This document shows positions 1-64,000 of a DNA stretch of 64,000 bases, piece after piece. A model generated the notes under the pieces. The model saw only the letters and a list, made by a program, of their open reading frames with translations, ran no database searches and was not told where the DNA came from. Made by a program: the position numbers and the translations under genes. This stretch comes from Mobula hypostoma (lineage: Eukaryota), in the NCBI RefSeq assembly GCF_963921235.1, contig NC_086097.1, forward strand, positions 31,374,001-31,438,000, in the 5' to 3' direction. The stretch's first letter is position 1, and every line of letters begins with the position of its first letter.

Positions 1-235
1 TAATCTCAGAAATACTGATATGGTAGTTAGCACACAAATATCTTCTGTTCAAGATTCAGCTTGCTGTCTTTCACACCAAGACCATCTTTTATGCAGTAAA
101 TGCTCCAAATCATGAATAGTGAAACACATACATATTCAATCACACTGTAAATCTGAAATGCTCAAACACATATAATATGAGCACAAAACATTATAAAACA
201 AATCTTAAACGGATTTTCTGTATCCGTATTTACTC

Positions 236-478
236 GGGAGCCAATCAAGAACCTATCAATCTCTGCCTTAACTACACCCAACAACCTGGCCTCCACAGCT
301 GCATACAGTAACAAATTCCACAAATTCACCACCCTCTGGCTAGAGAAATTTCTCCGCATCTCTGTTTTAAATGAACGCCCCTCTATCCTGAGGCTGTTCC
401 CTCTTGTCCTAGACTCCACCACCACGGGAAACATCCTTTCCACATCTACTCTGTCTGGCCTTTCAACATTTGAAAGGT
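236..478 (-). mobile_element. CR1-type LINE 3' fragment
   Basis: Translates to ERMFPVVVESRTRGNSLRIEG..RRNFSSQRVVNLWN, the CR1 ORF2 C-terminus; homologous to 11390-11640. Confidence 0.85.
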
Positions 479-489
479 GTGAATAGCTA

Positions 490-615
490 ATTTCTGTGGA
501 CTGATGAAGTTAAAATAGAACTTGTTTTTTTAAACTTTATGCCTTTGGAAATCAGTGCATCTATTCACAGTAACAGAAATTTTGACCGGGGTGCCCAAAC
601 TTTTGCATGCCACTG
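490..615 (+). mobile_element. Internally deleted Tc1-like transposon remnant (right end)
   Basis: ctgtggactgatgaagttaaaatagaactt encodes LWTDEVKIEL (first catalytic D motif), followed by a Tc1-like terminus ..gtgcccaaacttttgcatgccactg and TA. Confidence 0.6.
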
Positions 616-627
616 TACATAAAACCT

Positions 628-1171
628 GAGACCTCACTTTGAGTACCATGTTCAGTTCTGGCCACGTCATTACAGGAAAGCTGTGGATGCTATAGAGAGA
701 GAGAGCAGAGAAGACTTACAAGGATGTTGCCTAAATTGGAGAGTATGCCTAATGAGGATAGGTTGAGTGACCTTGGCCTTTTCTCCCTGAAGTGACAGAG
801 GATGAGAGGTCACCTGGTAGAGGTGTATTAGATGACGAGAGGCACTATCGTGTGGATATCCAGGGGCATTTTCCCAGGGCTGAAATGGCTAACACAAGGG
901 GGCATAGTTTTAAGGTGCTTGGAGGTAGGTATGGGGGGGATGTCGAAGGTAAGTTTTTCATACAGTGGTGGGTATGTGGGCTGCACTGCCAGCAACAGTG
1001 GTAGAGGTGGATACAATAGGGTCTTTTAAGAGACGGTACATGGAGCTTAGAAAAATAAAGGTCTATGCAGTTGGGAAATTCTAGGCCGTTTCTAGAGTCG
1101 GATGCATGGTCGACACAGCATTATGGGCTGAAGGGCCTGTAATGTGCTGCAGATTTCTTTGTTGTATGTTC
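628..1171 (+). mobile_element. CR1-type LINE 3' fragment
   Basis: Degenerate RPH..VQFW and NTRGHSFKV motifs, plus a CR1-like 3' UTR and tail. Confidence 0.8.
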
Positions 1172-1189
1172 AAACATTTATATATTCAG

Positions 1190-1390
1190 TTCCTTAGAAT
1201 ATCTTCCCATAACTTTCCCACAACTGATGTCAGACTCACTGGCCTATAATTTCCTGATTTACGTTTAGAGCCATTTTTGAACAGCGGAACAGCATTGCCT
1301 ATCCTCCAATCCCCTGGTACTTCTCCTATCGCTAGGAATGACTTAAATGTCTCTGCTAGGGCCACGGCAATGTCTGCATTTGCCTCCCGT
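1190..1390 (-). mobile_element. CR1-type LINE RT-region fragment
   Basis: Minus strand encodes GNYRPVSLTSVVGK. Confidence 0.7.
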
Positions 1391-1459
1391 AGACTTGGGT
1401 AAGTTGTCCGGGTAAATTTCTGTTAAGTTTCCCTTTTTACTTACTATGTCAGGGGTACT

Positions 1460-1960
1460 TAGTCCAGTTTAAATGGCCATTGTGTGTTCTTCATGCTGGA
1501 TGCTGGAGTCCTGGGAGACCCAGAGTCTCGCAGGGAACTACATCTGTGTGAAGTGCATCCAGCTGCAGCTCATTGAAGTCCATGTTAGGGATGTGGAGCA
1601 GCAGCTGGATGGCCTTTGGCTTGCACAGAAGAGTGAGGAGATCATTGATTGCAGTTACAGGGAAGTAGTCATCCTTGAGTTGCAGGAGGCAGGTAGCTGG
1701 GTGAATGCCAAGAGAAGGAATGGGAAGGTGAATAGCAGTTAGTGCAGAGCACCCCTGTGGCCATTCCACTCAATCAGTATACTGTTTTGGATACTGTTGT
1801 GGGGGTTGACCTCCCAGGTGAATGCCACGGAGACCAGGTTACTGGCACTGAGCATAGGTCCGTGGTGCAGAAGTGAGAGATGGAGAAGAGAGGACTCAAT
1901 AGTCAAGAGGAACAGACAGGAGATCCTGTGGATGTGAACATGACACCCAGATGGTATGTG
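1460..1960 (+). mobile_element. CR1 ORF1 fragment (Cys-rich/coiled coil, start of esterase region)
   Basis: ORF 1473-1742 (CSSCWM..YICVKCIQLQL..VRDVEQQLD), followed by PVAIPL and a degenerate DSIV motif. Confidence 0.65.
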
Positions 1961-2034
1961 TCCATATTTTGTCTTTGGCTTGGTTTTAATTGCATTATAA
2001 CATGAGTCAACCATGCTGAAAGTCAGGTTTGGTG

Positions 2035-2525
2035 ATAGAACATACAACACAACAGCATTGTACATGCTTTTTGGCCTACAATGTTGTGCCTACCTTTTAA
2101 CCTACTCCAATATCAACCTAACCCTTCCCTCCTACATCGCCCTCGAATTTTCTATCATCCATGTGCCTATCTAAGAGTCCCTTAAATATTCCTGATGTAT
2201 CCGCCTCTACCACCACCCAAGGCAGTAAGTTCCATTCACCTACCACTCTGGCTGTCCATTCCAGCTATGCCTCTTGTCTTGTACACCTCTGTTAAGTTAT
2301 CTCTCATCCTCCTTCGCTCCAAAGAGAAAAGCCCTAGCTCACTCAGCCTATTTCTCATAAAACATGCTCTCTAATCCAGGCAGCAGCCTGGTAAATCTTC
2401 TCTGCACCCCCTCTAAAGGTTCCACATTCTTCTTATCATGAGGCGGCCACAGCTAAACACAATACTCCAAGTGTGGTCTAACCAGTTTTATGGAGCTGCA
2501 TCACTACCTCGTGGCATTTGAATTC
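2035..2525 (-). mobile_element. CR1-type LINE 3' fragment
   Basis: Contains aatactccaagtgtggtctaacc (RPHLEY on minus strand) and a CR1 3' UTR. Confidence 0.75.
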
Positions 2526-2648
2526 TGACTGAACACAGCTGTAACTACAGAGGCTTTGTCTTCAGTATTCACACTTTGGACCCCACCATAGTCAAGGAGA
2601 CAGATACATTTGGAGTTATATACATTCAGACTGACAATGTCCTTACAT

Positions 2649-3796
2649 CAGCGGTCCCCAACCACCGGGCCGCAAAGCATGCGCTACCGGGCCGTGAGGA
2701 AACGATATGATTTGGCGATAGGGGTTAGCTACATCTTTCCTCATTCCTTGTCATGCCCACTGTTGAGCCATTACGCATGTGAGGTCATTACCCGCGTGTC
2801 ATCCATGTCAGCACGGGAAGAAGATCAACTCCTCGAGCTTGCAAATGACGGCGGGCTGACAAGTATGTTTGACATAACATCTCTTCCGGCATTCTGGGTC
2901 AAAGTCAAGGCTAAATATCCTGAGATAGCCAGGAAAGCACTGAAAACGTTGCTTCCATTTCCAACATATCTCTGCAATGAATGCAATGAAAACTAAATTG
3001 GGATAGACTGGACATAAGGAACCCCCTTCGAGTATCGCTGTCTCCCATCACCCCTCGATAGGACCGTCTTGTTGCAGGGAAACAAGCCCAGGGCTCCCAC
3101 TGATTCAGCGATATTGGTGCATTGCAATGATATTATATGTTCATATGGGGAAAATATGTTCTGTGTGTTTAATATCTAAACGTTACTTAAAATGTTATGA
3201 TGCTATTGACTTACTTATATAACCATGTAACAATTACAGCACGGAAACAGGCCATCTCTGCCCTTCTAGTCCGTGCCGAACGCTACTCTCACCTAGTCCC
3301 ACCGACCTGCACTCAGCCCATAACCTCCATTCCTTTCCTGTCCATATGCCTATCCAATTATTCTTTAAATGATAATATCGAACCTGCTTCTACCACTACT
3401 ACTGAAAGTTCGTTCAACACTTACTTCAAGCTCCCCTGTCCTCCCCTGATAATTGACTTATCACTATTTTCAAACGAGGAAAATATGCACTGTGTGTTTA
3501 ATATTAAATTCGCTAGAGAAACCCTTTTAGAAACGAAATTGAGTGTATTAGCCACTTATCACATATATTCCAGTCGTGATTAACATCCCCCCCCGCCAAC
3601 AGAATCGCCAAAAATGATTTTCAGAAAAAAAAGACACGTACATGCATGCGCACTGGTGCCCGCGCAAGGCTTCATGGTCATTGTAGTCCCTCGGGGTAAA
3701 CACAACGTATTTGACTGCTACTCTTGTCCGTTGGCAACCCTACCCCAACCCCCCGGGTTGGCCGGTCCGCAGTGCAAAAAAGGTTGGGGACCCCTG
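2649..3796 (+). mobile_element. Non-autonomous hAT (Charlie/Buster-like) DNA transposon
   Basis: TIRs cagcggtccccaacc / ggttggggacccctg; perfect 8-bp TSD ccttacat (2641-2648, 3797-3804); transposase dimerization-domain remnant QLLELANDGGL..FWVKVKAKYPEIARKALKTLLPFPTYLC; nested CR1-like 3' fragment at about 3220-3420. Confidence 0.92.
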
Positions 3797-4999
3797 CCTT
3801 ACATGACCCACTGGTCATGAGATTATTCATGTCATAGACTCAGAGTGATACAATATGGAAACTCTTCAGCCCATCTCATTCATGCCAGCCTTTTTGCCCA
3901 GTTGCATTATGTTTCAGCTGTACAGCTTGCACATTGCTATTTTATCTCAGTTTTTGTCATACCTTTTTTATAAGCATACAATAAATAGCAGGACCTTAAG
4001 GAACAGTGATGTACAAAGAGATCTCGGGATACAAGTCCAGAGCTCTCTGAAGATTTTTATTCTACACCTCTCAATCTCATACTTCAACACCTCTCCATTC
4101 CTGCGCTACAAGAAAGACAATCCATCCTATCCAATCTTTCCCCATAACTAGAGCCTACCACTCCAGGGAACAACCTGATGAATCTCCTCTGCTCTCTCTC
4201 CAAAGCAATTACATCCTTCCCATTGTGGGAAAAGTCATTTATAGTTATTATACAAAAGTTCTGTGCCACATGTGGGTCCTGACATCACTCCAGAGAATTG
4301 TCAATGCTCATAATGTGCATCAGAAGAATGAAGATGACACGTTTTATTCCCTTGTCAGTTTTCTACTGGCAGATGGCTCCACCTCACAGCCAACGCTGCC
4401 AAACAAACACAAAAGAACATAATTGGCAAGATTTATCAAGTGACACTTTGCAAGCGTTAACCTCCTTTCAGATACTCAAGGATTTGGCCATTTACGGCCT
4501 GAATTTTCTATTTATAAATGGAAATAAGTTGATCAGAAACAAAACAAAATAGGAGACAACCACGTCGATCAGTACTGCTGATAATGCAGGAACTTGAGGG
4601 CCACGGAACTGACCACTGGCAAAAACAAATCAAATTCACCATTGTCCTCACAGGACATAAAACATTACAGCACAGTACAGGCCCTTCAGCTCACTCCAAG
4701 ATCACTCCAACCTTACCCTCCTACATAACCCTCCATTTTTCTTTCATCTATGTGCCTGAGAGTCCTTTAATTTGCCCTAATGTATCTGCCTCTACCACCA
4801 CCCTTAGCATCACATTCCACATACCCTCCATTCTATCTGTAATAAAACTTCATTGCTGAGGTTTTACTGGAGTCTGTGGAATCATATGTAGTTGCCACCA
4901 CCTGTGTCAATCAGTCTCCACCCTTTCACAAACACCACCAATTTTTAACGTTCCCCCTGATCTCTGCTGCTTTCAGTCTCTTCGACCATGTGCTCAATA

Positions 5000-5215
5000 C
5001 CTACCAGTTTATACCCCTACTCCTACCCCTACCCCTACCCCTGCCCACCTTCTCATTCTGGCTTCTCCCCCTTTCTTTTAGTCCTAATGAAGGGTATTGG
5101 CCTGAAATGTCGACTGTTTATTCCTCTCCGTAGCTGCTGCCTGACCTGCTGAGATCTGCCAGCATTTTGTGTGTGTTGCTCTAGATTTCCAGCATCTAAA
5201 GAATTTCTTGTGTTT
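5000..5215 (+). mobile_element. Old Penelope-type pseudo-LTR fragment with decayed hammerhead (5080-5116)
   Basis: agtcctaatgaagggtattggcctgaaatgtcgactg, followed by the pLTR 3' sequence shared with young copies. Confidence 0.7.
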
Positions 5216-6648
5216 ATTACTTTAAATGGGATATAAATGTAAAGCTTGTTTTTACACAGAGAGTGGTTGATATCTGGAATGTGCTGCTTGCCATGGTGGA
5301 ATCAGATACAATGATAATAGTTAAGCGGCAGCAAACTCACCTAATGTGGGAGGGACAGTACAATGTGCTATCAGACTGAAGAAGTGCCGGAGGAGTGGGC
5401 ACTGTGTCGGGGGCAGGGAGCGTGCCGAGGGGGTGCTGCACTCTTCATTCGGTAGCGCTTTACTCCTTTGGTCATGGTTACCCTGTTGTTTTCAGAGCAT
5501 GCAGATGTGGAGGTGCTACATTTCCCATGTGGTAAAAGCCACGACACTATTTCCATAGACATCCTGACCCATAGCAAGTGTTAATCCCATTGTAAATGCT
5601 CTGGGGAGTCAAACCAAGCCCATCATTCATTGGAGTGGACACACAATTGACACTCAACTTTACAAGTTATTCCACTCCTGCAGACAAGGCCTGTGGCTAC
5701 TGGAGAGAACTATGATTAAAATTGCCTTACTGCAGTACCAATTCCTTGAACAATAAATTGCTTTAGGAAGTTCTACCATCCACTGAGTTCAGCAGGGATG
5801 ATCCGCATTTCAATTTCATTTAATTTTCTGTTCTACCTTCTCCATAAAATTAATTTCTCCCCTTACCGATCAAGCTCAGTTTTAATGGTTTGATTGACCT
5901 CAATCCCTATAACCTGTAGGGAGAATAAGTTCCAAATTTCACCTATGCTTTGATTGAGAAAACTGACAGGTGCTAGTAAATTGTAAGCGAGGACATGCCC
6001 TGTTCACCTCAATATCACCAGGAGCCTGTACATTTCCCCCGTCATCAAATTTCTGAATGGCCCATGAACACCTGTTTTTGTAGCTTATTGTACTCTTAAT
6101 GTACTACTGCCACAAAACAACAAATTTCATGACATATGTCAGTGATAATAAACCTTATTCTGATCAACATGATAGATCTGCAAAATGGAAAAATCTGAAA
6201 CAGCCATCAATTCAGAATACATAAAGAGCTGTCAGTTCAAGTAATGTTGCTGCATGAAACCAGAAAGATATGGAATACACTGAAGAATATGCAAACTATT
6301 TTAAAGCTCATTGTGCTGTACAAAACTGGGTTCACTGTTCATCGCTGCAGTACAGAGCCCGTATTAACAATCCTGCAGCACAGATCAGCATCTCTTTTAA
6401 ATCCAGGAATCTTGTTAGTCTGAGAACGAGGGTGGGAAGGAGCCTGCAGGCGGCAGACAGAGTGAAGGGCACCAGCCAGGCTGGTGAAGTAACTCCAGGG
6501 CACCACAATCAGCACAACAATTAACAACCCAAATCTCCTGAAACCTCCAGTGAGCTGTTCCGGAACAAATGAGCAGGCAGAGACACATATCAGCTTACAA
6601 GTAGGCTGCCTTCTACTAACTTAGAGTTCAACACTGTTTTTGATTTAC

Positions 6649-6729
6649 CATTCTGTAAAGATTGTGTGCGCGATTCTTTCCCAAGGTTGGTGTGAAATCC
6701 TGATCCCAATGATGGAGCTTTCCCAGGAC
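6649..6729 (-). other. Candidate 81-nt spliced exon of an unidentified host gene
   Basis: Minus strand shows branch point CTGAC (6756-6752), a T-rich tract ending gcatttcAG, an 81-nt exon and donor ATG|GTAAAT; lies in non-repetitive sequence; all three frames open. Confidence 0.5.
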
Positions 6730-7204
6730 CTGAAATGCAAAAAAAATAAAAGTCAGTTATCAAAACCTACCACACCATTTTTAAATCCACACAAATCAAT
6801 ATACTACTTGCCACATTAGCCTACTTAGGCTGTATAGGAAGCTTGACAGTAGAAAACAAAGGGTAGCAATGGGAGTGCACAAAAAAGGATGGATGCTGAA
6901 ACATGGGAAAATATGAATGTACAGAGAATGGAGAGTTATGGACATTGTGTCAGCAGAAGGGACTAATTTAATTCGGTATTTAATTACTAATTTAGTTAGT
7001 TTGGCACAACAGTGTGGGCCAAGAAGCCTGCTCCTCTGCTGTACTGTTCTATATATGTTCTATGTGGCGCCAAGAATCGTTGACTTCCACCCCCAACAGC
7101 AATGATGTAAGCAGCTATACTCACTGGAGTTGAGAAGAATGGGGGGGGGGGGGGGAGGAATTCAATGAAACTTATCAAATAGATAGAGCTAGATAGAGCT
7201 TTTT

Positions 7205-9045
7205 TGAAAATTATTCATTTACCGGAAGTGGGCGTCGCCAGCTAAGCCAGCATTTATTGCCCATCCCTAGTTGCCCTTGAGAAGGTGGTGATGAGCTGCC
7301 TTCTTGAACCACTGCAGTCCCTGAGGTGTAGGTACACCCACAGTGATGTTAGGGAGGGAATTCCATGATTTTGACCCTGCGACAATAAAGGAACAGTGAT
7401 ATGTTTCTAAGTCAGGATGGTGAGTGACTTGGAGGGGGATTTCCAAATGGTGTTCCCAGGTATCTGCTGTTCTCGATTGTAGTGGTCATGGGTCTGGAAG
7501 GTGCTGCCTTAGGAACGTTGGCGTGTTGTTGCAGTGCATCTTGTAGATGGTATACACTGCTGCAACTGTTTGTCGATGGTGGAGGGATTAGATGCTTGTG
7601 GAAGGGGTACCAATCAAGTGGGCTGCCTTGTACTGGATGGTGTCAAGCATTTTTAGTGTTGATGAAGCTGCGCTCATCCAGGCGAGTGGCAAGTATTCCA
7701 TTACACTCCTGACTTGAGCCTTGTAGATGGTGAAGAGGCTTTGGAAAGTCAGGAGGTAAGTTACACAGGATTCCTCGCCTTTGACCGGCTCTGTTAGCCA
7801 CGGTGTTTACATGGCTAGCCCAGTTCAGTATCCTGTCAACAATAACCCCCAGGATGTTGATAATAGGGGATTCAGTGATGGTGATGCCACTGAATGTCAA
7901 GCCTCTCTTGTTGGAGATGGACATTGCCTGGCACTTGTGTGGCTCGAACGTTACTTGCCACTTTTCCAGCTCCTGCTGCATTTGGGTATGAATTGCTTTT
8001 CTATTTGAGGAGTCACGAATGGTGCAGAACATTGTGCAGTCATCTGCAGACATCCCCACTTCTGACCTTATGACACAAGGAAGGTCATTGATGAAGCAGT
8101 TGAAGATGGTTGGTCCTAGGACACTTCCCTGAGGAACTCCTGCAGTGGTGTCCTGAGGATGTGATGATTGACCTCTGACCACCATAGCCATCTTCCTTTG
8201 TGTTAGGAATGATTCCAACTAGTGGAGGGTTCTTCCCCCCGCCCCACCCCAATTCCTATTGACTCCATTTTAGCCAGGGCATCTTGACGCCATACTCTGT
8301 CAAATGCTGCCTTTGATATAGAGAGCTATCACTCTCATCTCTGGTATTTAGCTCTTTGGCCCATGTTTGGACCAAGGAGGTGATGAGGTCAGGTGGTGAG
8401 GGTTCTTGATGGAACTCAAACTGGGCATCCGTAAGCAGGTTATTGTCCAGAAGGTGCTGCATGATAGCACAGTTGGTGACCCCTTCCATTACTTTACTGA
8501 TAATTGAGAGTAGACTGATAGGGCGGTAATTGGCTGGGTTGGACTTAATCCTGTTTCTTGTGCACAAGACATACCTGGGTAATTTTCCACATTGCCAGGT
8601 AGATGCTGGTGTTGTAGCTGTACTGGAACAGCTTGGCTAGTGGTTTGGGCCCATAGCCTTTGCAGTATCCAGTTCTTTCAGTTATTTCTTGGTATCACAT
8701 GGAGTGAATCGGATTGGCTGCACACTGACATCTGGGATGCTGGGAACTTCTGGAGGAGGATGAGCTGGATCATCTACTCAGCACTTCTGACTGCAGATGG
8801 TAGCAAATGCCTCAGTCTCATCTTTTGCACAGGTGTACTGGGCTCCTCTATCATTGAGGATGGCGATATTTGTGGAGCTTCCTCCTCCCAGTGACTTGTT
8901 TGATTGTCCACAACCATTCACAGTTGGATGTGGCAGGACTACGGAGCTTAGATCTGATCCGTTGGTTGTGGGAACACTTAGCTCTGCCTATTACTTGCTG
9001 CTTATGGTGTTTGGCATACAAGTAGTCCTGTATCGTGGCTTCACC
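7205..9045 (-). mobile_element. CR1/L2-clade LINE, 5'-truncated and degenerate (second family)
   Basis: KSNPANYRPISLLSIISKVMEG (8256-8567) and AGVPQGSVLGPTIFNCFINDL..SADD (7643-8218) RT motifs, plus 3' UTR. Confidence 0.88.
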
Positions 9046-9385
9046 AGAGTGGACGTGGAGAGGATGTGTCCAATTTTGGGGGAAGTCTAGGACCAGAGGG
9101 CACAGCCTCAGAATAAAAGGACATCCCTCTACAATAGAGAGAAGGAAGAATTTTTTTAGCCAGAAGGTGATGAATCTGTAGAATTTATTGCCACAGACAC
9201 TGGTGAAATCATTGGGTATACTTAAAGCGGAAGTTGATAAATTCTTGATTCATCAGGGCACCACAAGTTACGGGAAGAAGGCAGGAGAATGGGTCTGCTA
9301 TTCGATCATCACTGCCACGATCATATAAACGGCAGAGATGACTCGATGGGCAAATGGCCTAATTCTGCTCCTATGTCTTATGGCT
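9046..9385 (+). mobile_element. CR1-type LINE 3' end
   Basis: RVDVERM..SRTRGHSLRIKG and 3' terminus ggcctaattctgctcctatgtcttatgg. Confidence 0.8.
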
Positions 9386-10934
9386 TCAAACCCCACACCT
9401 GCATTTGGCAGCACAGTTCTCCCAAACTGAGAGATGTTGATAAAGAGATGGAGGACAAATTTCCATCCCAAGCAGCAGTGCAGGACATAGCCCTGAGAGC
9501 CGCATTTCAGTGATGACTGATCTGCCCATACAGGCAATCTCCCCACACCACACTGTGGATGGTTCACCTTCATGGAGTGCCTAAGGAGGGCAAACATTTG
9601 CACCCAGATTCCCCAGACAGCAGCAGCACAGAGGACATCCAGGTTCCAGGAACAACAACACACAACCCCAACAGATAGCTTTTTATCCAGTGCAAGGAGG
9701 ACAAACCTTTGAATGTTCAACTGAAGGATGAGTGAATCAGCACTCTAGGATAGCTCTGGGCAGTATTCAATTACAGTGAATAGTTATGACCCCAGTACAA
9801 AAACTTGCAGAACCCCTCTAGTCATCCAGCCTATCAATGTACTGCCCATTAATTCTGCATCCTGCCTCAACCAACTTCCAAAAGCTCAATCAATCTGACC
9901 TCAATTCTATATGCTCTACCTCCAGCTCTGGGTCTGTCATGAAAATCGATAGCTAATACCTTCTGGAAATCCATGAAGAGCCTGAGTTATGCAGCACAGA
10001 AACAAGCCCTTGCGCTCAACTTGTCTATGCCAACCCATTTGCCTAGCCAAGCTAGTCTCATTTGCCTGTGTTTGGCCCATATTCCACTAAACCTTTTTGT
10101 TTGTTTATTTAGCGATGCATTACAGAACAGGCCCCACCCAGCAACCCACCTATTTAACTCTAGCCTCATCACAGGACAATTTACAATGACCCGTGTTGGA
10201 GGAAATCAGAGAACCCCGTGGAAACCCATGTGGTCATGGGGAAGATGTACAAACTCATAGAGAGGATGCCAGAATAGAACTCAAAACTGCAAACTCTGAC
10301 ATCCTGAGCTGTAATCATGTCGTGCTAGCCACTATGCTACCATGGCACCTTTCTTATCCATAGACTGGTCCAATTGTTGAAACTGTACCTGCCTCTACCA
10401 GTTCCTCTGGCACCTTATTCCATATACCCACAATCCTCTGTGGAAAAAGTCATCTCTCACCCCCTGTTAACCATTTCCCTTTCACCTTAAGCTAAGAATA
10501 CAAATATCAGAATCAGAATTAGGGTTATACAACAGGCAAACAGGCCTCTCTGGCTATCTGGTCCATGCCAACCAAGATGCCCATCCAAGTTAGTCCCATT
10601 TGCCAGCACTTGACCCTCATCTCTCAAAACATTTCCTATCCCTATACCTTTTATTGAACCTGCTTCGACCACTTCCTCTGGCAGCTTGTTCAACACACCC
10701 ATCACCGTTGAGTGAAAAAGTTGCCCCTGAGGCCCCCTTCAAATCTTTCCCCCTCATACTCTAAATACATTTAACAACTTATACCAGTTATATTAAACCT
10801 GATTCTGATTGTATGCCCCCTAGTTTTGGTCTCCCCTAACTTGGGGAAAAGACTTATCATCCACTTTATCATTGTCCATCACAATTTTAAGCACCCTTAA
10901 ATACATTTTTGGGTACTCTACATAAACATCAACC

Positions 10935-11195
10935 CAGCTGGTGGCATAGTGGCATCAGTGCCAGACTTTGGGACGAAAGGTCCCAAGTTCGAATCCAGCC
11001 AGCTGGCTCCCCTGCACGCTTTCCATCCGTGCTGGGTTACGTGTCGGTGATCTCTTTGGAAACTCACCCAGCAGAAGGCAATGGCAAACCACTGCTGTAA
11101 CTTGCCTCGTATGCAGTTCCCCACTACATCAGAGAGGCGTGGAGGGAAATCGTCCACTAACCAGAGAAACTCTGGATGCGACGTACCTTTCCTTT
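10935..11195 (+). mobile_element. tRNA-derived SINE with RTE-like tail
   Basis: A box tggcatagtgg, B box gttcgaatcc; tail gaaggcaatggcaaaccact; a second partial copy lies on the minus strand at about 13470-13582. Confidence 0.7.
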
Positions 11196-11276
11196 ATATA
11201 GACATATCAATATTTAAATATACAGACTCTACAGCTGGAGTAGACATTAACTAGAGGCCATAAAATATATAGAATA

Positions 11277-12226
11277 TAGAAACATAGAAACATAGAAACA
11301 TAGAAACATAGAAAATAGGTGCAGGAGTAGGCCATTCGGCCCTTCGAGCCTGCACCGCCATTTATTATGATCATGGCTGATCATCCAACTCAGAACCCAG
11401 CCTTCCCTCCATACCCCCTGACCCCTGTAGCCACAAGGGCCATATCTAACTTCCTTTTAAACATAGCTAATGAACTGGCCTCAACAGTTTGCTGTGGCAG
11501 AGAATTCCACAGATTCACCACTCTCTGTGTGAAGAAGTTTTTCCTAACCTCGGTCCTAAAAGGCTTCCCCTCTATCCTCAAACTGTGACCCCTCGTTCTA
11601 GACCTCCCCAACATCGGGAACAATCTTCCTGCATCTAGCCTGTCCAATCCCTTTAGGATCTTATACGTTTCAATCAGATCCCCCCTCAATCTTCTAAATT
11701 CCAACGAGTACAAGCCCAGTTCATCCAGTCTTTCTTCATATGAAAGACCTGCCATCCCAGGAATCAATCTGGTGAACCTTCTTTGTACTCCCTCTATGGC
11801 AAAGATGTCTTTCCTCAGATTAGGGGACCAAAACTGCACACAATACTCCAGGTGTGGTCTCACCAAGGCCTTGTACAACTGCAGTAGTACCTCCCTGCTC
11901 CTGTACTCGAATCCTCTCGCTATAAATGCCAGCATACCGTTCGCCTTTTTCACCGCCTGCTGTACCTGCATGCCCACTTTCAATGACTGGTGTATAATGA
12001 CACCCAGGTCTCGTTGCACCTCCCCTTTTCCTAATCGGCCACCATTCAGATAATAATCTGTTTTCCTATTTTTGCCACCAAAGTGGATAACTTCACATTT
12101 ATCCACATTAAATTGCATCTGCCATGAGTTTGCCCACTCACCCAACCTATCCAAGTCACCCTGCATCCTCTTAGCATCCTCCTCACTGCTAACACTGCCA
12201 CCCAGCTTCGTGTCATCCGCAAACTT
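11277..12226 (-). mobile_element. Young 5'-truncated CR1 LINE (RT C-terminal half, uninterrupted ORF 11390-12166)
   Basis: KFADDTKLGG..QGDLDRLGEWANSWQMQFNVDKC..RPHLEYCVQFWSP..TRGHSLRI; 3' tail of (catagaaa)n repeats at about 11277-11315. Confidence 0.95.
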
Positions 12227-12338
12227 ATGTAAGAAAATATGTAAGAAAAATTTGAGGAGTGCTCCCAGTTAGATATAGTCATCACTTCGAAAGAAAATCC
12301 CAAGTTTTCTCGGGCATAGGAATCCAACAGATCCACAA

Positions 12339-12453
12339 GAACACACAAAATGCTGGAGGAACTCAACAGGTCAGGCAGCATCTATGGAGGGAAATTGTTC
12401 TTGTTTTGTGTTGCTCCAGATTTACAGCATCTGCAGTCTTTTGTGTCTCCATA
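12339..12453. mobile_element. Tiny inverted Penelope pLTR-derived insertion
   Basis: Two pLTR-end pieces in opposite orientation, flanked by 13-bp direct repeat aacagatccacaa (12326-12338, 12454-12466). Confidence 0.65.
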
Positions 12454-14390
12454 AACAGATCCACAAAGGCTCTCACCACCTGAGTGAAAACTGCCAAAGT
12501 GTTCAGTTGCTCCATCAGTAATAGACTCCAGAAATTTCCCAACAGGTCTTGGGCCAACTGGTCTGTTATTCTTTGTTTCCCCTTTTTCCTTTCTCATGTA
12601 CCAGACTGACATGATAAAATTTCCAATCTAAAGGAACCCTCATCGAGTCAAAGAAGCTTGGAAGTGTGCAATGTCCTCAACAAGTTCCCATCCATGAGAG
12701 ATATGATTTTCTTCATTACAGATATTAACAATTTTTGACAAGTCCCTGAATCAATACTAATTTCCTCAGGATCATTGCTTTGTCCTCTAAAGTAAACATT
12801 TAATCATTCCCATGTCTACCATTTCCTTATTTTAACTTACAATATTTATGTAATTGATTTTAAGAGGCCCACATTGCTCCAAGCTGTTGTTTTAACCTAA
12901 TACAATTGCAAACATGTGTATTGATTTTAATATCTCATTTAAAATTTCATACTGTATATTCTATCTGCTCTTCATAAATGATTAGTCATGTTTTGCTGCC
13001 CTTTGTGTCTCTTCCTGTTGCACAGAATTGCAGATTTTATCCTTCTGTGTTTTTCCTTCATTTTTTTTTCATCATCCAGACTATCTTACTACTTACGGGA
13101 ATAGGCTGGCCCCGATTTCTATAACCTGTTTTAAATATTCCCACTGCTCTACTGGCATTCTACTGTACCTGTGAATCAATCTGCCCAGTTAACCATGAAA
13201 AGTCTGTTTAGGATCTTTCTAGCTATGTCACAACACTGAATTTGATCATAATCATAATAGTTCCTATAAAACAAATGTTGACTCACTGATGGGCTGTTCA
13301 CTAAAACTGGATAATTACCCATAACCAAATCTAACAGCTGTTCCCCTTGCCGGTTGAAACATGTTAGTGCAAGAAACCCACAAAAAGATGACTACACTTC
13401 AGACATGAGCCAATCTGTTTATTTCAAACTAGGTAAAAAGTAAAGTTCCTCCCCACATCTTGTTTGGCACACTAGCTCGAGGCTCAACCCAGCATGGTTG
13501 GAAGGTACAAGGAGCCGGCCAGATTCGAATCTGGGACCACTTGCCTGAAGTCCAGTGCGAATACCACTGCATCATCAGCTAGCTATTTACAAACTAGATC
13601 CAAGTTTAAAATCACCCTGTTTCTGTAACTTATCTAGGCTCAGCAGCTATGCATTCTGCCACTTTACTTGCTATCAGGAAGAGCTGTACATACTTCTTAA
13701 ATCCTTTCCTATATTTTATTCCACCTATAGAACAACTACTGTTTACTTATATCCTCTCTCAATTATTTCATCCCTTATTACTTGGTCTTCTCCATACCCT
13801 CCATACAGTTGTTCCCCCATCTTTCCCCATGCATCTGATAACTTTCTTTAACCACCTCATCCAACATCCATCTCTGTAACCTCTGAAAATAAAAATTGAA
13901 AACTTGTGCCCATCTTCAATTCAAAGCCCAGAGCTTGAAATTGTTTAAAATAAAAACATAGCACATAAATATCTAAAGGCAGCCCTGTGTTCAAGGTTCC
14001 GACAATTCAATACAAACCATTCTTCATCAGTTGGTAAAATAACACTGAACTATCCAATTCTGATATTATAATAAAGACCAGAGAGAAAAGAAACAATTAT
14101 TTTACCCCTGATCGATAGCCAAATGAATCAAAACAATTGTTCACTTTAAAGTTGGAAGCAAAGAGGAGAAACGTACTCCCTGCCTGGGAACCATACCACA
14201 TCTCCAATCTACTCTCACCATCACCATCCCTGATGTAGAACTCCAGAGAATCATTCATCTTTCATTACCTCTCTCAGTTGCCTTCAGTTGGTTTTTAAGA
14301 GCTTCCTAATCATTACTGCTATATTGTATGCCCTCCCTTTTGTTTTATACTGTTTTTGTTAGCCATGGTTACCTCACCTTCCCTTTAGGG

Positions 14391-14449
14391 CAGGGGTTCC
14401 CAACCTTTTTCATGCCATGGACCCCAACCATTAACCAAGGGAACCTCTG
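14391..14449. mobile_element. 59-bp hAT-Charlie-type MITE
   Basis: Termini caggggttccc / gggaacctctg; imperfect 8-bp TSD ctttaggg / ctttagaa. Confidence 0.65.
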
Positions 14450-14709
14450 CTTTAGAATGACCCTCAAAAGAGTCATAAATCTTTAGAACTCCCTTCCTGG
14501 AGAGTTAGAAGTTTGAATTTTTTTGAACAAGAGGTAGATAGATCCATGACTAGTAAAAGGGATGAAATACTGTATGTGGATTTGCTCCAGGCAAAACAGT
14601 GGATCAGGAGCCCAATATCCCACTCATTAAAAGCTTCAGCGAGTGTTGTGCAGAATGGGGCAAAATGGATGACAGGCTCATACTTCCATGATTTCTCAGA
14701 TTTACTTTA

Positions 14710-14985
14710 TTTTAAGATATAGTGCAGAGTAGACCCTTCTGGCCCTTCGAAACATGGCACCAGCAAGCCACCAAATTCAACCCTATCCTATTCACAGGGC
14801 AATTTACAATGACTACAAACCGGTATGTCTGGATTACGGGAGGAAACCAAAGCACCCAGAGGAAATCCATGCATTCCATAGGGAAGGATGTACAAACGCC
14901 TCACAGAGCATACCGGGATCAAACTACGAACTCCAGCACCCCGAGCTGTAAAGCATCACACTAACCGCTACAATACCGTGGCACC
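14710..14985 (-). mobile_element. V-SINE-like element
   Basis: V-domain-like gggaggaaaccaaagcacccagaggaaatccatgc; related fragments at about 10100-10350, 16340-16430, 30345-30490, 33170-33470, 36550-36775 and 62820-63090. Confidence 0.6.
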
Positions 14986-16432
14986 CAATTTATCAACAGA
15001 TTTACCAGCAACTGCTATGAAAACCCCGTGTTTAGTTACACCTTCATTATTATGCTACCTTCTATCCCAACACATTCATGACAAAATAAATTCCCTGAAT
15101 TAAGGGCTGTATGACTGAGTCATGAACACTCACAGGCTCTTCCAGCACGGCTAGTTACACACAAACAAAGCAAATAGAAGGTGGGGCTGAAGACTCTCCT
15201 GCTTGGATGCACTATCACCTGATGCATTTCCAATGACATATGTATGGTATTATGGAAAAGGGGTGGAATTACCAGACAGAGGGGAGCTTGGAGCTGTGAT
15301 TTTGGAATTGCCACAGTAAGCATCACCTATTTGGGCAAGGGAATCAGAATTCAGAATTCATTCAAGGGAGCACATTCTAGCTTAGCAGTCAGCGTAATGC
15401 TTTACAGTGGCAGCAGTCGGGGTTCAACTCCCACCACTGTCTACAAGAAGTTTAAGATGGTGCTGGCGGAGCACAGCAATGACTTGCTGGCAACAAACAA
15501 AACTACTAATCAACTTTATTGATCACACTTTTTCTGGAAAACTAACACTGCAATCAATGGCCTGTAACTTCCCTTTCGGAGTTGAGCTTTTGAACCACAT
15601 GTATGACCTGGCATTTTTGCGGTGTGAAGTGAAGTCCCAAAGGTGCAGGACAGTTGTGGTGTGGCGTGGCATTTATGGGCCAAATCACGGCAGGAAGGCC
15701 CGGGACAAAGACTGGGGAACGAGCCAATGTTTAGCCATCGCTGGTGCAAACTTGGAGCCGATTTGAGGTGGCAAAATTGAGGCGAGGCAGAGTCGAAGTG
15801 GTGGGACCCAGGCCCAAGAGTGAGAAACAGGTTGATATTTGACCAAATTAAGTGCCGGGCGAAATTGGAAAGGACAAGCCTGAAAGCATGTCAAAGCAGC
15901 AAGACCCAGGACAGAGAGCAGGGAATGACCTGCTGTTTGGCTGATTTAAGCACTGGGCCAGGTTGAAAAGGTCAGGGTGTCAGGGCCAGAGGCGAGGGAC
16001 AGGCCAGCATTCAACTCACTGCTCCATCAGACTTATTAGTCTGTGCACTGAACTGAGGCCGTGGCCTGCAACTAACGAGCTCTTGGATCAGCTAAGACTT
16101 GCTCTGTGGCTGCAAACTCACTTTCGTGAACTTCAGTTCTGAATGTTATTGCTTTCTTTTATTGTTTCCAATTTGCTTTTTTTCCCTCTGCATATTGGGT
16201 GCATACGATCTTTCTTTAGTGAGTTTTATTAGGCATCTTTGTTTTGTGACTGCCTGTAAGGAGATGAAACTCAAGGTATATATAGTATACATTCTTTGAT
16301 AATAAATATATTTTGAACTTTGAACATTCTCCCCATAACAGCATGGGTTTCTTCCGGGCGCTCCAGTTTCCTGACACATGTCAGAGGCGTACAGGTTACC
16401 AAGTTGTGGGCATGCTATGTTAGTGCTGGAAG

Positions 16433-16950
16433 CATATCTAAGAAAGGACGTGCTGGCACGGGAACGGGTCCAGAGGAGGTTCACAAATGATCCCAGGAAT
16501 TAAACGGTAAATGTATGAGGAGCATTTGATGGCTCTGGGCCTGTACTCGCTGGAGTTTAGAACAATGGGGGGGGGGGGGAAGAGAGCATATCCCATTGAA
16601 ACCTACCGAATATTGAAAGGTCTAGATAGAGTGGACGTAGAGAAAATGTATCTTATAGTGAGGGGGTCTAGAACCAGAGGGCACAGCCTCAGAATAGAAG
16701 GATGCCCCTTTAGAACAGAGGTGAGGAGGTATTTCCTTAGCCAGAAGGTGATGAATTTATGGAATTTATTGCCACAGACAGCTGTGGAGGCCAAGTCACT
16801 GGGCATAGTTAAAGTGGAGGCTGATAGGTTCTTGATTACCAAGGGCATTAAAAGTTAGAGGGAGAAGGCAGGAGAGTGTGTTTGAGAGGGATAACAAATC
16901 AGCCGGACTGCACAAGAGGCAGAATGGTCTAATTCTGCTCCTATTTCTTA
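16433..16950 (+). mobile_element. CR1-type LINE 3' fragment
   Basis: ORF 16511-16858: LGLYSLEFR..IETYRILKGLDRVDVE..SRTRGHSLRIEG. Confidence 0.85.
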
Positions 16951-17606
16951 TGGAAAGCACGGTGACATTTGCAGGCTTCCCCAAGCACATCCTCGATGCA
17001 ACACATTTTTATTGTAAGTTTCAATATACATGTGACAAAGCAAACCTTTAATCTTTTTTCAAAAAAATCACCCCACAAGCACAGCGCAAACATTCTATGA
17101 AACAAGCATTCCGTTCAGCTCATACCATGCTCAGCAAAAAGCCAAACAGAAACCCATTTTTGGATGCTTGCTGCATACAATGAGAGGTCAACACAAGAAT
17201 GTCATTCACGGTCAAGGCTTTAGTCAGAGGATTTTTTCCCAAAGGATTTTCACACAGAGCTTTGATGCTGTTGAGGTCACATCGCAGAGGCCTCACAGAG
17301 TGGAGGCAGGCTGAGTGCTCCATGGGAAGAATGACGATGACCAGTTCAAGGCTCAGAGAATGCTCATCTCGCCAAGTCAAGCCAAAGTAAATTTATTATC
17401 AAAGTACGTATATGTTACCATATACGACCTTGAGATTCATTTTCTTGCAGCACTTACAGTGAAAGAAATAGAATTTATCAAAACTATACACGACAAAGAC
17501 TGACAGACAATGAGCAAAAGACAAATTGCAAATAATGAGAAAAAGTAAATAAATAATACTGAGAACAGGAGCTATAATCCTTGAAAATGAGTCTATGCAC
17601 AGCAGA

Positions 17607-17919
17607 ACATAAACACGAGGAATTCTGCAGATGCTGGAAATTCAAGCAACACACATCAAAGTTGCTGGTGAACGCAGCAGGCCAGGCAGCATCTCTAGGA
17701 AGAGGTACAGTCGACGTTTCGGGCTGAGACCCTTCGTCAGGACTAACTGGAGGAAGAGCTAGGAAGAGATTTGTAAGTGGGGGGGGGAGGGGAGATCCAA
17801 AATGATAGGAGAAGACAGGAGACGGAGGGATGCGCTCCATTGGCCTGAAACGTCGACTGTACCTCTTCCTAGAGATGCTGCCTGGCCTGCTGCGTTCCCC
17901 AGTAATTTGATGTGTGTTG
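17607..17919 (-). mobile_element. Penelope pseudo-LTR insertion with inverted 5' segment
   Basis: pLTR on minus strand (17611-17832) plus inverted partial copy (17842-17919); 14-bp TSD ctatgcacagcaga (17593-17606, 17920-17933). Confidence 0.88.
17708..17744 (-). ncRNA. Minimal type-I hammerhead ribozyme motif
   Basis: Minus strand: AGTC CTGACGA AGGGTCTCAGCCC GAAAC GTC GACTG. Confidence 0.75.
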
Positions 17920-17959
17920 CTATGCACAGCAGAGTCAGTTCGGTGTGGAGGTGAGTGAG

Positions 17960-18460
17960 GTTCAAAGTACATACACGTCACCATATACAACACTGAGATC
18001 CATTTTCTTGTACACATACTCAATAAATCCAATACACCATACTAGAATCAATGGAAGACCGCACCATCAGAGCGGACAAGCAATGTGCAAAAGACACACT
18101 GGTTCCATCCGGTTCAGATTCCTGATGGTTCAGGGTTATTAACCGTTTCAGAATCTGGTGGTGTGGGACCGAAGGCTTTTGTACCTCTTGCCTAATGGTA
18201 GTAGTGAGAAGAGAGCATGGCCTTGATGATGGAGGCTGCTTTCTTATGGCAGTGTTCCTTGTAAATGTGCTCAATTGTGGGGAGGGCTATGCCTGCTATG
18301 GATTGTGCTGTATCTATCACCTTTTGTAGATTTTTCCATTCTTGAGCACTGGTGTTTCCATACAAGGGCGTGATGAAGCCAGTCAGGTTACTTACCGCTG
18401 TGAATCTATAGGTTTGCCAATGATCAGATAATGTGCCGAATCTACAAAAAAAAGTTCTAA
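17960..18460 (-). mobile_element. Rex1/Babar-type LINE 3' fragment
   Basis: LTGFITPLYGNTSAQEWKNLQKVIDTAQSIAG..LPTIEHIY..KAASII; similar fragments at about 18480-19050, 19740-20165, 21570-22010, 28770-29560 and 31820-32180. Confidence 0.7.
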
Positions 18461-20499
18461 AAAAAGTAGAGACTATAAACCCATTGGAATTCAATATACA
18501 AGAATTGATTTATTGTTGTCACACCTACCAAGATACAGTGAAACGTTTTTGTTTGTGTGCCATCGAGACAGATCATTCTATACACATGTACATCAAGGTA
18601 GAAACTGAATGCAGAATATTGTGTTAGTAACCGAGAAAGTGCAGTGCAGGTAAACTAATAAAGTTCAAGGGCTATGACAAGGTAGGTTGGATGATCAAGT
18701 GTGTTTCTCCCTGTGCAGGAGGTCCATTCAAGAGTCTGACAGCAGTGGGAAAAGAAGCTGCTCGTGAGCATGGTATTATGTATTCTTTTGCATCTTCTGC
18801 CCAACATGAGAGAGAGGAGTGCGTGACCAGATGGGAGGGGTCCTTGATTAAGCCAGCTGTTTTACTGAGGCAGCAGGAATGATCAGTGGAATCAGAGGAG
18901 GGGAGGGTGGTTTGTACGGACCAGGCTGTTTTCACAACTCTGCTCAGTTTCTTGCTGTCATGGGCAGAGCTTCTGCCACACCAAGTCACGATGGGGCAAT
19001 TTCTATGGTACAATTATAAAAACTGGCGACATGCCGAATTTACTTAGCCTTCTGAAGAAGCACAGTGAGAAAAAGATTCCATCAAGTTGAACAATGTGGA
19101 ATGAAGAAACGGGGGGGGGGTGGGAAGGGAGTCTTTTGGGGCATGATGGAGGGCTTCTTGAGCAACAATTTCCTGGAGAAAGTCAGCAGGTCAACCAGCA
19201 TTTGTGGGAGGAAATGAATTGTCAAAGTTCCAGATTAAATCCCTTCTTTGGGGTCATTCAGTGCAGGTGCTAGATATTAAGATTCACTTTATGTTCAGCT
19301 GTAGACGCTATGCCTCTATTCACCCTTTGCTTGGCAGACTTCATCATGAATATATTGTCTGAACTTCCACAGCTCCCTTAGTAGCGAATTCTGAAGATTC
19401 AAAGCTCACTGGATGAAGGAAGTTCTTCTCAACTCAGTCCTGATTGGCCAGTTCCGTCATTCCGTGAACATGACTGCTGGATTTAAAATCTAAATCAAGG
19501 AAAAATATCAATTCCATATCTATACTGTCAAGTCCCTTGTTGAATAAGATCTCTTCTCATTCTTTTAAACTCGTGAGAGTGGCGAATGTGGGCTGGAAAG
19601 GCACATGGTGGAACAGACAAATTTGAAAGTAAACATGTGTGGATGAAGTATTTAGTGGCAGATGCTTTGAGGCAGTTCTCAGATAGGTGGCATTATGGAA
19701 CAGGTCTGCAGGCTATAAAGGTACAGATCAGAATCTCAAAGTTCGAAGTAAATTTATTATCAAGTACATTTATGTCACCATATACAACCATGAGGTTCGT
19801 TTTCTTGGGAGCATATTCAATAAATCTACAATAGAATCAATGAAAGATTGCACCAACTTGGGCATTCAAACAATGTGCAAAAGATACAGACTGTACAGAC
19901 AAGAAAGAAATTATTAGAAATAAAATAAATCAATAAATATTGAGAACATGAGATGAAGAGTCCTCGAGAATGAGTCCATAGCTTATGGGAATGTTTCAAT
20001 GATGAGGCAAGTGAAGTTGAGTGAAGTTATCCCCTCTGCTTCAAGAACCTGATAGTTGAGGGGTAATAACTATTCCCAAACCTGGTGGGTGTAAGTCCTG
20101 ATGCTCCTGTACCACCTTCGTGATGGCAGCAGCACGAAGAGAGCATGTGCTGGGTGGTGGGGTGTCAACTTGCAATAGGACAAATATACACACAGTCAGA
20201 GTCAAAAAACAGAAACATGTTCTTCAGTCCATCTAGTCCATGCTGAACTATTATTTCGCCCAGTCCCATAGCTTTCCAAATCCCTCCCATCCACGTTCAG
20301 AGTGCAAAGTAAATGTATTAAAGTACATATATGTCCTATACAACCCTGAGATTCGTTTTCTTAAATGCTACGCTCAAACCTGCATCTACCACTTCCTCTC
20401 CCACCTCCCTCTGAGTGAAGAAGTTTCCCCATATGCTCCCCTTAAGTATTTCACATTTCACACGAGGGTTTCTTTACACAGCTTGGAAGGAAAAATGAA

Positions 20500-21075
20500 A
20501 GAGCAGATTATCATTTAAATGGTAAAGAACTGCAGCATGCAGCTGTGCAGAGGGACTTGGGAGTGCTTGTGCATGAATCACATAAAGGTGGTTTACAGGT
20601 GCAGCAGCCTATCAAGAAGGCAAATAGGATGTTGGCCTTCATTGGTAAAGGGAGTGAATTAAAGAGCAGGGAGGTTATGCTGCAACTGTACGGGGGGTTG
20701 GTGAGGCAGCACCTGGAGTAATGTGTGCTGTTCTGGTCTTCAAGTTCCTTGGCATCCTCACGTGCTCTGTACACACCAGCTGTGTGATTCGGGGGAGTAA
20801 ATTTAGGACAGAGATGAGGAGGAACTGCTCTTCCCCAGAGAGGGGTGAATCTGTAGAATTCTCTGCCCAATGAAGTAGTGGAGGCTACATCAACAAATAC
20901 ATTTAAGACAAGGTCGGATAGATTTTTGCATAGTAGGGGAATAAAGGGTTATGGGGAAAAGGCAGGCAGGTGGAGATGAGTCCATGGCCAGATCAGCCAT
21001 GATCTTATTGCACAGCAGAGCAGGCTCGACAGGTCAGATGGCCTATTCCTGCTCCTATTTCTTAGGTTCTCATGT
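20500..21075 (+). mobile_element. CR1-type LINE 3' fragment
   Basis: YHLNG..VQRDLGVLVHESHK..IKKANRMLAFI, plus 3' UTR. Confidence 0.8.
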
Positions 21076-22199
21076 TTAACACAGATTCCAAGAAGTCAGA
21101 TGAGACAGATGACACAATTCAAAATGGAATACATTTGCAGGCAAACAATCTCTCACTGCCTTGACATCCATATACACATAACTTGCCAGAGTAAGTCAAG
21201 GTTTATTCACTTTGTTTGCAGATGGAAAGAGCTTCAAAGCTGGGTTTGAAAGAACCAGAAGAGGGATTTTCTGCCAGACTGAAGGACTGATGCTGGTCAT
21301 TAATCAGATCACAGACAACAATGTTCCGGGGCATGTGTTAATCACACAGGACTCGAAGGGCAATACAGCTGTGTGAGACAATGATACACATTTCAGATTA
21401 CAGTGTGGATAAATAGCTCAGGACTGATTAGGCACAAAATTAATCACATTTCCTTCATTGATCCTTTGTTACTTTATCAGAAATACTATCCAGTTAGTTA
21501 AACCAAACTTGTCCATACAAATCCCTGCTTCTTTTCTCGTACCAATCCCCATTTGCTCAAGTGACTGCAAACTTTTGGACTCTGCCCAAAACCTCACAGG
21601 CACATTCCTTTCTACCATCGGTAATATCGGCAGGAGTTACAGCATTAAGGCAACATCCATCAAAGATCCCCACCATCCAGGCCAAGCCATCTTCTCACAA
21701 TTAACACTGAGCTCAAGGTACAGAAGCCTTAAGTTCCAAACCACCAGATTCAAGAACAGCTACTTCCCTTCAACCATTCGGTTCCTGAGCCAAGTTGCGC
21801 AATACTAATCATTGCAGTTTAGCAACATGACGACAGTTTTATTCAGGGTGCACTAAAATGGACTTTGTTTTTGTTCTATGTGTAACTTCTTGTAAATTTG
21901 TGCATAATTTATTTTACATTTTCCTTATGAATGAAGTCACGTGCCTGTGATGCTGCTATATTTTTTCCTGTGCCTACGTGTACTTGTGTAAATGACAATA
22001 ACCTTGACTTTAAGCTACAAACACAAGAGTTTCTGCCGATGCTGAAAATCCAGAGAAACACAAATTCGTTCATGGGGGTGAACCCATGGAGAGCATTTGG
22101 CCCAGCTGATCAACTGGTTTAAGTGTTTACTGACATCTTTAACTTCTCACTTTGGCCAGCTGAATCAAGCAGGCTTCAATTATACTGGTGCCCGAGAAC

Positions 22200-24120
22200 A
22201 TGATAACCTGCCTTAATGACTATGGTCCAGTGGCACTCATAGTTGTTATGCCCAGCGGAGCTGTTCTGACAGGAGAAGGGGCAAAGGTGGGCCACTGGCA
22301 CCTTAAAACCAGTTGCTCCAGGCAGATTGGGCTCATTAACCATGGATGGTAGCTCACCTAGGAGAGGGAAAACTCCAATTTCAAACCTCCGCTGCCTTGC
22401 AGCTATACCCACTCACGGGAAAGGCTTTGGGAGTAAACCCTGAGGAAAAATCTGGAGTCGGAGTCCCGAAGGAGGCTGACTGCTGTACCCAGCACCAGCA
22501 TGGCAACTCCTGCGATGCTGTTGGCACTAAATTGTATTGACTTTCATCGTTCCTTTCGACCTGTCATCAGCATGGGGGGGAAGGGAGTCCCACTGCATGG
22601 ACAACAGACGGATCTCCATATCAACTTTGCCCTGGCTTGTGCCCTGGAGAGGCCACTCCAACCAGTGACTACCAGAGGCGCAGTACGACTGACGGAGGCC
22701 ACACAGCGGCACTTACGTCCACTGGATGAAGGGTTTTGAAAGGTTGGTGATGAAGCACATCAACTCCTCCTGAGAAGCAGCTTGGATCTGCTCCAATTTG
22801 CCTACCACCAACAGGTCCACAAAAGATGCCATTTCACTCTTCACTGAACCCTGGAACATTTCGCCAGCAAAGATACATATATCAGATGCCAGGATGTTCT
22901 TTATCGACTACAGCTCAGCATTCAATACCATCGTTCCCTCAAAGCTAATCAATAAGCTTCAAGACCTTGGTCTCAATACCTCCTTGTGCAATTGGATCCT
23001 CAATTTCCTCATTTGCAGACCCCAGTCAGTTCAGATTTGCAACATCTCCTTCACAATCTCCACCAGCACAGGTGAACCACAAGGCTGTGTTTTTAGTCCC
23101 CTGCTCTACTCACTTTACACTTATGACTGCATTGCTAAGCACAGTTCCAATGCCATATTTAAGTTCGCTAACGACACCACTATTGCTGGCCAAATCAGAG
23201 GTGGTGACAAATCAGAATACAGTAGGGAGACTGAAAATCTGGCTGAATGATGCCACAACAACAACATTTCGTTCAATGTCAGCAAGACCAAGGAGATGAT
23301 TACTGATTTCAATCAGGAGAAGAAACTAGAGGTCCATGAGCAGTCCTCAACAGGGAGTTGGAGAGGGTCAGCAAGTATAAATTCCTCAGTGTTATCATTT
23401 CAGAGGACTTGTCCTAGGCCCAGCATACAAACAGAATTACAAAGAAAGCACAGAAGTGCCTCTACTTCCTTAGAGGCGTGAAGTTTCAGTATAACATCTA
23501 AAACTTTGACAAACTTCTATAGATGCGTGGTGGAGGGTATATTGACTGGTTGCTTCAAAGCCTAGCATGGAAACACCAATGTCCTTGAATGGAAAATCCT
23601 ACATTAAGTAGCGGATACAGCCCAGTCCACCACAGGTAAAGCCCTCCTCACTATTGAGCACATCTACATGGAGTGCTGTCACAGGAAAGTAGCATCCATT
23701 ATAAGGGACCCCCACCAGCTAGGTCATGCTCTCTTCTCACTGCTGAAGACAACACAAGAGCCTCAGGATTCACACCACCAGGTTCAGGAACAGTTGTCAC
23801 CCCTCAACCACCAGGCTCCTGAACTAATGGGGATAACTTCACTTGCCTCTTCACTGAGCTGTTCCTACAACCCATGGACTAACTTTGAAGAATTCTTCAT
23901 CTCATGTTCTCAATATTTATTGTTTATTTATTTATCATTATGTATTTCTTTTGTATTTGGACAGTTTGTTGTCTTTTGCACATGATTGTTTGTCCACCCC
24001 GTTCTGTTCAGCCTTTCACTGATTCAATTATAGTTCTTGGATTTACTGAGTATGCCCGCAAGAAAAAAATGAATCTCAAGGTTGTATTCGGTTGTCATAC
24101 ATGTACTTTGAACTTTACTT
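22200..24120 (+). mobile_element. Rex1/Babar LINE (RT region to 3' end), interrupted at 22240-22703
   Basis: [37 protein letters not shown] and KFANDTT motifs. Confidence 0.88.
22240..22703 (+). mobile_element. 464-bp insertion resembling the 5' region of RTE-clade retrotransposons
   Basis: Flanked by cagtggcactca / cagcggcactta (10/12 TSD); contains ctaggagagggaaaactc..caaacctccgctgccttg..gggaaaggctttgggagtaaaccc, which I recall from RTE 5' UTRs. Confidence 0.5.
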
Positions 24121-24219
24121 TGAAATCACTGGAGGAACTCAGTCCTGATGAAGAGTTTCAGCCCAAAATGTTAGGTAGATAATATGCTGGGTAAATGTTT
24201 AGTTCCTCCAGCATTGGGG

Positions 24220-25635
24220 TACTCCACTGTGAACCCCAAGGCCCTAAAGGAATGCGCTGAGTAGCTGTGTGGAAAACATCACGCGTGGGCCCAGTACTCA
24301 AGAAAGGCCAACCAAAAGTCTTGAATGACTCCTGGTTGCCCTGACCTTATACATCATGACGACCCTAGAGAGACTGGTCCACGCTCACCTCTAACCCCTG
24401 GTCATATCGGCCCTCGATCCCCTGCAGTTTGCCTACCAGAAGCACACTGGAGTTGATGATGCTGTCACCCACCTGCCGAACAGAGCCTACTCCCATTTGG
24501 ATAAGCAGGGCAGCACTGTGAGGGTCATGTTTTTTTTATTTCTCAAGTGCCACCAATACTGTACAGCCAGCCCTCAATGCTGGTGAAAAGGCTCCGTTCA
24601 ATCCAGGCTGGCACTTTCACTGCATCCTGGATAATGGACTACCTGACTGGCAGACCACAGTTTGTGCAGCTTCAGAGCTGTGTGTCAGACATGGCTATCA
24701 GCAGCACTAGGGCCCACATGGGACTATATTAGCTCCTTTACTGTTTACCCTGTACATCTCAGATTTTAGATATAACACTGAGTCATGTCATCGGCAGAAA
24801 TTCTCTGATGACTCAGCATTAGTTGAGTGTATAAAGGGAGGTCGGGAGGATGAATACAGGGCTCTGGTGGAGAACTTTGTCAAATGGTGCAAACTGAATC
24901 ATCTGCAGCTCAATATCAGTAAGACAAAGGAGATGGTGATGGACTTTAGGAAGACTAAGCCTGCGCTGCTCCCTGTTACTATTGATGGTGAGGATGTGGA
25001 TGTGGTGAGGACTTACAAGGACCTGGGGGTGTACCTAGATGACAGACTTGAGTGGAACACCAACACAGAGGCTACGTACAAGAAGAGCCAGAGTCGCCTC
25101 TACTTCCTGAGGAGACAGAGATCCTTTGGGGTATGCAGGCCTCTCCTTCACATGTTCTACCCATCTGTTGTCGCCAGTACACTCTTCTATGGGTGATGAG
25201 CTGGGGCAATGGCATCAACATCAGTGATGCCAACAGGCTTAACAAAATGATTAGAAAGGCTGGCTCTGTTATAGGAGTCAAAATGGACACACTGGAGGCT
25301 GTGGTAGAACAAAGGACTCTATGGAAAATCCTGTCAATTCCGGACAATGTTTCTCACCCTCTCCATTCTACCTTGGCTGAACAGAGGAGCACTCTTAGTA
25401 AGAGACCAAGATAACTGTGCTGCTCCAAAGAGCACTATACAAGGTCATTCTTACTTTCAGCCATAACGCTCTATGAGTCAACCTATAGCCAGGGAAGTGA
25501 TTATCCCCTCCTGCTGGACTGTTTAAGGTAACCAATTTTTATTCTTTTTACTTCTTTTCTAATATTTGTATATCTGTGCACTTGTAATGCTGTGACACTG
25601 TAATTTCGTTCGGGATCAATAAAAGTATCTGCCTA
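24220..25635 (+). mobile_element. Rex1/Babar LINE (second family), RT region to 3' end
   Basis: LDPLQFAY, QKFSDDSAL and FVKWCKLNHLQLNISKTKEMVMDFRK motifs; tail gggatcaataaaagtatct. Confidence 0.88.
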
Positions 25636-26184
25636 TATTAGGTACGTGACTCTCAACTTTAAACTTTAAAATTTTGTCTCCGATTGTTTCCAGACGTTTC
25701 CTTACCACTATGATTAAAATGACTTGCTGATAGTTGCTGGATTTACCTTTATACCCATTCTCGAACAGAGTAACAGTTATAATTCTCCAATCTTTTCAGG
25801 CACCGGCCAATAGCAACATTTTAAAGATTACAAATTATACATTGAAATTTTCCCAGCAACCCAGGAGGTAACCCACCTGAAGATCCACTTAAAGTGCTGC
25901 TAGATTTTCAAATACCTCGCCTTTCTCAAATTTTTGGCCCATCCAGTTTCTCCCAATACTGTCCTTTGCTGAAACTTCATTCTGCAGAGGCAACTTGAAC
26001 TTCCAGGCGTCAAACACTTTAAATCCTCCACTCTATGCTGACCTAGCCAGCTGTTGTCTCTTGCAAGGTTCCAATGAGTTCCAACACAAGAATGAGTAAC
26101 AGCAACCTGCCTAGACACATTGCAGACTGACTCTCCACACAGAATTCAACAATTTCAGGCAACATACTAAACACAAGGTATTCT

Positions 26185-26757
26185 GTATACATTGGGAGTT
26201 TCCAAAACTGATTGGGAGATTGCTTTGTTGAGCACCTTCACTCCACCTGCCACAATAGGAGAGATTTCTCAGTAGCCACTCATTTTATTCTACCCTCCAC
26301 TCCCATTCTACTATGTTGGTCCTTGGCCTCGTTTACCGCCAAGATGAGTCGGCTCTGAGGTTGGAACAGCAACAGCTCATATTCCACCTGGGTAGCCTCC
26401 AACCCGACCACGTGAACGTTGATTTCTCTAACATCCGGTCATTTCTTCCCCTCCCCCTTCTTTTTGCATTCCCCAGTCTGGCTCCCCTCTTGCCCCCTTC
26501 CCCTTACCTGTCCATCAACTCCTCTAGTTCCCCGCCTTCTTCCCTTGTCCACTGTCCTCTAATAAGATTCCTCCTTCTTCTTCAGCCCTTTACCTCTTCC
26601 AGCTATCACGAACCAGTTTCTCCCTCCCTCCCTCATTCTGGCTTCTTCCCCTTTTCTTTCCTGATGAAGGATCTCGGTCCAAAATGTCAATGTTTATTCC
26701 TCTCCAGAAGATGCTACCTGACCAGCTGAGTTACTCCAGCAGTTTGACAGTGTTGCT
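26185..26757 (+). mobile_element. Old Penelope-like element 3' fragment
   Basis: LRLEQQQLIFHLGSLQPDHVNVDFSN (end of GIY-YIG domain), plus pLTR with decayed hammerhead at about 26659-26692. Confidence 0.8.
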
Positions 26758-29700
26758 CAAGGAAAATACTTCTACCCTTTACACTTTAACTGGCCAATTT
26801 GGCTGTATAAGTTATCTACAGGCAACAAAAACTCTGTTTTTCTCTCTAGACAGATACTGCCCAAGCCAAACACTCCTTTTGGTTTCAGGACAGGCTAATC
26901 TTCAGTTGCTGGCTCCTGTCTACCTACCTTAACTAGAGGCAGGACGAACTTGAGTAGAACCCCTCTGAGCAGTGGCTAAGGAGAGACCTGATAAAGATTT
27001 TTTTAAATTATGCAAGGTGTACGGTAGATAGGGTAGACAGCCAGAATCTTTACCCTAGTATAGAAGTATGAAATACTAGAGGATACGTGTTCCAGGTAGT
27101 TTAAAGGCAACATGTGGTGAATTTTTGGTAAGCAGGGGCAGATGCCTGAAACAGGTTACCAGGGATAGTAGTGGAAAATTAGGCAGAGCTTGAGGCTTTT
27201 AGATAGACATAAAAGTATGAAGAGATTGGAGGGGTATGGATGATACACAGGAAATATAAATTTAGTGTAAACTAGAATCAGTATCAGCACAACACCATGA
27301 GTCAAATGGCCTGTCCAGTGAGATCTGATTAATCAGATGAGTCCACAATCACCTGGGAAACCCAGTCCCCACCCCGACAGCAATAATCCCTTTGTCCAAC
27401 CCCTTCTTCCCCCATTGTGTTTGCAACTTAAAACAGTTAAAATTTGTCAACCATATCTTTACTTCCTCACTTCCTCAAGTTCTGACGAAGGACCTTTGAC
27501 CTGAAATATCTGTTTCTCTTTCCAGTTGCTGTTGGACCTGCTAAGTGCTTCCAACATACAAGCATTTGAAAAAGGAAAAGGAATACGCCACTTGACCCAA
27601 ATCTGTTCTGTTATTTGAATAATCACTGACTTCACCACATCTAAATCAGTGAAACTAAATGATTGAACTCTGCATTCACTACCCCAGTCACCTTTCACCT
27701 CCTCGCTTATCAAGAATCCATCTATACCTTAAAACATTCAATGATTCTGTTCCTCAAAAGAGAGCTGGAAAGGAGTATAAAGACCCTCCAAGATAGAATA
27801 AAAATTTCACATCAGTCATAAAAATCGATCATCGACAGTATTAAAAGCATGGGAGATCCATTACCTTTAAGCACCATTATAGTTCTAAATCCTCCCACAG
27901 GAAGAAATATCCTCTTCACATCCACAGCATTGAGATCCCTCAAGATCTTACAAGATCTTGCCATCGTCTCCTTTCCACTCATCTCAACTGTAGTGGATAA
28001 AATCCAGCCCAAAAAAGAAACCTTCCCAATAAGGCACAGGCACGTGGATAGAAAGGGTCTGTCCTGGAGTGATGTAGGCCAAACGCAGGAAAATGAGACT
28101 AAATCAGATAGACATGTTGGTCGGTATAGACGAGTTGACCCAAATGACATGTTTCGGTGCTGAACATTCCAGGTATTATCCAGATTCAGATTTACTTATC
28201 ACGTGTACATACACTGAAAGGTGGCGTGAAATGCATTGTTTGTCTTAACATCCAACACATCCAAGGATGTGCTGAGGGCAGCCCACAAGTGTCATCACAC
28301 ATTACAGTGCCAACATAACATGCCCACAATGTTCAACACAGCAAAAGAACAAAACAAGCCCCTTTCTCACACACAGGCCTCCACTCCCAGGTAAGACCTC
28401 TTCCAGGCCTCCAGCCCTTAGCCCTAGACTCCCAAACTTGCAGACATTGGTCCTCCAACCTACAGTCTCTGGCTCAGACTCCTAATATATCTGAACCACT
28501 TCTAATGTATCAACTTGCTTCATCAAAAAAAATGACCTACGTGCGGTGTTCACACTGCATTCCAATGTGCTTCTCACAATTGCCTTTTAAAACAGAGGTA
28601 CAATCTTCTTACTTTTTGTGTTCAATTCCCCTAATAATTAGTGAATTGTTAACATTCCTAAATACCTCCTCCACTTAGATACCAGCCTTTGCAAACTATG
28701 CACAGAGATCCTTATCCCTCTGCTTCCTCTCACTAGAGATATTTATCGGTTTTTTCTTCCAGAAGTATCAAGGTACAATGAAGAACTTTGCTTTTACCAG
28801 TCACCCATATAGATAATTTCAGTCCAACAGTGCATCGATGTAGCACAAAGGAAAGACTAACAGAATGTAGAATAAAGTGTTGCAGTTACAGAGAAAGTGC
28901 AGTGCAAGAAGACAATAAAGTTCAAGCCCAAAACAAGGTAGATTATACATTAAAGTGGACAATAGTCCTATAATAGTGGCTTAGAAGCTGCACTTGAGCC
29001 TATTGGAACATGCTTTAGGCTTTTGGCTAATAGGAGGGAGAAGTAGCAAGATTGCCCAGAGTGGATGGGGTTTTTTTTTGATTATGCTGTCTGCTTTACT
29101 GAGGCAGTGAGAAGTGCAGGCAGGGACAATGGAGGGGAGGCTGGTTTCCATGATGTGATGAGCTGTGTCCACTCTCTGCAGTTCCTTGTAGTCTCAGGCA
29201 GAACAGCTGCCATACCAAGCCATGATGTGTCCAGATAGGATGATTTCTGTGGTGCATCAATAAAACTTGGTGAGGGCCAAAGGGTCATGCCAAGTTAATC
29301 AGCCTCCTAAGACAACAGAAGCACTGGTGAGCTTTCCGGCCGTGACATCTATGTGGTTGGAACAGGACTGGCAGTTGATGTTCACACTTAGGGATTTATA
29401 GCTTTCGATCCACTCTACCTCAGTATTGTTGATGTAAACAGGAACATGTGCACTGCCTGCCCCCCCACCATGCATCCCTCTTTCATGAAGTCAATAACCA
29501 GGTTTTTTGTTTTACAGATTTTGAGGTCATAAATTGTGTTACTTTCCCTACTGAAAATAATAACTTCACCTTTCAACACATATTCTATTTTCCTCCTCTT
29601 GCCCATTGACTACACTTATTCAGTTCCCTCTGTAGCTTCCCATGTCCTTTCCACAACATACTTTTCTACTTGTCATCAGCAAATTTGTCAACCATATCTT

Positions 29701-30852
29701 TAGCTCCTTCATCCAAGTCATTTATAAATTTTATTAACGAGATTGCAGCACTAGTCCCTGTGGCATAACATTCATTCAAATATAAAATTCAATCACATTA
29801 TGATCACAGCTACCTGGGGTGGATTTTGCAATAAGGTCATTAATTAATCCCATTTTTATTCCACAATACAAAGCCTTCTATTCTCAGAAATTATGCTGGA
29901 AACACTTAACAATCCTGACCTGGAAACTTTGTATTCTGTCTTTAAATATTAGCCATTGCTTGTTTGATCTGCTTTATTGTAGTTTACCAAACTACCGTAG
30001 TAAATTCACTTCTCATGAGAAATCAGCAGCAGGCCACTCAGCCCTTCAAGACTGGCCTGCCATTCAACAAGATCATGCAGATCTGCTTCACCTCCTCTTC
30101 TGCGCTACTTCTCCATCGCCAATTCCCAATCTTTCTAAAGTTTATCTACTTTCTCTTCCAGCCTCAGATTAGAGGGATGTCCATTTAGAACAGAGACAAG
30201 AAGGAATTTCTTAGCAAGAGGGTGGTGAAACTGGAAGCCATTGGAATGGACTGCTGTGAAGGCCAAGTCATTGAGTATATTTAAAGTGGAGGTTGACAGG
30301 TTCTTGGTTAGTTGGGGAATCAAAGGTTACAGGGAGAGGCAGGGCTGTTTTCCTCCCACAGTCCAAAGACGTCCTGGTAGGTAGATTAATTGGTCGTTGT
30401 AAATTGTCCCGTGATTAGGCTAGGGTTAAATCAGGGGATTGCCGGGCATCGCAGTTTAAAGGGCCTACTCCATGCTGTATTGTAATTAGTTAAGTTAGAC
30501 AAATGGGGTTGAGAGGGATAATAAATCAATCATGATGGAATAGCAGAGGAGATCAGATTGGCTGAGTGATCTAGTTCTGCTCCTATGTCTTATGGTCTTA
30601 AATGCCCCAGTGATCCAACTCCCATGCCCCACTGGGTGAAGAATCACTGAGATTCACAACCCTTTGCAAAAAGCTGTTCCTGCAGTTTATGGTGATTCTT
30701 CCAACAGCACCTTCATATTTTACTTCATTCAAGTTAAGACCAATGTTTTAGATTGAAACTTTCAATTCCTATATAACATTCCACCATAAGACACAAGAGC
30801 AGAATTAGGCCATTCAGCCCATCAAATCTGTTTCTAATGCAAGACAACATGA

Positions 30853-31402
30853 GCAACACACACACACACACACACACACAGTACTAGAGGAACTCAGCAG
30901 GTCAGATATCATCAATGGAGAAAAATGCACAGACAACATTTTGGCCTCAGACCTTTCATCATATGGAAAGGAAGGGGGAAGAATCCAGAATATTATGGGG
31001 AGGGGGACTGAAGTAAGAATCTGGAAGGTGATAGGTGGAAGGTGTAAAGGACTGAAGGAGGGATCTAATAGGAGATGACAATGGACCATGGAAGAACAGG
31101 AAGAGAGGAAAGGAACTGAGGGAGGTGAAGAACAGGTGAGAAGGGGTAAGCGGGGAACCAGAATGGGGAATGGAAAATGAGGCAAGTGGGGGGAGGGGGG
31201 AGGTATTGGAAGTTGGAGAAATCAATGTTAATGCCATCAGGTTGGAGACTACCAGACAGAATACAAGATATTGCTCCTCCAACCTGAGTATGGACTCACA
31301 TGGCAACAGAGGCAGCCATGGACCAACATGTAGGAATGGGAGTGGAAAGTGGAATTAAAATTGGTGGCCACCAGGAGATCCTACCTTTGTGGTAGACAAA
31401 GC
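30853..31402 (-). mobile_element. Old Penelope-like element 3' fragment
   Basis: ILRLEEQYLVFCLV.. followed by pLTR; (CA)n expansion at 30857-30880. Confidence 0.78.
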
Positions 31403-33547
31403 TACCAGATCAATTAACCCTTTCTAGTATTAGGCTAATGCTAGACCCAAATTAGCCTGCTCTCACACAGGCTCCTCAGCATCCTGAAGTATAATATAAT
31501 ACCATTTGTTCCTTGACCAACTGCTGGCCTGGTTGACAAATAGGATTAATTACTCCAGGATTATTGTACTAACCTTGTTAGATACTTCACTCATCTCCTG
31601 ATCTGCCCTATGCCCTGTATTACAGTCATGGTTTGGAAGACCACTAACAACTCCCAACAGTCCTTACTAACTACTATTGCTTCATACCTCCAACCAAACC
31701 AATGCTGCCTCTTGATTTTCTATATTTTGCCTTAATCTCATCTTTTAAAATCACTCCATCATCTCCTTCATTTTGCATAATTCTTCAGAAAGTATATTGG
31801 GAAACAAAGAGAGATGGTTATTGACTTTGGATGATCAATGGAGGTGCACATGTTCCTGTGACATCAACAGCTTGAGAGGGTTAAGAGCTTCAGGTTTCCA
31901 GGTTTGAACATCACCAATCACCTGTCCCGGTCAAAACAGGTTGATGCCAAGGCCAAGAAGTTCACCAATGCCTTTGCATCTAGGAGGCTACAGAAATTTG
32001 ACACGTTCCCATCAACTCTTACCAAATTTTCAGAATCTATTATCAAACAGAAAGTATTCTGTCTGGATGTATAAAGGTTTGGTATGAGCATCGCTCTGCA
32101 CAGGACCGCAAGAAACTGCAGAGTTGTGGACACAGCTCAGCACAGGAACCAGCCTCCCCTCCACGGATTCTGTCCATGGAGCAGGTGTTAGAATTCATAA
32201 CATAAGCACGTGGTTTAGAGGAAAGTAGAAGGCTGTGTAGGACGTAAGGGTTAAGTTGATCTTAGAATACGTTAAAAGGTCGGCAGAACATCATGGGCCA
32301 AAGGGCCAGTACTGTGCTATAATGTTCTAAGACTTACTGAATTCCTCCAGGACTGTGTGTTGCCCAAGGTTTCCAGCATCTGCAAAATCTCATGTTGATT
32401 GTTTACTTATCTGCCTGAGCACCAAATAAAATGAGATCAGCGTTGATATGTTTATTAATTCACTAACACTGAGGAAACAGACACCTTTGTTGGTGTCTGA
32501 GACTCACTATTAAAAGCAGCAACATTACCTCATGCTAAGCTGAGCTGAGACTCATTTAGTATACTACCAACAGAAGGTGCCAAATCGGTAATACTCCACT
32601 TTAGACAATTTACAACTATCACACAACAATCTCATGACCATGTTCGTGAATACTTAATGAGATCTTCTCTTAATAGCAGCCAAACGTTCCACAAAGGTTC
32701 CCAATTTCGTAGCTGAACCCTTCCTCAGGGTAGTTTGGTAGTCAGATAGTTGGGGCTCTTTGCGCTACACTCCCATTCTTTCTCATCTATTGTAAAATCG
32801 ACCATCACCATCCACAGTCCAGCTTTGACCACACCTCACACCCCCAGCTCCCCCAAATGAAACTGGAAGGTCACCATGTCTTTCAGAACATCCCAAAGCA
32901 ATTACAGGAGTTTAGCAGCATGTCACTAGAGGTCAAGCCTGCTAATCTAGGACCTTGACCTTGACCTTGATAGCACTGATGATTATTCTGGCTGCGTTTA
33001 CCTAGGCAAGTGAAGAGTATACCATCACAGTCCTGGACATGGGATGTGTATATTTTTAATTGTGTCAGGAGTTGTGTGTCCCTTACCACATATATCCAGC
33101 TGCTCTTGTAACCAAATATCAGTAGAAGTGCTACATTAAGGTTTAAAGATTTTTTTAAAAATTAGCTTTGTTATGTGTATATCACAACATACAGTGAAAA
33201 GCATCATGCGTCAACAACCAACACAGTCTAAGGATGTGCTGGGGCAGCCCACAAGTGTCGCCATTCTTCCACCGACAACACAGCATGCTCCCAACTCACT
33301 AACCCCAACTCGTACATCTTTGGAACGTGGGAGGAAAGCAGAGTACCAAGAGGAAACACACGGTCACAGGGAGAACAGACAATCTCCTTGCAGACAGTGA
33401 TGGGAATGGAACTCAGACTGGTGATTACAAACACTGTAAAGTGATGTGTTAATTGCTATGCTACCATGCTGTTTCCCTCCATTCTCCGAATATTGATGTT
33501 GAACAGCAAGTGTAAAGCCACTGAATATCACATCTAGACATCTTGTC

Positions 33548-33700
33548 AACACAAGAGATTCTGCAGGTACTGAAAATACAGAACAATACACACAAAATGC
33601 TGGAGGAACTCAGCAAGTCAGATAGCAGCTACGGAAAGGAATAAACAGTTGACATTTCAGGCCAAGACCCTTCATCAGGACTGGAAAGGAAGGGAGGAAA
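33548..33700 (-). mobile_element. Penelope pLTR fragment with near-intact hammerhead (33646-33683)
   Basis: Minus strand: CAGTC CTGATGA AGGGTCTTGGCCT GAAAT GTC AACTG. Confidence 0.72.
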
Positions 33701-34473
33701 AAATCATATTATGAGAGGCATTGATAAGAGTAGGCAGCCGATGTCTCTTCCCAAAAACTCCTTCCCACCAGGGTCACTGCCTGGCACTTTTGCAAAGCTT
33801 CTTTATTCTAAACCCAGGAGAAGGACGTTTTAATCCACTGAGTCCATCCCACCTCCAATGGAAGACTGTCCATCCACCCATACTCTTTTACCTTTATTTC
33901 CCTGCTGCCTTGCAACTTATTCTCTTATGCTATTCTAATCACCATTTTACAGTAAGGATGTGGGGGGCTTTGATGAGGGTGCAAAAGAGGTTTATCAGGA
34001 TATCCCCTGGATTAAAGGATATGTGTTCTTGTGAGATTGGATAAAATTGTGTTGTTTTCACTAGAGCAGTGGCAGCTGAGGGGAGACCTGACAGAGGTTT
34101 ATAAAATTATGGAGAGGCATCCATAAGAGTAGGCAGCTGATCTCTTCCCTCAACGCCATGAAACCACCCCCCCCCAAGATCAAAATGTCGAATACCAGAA
34201 GGAATAGATTTGAGGTAGGCATAGCATATTCAAAGGAGATGTCCGAGGCAAGTTAGAGTCAGAGAGTAAGCTCATTGAGCTCATACCTAGTCCCCATTCA
34301 CCTGCACCTGGACCACAGCCCTCCACACCCCCCATCCAAACTTTTCTTAAATGTTGCACTTGTTCCACACTCACACCACTCTGAGTGAAGAGACTCCCCC
34401 TCAGGTTCCTCTAAAAATTTCACCAGTCACCCAACCACAGTGGAAAAAGCCTACTTGCAATTTACTCTATCTG

Positions 34474-35345
34474 CGAGGGGTGATTGATAAGTTTGCGGCC
34501 TAAGGTAGAAGGAGTCAATTTTAGAAAACCTGGCACATTTACTTTTCAACATAGTCCCCTCCTACATTTACACACTTAGTCCAGCGGTCATGGAGCATAC
34601 GGATCCCTTCTTTGTAGAAGTGGTCCACAGCAGGGGTGATTGATAAGTTCGTGGCCTAAGGTAGAAGGAGATGAGTTTTTAACTTCAAACTTTCTGCATT
34701 TTCACTCAGAGTTGAACTGCACATGCATGTAACGAGAGCATCTTGGACCTCCAGAAAGTGGTCCACAGCAGGGGTGATTGATAAGTTTGTGGCCTTAGGT
34801 AGAAGGAGACGAGTTATACAGCTCTCGTCACGTGCACGTGCAGTTCAACTCTGGGTGAAAATGCAGAAAGTTTGAAGTTAATAACTCATCTCCTTCTACC
34901 TTAGGCCACAAACTTATCAATCACCCCTGCTGTGGACCACTTTCTGGAAGTCCAAGACACCGACTTCTACAAAGAAGGGATCCATATGCTCCACGACCAC
35001 TGGACTAAGTGTGGAAATGTACGAAAGATAAATGTAAACACAGGAATTCTGCAGATGCTGGAAATTCAAGCAACATACATCAAAGTTGCTGGTGAACGCA
35101 GCAGGCCAAGCAGCATCTATAGGAAGAGGCGCAGTCGACGTTTCAGGCCGAGACCCTTCGTCAGGTAGTCCTACCTGACGAAGGGTCTCGGCCTGAAACG
35201 TCGACTGCGCCTCTTCCTATAGATGCTGCTTGGCCTGCTGCGTTCACCAGCAACTTTGATGTATGTTGGTTGAAAAATAAATGTGCTAGGTTTTCTAAAA
35301 TTGACTCTTTCTACCTTAGGCCATGAACTTATCAATCACCCCTCA
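34474..35345. mobile_element. Mariner-derived palindromic MITE with internal TIR copies
   Basis: TIR cgaggggtgattgataagttt..cctaaggtagaaggag at both ends and three internal copies; both arms carry the mariner transposase C-terminus (FYKEGIRMLHDRWTKCVNVGGDYVEK* on minus; FYKEGIHMLHDHWTKC on plus). Confidence 0.88.
35036..35271. mobile_element. Palindromic Penelope pLTR insertion with two back-to-back hammerhead cores
   Basis: Perfect 98-bp inverted arms (35071-35168 / 35171-35268) with 2-nt spacer; flanked by gaaagataaatgt / gaaaaataaatgt (12/13). Confidence 0.9.
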
Positions 35346-37920
35346 TAATTCTGTATACCTCAATCAAATCTCCCCTCCAGGGAATAAAGTCCTAACCTAT
35401 TTTACCTTTCCCTATAACTCAGGTCCTCAGCTTTGTATTTAAGAAACACTAAGTAGTGAGTGTCTGCCATATGATGCCAGGATAGATAGCATACAAGAGT
35501 CTCTTAGGTACATGAACATGCAGGCAATAGTAGCATATAGGAATCATGTAGGCAAAAAGTATCAGTTTAGCCAGGCATTTAATTATTAGTTAAATTAGTT
35601 CATCACAACATGGTGGGAAAAGAGTCCTTTAATGTGGTGTACTGTTCTACGTTCATCCAGGAGCAAAACTGAGGTGGGCTGTGTAGCAGCGCTGAAGGTG
35701 TTTAACACAAGATCACGAGGAAAAAGAAAGATACATCAGTGTGGAATAGGATGGGGAAGGATTATGGAGTATGAACACTGACAGAATGAGCAACTCCTGA
35801 ATGAGAAGGCCAATACTCCATAAAGATCAGGGAATGAGGGCTATTTGGAATTGGCACAGCAGACGGTGTCAATTGGGGCACAGCAGCTGCAATACAGAAA
35901 ATAGTGGAAAGACTTGAGGGGCCAAGTGGCCTACTCTTGCTCCAATTTCAAAGTTGTGTTTGTTGTTATATGCACGTCCATGTCTGCACAGGTGTAATGA
36001 GAAAGTTACCTGAAGGAGTATCAGATAAACAGCATAAGGAAAAAATCTAGTTAAACATATTATACACAATATTTAAAAAAACACAATCAGAACAAAAAAA
36101 ATTATTGTAGTGCAAAGTGATCGAAGTGTTATTAGTGCTCCTAAGCTATAGAAATTTGGGTTTTTGCCGGTTGGTTCAAGAACTAAATGGTTGAAGGGAA
36201 GTAACTGTTCCTAAACATGCTGATGTAGGACTTCAGGCTTCTGTACCTCCTGCACGATGGAAGTTGCAAGAAGATGGTGGGATCTTGGATGACAGATGTT
36301 GCTTTCTTGAGACAGCACCTCCTGCGTATACTATCAAGGTGGGGGGGGGGAGAGAAGGGATGGGCCCATGACTTATTGGACTGAGTTCACTACTTTCTGC
36401 ATTTCTTACATTCCTGCACATTTGAATTACCGTACCAGACTGATGCTACTAGTGTTATTTTGACTCTTCTAAACATGGAGTTCTCATTTGTTTTGTATGA
36501 CTCAGCACTACCTTAATTTCCCAGGTCTATGTGAACTTTAAGATTAAAACATCGCATCACAACACCAAGATATACAGTGAAATGTGTTGTTTGTATTAAC
36601 AACCAACAGTCAGAGAATATGCTGGAGGCAGCCCACAAGTGTCACCATGCTTCCAGCACTAACATAGCATGCCAACATGTAGAAGGAAACCGGAGCAGTC
36701 ACAGGGAGAATGTACAAACTCCTTGCAGAAAGCAGCAGAATTGAACCTGTGTCGTTGGCACTACCGTGCCACCCCAAAATAAACTCAAAATCCCATCTGA
36801 TGAAAAAGGCATTTAAATCTTGGATTATTCAAAATACTTTTAAGGGATTTATGTTTGTTCACCTTAGAAGCCGGAAACATTTCTATTAATTTTCCTAACC
36901 ACAATCTTTAGTTGCTCTAATGAAATGCACCTCTCACATCCCTGTACGCTACCCTTCCTTGTTACATCAGTAAGCTGCTCTATGGTTTTTCTACAACAGA
37001 AGGCAAAGCACTTCACAGAACCATGTATTGTATCTTTGAATGCAGGAAAACAAAACTAACCACACGCTGAGACTTGAGGAGAGAGATTAGGGGAGCAATA
37101 CCCAACCCTCTTAATTGGATGATTTTGCTAACCAGCTCCACACCCAACCACACCTGCCTTTTCAAAAGCTAAGCACACAGACTGGTCTCAACACCAGTTC
37201 CCGGGATACCCAAGAATACATTTTATGCAGCTCCTTTTGAAGTCTGCATCACATCCCTTCTGGAAAGCACAATAGGGCTACCAAAACAAGTAACTTCATG
37301 CCATCTTAAAGGTTTCTTCCCCCAGGCAGTCGATCTGATCAACCATTCTAGTTAGCTCCCCCTCTCTCTTTCTGTCTATTACCCCTATCACTGCACCGTA
37401 GACACTTTATGGTGATGGCCAAAGATGGTTAACTACTGCCCGTCTCCTTTAAACCTTCATCCCTTTTCATCAGCCTCCTATCATCTGCCACATTACACCA
37501 GAGCCTCTTCCTTAATATTCATTCAAAAAGATGCCCACCTAACAGGATGATATTTACCACATGCTGCTTCCTCTATTTTGTACTTTCTTTTAATATATTC
37601 TTATTGTAACTTATAATACTTTTATATGTATTTCACTGTACTGCTGCCACAAAACAACATTTCAGTGATGATAAACCTGATTCTGATTCTCTGACCAAGA
37701 TTCCACTCCCCACTCCAACCCTGCAAAAGATCAGCTCTCCAACCACCCTCAGAACTATCCCCCTGATAGAGTGTCATTCATCCAGTACTGAACTGCAATA
37801 AGCCCAGATGAGGTGGTCAGGCTCAAGAAAACCAGAACACTCATTTAGCTCTGCAGGGTATTCTTTGTTCTTCATTTAACAAAGAAAGACTTTGTACTTG
37901 ACTTGAAAGGAATATACTAT

Positions 37921-37936
37921 GGGTCACTTCAGTTCA
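37921..37936 (+). promoter_or_regulatory. DR4 nuclear-receptor element (LXR/TR-type), putative
   Basis: GGGTCA cttc AGTTCA in non-repetitive sequence. Confidence 0.35.
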
Positions 37937-37997
37937 TTGCAGGCAGTTATCAGAAAAGGTAAACAGCAGCCTGGCTAGAGATCTGCTCATGGACACA

Positions 37998-38016
37998 TTC
38001 TGCCACCTGGTGGACA
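37998..38016 (-). promoter_or_regulatory. CTCF binding motif
   Basis: Minus strand TGTCCACCAGGTGGCAGAA closely matches the CTCF core consensus; non-repeat context with CpGs adjacent. Confidence 0.65.
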
Positions 38017-38179
38017 CGTCGTGGAAGCCGCGCTGAGAAATCCTGTCACCTGAGGTTTAGCATTATCCACCTTCACTAAAGATTACTAGGGCTGTCAGGA
38101 GTGGGGGAGGATGACACAGGCATTATACTCAATATATACAAGAACAAGGTTTTCTAATAACCTTCACCCATCAGAAATG

Positions 38180-39390
38180 ATAACTGTATTATCATTTCAG
38201 AGGATCTGTCCTGGGTCAAGAATTACAAAGAAAACATGGCTGCACCTCTACTTCCTTAGAAGATTGTAAAGATTTGGCATGATACAGGTGACCCCCGCTT
38301 TACGGATGTTCGCTTTACGCCACTTCACTTTTACGAAAGACCTACATTAGTACCCGTTTTCGCTAACCAAAAGAGGATTTTTGCTTTTACGAAAAAAAGA
38401 CGCCCGCTTTAAACTTGTGTTTACCCCAAGAAAGACTACCATAACTGTGAAGCCTTGCACGGGCAGGTGTGTGCGCATGCGTGTACGTGCCGATTTTTTT
38501 CTACAAGTCTGTTTTGGCTAAATCTTCCCAATTCTGTTAAGTGAAACTACACTGTACATACATTATTTCTACTTCATATAGGCTGTGTATTTATCATATC
38601 ATTCCTGCTTTTACTATATTTTAGTGTTATTTTAGTTTTTATGTGTTGGTAGGTTTTTTTTGGGCCTGGGAACGCTCAAAACTATTTCCCATACAGATTA
38701 ATGGTAATTGCTTCTTTGCTTTATGCCATTTCAGCTTATGAACGGTTTCATAGGAATGCTCTACCTTCGGATAGCGGGGGAAACCTGTATCTAAAATTTT
38801 GAGACTTCTGTATTTGTATGTGGCGGGGAGTAGATTGACTGGTTGCATCATGTCCTGGTATGGAAACAACAATGCCATTGAACAGAAAACCCTACAAAAA
38901 GTAGAGGAAACAGCCACGTCCATCATGGGTAAAGCCCTTCCCACCATTGAGCACATCTATATGGAGTGCTATCACAAGAACGCAGCATCCATCATCAATT
39001 CTTGTTGCTACCATCAGGAAGGTGGTATAGGAGCCTCAGGACCCACATCACCAGTTTAAGGAACAGTTATTACCCCTCAACCATCAGGCTCTTGAACCAG
39101 AGGGGATAACTTCACCTGCCCCATCACTGAAATGTTCCCACAACCTATGACTCACTTGCAAGGACTCTTCATCTCATGTTCTCGATAATTATTGCTTATT
39201 TATTATTATTTTTTTCTTTTGGGTTTACAGTTTTGACTTCTGCGTATTGGTTTTTTTTGTCCGTACTGTTGGGTGTGGTCCTTTAATGATTCAATTGTGT
39301 TTTTTGGTTTTATTGTGTATGCCCACAAAAAAAACGCATCTCACAATTCTATAAGGTGACATAAGTACTTTGATAATACATTTACTTGGG
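38180..39390 (+). mobile_element. Rex1/Babar LINE 3' fragment split by a Tigger MITE
   Basis: LTGCIMSWYGNNNAIEQKTLQKVEETATSIMGKALPTIEHIYMEC. Confidence 0.8.
38285..38787 (+). mobile_element. Tigger/pogo non-autonomous element
   Basis: TIRs caggtgacccccgct / agcgggggaaacctg; TA TSD; ends match those of 55919-57591. Confidence 0.9.
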
Positions 39391-40576
39391 ATTTTCACCC
39401 CAATCAATGAAAATTCACGACAAAATCATGGAAAACATAGACCACTTCCTGGTTGTTGAGTTCTGTCGGCATATACATTGGTGCTGGAATCTGTGGTGAC
39501 CCTTGCAGACTGACCCCAGCATACCCTTAGGTTGTGTTGGTTGTCAACACACAAGCCTGAAAGCACGCATCACTGAGCTCAAAGACAGCTCCCACCCACT
39601 GTTATAAGACTTGAACAGTCCCTTTGCACACCAAGATGGACTCTTGACCTCGTTATTGCCTTGCACCTTTTTGTCCGCCTGCATTCACTTCCTCTGTTAC
39701 TGTAGCACTTTATTCTGCACTCTACTATTCTTTTACCTTGTAACACCTCATCACTCCATGTTTCAATGTGCGTGCGTATGGAAGCAGGTACCATTGATTC
39801 ATAGCATAAAGCAATACAAAAGCTCATCCATGCCAAGGTGTCCATCTGCCCACATTTGGCCCATATCCTTCTAAACCTTTCCTATCCATGGATTTATCCA
39901 AATGTCCACCTTGGACACTGTCTCTCTTCTCCCATCCTATTGGGCAGAAGATACAAAAGTTGAAAGCATGCCCCACCAGGCTCAGGGACAGCTTAGATCT
40001 TGAGACATACGAGCACAATTAGGCCATTCAGTCCATCAAACCGCAGCATCTACCCTGCTGTTATAAGACTACTTCATCATACTAGGGAACTATTTGATAG
40101 AATCTTGTTCTCAAAGTATGCAGTACAAAAGTCTTAGATATATCTAGGATGCTTAAAACTTTTGCACAGTACTGTAGTAATTTTATATATTGCACTGTAC
40201 AGCAGCAAAAAAAGAACAAATTTCATGATATATGTGCACGATAATAAACCTGATTCTGATCTGTGTCTCTATTGTGGACTAAGAGTGGAAAGGGAGCAGG
40301 GGGAGGAGAATCATGGTTGGGCAAAGGGGAAGGGAGAGGGGAGGGACCGGGAAGCATGAGACAGACATTCTATAAAGCCAATTGTTTGGAATCAAATGAC
40401 GTCTGATGTCTCGGGACTGAGTGTTCCGTAATCCACCCCCCCACTCCCCCCAACTTGTGGCACTTCTTCTCTGCCACCTTTCCCACACCCCTCCCACAGC
40501 ACTCCACCCTCACCATTCCCAACATCCTTTGCTCCCGCCACATTTACAAACTCTCTCCACTCCACATTGATAAATA

Positions 40577-40644
40577 CAGTACTATGCAGAAGTCTGAGGA
40601 CCCCAGCTACATACATATGTGCCCAAGACTTTTGCACAGGACTG
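40577..40644. mobile_element. 68-bp Tc1-like micro-MITE
   Basis: TA-cagtactatgcagaagtct ... agacttttgcacaggactg-TA; related copy at 40121-40174. Confidence 0.65.
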
Positions 40645-41068
40645 TACCTCGTTATGCCCTTGCACTTTATTGTCTACCTGCACTGCGCTTTTTCCAGCTT
40701 TTGCAGAATCTCTTGTGCTTACACTTCATTCTGCACTGTGCTACTGTTTTACCTTGTAACACTTCAATGAACTGTGGTAATGAATTGATCAGTATGAAAC
40801 AGTAAAACAAGTTTTTCCATTGTTCTTTGGTACATGTGATAATAATAAACCAATTTATCAATTTAAAGGAAATGCCCTGGGCAGCCCAATGAAGTAACTT
40901 AAGCAGGAGGCACTGCAGTGTCACCAGCACACAGGGTTTACAGAATCTGAGGGCAATTCACAACCCAGGGAGTTTATAATTCAGCAGGAGCAGAAGAATG
41001 AGGGAAGGGTGTTGCCTGTTTAGGAGACAATGCTGTTCCTGAGTTTAAAACAAGTTGCAGATGGGAGG

Positions 41069-42324
41069 AACACACATAAAAGTTGCTGGTGAACGCAACA
41101 GGCCAGGCAGCATCTCTAGGAAGAGGTACAGTCGACGTTTCGACGAGGGAGATGTCCTCCTTTTTTAAAGAAAGAGGCTCCCCTTCCTCCACCATCAACT
41201 CTGCTCTCAAATGCATCTCCCCCATTTCACGCACATCTGCTCTCACTCCATCCTCCCGCCACCCCACTAGGAATAGGGTTCCCCTTGTCCTCACCTACCA
41301 CCCCACCAGCCTCCGGGTTCAACATATAATTCTCTATAACTTCCGCCACCTCCAACAGGATCCCACCACTAAGCACATCTTTCCCTCCCCCCCACCACCC
41401 CGCTTTCCGCAGGGATCGCTCCCTACGCAACTCCCTTGTCCATTCATCCCCGCCATCCCTCCCCACCGATCTCCCTCATGGCACTTATCCGTGTAAGCGG
41501 AACAAGTGCTACACATGCCCTTACACTTCCTCCCTCACCACCATTCAGGGCCCCAGACAATCCTTCCAGGTGAGGCGATACTTCACCTGTGAGCCTGTGA
41601 GTCGCCTGGGGTGATATACTGTGTCCGATGCTCCCGATGCGGCCTTCTATATATTGGCGAGACCCGACGCAGACTGGGAGATCGTTTTGCTGAACACCTA
41701 CGCTCTGTCCGTCAGAGAAAACAGGATCTCGCAGTGGCCACATATTTTAATTCCACGTCCCATTCCTATTCTGATATATCTATCCACGGCCTCCTCTACT
41801 GTAAAGATGAAGCCACACTCAGGTTGGAGGAACAACACCATATATTCCGTCTGGGTAGCCTCCAACCTGATGGCATGAACATTGACTTCTCTAACTTCTG
41901 CTAATGCCCCACCTTCCCCTCATACCCCATCTATTATTTATTTATATATACACACATTATTTTTCTCTCTCTCCTTTTTCTCCCTCTGTCACCCCTTGCC
42001 CATCCTCTGTTTTTTTCCCCCCTCCCCCTTTTCTTTCTCCCTAGGCCTCCTGTCCCATGATCCTCTCATATCCCTTTTGCCTATCACCTGTCCAGCTCTT
42101 GGTTCCATCCCTCCCCCTCCTGTCTTCTATCATTTTGGATCTCCCCCTCCCCCCTCCCACTTTCAAATCTCTTACTAGCTCTTCTTTCAGTTAGTTCTGA
42201 TGAAGGGTCTCGGCCCGAAACGTCGACTGTACCTCTTCCTAGAGATGCTGCCTGGCCTGCTGCGTTCACCAGCAACTTTTATGTGTGTTGCTTGAAATTC
42301 TAGCATCTGCAGATTTCCTCGTGT
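41069..42324 (+). mobile_element. Young 5'-truncated Penelope-like element (Neptune type) with inverted 5' pLTR piece
   Basis: Linker CKRNKCYTC, then GIY-YIG domain VIYCVRCSRCGLLYIGETRRRLGDRFAEHLRS..QPDGMNIDFSNF*; inverted pLTR at 41069-41142; 14-bp TSD ttgcagatgggagg (41055-41068, 42325-42338). Confidence 0.95.
42193..42229 (+). ncRNA. Minimal type-I hammerhead ribozyme motif
   Basis: AGTT CTGATGA AGGGTCTCGGCCC GAAAC GTC^GACTG; predicted cleavage after 42224. Confidence 0.75.
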
Positions 42325-43545
42325 TTGCAGATGGGAGGGATGTTGTACAAAGATCGGATCTGAAAGACTTGCTAGTTTCAAGGTTTCACCACCATTCTAA
42401 ACACAGAAACCCAATAGCTCACTCAGTAGCATGATATGACTGTTCACATCCACTTGCAGAACACAGGCAGAGTTATGCTTTTATGTCCAAATGATAGCAC
42501 CTCTGATAACCTTACACAGTCACTGAACTGAGATTGAATAGTGATAAACGGCATGTGTAAAGGTTCTGGCAGAAGTGGGACCAGGCTAAGGAGAGAAGAT
42601 GGGAATACCATACCCACTGAGGGTCTTGGGATCGGGTCCTGAGAACTTCAAGCTGTACTCAAACATCAAAACAGGGAAGCACTGAACAATCTGAAATGCC
42701 ATCGTTCATAACACCAGAGCAGGAGCAGGTTAACAGGCCCCTCAAACCTGTCCCACCATTTATCATTATTCATGACTGATCTACCTCAGGCTTTGGCACC
42801 TTTTCTGTGTCAGTTCCTTATAGCTCTAATTCCTCGATTTTTAGGGAAAAAAAATTATGTAAGTCCATCCTAATACTTTCAATGAACTAGCTCCAGAACT
42901 CCCTGCTATAGAAAATTCCAGAGTTTCACTTGCTTAAAGCAGAACAGTGCAGCACAGTACAAGATCTGATCACAAGAGATTTTGCAGATGGTGAAAATCT
43001 TCGAACACACAAAGTGGTGGAGGATGCTACACAGTACAGACCTTTCAGGTCACAACGGTGTGCCAATCTGCTACCCTACTCCAAGACTGATCTAATCCTT
43101 CCCTCTCATGTAGCCCTCCATTCATCTATCATTCACGTGTCTATCCGAGTCTCTAAAATGTGTCAAATTTATCTGCCTCTACCACCACCCCTGGCAGCGC
43201 ACTCTATGCACCAAACACGATGTTAAAAAAAATACACCTCTGGTATTCCCCCCTATACTTTCCTCCAAACACCTTAAAATTATACCTCCTCATATTATCT
43301 ATTTCTGCCTTGGGAAAAGGGTACTAGCTATACATTCGATCTATGCCTCTTATCTTGGACTATCTTACATATTTGTATCTGTGTTATTTTATTATTGAGT
43401 TCATTATTGCACGTTTTTGTGCTGCATCAGATCTGGATTAATAATTATTTCATTCTCCTTTACACTTGTGTACTGGAAATGACATTAAACGATCTTGAAT
43501 TCTGTAAGAAGAGATTTCTGTATATTTCAGGTTTGATTTATCAGG

Positions 43546-43730
43546 AAACAACAGGAATTCTGCAGATGCTGGAAATTCAAGCAACATACATCAAAGTTGC
43601 TGGTGAATGCAGCAGGCCAAGCAGCATCTATAGGAAGAGGCGCAGTCGACGTTTCAGGCCGAGACCCTTCGTCAGGACTAACTGAAGGAAGAGTGAGTAA
43701 GGGATTTGAAAGCTGGAGGGGGAGGGGCTC
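43546..43730 (-). mobile_element. Solo Penelope pLTR fragment
   Basis: 10-bp TSD atttatcagg (43536-43545, 43731-43740); same subfamily as 35036-35271. Confidence 0.88.
43643..43679 (-). ncRNA. Minimal type-I hammerhead ribozyme motif
   Basis: Minus strand: AGTC CTGACGA AGGGTCTCGGCCT GAAAC GTC GACTG. Confidence 0.78.
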
Positions 43731-44039
43731 ATTTATCAGGTCTCATTTTGCAACAATGTCCACTTGTTTGAGATTCTCTCCCCAGTGACACCATCTTGAA
43801 ATCAACCTTAGGATCTTATAGGTTTCACTCTTCTAAGCGCCAAAGAAGAGAGAACCAAATTTCCAGCCTCTCTTGTTGGAATAACCCTCACAGCCTGGTG
43901 AAGTCACCTTTGGATTGCCTCCAATGATGCTTTCTCAGGCAAGGACTTTCAAGATTCAACTTTAATCAGGGCCTGCCTGAAGTGACAAGTGATGGCTGTA
44001 AAAGGCCCAGAGGTTTTACTAGAAGCTGTATCAATACTT

Positions 44040-45150
44040 ATCTCACAGGTACAATCATCTGAAGCAAGGCATCTGCAGAAGGACTTAGACAGATTTGAAG
44101 AATGAGCAAAGAAGTAGATAGAACATAGTGCAAGGTCATGCACTATAAAGGCATAGACTATCTCCTAAATGGGGAGAAAATTCAGAAATCAAAGGTGCAA
44201 AAGAGTCCTCGTGCAGGGTTCCCTCAAGTTTAACTTGCAGATTGTGTCAGTGGTAAGGAAGGCAAATGCAACGTTAGCACTAATTTTGTCAGGACTAGAA
44301 TTTAAAAGCAAGGTGGTAATACTGAGTCTTTATAGGACATTGTTCAAACCCCACTTGGAGTATGTGAGCAGCTTTGAGCCCCTTACCTAAAGACGATGTG
44401 CTGGCATTGGAGTGGGTCTAGAAGGTTCATGAGAATGATTCCGGGAATGAAAGGATTAACATATGTTGGATCCTCTTATACCAGATTGCTAATGGCATAC
44501 ACAATCAATTCAAATTCCATTGCATAAATCAGCCAATAAAATAGTCCCTATTCAAGTAATGTAATAGAAATTAAACAGAAATTTAAAAGTTTCTAAAAAG
44601 AAACAAAGGCTACCGCAACCACTTAAAACACACCGAACAATTGCATGTATATAGGTAATTATATAAATATGCAAACAAGCATAAGAAAGTTAAACTACAA
44701 ATAAAATAACATTTATACAGTTTAATCCAACACACGAGGGTTTGATGTCTCTGGGCCTGTACTCACTGGATTTTAAAAGAATGGGTGGGGGGGGTGGGTG
44801 GAAATCTCATTGAAATCTATTGATTATTGAAAGGCCTAAAAAGACTGGATGTGGAGAGGATGTTTCCCTATAGTGGGGGAGCCTACGACCAGAGGGCACA
44901 GCCACAGAATAGACGAACATACCTTTAGAACAGAGATGAGGAGTAATTTCTTTAGTCGGAGTGTTTGGAATCTGTGGAATTCATTGCCACAGATATTTAA
45001 AATGGAGGCTGATAACTCTTGATTAGTAAGGGTGTGAAAGGTTACAGAAGAAGGCAGGAGAGTGGGGTTGAAAGGGATAATAAATCAGCTACGATGAAAC
45101 TTCAGAGTAGACAATGGGCTGAATGGGCTAATTCTGCTCCTAGATCCTAT
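44040..45150 (+). mobile_element. CR1-type LINE 3' portion interrupted at 44464-44732
   Basis: LQKDLDRFEE*AKK, VVRKANATLALI..LYRTLFKPHLEY and TRGHS motifs. Confidence 0.8.
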
Positions 45151-45367
45151 AGATAAAAAAAATATGGCCTGATGCAGGGTTCCAACTGTAGATGTCAACA
45201 ATTCACTCCATCCTCCTTCCCACAGATGTTGTCTGATCCACTGAATACCTCCAGAAGCTTGTTCTTTTCTTCTGATTATGCATACTGTTTCTGGGGTTAG
45301 GACTATCCATTGTGCTAAACTTATTCCCATGATGCAAACATATTGTACTTATAGACAACGTCCAAAT

Positions 45368-45882
45368 GCCCATGGCCTCCTCCACTGCCTCGATGAAGCC
45401 AAACTCAGGTAGAAGGAGCAACACCTCAAATTCCATCTGCGTAGCCTCCAACCTGATGGCATGAATATCAATTTCTCCAACTTCCAGCAATTTCTCCTCC
45501 TCCCTTTTTCCCTTTTCCATTCTGGATCCCCTCTCACCCCTTTTATTCACCTCACTTGCCCATCAACTCCCTCCAATTCCCTCTGCCTTCCCTTTCTCCC
45601 ATAATCCACTGTCCCCCTCCTGTCAGATTCCTTCTTCTTCAGTCCTTTACCTCTTCCACCCATCACCTCTCAGCTCCCCACTCCCATCCACCTTCCCCCT
45701 CACCTGGTTTCACCTATCACCAGTCAGCTTGTACTCCTTTCCCTCCCTCACCTTCTTATTCTGGCACCTGCCCCCTTTCTTTTCAGTCCTGACGAAGGTT
45801 TTCGGCCTGAAACCAGCACTGTTTACTCCTCACCATAGACTCTGTCTGACTTGCTGAGTTCCTCCAGCATTTTGTATGTGAT
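45368..45882 (+). mobile_element. Old Penelope-like 3' fragment with hammerhead core (45784-45821) lacking the GUC site
   Basis: EQHLKFHLRSLQPDGMNINFSNF; cagtcctgacgaaggttttcggcctgaaaccagcactg. Confidence 0.8.
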
Positions 45883-47409
45883 ACTTTTGGACAGATCAGA
45901 TTCAATTATTCCCCTACATCATTTGGTTCCACATAGTCCATTGACTAATTATGCCATTGCAATATTGATGCTGCATCTGTCCACATAACGTGGACAAGTC
46001 ATGGAATCGCACAATACAAAAACAGATCCTTCGGTCTACCGCATCCATACTACACCATCTCATTTGCCTGCATTAGGACCATATCCTTATGCCTACCCTA
46101 TCTGTCCAAATATCTCCTGAACAATGATTGTATCTGCTTCAATCACCTTCTCTGGTATTGCGTTCCAAATACCAACCACTGTATTAAAAAAAAACTTGCC
46201 CCTCAAATTCTCTTTAGACCTCACTCCTGAAATCCCCTTTAAAACTCCTTCCTCACACCTTAAACCTATGCCATCTTGTTTTTATTGCCTCTACTACTTA
46301 AAAAGGAACCCATGGGGAAGGTTTTTTCCACATTGAGGGTGATGAGTATATGGAATGAGCTGCCAGAGGAAGTGGTAAAGACATACAATTATAACCTTTA
46401 AAGGACATTTTAACAGGTACATGGATAGGAAAGGTTTAGGAGGGATATTGGAAAAATGGAGGCAAATGGAACTAGCTTAGTTTGGCAGCTTTGGTCGTCA
46501 AAGGGCCTGTTTCCAGGCAGTACAGCTCTTTCACTCTTTGACTAAAGACTGAAGGCCTAAAGGCCTAGAGGCCTGGCCAGAGATCAGAGGATTGGCCATT
46601 TGTGTAAGTGGGAGGGAGGGAGGAAAGAGGCTTCTTTTGCTGTTGTTTTGTTGCTCTTCTGAGGGCTTGTTCTTGCTAACAGCCCCACGAACCATGAATT
46701 TACAGGGCATGTCACTCAGGGACTTGGGCTATACTTTTTTTCTTGTTACTGTACATTTACTGAGATCTTATATGAGCTATATGTACCTTGTGTAGTGTAT
46801 AACTGTTAGTACTATGTCTTGTACCTTGGCTCCAACTTCCCACAGTCACCTCCAGGATTCCCAACTAAACGCACCTGAGAGCTAGAATTATACCTTCCAC
46901 TCAGAGATCACAATTAAAACCAGGCAATTATGGAGTGGTCAAGAAATAGTTGTTCACATCTATGGGGTTCAAGAGCTACGAGGTACAGTGTTCAGTTCTA
47001 GTCACCTCATTGTAAAAGGATGTGGAAGCTTTAGGGAGGATGCAGACAAGATTACCAGGATGCTGCCTGGATTAGTGAGCATGTCTTATGAAGCAAGGTT
47101 GAATGAGCTAAGACTTTTTTCTTTTTGGAGAGGAGGATGAGAGGTGACTTGATATAGAGATGTACAAGATGATAAGAGACAGAGTGGACAGCTAGTGCCT
47201 TTTCCCCAAGTGAGTATTCTATTCTGATACGGTGCTCTCTGGTCGTAGACTTTCCAACCATTGGAAACATCCTTTCAGCAATTTGATTCACCTAGTGCAT
47301 CCATTATTAAGGACCTCAATCACCCAGGACATGCCCTCTTCTCATTGCTACCATCAGGGATGAGGTATAGGAGCCTGAAGGCATACACTCAATGTTTCAG
47401 GAAGAAATG

Positions 47410-49960
47410 TATGGGAGAAAGAAGCATCACACAACACTAGTGCCCAATGGCTGAAAGACCAACAAACAAGCCTCTGCAATCTCCCACAGGAAGAACCAGT
47501 CACCATCACAGCAGTAGATGCGCAGCAAGGGGTAGCAAGTATGAAGAACTGGACATCACCAGGGCCTGTCATGATCCCCACCTACCAACTGAAGAAACTA
47601 ACAGCATTACATACATGGCTGGCAGCTCAAATGAGCCAGCTGCTTGAAGCAGGCCCCTACCCTGACTGGCTAACTCAAGGAAGGACAGTACTCATAATGA
47701 AGGAGCCTCACAAAGGAGCAACACCATCAAACTAATGGCCTATGACTTGCCTGTCAACAACATGGAAGCTCCTATCAGGCATCATAGCCACCAAACTGAA
47801 GAAACACTTGTGTAAATTCCTGAGCTCTGCTCAGAAAGGGATTGGCAATAGAACCAGATGCTCCAAGCACCATCTACTGGTAGACAAAGCAGTCATGTGA
47901 GACTTCAAGACCAGCCATCCAACCTATGCACAACCTAGATCAACTACCAGAAAGCATATGACTTAATGCCTGTCTCTGTACAGGGTCAACAAGACACTAA
48001 GGACCTTCATCAAGAACTCAATGGACCAGAAAGTTAAGTCAAAGCCAATAGCACAAGTGACCATCAGATGTGGAATATACCAGGGTGATGCACTAACCCC
48101 ACTGCTGTTCTGCATAGGCTTGAAACCCCCCCCCCCCAAGCCAATCATCTCAAAGAGTGGATACGGGTACAGGTTCAAGAGTGGGGTGACCATCAGCCAC
48201 CTCCTGTACATGAATGACATCAAGCTGCATACCAGTGTTGGCACGTGGCCAAGTGGTTAAGGCGTCAGTCTAGTGATCTGAAGGTCGCTAGTTCAAGCCT
48301 CAGCTGAGGTAGCATGTTGTGTCCTTCAGCAAGGCACTTAACCACACATTGCTCGCAACGACACCAGTGCCAAGCCGTATTGGCCCTAGTGCCCTTCCCT
48401 TGGACAACATCGGTGGCATGGAGAGAGGAGACTTGCAGTAAAGGCAACTGCCAGTCTTCCATACAACCTTGCCCAGGCCTGCACCCTGGAAACCTTCCAA
48501 GGTGCAAATCCATGGTCTCACAAGACGAACGGGTGCCTATTGGAATACCAGAAATGGAAGAGACTTTGACTCAGTAATCCACCTGACAAAGGTCTACAGC
48601 AGAGACATCGAGATGGCATTTGGACTGGAAAAGTGAAGCCCAATAGTAGTGAAAAGAGGCATGCTCATTAAGACTGAAGGAGTCGAGTTACTTTAAGGCC
48701 ACATACCAGATGTTCAGGACAACTAATACCTGGGGATCCTGCAGGTGCATGGAAGCCATGATGAGGACACAACAAGAACCTCCAAAGAGTGAGATAGGTC
48801 CTAAAAAGCCAGCTGAATGGGAAGAACAAGATCAGAGCCATCAACACATTCGTCCTACCAGTCATCAGATACCAAGGCACAATAGTATACTGGCCAAGGA
48901 ATGAACTGGAAGCCGCTGACATCAAGAACTGGAAACTAGTAACAATACATGGAGGATTCCATCCAAAGTCCAAGATCAAGAGACTGTGCACCCCTCAGAA
49001 CAAAGGAGGACAGGGCCTTGGAACCAAGGCCACAGTCCTGGAAGCAATGAGAAAACATCCATGAGTATGTCAGGAAGATGGACCCCAAGGATGACCTGCT
49101 AGGAGAATACCCCAGGCAGCAGGCAGGGAAAATGGAAATGGAAGAGGGTGAAGCAGAGCAAGAGGACCAGAGGCCATGGCAGGACAAGCCACTACACAGG
49201 ATGTACCACTGCCAGATATCAGAGCTGGCTGAAACAAGGAAGTCCTACCAATGGCTGGGAATGGCAGGGCTGAGGGACAGCACAGGGGCACTGCTCAAGG
49301 CTGCACAAGAGCAACAGGAGCAGGGGTCTATCACACCAGACATGACCCAAGATGCAGACTGTGCAAGGAATCCACTGAAACCATCCAGCACATAGTAGCA
49401 GAATGCAAGATGCAGGCAGGGATAGCATACACTGAATGGCACTGTGTAAAGGAATTGCGTACAGGAACATCTGCACCAAGTACGGATTGGACACTCCCAA
49501 GTCCAGATGAGGAACACCCAAGAAGGTAGTGGAGAATGTCAGAGCCAAGATCCTGTGGGACTTCCAAATACAGACTGATAAGCAGGTACTGGCCAACCAA
49601 CCAGACATAGAAACAGAAGAAAGCAATGGTAATAGAGGAGGCAATCCCAAATGACAGTAACATCAAATAGAATACAACAAGGTGGAGAAATACTAGGGCT
49701 TGAAAGAGTAGATAGAAAGGATGCGAAGGTTAAAGCCAGAATAACCCCAGTGGTGATAGGAGCACTTGGAGATGTGACACCTGGATTGGGAGACCGGCTC
49801 CAACAAATCCTGGGAACAACATCTCAGATCTCAGTCAAAGGAGTGCACTACTAGGCCACTGCATCAAACCCTCAAGCTCCCAGGCCTCCGGCAGAGGACT
49901 CGAGATTAAGAGAAAAATACACATACACCACCCATAAGGGGTGAGAAAAATAATAAAAAT
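47410..49960 (+). mobile_element. R4/Dong-clade (Rex6-like) non-LTR retrotransposon, 5'-truncated and degenerate
   Basis: RT motifs KNWTSPGP, PDWLTQGRTVLIMK, GIYQGDALTPLLFCIGL and ISHLLYMNDIKL; CCHC knuckle CRLCKESTETIQHIVAEC; restriction-like endonuclease KILWDFQIQTDK..NQPDI..PVVIGALG. Confidence 0.88.
48236..48544 (+). mobile_element. tRNA-derived SINE inserted in the R4 element
   Basis: A box tggccaagtgg, B box gttcaagcc, CORE-like gtgtccttcagcaaggcacttaacc; 7-bp TSD ataccag (48229-48235, 48545-48551). Confidence 0.85.
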
Positions 49961-50649
49961 AAATTTTAAAAATATTACTGTAATTTACAGTATTTATGTA
50001 CTGCAATGTACTACAGCCACATAACAAATTTCATGACGTATGCCAGTGATATTAAATCTGATTATGAAATCAAAGGCATCAACAAAGACAATGAGTTTCT
50101 CAGTCAGGGGCGCCTGGTTCAGGGTTCCTTGACTATCTGCTGCCACCCAGTGACAGGTTTTGATAGTACAGTGGATTCTGGTTAATTTTGCCCAATTAAG
50201 CGGCTGCCCCAATTAGCCAAAGATTCACGGAAATAAAAAAGGTACAGAAAATGCAGATGACCACTTAACTGAGTAACAAATTACATATTCAAATTAATTA
50301 CAGAAAAAATCAGAAGACTACCAATACTACGCAAGTACTATAAAATTGTATTGGTTCCTAGTAGTTATAAACGGAGGAATTCATCTACTGTACGCTGCCA
50401 TGTTCGTTTAACTGACTGTAAATGAACAAATCAGCACAGGCCCCTAGTGCAGATAACAGACTGCCATCATACAACGCCATCAATGATTGCATTTTCCAAA
50501 TCTTCATTTTTATTCTAAGATTCAGGCTTCTGGTTTAAGATAGCGCTGCTGAAGGTGGGTGACTGGCAGTTCCCAAAACAAGAAATACAACTAAAAACTT
50601 CATTAATAACACTTCTTCACTGATCACTCAATTTTTTTTTTTGTTTTTT

Positions 50650-50890
50650 GCATCACTCTGCAGTTTCTGAGATACTCAAACCACCTCATCTAGCACTAAC
50701 AATTATTCCACTTTTAAAATCACTTAGATCACTTTTCTTCCATTTTCACATTTGGTTTGAACAACAACTGAACCTCTTGAACCTGTCTGCATCCTTTTAT
50801 ACATTCGCTTGCTGCCACATAATCGGCTAATTAAATATTTGCATTAACAAGCAGTTGTACAGGTGCACCGAATTATATGGCCACTGAGTG
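50650..50890 (-). mobile_element. Tc1-like transposon terminal fragment
   Basis: Ends ..tggccactgagtg-TA, resembling fish Tc1-like termini. Confidence 0.55.
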
Positions 50891-51222
50891 TAGGTAAGTA
50901 TCATAAACAAGGCAACAGCAGTTGAAGGTGAGAGAAGAAATACATGTAGAGTGGAGAGCATTCTGACTGGTTGTATCACCATCTGGTATTGAGGCTCCAA
51001 TATACAGGATCAGGGAAAGCTGCAGAGCATTGTAGCTCCAACACACGCACAATCCTTCCCTACTATTGAGTACATCTTCAAAAAGGCAGTGCCTCAAGAA
51101 GGTGGTATTAGAACCCCAACCAGCCAGAACATGCCCTTGTCTCCCTACCACCATCAGGGCGGTGGTACAGGAGCCTGAAGACCCACACTCAACAGTTCAG
51201 AAACATCTCCTTCCTCTTCATG

Positions 51223-52499
51223 CAACACACATCAAAGTTGTTGGTGAACGCAGCAGGCCAGGCAGCATCTCTAGGAAGAGGTACAGTCGACGTTTCAGGC
51301 AGAGACCCTTCGTCAGGACTAACTGAAGGAAGAGTTAGTAAGAGGAGGGGGAGGGGGAGATCCAAAATGATAGGAGAAGACAGGAGGGGGAGGGATGGAG
51401 CCAAGAGCTGGACAGGTGATTGGCAAAGGGGATATGAGAGGATCATGGGACAGGGGGTCCGGGGAGAAAGACGGGGGGGCGGGGGAAACCCAGAGGATGG
51501 GCAAGGGGTATAGTCAGAGGGACAGAGGGAGAAAGAGAGAGCGAGAGAAAGAATGTGTGTATAAAAATAAATAACGGATGGGGTACGAGGGGGAGGTGGG
51601 GCATTAGCGGAAGTTAGAGAAGTCGCCGTTCATGCCATCAGGTTGGAGGCTACCCAGACGGAATACAAGGTGTTGTTCCTCCAACCTGAGTGTGGCTTCA
51701 TCTTTACAGTGGAGGAGGCCGTGGATAGACATGTCAGAATGGGAATTGGGACGTGGAATTAAAATGTGTGGCCACTCGGAGATCCTGCTTTCTCTGGCGG
51801 ACAGAGCGTAGGTGTTCAGCAAAGCGGTCTCCCAGTCTGCGTCGGGTCTCGCCAACATATAAAAGGCCACATCGGGAGCACCGGACGCAGTATATCACCC
51901 CAGCCAACTCAAAGGTGAAGTGTCGCCTCACCTGGAAGGACTGTCTGGGGCCCTGAATGGTGGTAAGGGAGGAAGTGTAAGGGCATGTGTAGCACTTGTT
52001 CCGCTTACACGGATAAGTGCCAGGAGGGAGATCAGTGGGGAGGGATGGGGGGGAACGAATGGACAAGGGAGTCACATAGGGAGCGATCCCTGCGGAAAGC
52101 GGGGGGGGGGGGAGGGAAAGATGTGCTTAGTGGTGGGATCCCGTTGGAGGTGGCGGAAGATACAGAGAATAATATGTTGGACCCGGAGGCTGGTGGGGTG
52201 GTAGGTGAGGACCAGGGGAACCCTATCCCTAGTGGGGTGGCGGGAGGATGGAGAGAGAGCAGATGTACGTGAAATGGGGGAGATGCGTTTGAGAGCAGAG
52301 TTGATAGTGGAGGAAGGGCAGCCCCTTTCTTTAAAAAAGGAGGACATCTCCCTCGTCCTGGAATGAAAAGCCTCATCCTGAGAGCAGATGCGGCGGAGAC
52401 GGAGGAATTGCGAGAAGGGGATGGCATTTTTGCAAGAAACAGGGTGAGAAGAGGAATAGTCCAGATAGCTGTGAGAGTCAGTAGGCTTATAGTAGAAGT
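51223..52499 (-). mobile_element. Young 5'-truncated Penelope-like element (Neptune type), nested in a Rex1 fragment
   Basis: YYKPTDSHSYLDYSSSHPVSCKNAIPFSQFLRLRRICS (RT thumb), linker CKRNKCYTC, GIY-YIG domain and pLTR; 15-bp TSD with one mismatch, tccttcc(t/c)cttcatg (51208-51222, 52500-52514). Confidence 0.95.
51284..51320 (-). ncRNA. Minimal type-I hammerhead ribozyme motif
   Basis: Minus strand: AGTC CTGACGA AGGGTCTCTGCCT GAAAC GTC GACTG. Confidence 0.75.
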
Positions 52500-53429
52500 T
52501 CCTTCCCCTTCATGACCAGATTTCTGAATGGTCCATGAACCTCATCTTGCTATTCCTATTTCGCTTTTTTTAAAAAAAATACACATTTATGTAATACATG
52601 GTAATTTTTTTTATGTCTTCACAATATATTGCAGCTGCAAAACAACAAATTTCACGTTATACAAGTCAGTGATAATAAAGCTGATTCTGATTCTAATCCG
52701 ATATCAGCCCAGAAATCCCAATGGTCAGACCACAAAAATGTCATAGCAGAATCTTCCCATTCTGCCCATCAAATATGCTTCGCTATTCAATCTGACTTTT
52801 TCCAACCCTATTGTCCCAAAACCTTAACCCCTTTACCTAAAGAGAATGACAGATTACTGAGTGGTAAAATTACCAATCAAGAACTTATCAATCTCTGCCA
52901 ACATCCATCACTTGCTAACTCATTAACACACTAAGTCCACCAATCTGCATTATCATGAAGATGACTGTGTGTTACTGGAAGTGTGGACCAGTTTCGCAGA
53001 CTGAGTGGGCAATACCCAGAGGGTGGGGGAGAATATTCAGGAACTTGGGTGGCTCTGCAGCCACAGCTGAGTTCTGAAGAAGAAATTTACAAGGTGAAAT
53101 TCCCCACTCTCCCTCCAAACCTAACAGAGGGCACTTTCCTGCTCCTTTTGAACCCAAGTTCAGTAGAAAAGTAGATTACTGCGCAGCATGTGTGTTAAAA
53201 CAAAAGTGTCAAGTGTGTTGAGATACCACCAGAAGTCCAGACAGAGGGTCTTCTGGTCCAGCACCAAAATCCCAAGGCTGTTGGATTATCAAAGTCTTAC
53301 TGTGGTTTATTTTCCAAAGCTTAGGTAATGCTAATAGAGGGGAAAAAATTAGCCAATTTCAAAGTGAACTGGGCAGTTCTGATACATGAAAAGAAATTAC
53401 TCACATGTTGTAGAACGTGATCATGAATC

Positions 53430-53700
53430 TAGGAGTCTACAGATGGAGGATGGGTCACTTTCTTTGAGTGTGCTTTGGGCCTTGTCGTAACAGCACAAGC
53501 GGCTACAGATTGATGGGTCAGATTGAGAAGGGCATTCATGTGGCAGGCAGTAGGATATTGATAGAACCCTTCAATATGAACATAGTGGTCACACAATCTG
53601 TGTGTAGTTTTTCCAGTGTACAGGAGACTACTGTGAACACGAAATGCTGTACTTTGGACAGAAAATTGTAGCTGGAAAGCCTGGGTGTTAACATACCAGG
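53430..53700 (-). mobile_element. Ancient Penelope GIY-YIG remnant
   Basis: SSLLYTGKTTHRLCDHYVH..PTACHMN aligns by eye to GLLYIGETRRRLGDRFAEH..VATHFN. Confidence 0.55.
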
Positions 53701-53894
53701 TAATGCATCCTGGACCCAGCACATAACGTAATCATTCAGGAAGTCTGCCAGCATCTTTATTTTCTTAGAAATTTTGACCTAATACCTTCTTAGAAGTACA
53801 GCCTGTCAGTGAACACTCTACCCAACTCCTACAGACGTATAGTTGAAAGTGTTCAGCTAGTTGCATCATGGTCTGGTACAGCAAAGAAGTCCCA

Positions 53895-54450
53895 GCTTAT
53901 CCAGCCCTTCCTCATATCTCAGATCCATCAGTACCCGTAACATTACGGTGAATCTTTTATGAATCCTTTCTAGCTTAATGACATCCTTCCTATAGCTGGT
54001 TGACTAGAACTGCACTAAACACTCCAAGGGTGTCCTTAACAACATCTTGTACAGCTGTAACATGATCCTGTCGTCCTGATGAAGGCAAGCATGCCAAATA
54101 CCTTCTTCATCACCATCTACCTTTGTCACTGCTTTCAGGAAACTAGCTACTAGTACCCCTAGGACTCTGTTCCACTACATTTACTGTACAAGTCTTGCTC
54201 TGGTTAAACTGACCAAAATACAAAAGCTCACACTTGTCAGAGTTGAATTCTATCTGTTATTCCTTGGCCCAGTTCACCTTGATCCTGTTGCAATCTTAGA
54301 TAATCTTCTTCGCTGTCCACTATGTCACCAATTTTGCTGTCACCTGCAAACTATGTTATAAAAGATCGTCATCAACACCTTAATATAGATAACAAACAAC
54401 ATTGGACTCAGCACTGATCATCGTGACACATCACTAGTCACAGGCCTCCA
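53895..54450 (-). mobile_element. CR1-type LINE fragment
   Basis: FAGDSKIG-like and LGVFSAVL (degenerate RPHLEYCVQFW) regions on the minus strand. Confidence 0.65.
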
Positions 54451-55918
54451 ATCCAAACTCGAAAGTCTGAAATGGAGTTTATTGTCATATGCACAAGAAC
54501 AAGCATGTACAGATGCAATGAAAAACTTACTTGCAACAGCATCACAGCATCAGATACACAACATACACAAGAAAAACAAATTAACATACACAATTTTCAC
54601 AAGAACAAAGACAATTAAACTTTAAAAAGTCCACTGTAGCACAACAAAGTCCATGGGTGCCAAAATAACTACACCATAGAGACAGAAACCTTAGTAACTA
54701 CCACCTTCTGACTCCCTCTACAAAGCAATTTTATATCCACCCTGGATTCCATGTGGCCTAACCTTTCCGATCATCTGACACAGTTTAGGTTGTGGGATGT
54801 GGACCAGACAATAAAAACGTACTGCACAGGACCATGTCAAGTTCTGGAACTCCCTCCTTGACATCCCTAATCTCAAAGACTGCATTGGGTCAAGAACGCA
54901 GCTTACCACCTCCTTCTGGAGGCAATTAACTGCTGGCTCGCCCTGTGGAACACACACTTCTTGAACTCAAAAACCAACAAAGCCCCATTATAAATGTCCT
55001 TTCCTGCTTCTGAACTCAATGCCACCTGGTCCACCACAGGCTAGCTTTGAGATCCTTCACCTTGTTTACAAATCTTTATCTGTGCAGCAAAGGAGGACTA
55101 CAGGTGATTTGATGGAGGCCTTTTTCCTAGTACAGAAATAGTTAATATGAGGGGGCATAATTAAAAGGTAAACTGTTGTAAAGGATAAGGAGATGTCAGA
55201 GGTTTTTTTTAAGTAACAAGTGCATAGAATACACTGTCAAAGGTGGTGGTAGAGGCAGATACATTGGGGGCATTTAAGAGACTCTTAGACACATCTTCAT
55301 GTGCCTGGCGCGTTAAACGCTTGGGCGATCATGGCTTTCCACATCGAATGATCCCACACAGCCTCAATGATATCTCGCACACTTAGATCTGTTAGTTCTT
55401 TCACAGTGTCCATATACTTTCTTCTTTGCCTTCCTCTACTGCGTTTCCCAGGCACACTGCCTTGTAATGTAAGGCATTCTATTTCTCCCTTTCTGATGAC
55501 ATAGCCCAGGAATTTAAGTTCTCTCTCATTTAATGTTTCATTAAAGATCTTTTTTGTATGGGCATACTGGAGTACTGTCTCATTAGTTTCCCTATCTCTA
55601 TATGATATTTTCAGCATTCTAAGAAACCACACTTCTGTTGCTTTTAAGTTTCTTTGGAGTTTTGGTGTTGTAGTCTATGTTTCGGAAGCATAGATTAACC
55701 AGATGTAACATTTTAGTACCCCAAGTCTTGTTGTCATAGAAATGTGTCTGTTGGAAAAAATGGGTTTCATTTTTTGGAAGCTGGTTTTGGCAATAGCAAT
55801 TCTTCTTTTTATTTCTACTTTACTTCTAGTATCTTGTGATATAAAGCTACCAAGGTAATTAAAGCTGGTTTTTTGTTCAATCTTTTGGTTACCGATGTAC
55901 AATTGGCAGTTGGGAGTA

Positions 55919-57591
55919 CAGGTGTCCCCCGCTTTTCGAACGTTCGCTTTACGAAACCTCACTGTTACGAAAGACCTACATTAGTTACCTGTTTTCACTA
56001 ACAGAAGGTGTCTTCACTGTTACGAGAAAAAGGCAGCGTGCGGGAAAAGCAGCGCGCGAAAAAAGGCAGTGCGCGTCCCAAGCAGCCGCTCTCCCTGAGA
56101 ACGGCATTCTAGCCGGCATTGCTTAAACATGTGCCCGTGAGCAACTGTTAGCAAGATGAGCTCTAAGGTATCAGAAAAGCCTAAAAGAGCTCGTAAGGGT
56201 GTTACACTTAGCGTAAAACTAGACATAATTAAGCGCTTCGATCGTGGTGAACGAAGTAAGGACAAAGTGAGTTTGGCTTGTGGAAGTTGACGAAGATGCT
56301 GTTGAAGAGGTTTTGGCATCCCATGACCAAGAACTGATAGATGAAGAGCTGATGCAATTGGAAGAGGAAAGGATAACAATCGAAACTGAATGCAGTAGCT
56401 AACGGACCGAAAGTGAAGTCGTCCAGGAACTGAAAGTGAAGCAACTGCGTGAGATTTTCGCTGCAATGATAAAGTATGACTTTAATTTTGAAAAGGTATG
56501 TCGGTTTAAGGTATATTTGCAGGATGGTTTGAGTGCTTCCAAAGAACTGCATGATAGGAAAATGCGCGAGGCTCAGCAGTCAAGCATACTGTCGTTTTTC
56601 AAGTCTTCCACATCAGCCACAGCAGACGACCAACCTCGACCTTAGAGATCGAGGCAGGCAGTCATAGGAGAAGATGAGCTGCCTGCCCTAATGGAAACAG
56701 ACGACGATGAGATGACACCCCAGTGTCCCACCACCCCAACCCCCGGGCCCTGGACAGATACTGATTCGCGGAGAATGCAGCGGTAGCCGGGAGGCACAAA
56801 GCACATCTTTAAGAAAAAAGCCGAAAAAAACATGCTAATTAATTAGGTGCCACCCGGCACGTAATTGTCAGCCCACATCAGAGGCGATGCAATCGGCAAT
56901 CACCTCTGATCGGGGCCGACAATTACATACCAGGCGGCACCTAATTAATTAGCATGTTTATTTCGGCTTTTTTCTTAAAGATGTGCTGGGTGCGTTCCGG
57001 CCACCACTGTACCCCTGCATGCTTCGCAGATCAGTATCGGTTGGCGGACTGGAGGGTGGGGGCCACTGCACCACCCCAACCTGCGATGACTCAACCTAAC
57101 ACACCATCATTAATGTGATCGGCGCTGTCTTCCCAATTCCTGTAAGTGATACTAACCTGTACATACATTATTTCTACTTTATATAGGCTGTGTATCTTTA
57201 CGTGTTACTTGGTATGATTTGGCAGCTTCATAGCTTAAAGGTTACTGGAGAGAGAGTGTTTCGGCCAAAAGCACTTGCGTGAGATTTTCTGCCGAGAGCG
57301 CTTGCGTGAGATTTTCGCTATGGCAAACAGTGCAGGCAATGGTTGTGGAAAAGTATTTCTACTTTATATAGGCTATGTATTTATCATATCATTTCTGCTT
57401 TTACTATATGTTACTGTTATTTTAGGTTTTATGTGTTATTTGGCATGATTTGGTAGGTTATTTTTGGGTCTGCGAACACACACAAATTTTTCCCATATAA
57501 ATAAATGGTAATTGCTTCTTTGCTTTACGACATTCCGGCTTACGAACCGTTTCATAGGAACGCTCTACCTTCCGATGGCAGGGGAAACCTG
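55919..57591 (+). mobile_element. Internally deleted Tigger/pogo transposon
   Basis: TIRs caggtgtcccccgc / gcaggggaaacctg; TA TSD; ATG at 56156 (MSSKVSEKPKRARKGVTLSVKLDIIKRFDRGER, psq HTH) joined to the C-terminus VEEVLASHDQELIDEEL..QQSSILSFFK; DDE domain missing. Confidence 0.93.
56721..57068. mobile_element. Palindromic hAT MITE nested in the Tigger element
   Basis: cagtg..cactg termini; long internal inverted repeat homologous to 63149-63778. Confidence 0.75.
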
Positions 57592-59214
57592 TATCCTGCT
57601 GTTTTGATATTACCATACATTTGGAGTGTGTTTTTTTTTACAGTTGATGGTTAGACCAAAATCTGCACTTGTTTGTACTACTTTGTCTCGGAGGATTTGT
57701 AGGTCTTCTGCAGCACTTGCAACTAGGGTGGTATCATTGGCATATCTTATATTGTTGATATGTGTTAACACCTCCAGTTTCTATCCCATCTAGGTCTTTT
57801 ATTTCTCTGAGAATCATTTCACTGTAGATATTAAATTCCAGTGAGGAACACATCCCTGTCTAACTCCTTTTTGAATTTTAGTCTAACTGCTTATATTATC
57901 ATCAATTTTTACTGCCGCCGTTTGATTCCAATATAAATTTTGAAGCAGTTGTTGGTCCCTTCCGTCAATGTTTTAGTTTAGTGAGAATTTGAAATAATTT
58001 TTCATGCTGCACTTTGTCGAATGCTTTAGTGAAATCAATAAAACATAAAAAGACATCATTTTGATATTCAATTGCCCTTTCTGAAAGCATTCATTAGTAT
58101 GAAAATTGCATTCCTAGTTCCTTTCTGGCCTTAAACTTGTTTTTAATTCGACTCAGAACAATTCTCAACAAAATCTTTATTATGTGACTCACAAGACTGA
58201 TTGTTCTATAATTTTCACAGTCAATAGTTCCAGGAGTTTTTGGCAGGGTTATAAATACTGATTTCAAGAGATCGTCAGGCAATACACCAGACTCATATAT
58301 GCCATTAAACAGTTCAAGAAGAATATCTATGCCCAGATATTCTAGGGCTTGTATTATTTCCACTGAAATTTCATCAGGTCCAGTAGCTTTACCATGTTTC
58401 ACGCTTTTCATTGCTTTAGTTTTTTCTTCTTTGGTAATAGGTGGACCAGAATTAGGGTGTTTAATATCTGGGGGTTCCCCTTTATGGTCTTCAAAAAGCT
58501 GTTCTATATACTGAATCCACCTCTCACATACTTTATCTGGATTTGTTAGTATGGATCCGTCTGCTGATCTTATGCATCCTGTAGAGGTGGTTTTCTTAAT
58601 TCCAGTAATTTCCTTAATTTTCTTGTGCATTTCTTTGCTATTGTCAATATGGCCTTCTACTTCATTGCATTTTTGATTCAGTCATTCTTCCTTCCAATAT
58701 TAGGCAGATGGATGAAAGAAAAATGGAGGGTTATGTGGGAGGGAAAAATCAGATTGATCTCGGAAGGGCCTGCACTGTGCTCTGCCATTCTATGTTCTTC
58801 CTCTCTAGCCTCTTACACATACCACTATCCCTATCTCAGCAATCTTCCAATTCTGGAGTATTGTGAAACACTTAATCACCCACTAGAGAAGGCAATGCCT
58901 CCAGCCTTAATTGGCCAAGGTCCATAATACCTTTCCCAAAATCCTGCAGTGCTCTCTCCTCTTCTTAAAGTGCTTCTTAAACCCTTCCTCCTTGACTAAG
59001 TGTGTGCATTTATTCATTCAAAGATCATTATATTTGGTTTCACAGTAGGTCAAATTCTATTTGGTTTCACATCTGTGAAACCTCCAGTGTTTTGTTTGCA
59101 TGAAGCATACTTTACAAATGCATTACAGAATGCCGCAGGCAATTCCACATATTTTAATTATTCCAAATTGCTACACACCTTACATATGTACGAACATCAA
59201 GATTACAACAAGGG

Positions 59215-59387
59215 CAACACACACAAAATGCTGGTGAAACTTAGCAAGTCAGGCATTCACCTTCCTGATGAAGGCTCTCAGCCCAAAATGTCAACTGTTT
59301 ATTCCCCTCCATAGATGCTACTTGACCTGCTGAGTTCCTCCAGCATTTTGTGTGTTACTCAAGATTTCCAGCATCTGCACAATCTCA
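59215..59387 (+). mobile_element. Old inverted pLTR mini-element with decayed hammerhead
   Basis: Inverted pLTR end joined to cctgatgaaggctctcagcccaaaatgtcaactg. Confidence 0.65.
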
Positions 59388-59639
59388 TTTCTCACAACGC
59401 CAGATACCTGCAGTGTCACTCACTCAGCCTCTCATGACCACTGATTTAGGAAAAACCCAGCTGAAGTTATATGCTATTATATCCACAGTTGTTTAAAGTC
59501 GATCAGAGCAGCATATTCCTCAAATTGACCTTGTCCTTCATAAACAAGGCCATTTTATCCCAGCTTTTAAAGTAGCAAAAACAAGAGAGAAAAGGTTTAA
59601 GGTGAGAGGAATGAGCTTCAAAGAGTCTTTGGGGGGATC

Positions 59640-61110
59640 CACCACATCAAGTCTGCTCCACCATTCCATCATGGCTGATTTATTATCCCTCTCAACCCCA
59701 TCTTCCTGCCTTCTCCTCATAACCTTTCATACTTCTACTAATCAAGAACTATTAACCTCAGCTTTAAATATACTCAATTAGTTGGCCTCCAAAGCCATCG
59801 GTGACAATTGGTTCCATAAATTCAGCACCCTCTAGCTAGAGAAATTAACAGTTAGCATGATGTTATTACAGCTCGGGGCATCAGAGTTCAATCCTGGTGT
59901 CCTCTGGTCGAGACTCCCCCATTATAGGGGATTGCCTCTCCAAGTCCACTCAATCTAGGCCCTTCAATTGTCAATAGGTTTCAATGAGATCTTCCTCCTC
60001 ATTCTTCTGAACTTGAGTACAGGCCAGAGCTACCAAACACTTCTCATATATTAACCCTTTCATTCACTTCTGGACTCTCTCCAATGCCAGCACATCCTTT
60101 CTTAGTTACTTGGCTTAAAACTGCTCACAATACTCCATGCAGTCTGATCTGTGATGTATAAACCCTCAACATTACATCCTTGCTTTTATATTCTTGAATG
60201 GAATGCTAACATTTGCCTTCCTAACCACCAACTCAAGCTGCAAGTTAACCTTCAAGGACATACATAAGGGTGCCAGAAGAGGGCCAGTAATGTCATGAAG
60301 AATCCCACCCACTCTGCTCATGCACTGTTTGTCCCACTCTCATCACGAAGGATGCTACACAGCATCCACGCCAGGACTACCAGACTCAAAAACAGTTATT
60401 TTCCCCAAGCAGCAAGGCTGATCAACACCTCCACCCACTAAACTACCCCTCCATACCCCCAACAACACCATCATTTCCCGTCAGTCACCTTATGCACCGA
60501 CACTCTTGTGTCTAGCGTCACTTTATGGACAATCAATGTATATAAGCTATCTTACACATTTTTTTTATTATTGTGTTCTTTATCTTATTGTGGTTTTATT
60601 GTGCTGCATTGAATCCAGAGTAACAAATACTTCATTCTCCTTTACACTTACGTAATGGAAATGATGTTAAACAATCTTGAATCTCTTAGGGAATCCTACA
60701 CAATGACTCTCAAGTCCCTTTGATCCTACAGAATTTCCTATAGAAAATAGTGCTCGCCTTTTACTCCTTCTAACAAAGTGCATGACCATACACTTCCCGA
60801 CACTGAATTCCATCTGCCACTTCTTTGCCCATTCATCTAATCCATCCAACTCCTTCTACAGACTCCCTGCTTCCTTAATATTACTTGCTCTTTCTACCCA
60901 TCTTTGTATCATCTGCAAACTTGGTTACAAAGCCATCAGTGTAGTCATTGACATATAACGTGAAAACACACAGATCCGACACCAACCCATGCAGAACACC
61001 TCTAATCACTGGCAGCCAACCAGAAAAGGCCAGCTTTATTTCCACTCTGCCTCCTGCCAGTCAGCCAATCTTCTATCCATGCCAGTATCTTTACTGTAAT
61101 ACTATGGGCT
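59640..61110 (-). mobile_element. CR1-type LINE interrupted by a plus-strand Rex1 3' fragment (about 60255-60680)
   Basis: KFADDTK and LDEWAKKWQMEFSVGKC motifs, plus CR1 3' UTR. Confidence 0.78.
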
Positions 61111-61664
61111 CGTTCTTATCTTGTTTAATAGCCTCTTGGACAAGTAACAGACAGAAAAGGTTTATAAGGATATGGGCCAAACCAGGGCAAATGGGAATTA
61201 TGGTTGGCATTGACCAAAAGGCCTGTATCTGTGCTGTATGACTATGACATTTAGACAGGCACTCATAGGCAAGGCATAGAAGAATACTTCCAGTTCAAGG
61301 ACCTAATGCAAAAATGGGATTAGTGTAGATGGGCAAGAAGATTGGCATGGATGGGCCAAACATCTTGCTTCTGTGCTCTATCACTCTGTGAATCTAGAAA
61401 TGATTCAACCACCCATTCTCAGGTTGGTTGTAGCTAATCCCACTAGTCCCAACTCTTCTATTCGACCAATGTGACTAGCAAAAATCCATTTGCCTACATC
61501 TGAATCATAACCCTCTTAACCCTTCCTAATTATGTGTCGGTCCAAATCCCCTTTGAATATCGTAACTGCTACCACTTCCTGAGCAGCTCATTCCATGTTC
61601 TCACCACCCTCTGGGGAAAATCATGCCTCTCAAGTCCCTTTAAATCACCCTAAACCAATGCCAG

Positions 61665-62604
61665 TAATTCTCTGTAACTTTTGCCACCTCCAAAGGGATC
61701 CCACCACATCTTTCCCTACCCCGCCCCCGCTTTCCACAGGGATCACTCCCTACGCAACTCTCTTGTCCATTTGTCCCCCGCATCCCTCCCCACTGATCTC
61801 CCTCATGGCACTTACCCTTGTAAGTGGAACAAGTGCTACACATGCCCTTACACTTCCTCCCTCACCACCATTCAGGGCCCCAGACAGTCCTTCCAGGTGA
61901 GGCAACACTTCACCTGTGAGTCGGCTGGGGTGATATACTGCGTCCGGTGCTCCCGGTGTGGCCTTTTATATATTGGCGAGACCCGATGCAGACTGGGAGA
62001 CCACTTTGCTGAACACCAACGCTCTGTCCGCCAGAGAAAGCAGGATCTCCCAGTGGCCACACATTTTAATTCCACATCCCATTCCCATTCTGACATGTCT
62101 ATCCACAGCCTCCTCTACTGTAAAGATGAAGCCACACTCAGGTTGGAGGAACAACACCTCATATTCCGTCTGGGTAGCCTCCAACCTGATGGCATGAACA
62201 TTGACTTCTCTAACTTCCGCTAATGCCCCACCTCCCCCGCGTACCCCATCCGTTATTTATTTATATACACACATTCTTTCTCTCTCTCTTTCTCCTTTTT
62301 CTCCCTCTGTCACCCCTTGCCCATCCTCTGGTTTTTTTCCCCCCTCCCCCTTTTCTTTCTCCCTAGGCCTCCTGTCCCATGATCCTCTCATATCCCTTTT
62401 GCCAATCAACTGTCCAGCTCTTGGCTCCATCCCTCTCCCTCCTGTCTTCTCCTATCATTTCGGATCTCCCCTCCCCCCCCCCCACTTTCAAATCTCTTAC
62501 TCACTCTTCCTTCAGTTAGTCCTGACGAAGGGTCTCGGCCTGAAACGTCGACTGTACCTCTTCCTAGAGATGCTGCCTGGCCTGCTGCGTTCACCAGCAA
62601 CTTT
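61665..62604 (+). mobile_element. Young 5'-truncated Penelope-like element (Neptune type)
   Basis: ORF 61681-62223: AFHRDHSLRNSLVH..TYPCKWNKCYTC..VIYCVRCSRCGLLYIGET..QPDGMNIDFSNFR*, followed by pLTR. Confidence 0.93.
62518..62554 (+). ncRNA. Minimal type-I hammerhead ribozyme motif
   Basis: AGTC CTGACGA AGGGTCTCGGCCT GAAAC GTC^GACTG; predicted cleavage after 62549. Confidence 0.78.
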
Positions 62605-63148
62605 AATTCTGCCCCTATATCGTATGGTCAATACCAAGTATGGTCTCACCTGGATTTGATTCCTGAGGCCACAAGATTTTTGTCACATGCCTCGAGGTAC
62701 AGTAAAAAATGACTTACTTAGCATCCATACAGATCAAAGCGTAGCAACAGTGAATTGAAGTAGCACAAGATAAAACAATAACAGCGTGCAGAATCAAACA
62801 TTACAGAGAAACTGCTAGGGTGGTGCAGTCGTACATCGGTAAGCATAATGTCATTACAGCGTAGGCAACCTGGATTCAATTCCACTGTCGTTTGTAAGGA
62901 GTTCCTCCATGACTGCGTAGGTTTCCTTGGGTGCTCTGGTCCCTACCACATTCCAAAGTGGACATAATATGTTGGCGCTATAAGCATGGCGAAACTTGCA
63001 AGCCACCACAATCATATCATTACTGTGTTGGTCGTTGATGTAAATGATGCATATCAAAACATACAGTGAAATGCAAGGGACAAATAAAGCTATTTTCTTT
63101 ATGCAGCTGTAATATGACATCCCAACTCTTGTACTCAATCCCCTGATG

Positions 63149-63778
63149 CAGTGGCTCCCACCATCCGGGCCACAGACCGATATCGGGCTGCGAAGCATGC
63201 AGGGGTGCAGTGATAGCCGGAGCGCACCCAGCACAACTTTAAGAAAAAAGACCAAGTAAACAAGCTAATTAATTAGGTGCTGCCTAGAAGCCAGTCTTTA
63301 TTACAGGAACTGAGATAGAGAGGGTCAATAACTTTACATTCTTCAGCAGTAAGGATCGACGTTTCTCTCTCTGAAAAGTGTCAGAGGATCTGTCCTGGGA
63401 CCAGCACGTAACTGTCATTACAAAGAAAGCACAGCAGTGCCTATACTTTATTAGTTTGTGTAGATTCAACATGTCACCTCGATCCTGACAGCCCTGTCTT
63501 TTCAGCCTGTCTGGGCTGACGTTTAAATTGACCAAACAATGGAACAGCTAAAGGCTCCAGCGCCCTGGAAAGAGAAGTGAACATCGCGTAGAGCAAGTGA
63601 AATCGGCAATCGCCTCTGATCTGGGCCGACATTTACGTGCCGGGCGGCACCTAATTAATTAGCTTGTTTATTTCGGCTTTTTTCTTAAAGATGTGCTGGG
63701 TGCGCTCCAGCTACCGCTGCACCCCTGCACGCTTCGCAGCCCGGTATCAGTCCGCGGCCCAGAGGTTGGGGATCACTG
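63149..63778. mobile_element. hAT MITE with nested Rex1 fragment, inserted in a minus-strand CR1 (about 63110-64000)
   Basis: Termini cagtggctccc / ggggatcactg; TSD ccctgatg / ccctgata (7/8); inverted subterminal arms. Confidence 0.85.
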
Positions 63779-64000
63779 CCCTGATAGACAAAGGCAAGCA
63801 TGCCAAAGATCACCTTCACCACTGTATAGCATGTTGCTACTTTAAGAAGCTACGTACTTGAACCTTTGGTGGTCTCTGTTCTACAACACTTCCCAAGCCC
63901 CGCCATTCACTGTGCACGTCCTGCCCCAAAATACATCACTTCACACTTGGCTGAGTTCAACTGCATCTGCCATTCCTTGGCCCACTTTCCCAGTTGATCA

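Follow-up and report, generated by a model that had tools for sequence, protein, structure and literature searches.

The window analysed here, a 64-kb stretch of Mobula hypostoma DNA, carries at 62518..62553 (+) a minimal type-I hammerhead motif, detected by both its sequence and a structural descriptor. Sequence comparisons confirmed that the carrier is a very abundant Penelope-like retrotransposon of a ray, with the motif in its terminal repeat (pLTR). The explanation that we consider probable is that this minimal hammerhead ribozyme (min-HHR) is kept in the master elements, acts with the assistance of protein in a tandem precursor RNA, and leaves the template for insertion uncut.

Hammerhead positions are numbered here by a published figure legend and the standard scheme, in which N7 is a free position. 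In the 62518 copy (+), the 5' strand of helix I (62518-62521, with a U.G extension at 62517/62554) leads into the core CUGACGA (62522-62528), an unpaired A (62529) and helix II (62530-62541), which has a G.U closing pair and a 4-nt loop. GAA (62542-62544), the palindrome ACGU (62545-62548) and C17 (62549) follow, and the predicted cut (62549/62550) precedes the 3' strand of helix I (62550-62553). An earlier reading made from the DNA letters only (hereafter the sequence-only reading) had placed the start of this motif correctly and had included one G too many at its end. The core pattern CTGAYGA-N13-GAAAC matched nine times in the window (eight exactly, one with one mismatch) against 0.68 matches expected, and none of 100 shuffles attained nine. 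The structural descriptor, requiring helix I of at least 4 bp, CUGANGA, helix II of at least 3 bp, GAAA, a palindromic 15-16 segment and UH, picked out five sites in the 64 kb, 17708(-), 42193(+), 43643(-), 51284(-) and 62518(+), whereas 100 dinucleotide shuffles averaged 0.03 sites, with at most 1 in any shuffle. A chance origin of the motif was rejected on both counts. These are the same five sites, two on the plus and three on the minus strand, at which a hammerhead core with a short stem II and a loopless ACGT stem III had been read from the letters; the structure is kept in all five, whereas the literal string given for them is exact in only two (62518 and 43643). An ungapped scan tolerating up to 14 of 37 mismatches returned 14 matches, namely the seven copies named in that reading, the partial inverted arm at 17823 and six decayed copies of a second family (family B).

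The core C3-A9 (CUGANGA) and G12-A13-A14 are present in 5/5 named solitary copies, and the unpaired base between 9 and 10.1 is A in 13/13 scored copies. The closing pair of helix II, 10.1-11.1, is G-C in 5 and G.U in 8 of the 13 aligned copies, with pairing kept in every one; three of the five intact copies are closed by G10.1.U11.1 rather than G-C. ACGU followed by C at position 17, without loop 3, occurs in 7/7 full cores of the family to which these copies belong (family A). Stem I had been described as AGTC/GACT. It forms in all five intact copies, with 5 bp counting wobble pairs, but the letters differ at 42193, where U at 2.1 makes a U.G pair; 17708 and 51284 have one loop II change each, and helix I is lost in the arms at 35132 and 35171. 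In 13 window copies, stem covariation did not exceed that of shuffled data, since 55 of 500 shuffles attained the observed score. An Rfam search at E<=5 gave 12 matches, with zero ribozymes and no hammerhead model, as expected because the motif is without loop 3 and an extended helix I; the mir-3926 and mir-2329 matches are inverted repeats, far under their gathering scores.

The motif fits the published min-HHR consensus, which after a U-rich flank reads NNN CUGANGAH G..C GAAAN palindrome NU H NNN (Cervera & De la Pena 2014, PMC4209133), and the class is thus already known, as had been stated. The likeness to the elements described there extends to the type-I topology, CUGANGA with one unpaired nucleotide, a helix II starting with G, GAAA, the loopless palindromic 15.2-16.2 segment, the short helix I, the U-rich upstream flank, the pLTR position, and the occurrence mostly as solitary truncated copies with some close inverted pairs. 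Published rows (Fig. S3, PMC4209133) likewise include G.U at 10.1-11.1, while helix II has 4 bp in the ray motif versus 5-7 in most vertebrate rows of that report. The window holds 5 intact motifs in 64 kb, and the highest genome-wide counts of the 2014 survey are about 4,000 in coelacanth and 9,000 in Xenopus; should the whole genome resemble the window, there would be about 80 structurally intact motifs per Mb, at least 10 times the largest of those counts. Cartilaginous fishes were absent from the survey rows covered, and in one supplement file the terms shark, skate, Callorhinchus and Leucoraja were unmatched. Our literature search found no paper describing this family of the ray; related motifs may lie in the supplements of a 2026 preprint (Li et al. 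2026, bioRxiv 10.64898/2026.07.22.740005). The kind of motif is already in print, and the addition made here is a host group, the rays, with little description.

A metagenome scan yielded 12 loci (L001-L012) with five unrelated minimal hammerhead types that have the same core and palindrome. Among them the sequence of helix II is variable, its length ranges over 4-7 Watson-Crick pairs (of which the pattern fixes two), and it pairs in 12/12 loci and 5/5 types, a comparison that supports the hammerhead class, not the ray family; none of the 12 loci matches the flanks or the endonuclease found in the window. Eight of them form a single repeat family, in which the upstream flank is conserved.

The 62518 motif lies in a 5'-truncated Penelope-like insertion (61665..62604, +) that ends about 54 nt past the cut site without a tail and has a possible 7-nt target-site duplication (TSD; 61665-61671 / 62604-62610), noted by eye and ambiguous with element sequence. 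The 3' part of the element ORF (61678..62223, +) encodes a CX4CxxC linker and a GIY-YIG endonuclease with CCHH residues, and this frame ends 294 nt before the motif. The Pfam GIY-YIG matches (E=0.0047 for the 61678-62223 frame, and 0.00021) do not reach the curated cut-off. The closest protein relative of the endonuclease frame is 89% identical and comes from Mobula hypostoma; further relatives come from Hypanus, Chiloscyllium and other cartilaginous fishes (14 matches among 202 candidates), and the longer ones extend upstream into sequence read from motifs as RT core and thumb. In the protein alignment the linker is C48-X4-C53-X2-C56, and CxxC and two His are invariant. The motif lies downstream of the GIY-YIG frame in 3/3 long copies, which is the pLTR position and bears out the Penelope terminal-repeat context proposed from sequence. 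High copy number had also been claimed, and about 110,000 and 100,000 contigs aligned to 401 bases in two DNA runs, figures that indicate high copy and are not a count.

A CX2-5CxxC linker between RT and endonuclease marks Neptune and Nematis, which likewise have a C-terminal GIY-YIG domain with CCHH (Craig et al. 2021, PMC8557442), and Neptune and Poseidon are the groups widespread in vertebrates (Li et al. 2026, bioRxiv 10.64898/2026.07.22.740005). The assignment to a Neptune family is in line with this: linker motif and host support a Neptune-type element, the linker being common to Nematis, and given how the linker is defined and how Neptune is spread, the label rests on motif and host, not on an RT tree. 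Four ray or skate proteins labelled as host genes (P0003, P0004, P0009, P0013) contain the element's endonuclease sequence, which suggests that the repeat has been absorbed into ray and skate gene models.

Family A comprises six insertions in the window, with nine fragments overlapping the motif. The longest copy (51220..52500, -) includes the RT thumb, linker and endonuclease, frameshifted, with the motif at 51284-51320, the short 3' end and a 15-nt TSD match with one mismatch. At 41066..42326, an inverted arm that begins at C11.1 (41066-41142, -) adjoins the main copy (41143-42326, +), which carries the motif (42193-42229) and has the long tail; the 16-nt TSD match has one mismatch. The inverted insertion at 17611..17921 has an exact 14-bp TSD; its main arm (-) carries both the motif (17708-17744) and the long tail, and its inverted arm (17842-17921, +) begins in loop II. 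Gapped alignment of the 17842 and 17708 arms gave 5 differences in 79 columns. A short terminal-repeat insertion (43546..43727, -) has the motif at 43643-43679, the long tail and a 10-12-bp TSD. Finally, a head-to-head palindromic insertion at 35036..35268 has two arms, both beginning at motif position 2.1, without a single difference in 95 nt; its helix I is broken, and its 13-nt TSD match has one mismatch. The insertion is nested in another repeat (34900-35035 and 35269-35345), which we take to resemble the end of a Tc1/mariner transposon. Its two cores (35132-35207) had been counted as core-intact motifs; the core letters are indeed there, but they belong to opposite-strand arms of one palindromic insertion with helix I down to 1 bp, and RNA of either strand is predicted to form a hairpin of about 100 bp (about -214 kcal/mol). 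The junction (35165-35174) consists of 4-bp self-complementary arms flanking a 2-nt loop; alternatively, its + arm can be taken as a helix I 5' strand with a 4-nt insertion. The junction is similar to self-priming palindromes of rotifer Penelope elements (Arkhipova et al. 2013, PMC3846280).

A script detected TSDs matching over 10-16 nt in 5/6 family-A insertions, compared with 8-10 bp in rotifer elements (PMC3846280). Inverted arms occur in 3/6, and the tail (36 nt) is on just one arm of each. Inverted 5'-truncated arms, one-end tails, palindromic junctions and TSDs are alike in Penelope elements described elsewhere (PMC8557442; PMC3846280). The 64-kb window contains no full-length or tandem element, and the arrangement of the precursor is therefore assumed. 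About 31% of the window is self-repeated; it also holds fragments of other non-LTR retrotransposons (7643-8636, 11390-12268, 22774-23250, 24711-25196 and 49233-49526, with RVT_1, zf-RVT and ALKBH8_N matches), a tRNA-like match under its gathering score that is probably a SINE head (48244-48306, +) and a short inverted repeat (56863-56924).

Relative to C17, family-A fragments end at +64..68 (n=4), at +101/102 (n=4) and, in the 62518 copy, at about +54, and they begin at about -8, -12/-14, -28, -28, -79, -119, -884, -1081 and -1211. The predicted cut site is thus read through in 9/9 fragments, and 0/9 begin at +1, in what is a small sample. Short and long 3' ends, together with tails on one arm only, are explained by two internal RT start sites, which account for the tail pattern of Poseidon_Ac (PAc) in Anolis carolinensis (Frangieh et al. 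2024, PMC11167929). As reported for PAc, the hammerhead lies upstream of two internal RT starts, the tail is 30-40 nt long and the template is uncut RNA, the last being indicated in the ray element by fragment read-through; PAc differs in belonging to the Poseidon clade and in an ORF that starts in the motif, compared with the Neptune-type linker of the ray element, whose ORF start lies outside the window, and the activity of PAc has been demonstrated (PMC11167929). By this model the insertion template would not be produced by cutting; RT would begin about 66 and 102 nt past the cut site and traverse the uncut motif. The short 3' end (+66; 42264-42300 and equivalents) coincides with the foot of a predicted hairpin, and the two RT start sites share a similar GU-rich word at their ends.

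Copies of an older sister family, B, allowed the motif to be compared with its flanks. Family B fragments lie at 5029..5215 (+; motif 5080-5116, core broken by G5>A), 33548..33720 (-; motif 33646-33682, core letters intact, palindrome and pair 2.1-1.1 lost through CpG decay), 45735..45881 (+; motif 45785-45821, 15-17 segment broken) and, after an endonuclease remnant, 26620..26760 (+; decayed motif 26657-26693); a further decayed motif lies at 24141..24177 (+). Two insertions are inverted, one at 59215..59386 (decayed motif 59261-59297, +) and one at 12339-12453 with an exact 13-bp TSD, whose longer arm is without the motif and begins about 8-10 nt past the predicted cut site. A profile search located more heavily decayed terminal-repeat relics at 19162-19250, 27459-27556, 30870-31040 and 45166-45262. 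Majority rows built from five copies of A and six of B coincide at 34/37 motif positions, all three differences being CpG transitions, and at 53/95 flank positions (19/40 upstream, 10/20 in the next 20 columns, 24/35 further downstream; Fisher p=7e-5 for all flanks, 0.017 for the best flank), a contrast that is inflated because family B copies were chosen largely by motif similarity. The extra core conservation that the sequence-only reading had proposed as its test was hence found between the families. Contigs of four public runs on 42000-42400 have loose ends at 42193 and 42230 in 4/4 runs, which are the outer edges of helix I with family-B-like sequence beyond (among 24 of 1191 rows). These comparisons suggest that master elements preserve the motif though inserted copies derive from uncut RNA.

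Variant shares were calculated as depth-weighted sums over contigs of the four public runs and are not copy counts; runs X11 and X17 were guessed to be RNA, and X17 was flagged 'probably DNA'. The two DNA runs gave 11.9/14.5% for G12>A, 11.3/12.1% for C15.2>T, 13.2/14.6% for G16.2>A, 10.2/11.1% for C17>T and 11.4/11.8% for G1.1>A, compared with 12.3/10.2% and 15.1/7.4% at control CpG downstream of the motif. Family-wide, C15.2, G16.2, C17, G1.1 and the control CpG outside the motif range over 4-15%. The catalytic CpG shares equal those of the control, indicating that inserted copies decay neutrally, and genomic copies give no hint that activity is selected either for or against. C11.1>T reached 43.6/35.0% in the two DNA runs, where C is the majority letter at most at 56% and 65%, and N7 is mixed C/U (C 60/54%). 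Across the family, C11.1>U, which keeps the pair as G.U, stands at 35-60% versus 7-15% for G12>A in the same CpG. This pattern is suggestive of C11.1>T and N7 being variants amplified by masters, both compatible with the fold; the CpG argument concerns two amplified variants, for which the rough chance of both falling at tolerated positions is about 0.2 (G8 is not among the listed variant rows).

The family had also been called recently active. One subfamily pair fits that description, since the 43643 and 35132 copies differ at 1/95 bases; however, the three long copies differ by 7.1-8.5%, and the family is present in a second organism with similar variant shares. Judged from these distances, the family has been active over a long time, with a young subfamily among its products. 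A>G shares at 42231, 42241 and 42043 are greater in the RNA-guessed than in the DNA runs (42241: 14% and 12% versus about 3%), and CpG decay in the RNA-guessed runs is about half that of the DNA runs. The raised A>G could reflect expression of the young subfamily or A-to-I editing of inverted repeats, two sources that contigs cannot separate. The ratio of motif depth to that of the 40 nt downstream came to 0.42 in each of the RNA-guessed runs and to 0.70 and 0.86 in the DNA runs; we gave this drop no weight as a sign of cleavage, since the depth of contigs is not comparable between parts of one stretch.

Folding predictions bear on how the motif might act. A lone motif forms helices I and II, yet its core pairs with 15.2-17 in an inactive hairpin, and with 30-nt flanks it mostly loses helix I. 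A double hammerhead that forms helix I in trans and uses ACGU for helix III is validly nested, at -11 to -18 kcal/mol. In 15/15 pairings two free monomers are favoured over it by 8.5-13.5 kcal/mol, according to nearest-neighbour energies that exclude tertiary stabilisation of the core. The ACGU duplex alone gives -1.7 kcal/mol, a value superseded as a dimer measure by the model with helix I in trans. We infer the following for the Neptune-type element: its pLTR min-HHR would be kept up in active master elements, and in a tandem precursor RNA two copies would swap helix I strands and pair via the palindromic ACGU into a double hammerhead that processes the precursor. The ribozyme would most likely work only in this tandem precursor of the masters. 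The element's own protein would probably be needed as a chaperone, because the free RNA favours the inactive hairpin (G5-G8 with 15.2-17). The dispersed copies in the window would be 5'-truncated, dead-on-arrival products decaying at the neutral CpG rate. Published work is consistent with parts of this scheme. The Schistosoma min-HHR is described as inactive as a monomer and of low activity as a dimer (PMC4209133), and the Anolis motif needs the element protein for cutting and shows a working C3G/G8C rescue (PMC11167929). Cleavage as dimers, attributed to the class by the sequence-only reading, therefore stands as a published model, qualified by the low dimer activity reported and by the one tested vertebrate element having needed protein.

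A hammerhead-derived motif might also be retained for a non-catalytic role, as a protein-binding or RT-positioning structure, a promoter or a splice signal, and never cut in vivo. All nine family-A fragments come from uncut RNA and the active fold is disfavoured in the energy predictions, as such a role would have it. Published activity of min-HHRs is low, and the authors allow other functions (PMC4209133); Anolis core mutants still insert normally in vitro, with zero RNA-seq reads ending at the site (PMC11167929); and Naiads are reported to have spread without canonical hammerheads (PMC8557442). However, what is conserved is the catalytic core with both helix I strands, ending at their edges, and the Anolis motif does cut, with C3G/G8C rescue, once protein is added (PMC11167929). 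We regard a purely non-catalytic role as unlikely.

Cutting could instead serve transposition, with cleaved or short circular RNAs yielding many short terminal-repeat insertions in the manner of retrozymes. Non-LTR retrozymes (Li, Clavereau & Pollet 2026, bioRxiv 10.64898/2026.07.22.740005) are likewise pLTR-derived with a type-I hammerhead, and the preprint reports them in one chondrichthyan; they form head-to-tail arrays, whereas the ray copies are scattered, truncated and flanked by TSDs, and three of them retain adjoining ORF sequence. Four of the nine family-A fragments begin inside the motif, 8-28 nt before the cut, and the family B insertion at 12339-12453 begins about 8-10 nt past it, but all four in-motif starts are inverted-arm junctions, a known Penelope structure. 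None of the nine begins at +1, and there is no loose end at 42225 among the 24 of 1191 rows listed. Rare contigs do contain head-to-tail joints leading from the tail back to 42192-42197 (runs X1 and X5: 42286 to 42197, and 42296 or 42325 to 42192/42193, window 42192-42326), so short retrozyme-like head-to-tail units exist, as far as contigs tell, at very low depth elsewhere in the genomes of these runs. A retrozyme array was rejected for the window itself, where 0/7 tandem repeats carry hammerhead units. Cutting as a step of transposition thus seems to us very unlikely.

The sequence-only reading had further supposed that dispersed same-strand copies might pair within an intronic host transcript, and the idea that they would cut host pre-mRNA is the one to which we give least credence. 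Five structurally intact copies, two + and three -, do lie within 64 kb, a double hammerhead between different copies is nested and formally possible, and intact copies are present in the two runs guessed to be RNA. Yet a Pfam scan of the 148 longest of 321 non-repeat frames (all of at least 71 aa; short exons would escape) found no host exon, only retroelement-type domains and two weak matches under the cut-off. Between the closest intact copies on one strand lie 7.6, 20.3 and 25.9 kb, and decay at catalytic CpG equals the control. Every intact copy has, in either direction, an antisense copy in the window, and antisense partners pair at -150 to -416 kcal/mol (six pairs), some within 0.1-1.3 kb, against -11 to -18 kcal/mol for the double hammerhead. 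By these predicted energies long double-stranded RNA is a likelier outcome than a double hammerhead, and this evidence does not support the pairing claim; the scattered copies of the window look like leftovers, not partners cutting host RNA.

A further, very unlikely possibility is that element protein, when expressed, could refold motifs in host pre-mRNAs or UTRs, which would then cut in pairs or in trans; if true, a burst of retrotransposition would thereby have spread an RNA-cutting signal, switched by protein, through the whole genome. The reading that we favour, a motif maintained by masters and processed in their precursor RNA, bears on the in vivo role of Penelope hammerheads. For that question, the abundant ray family, with its two diverged lineages and amplified variants, offers a genomic test system, and it could reveal where in the motif masters differ from one another and whether the cut site has an excess of 5' junctions.
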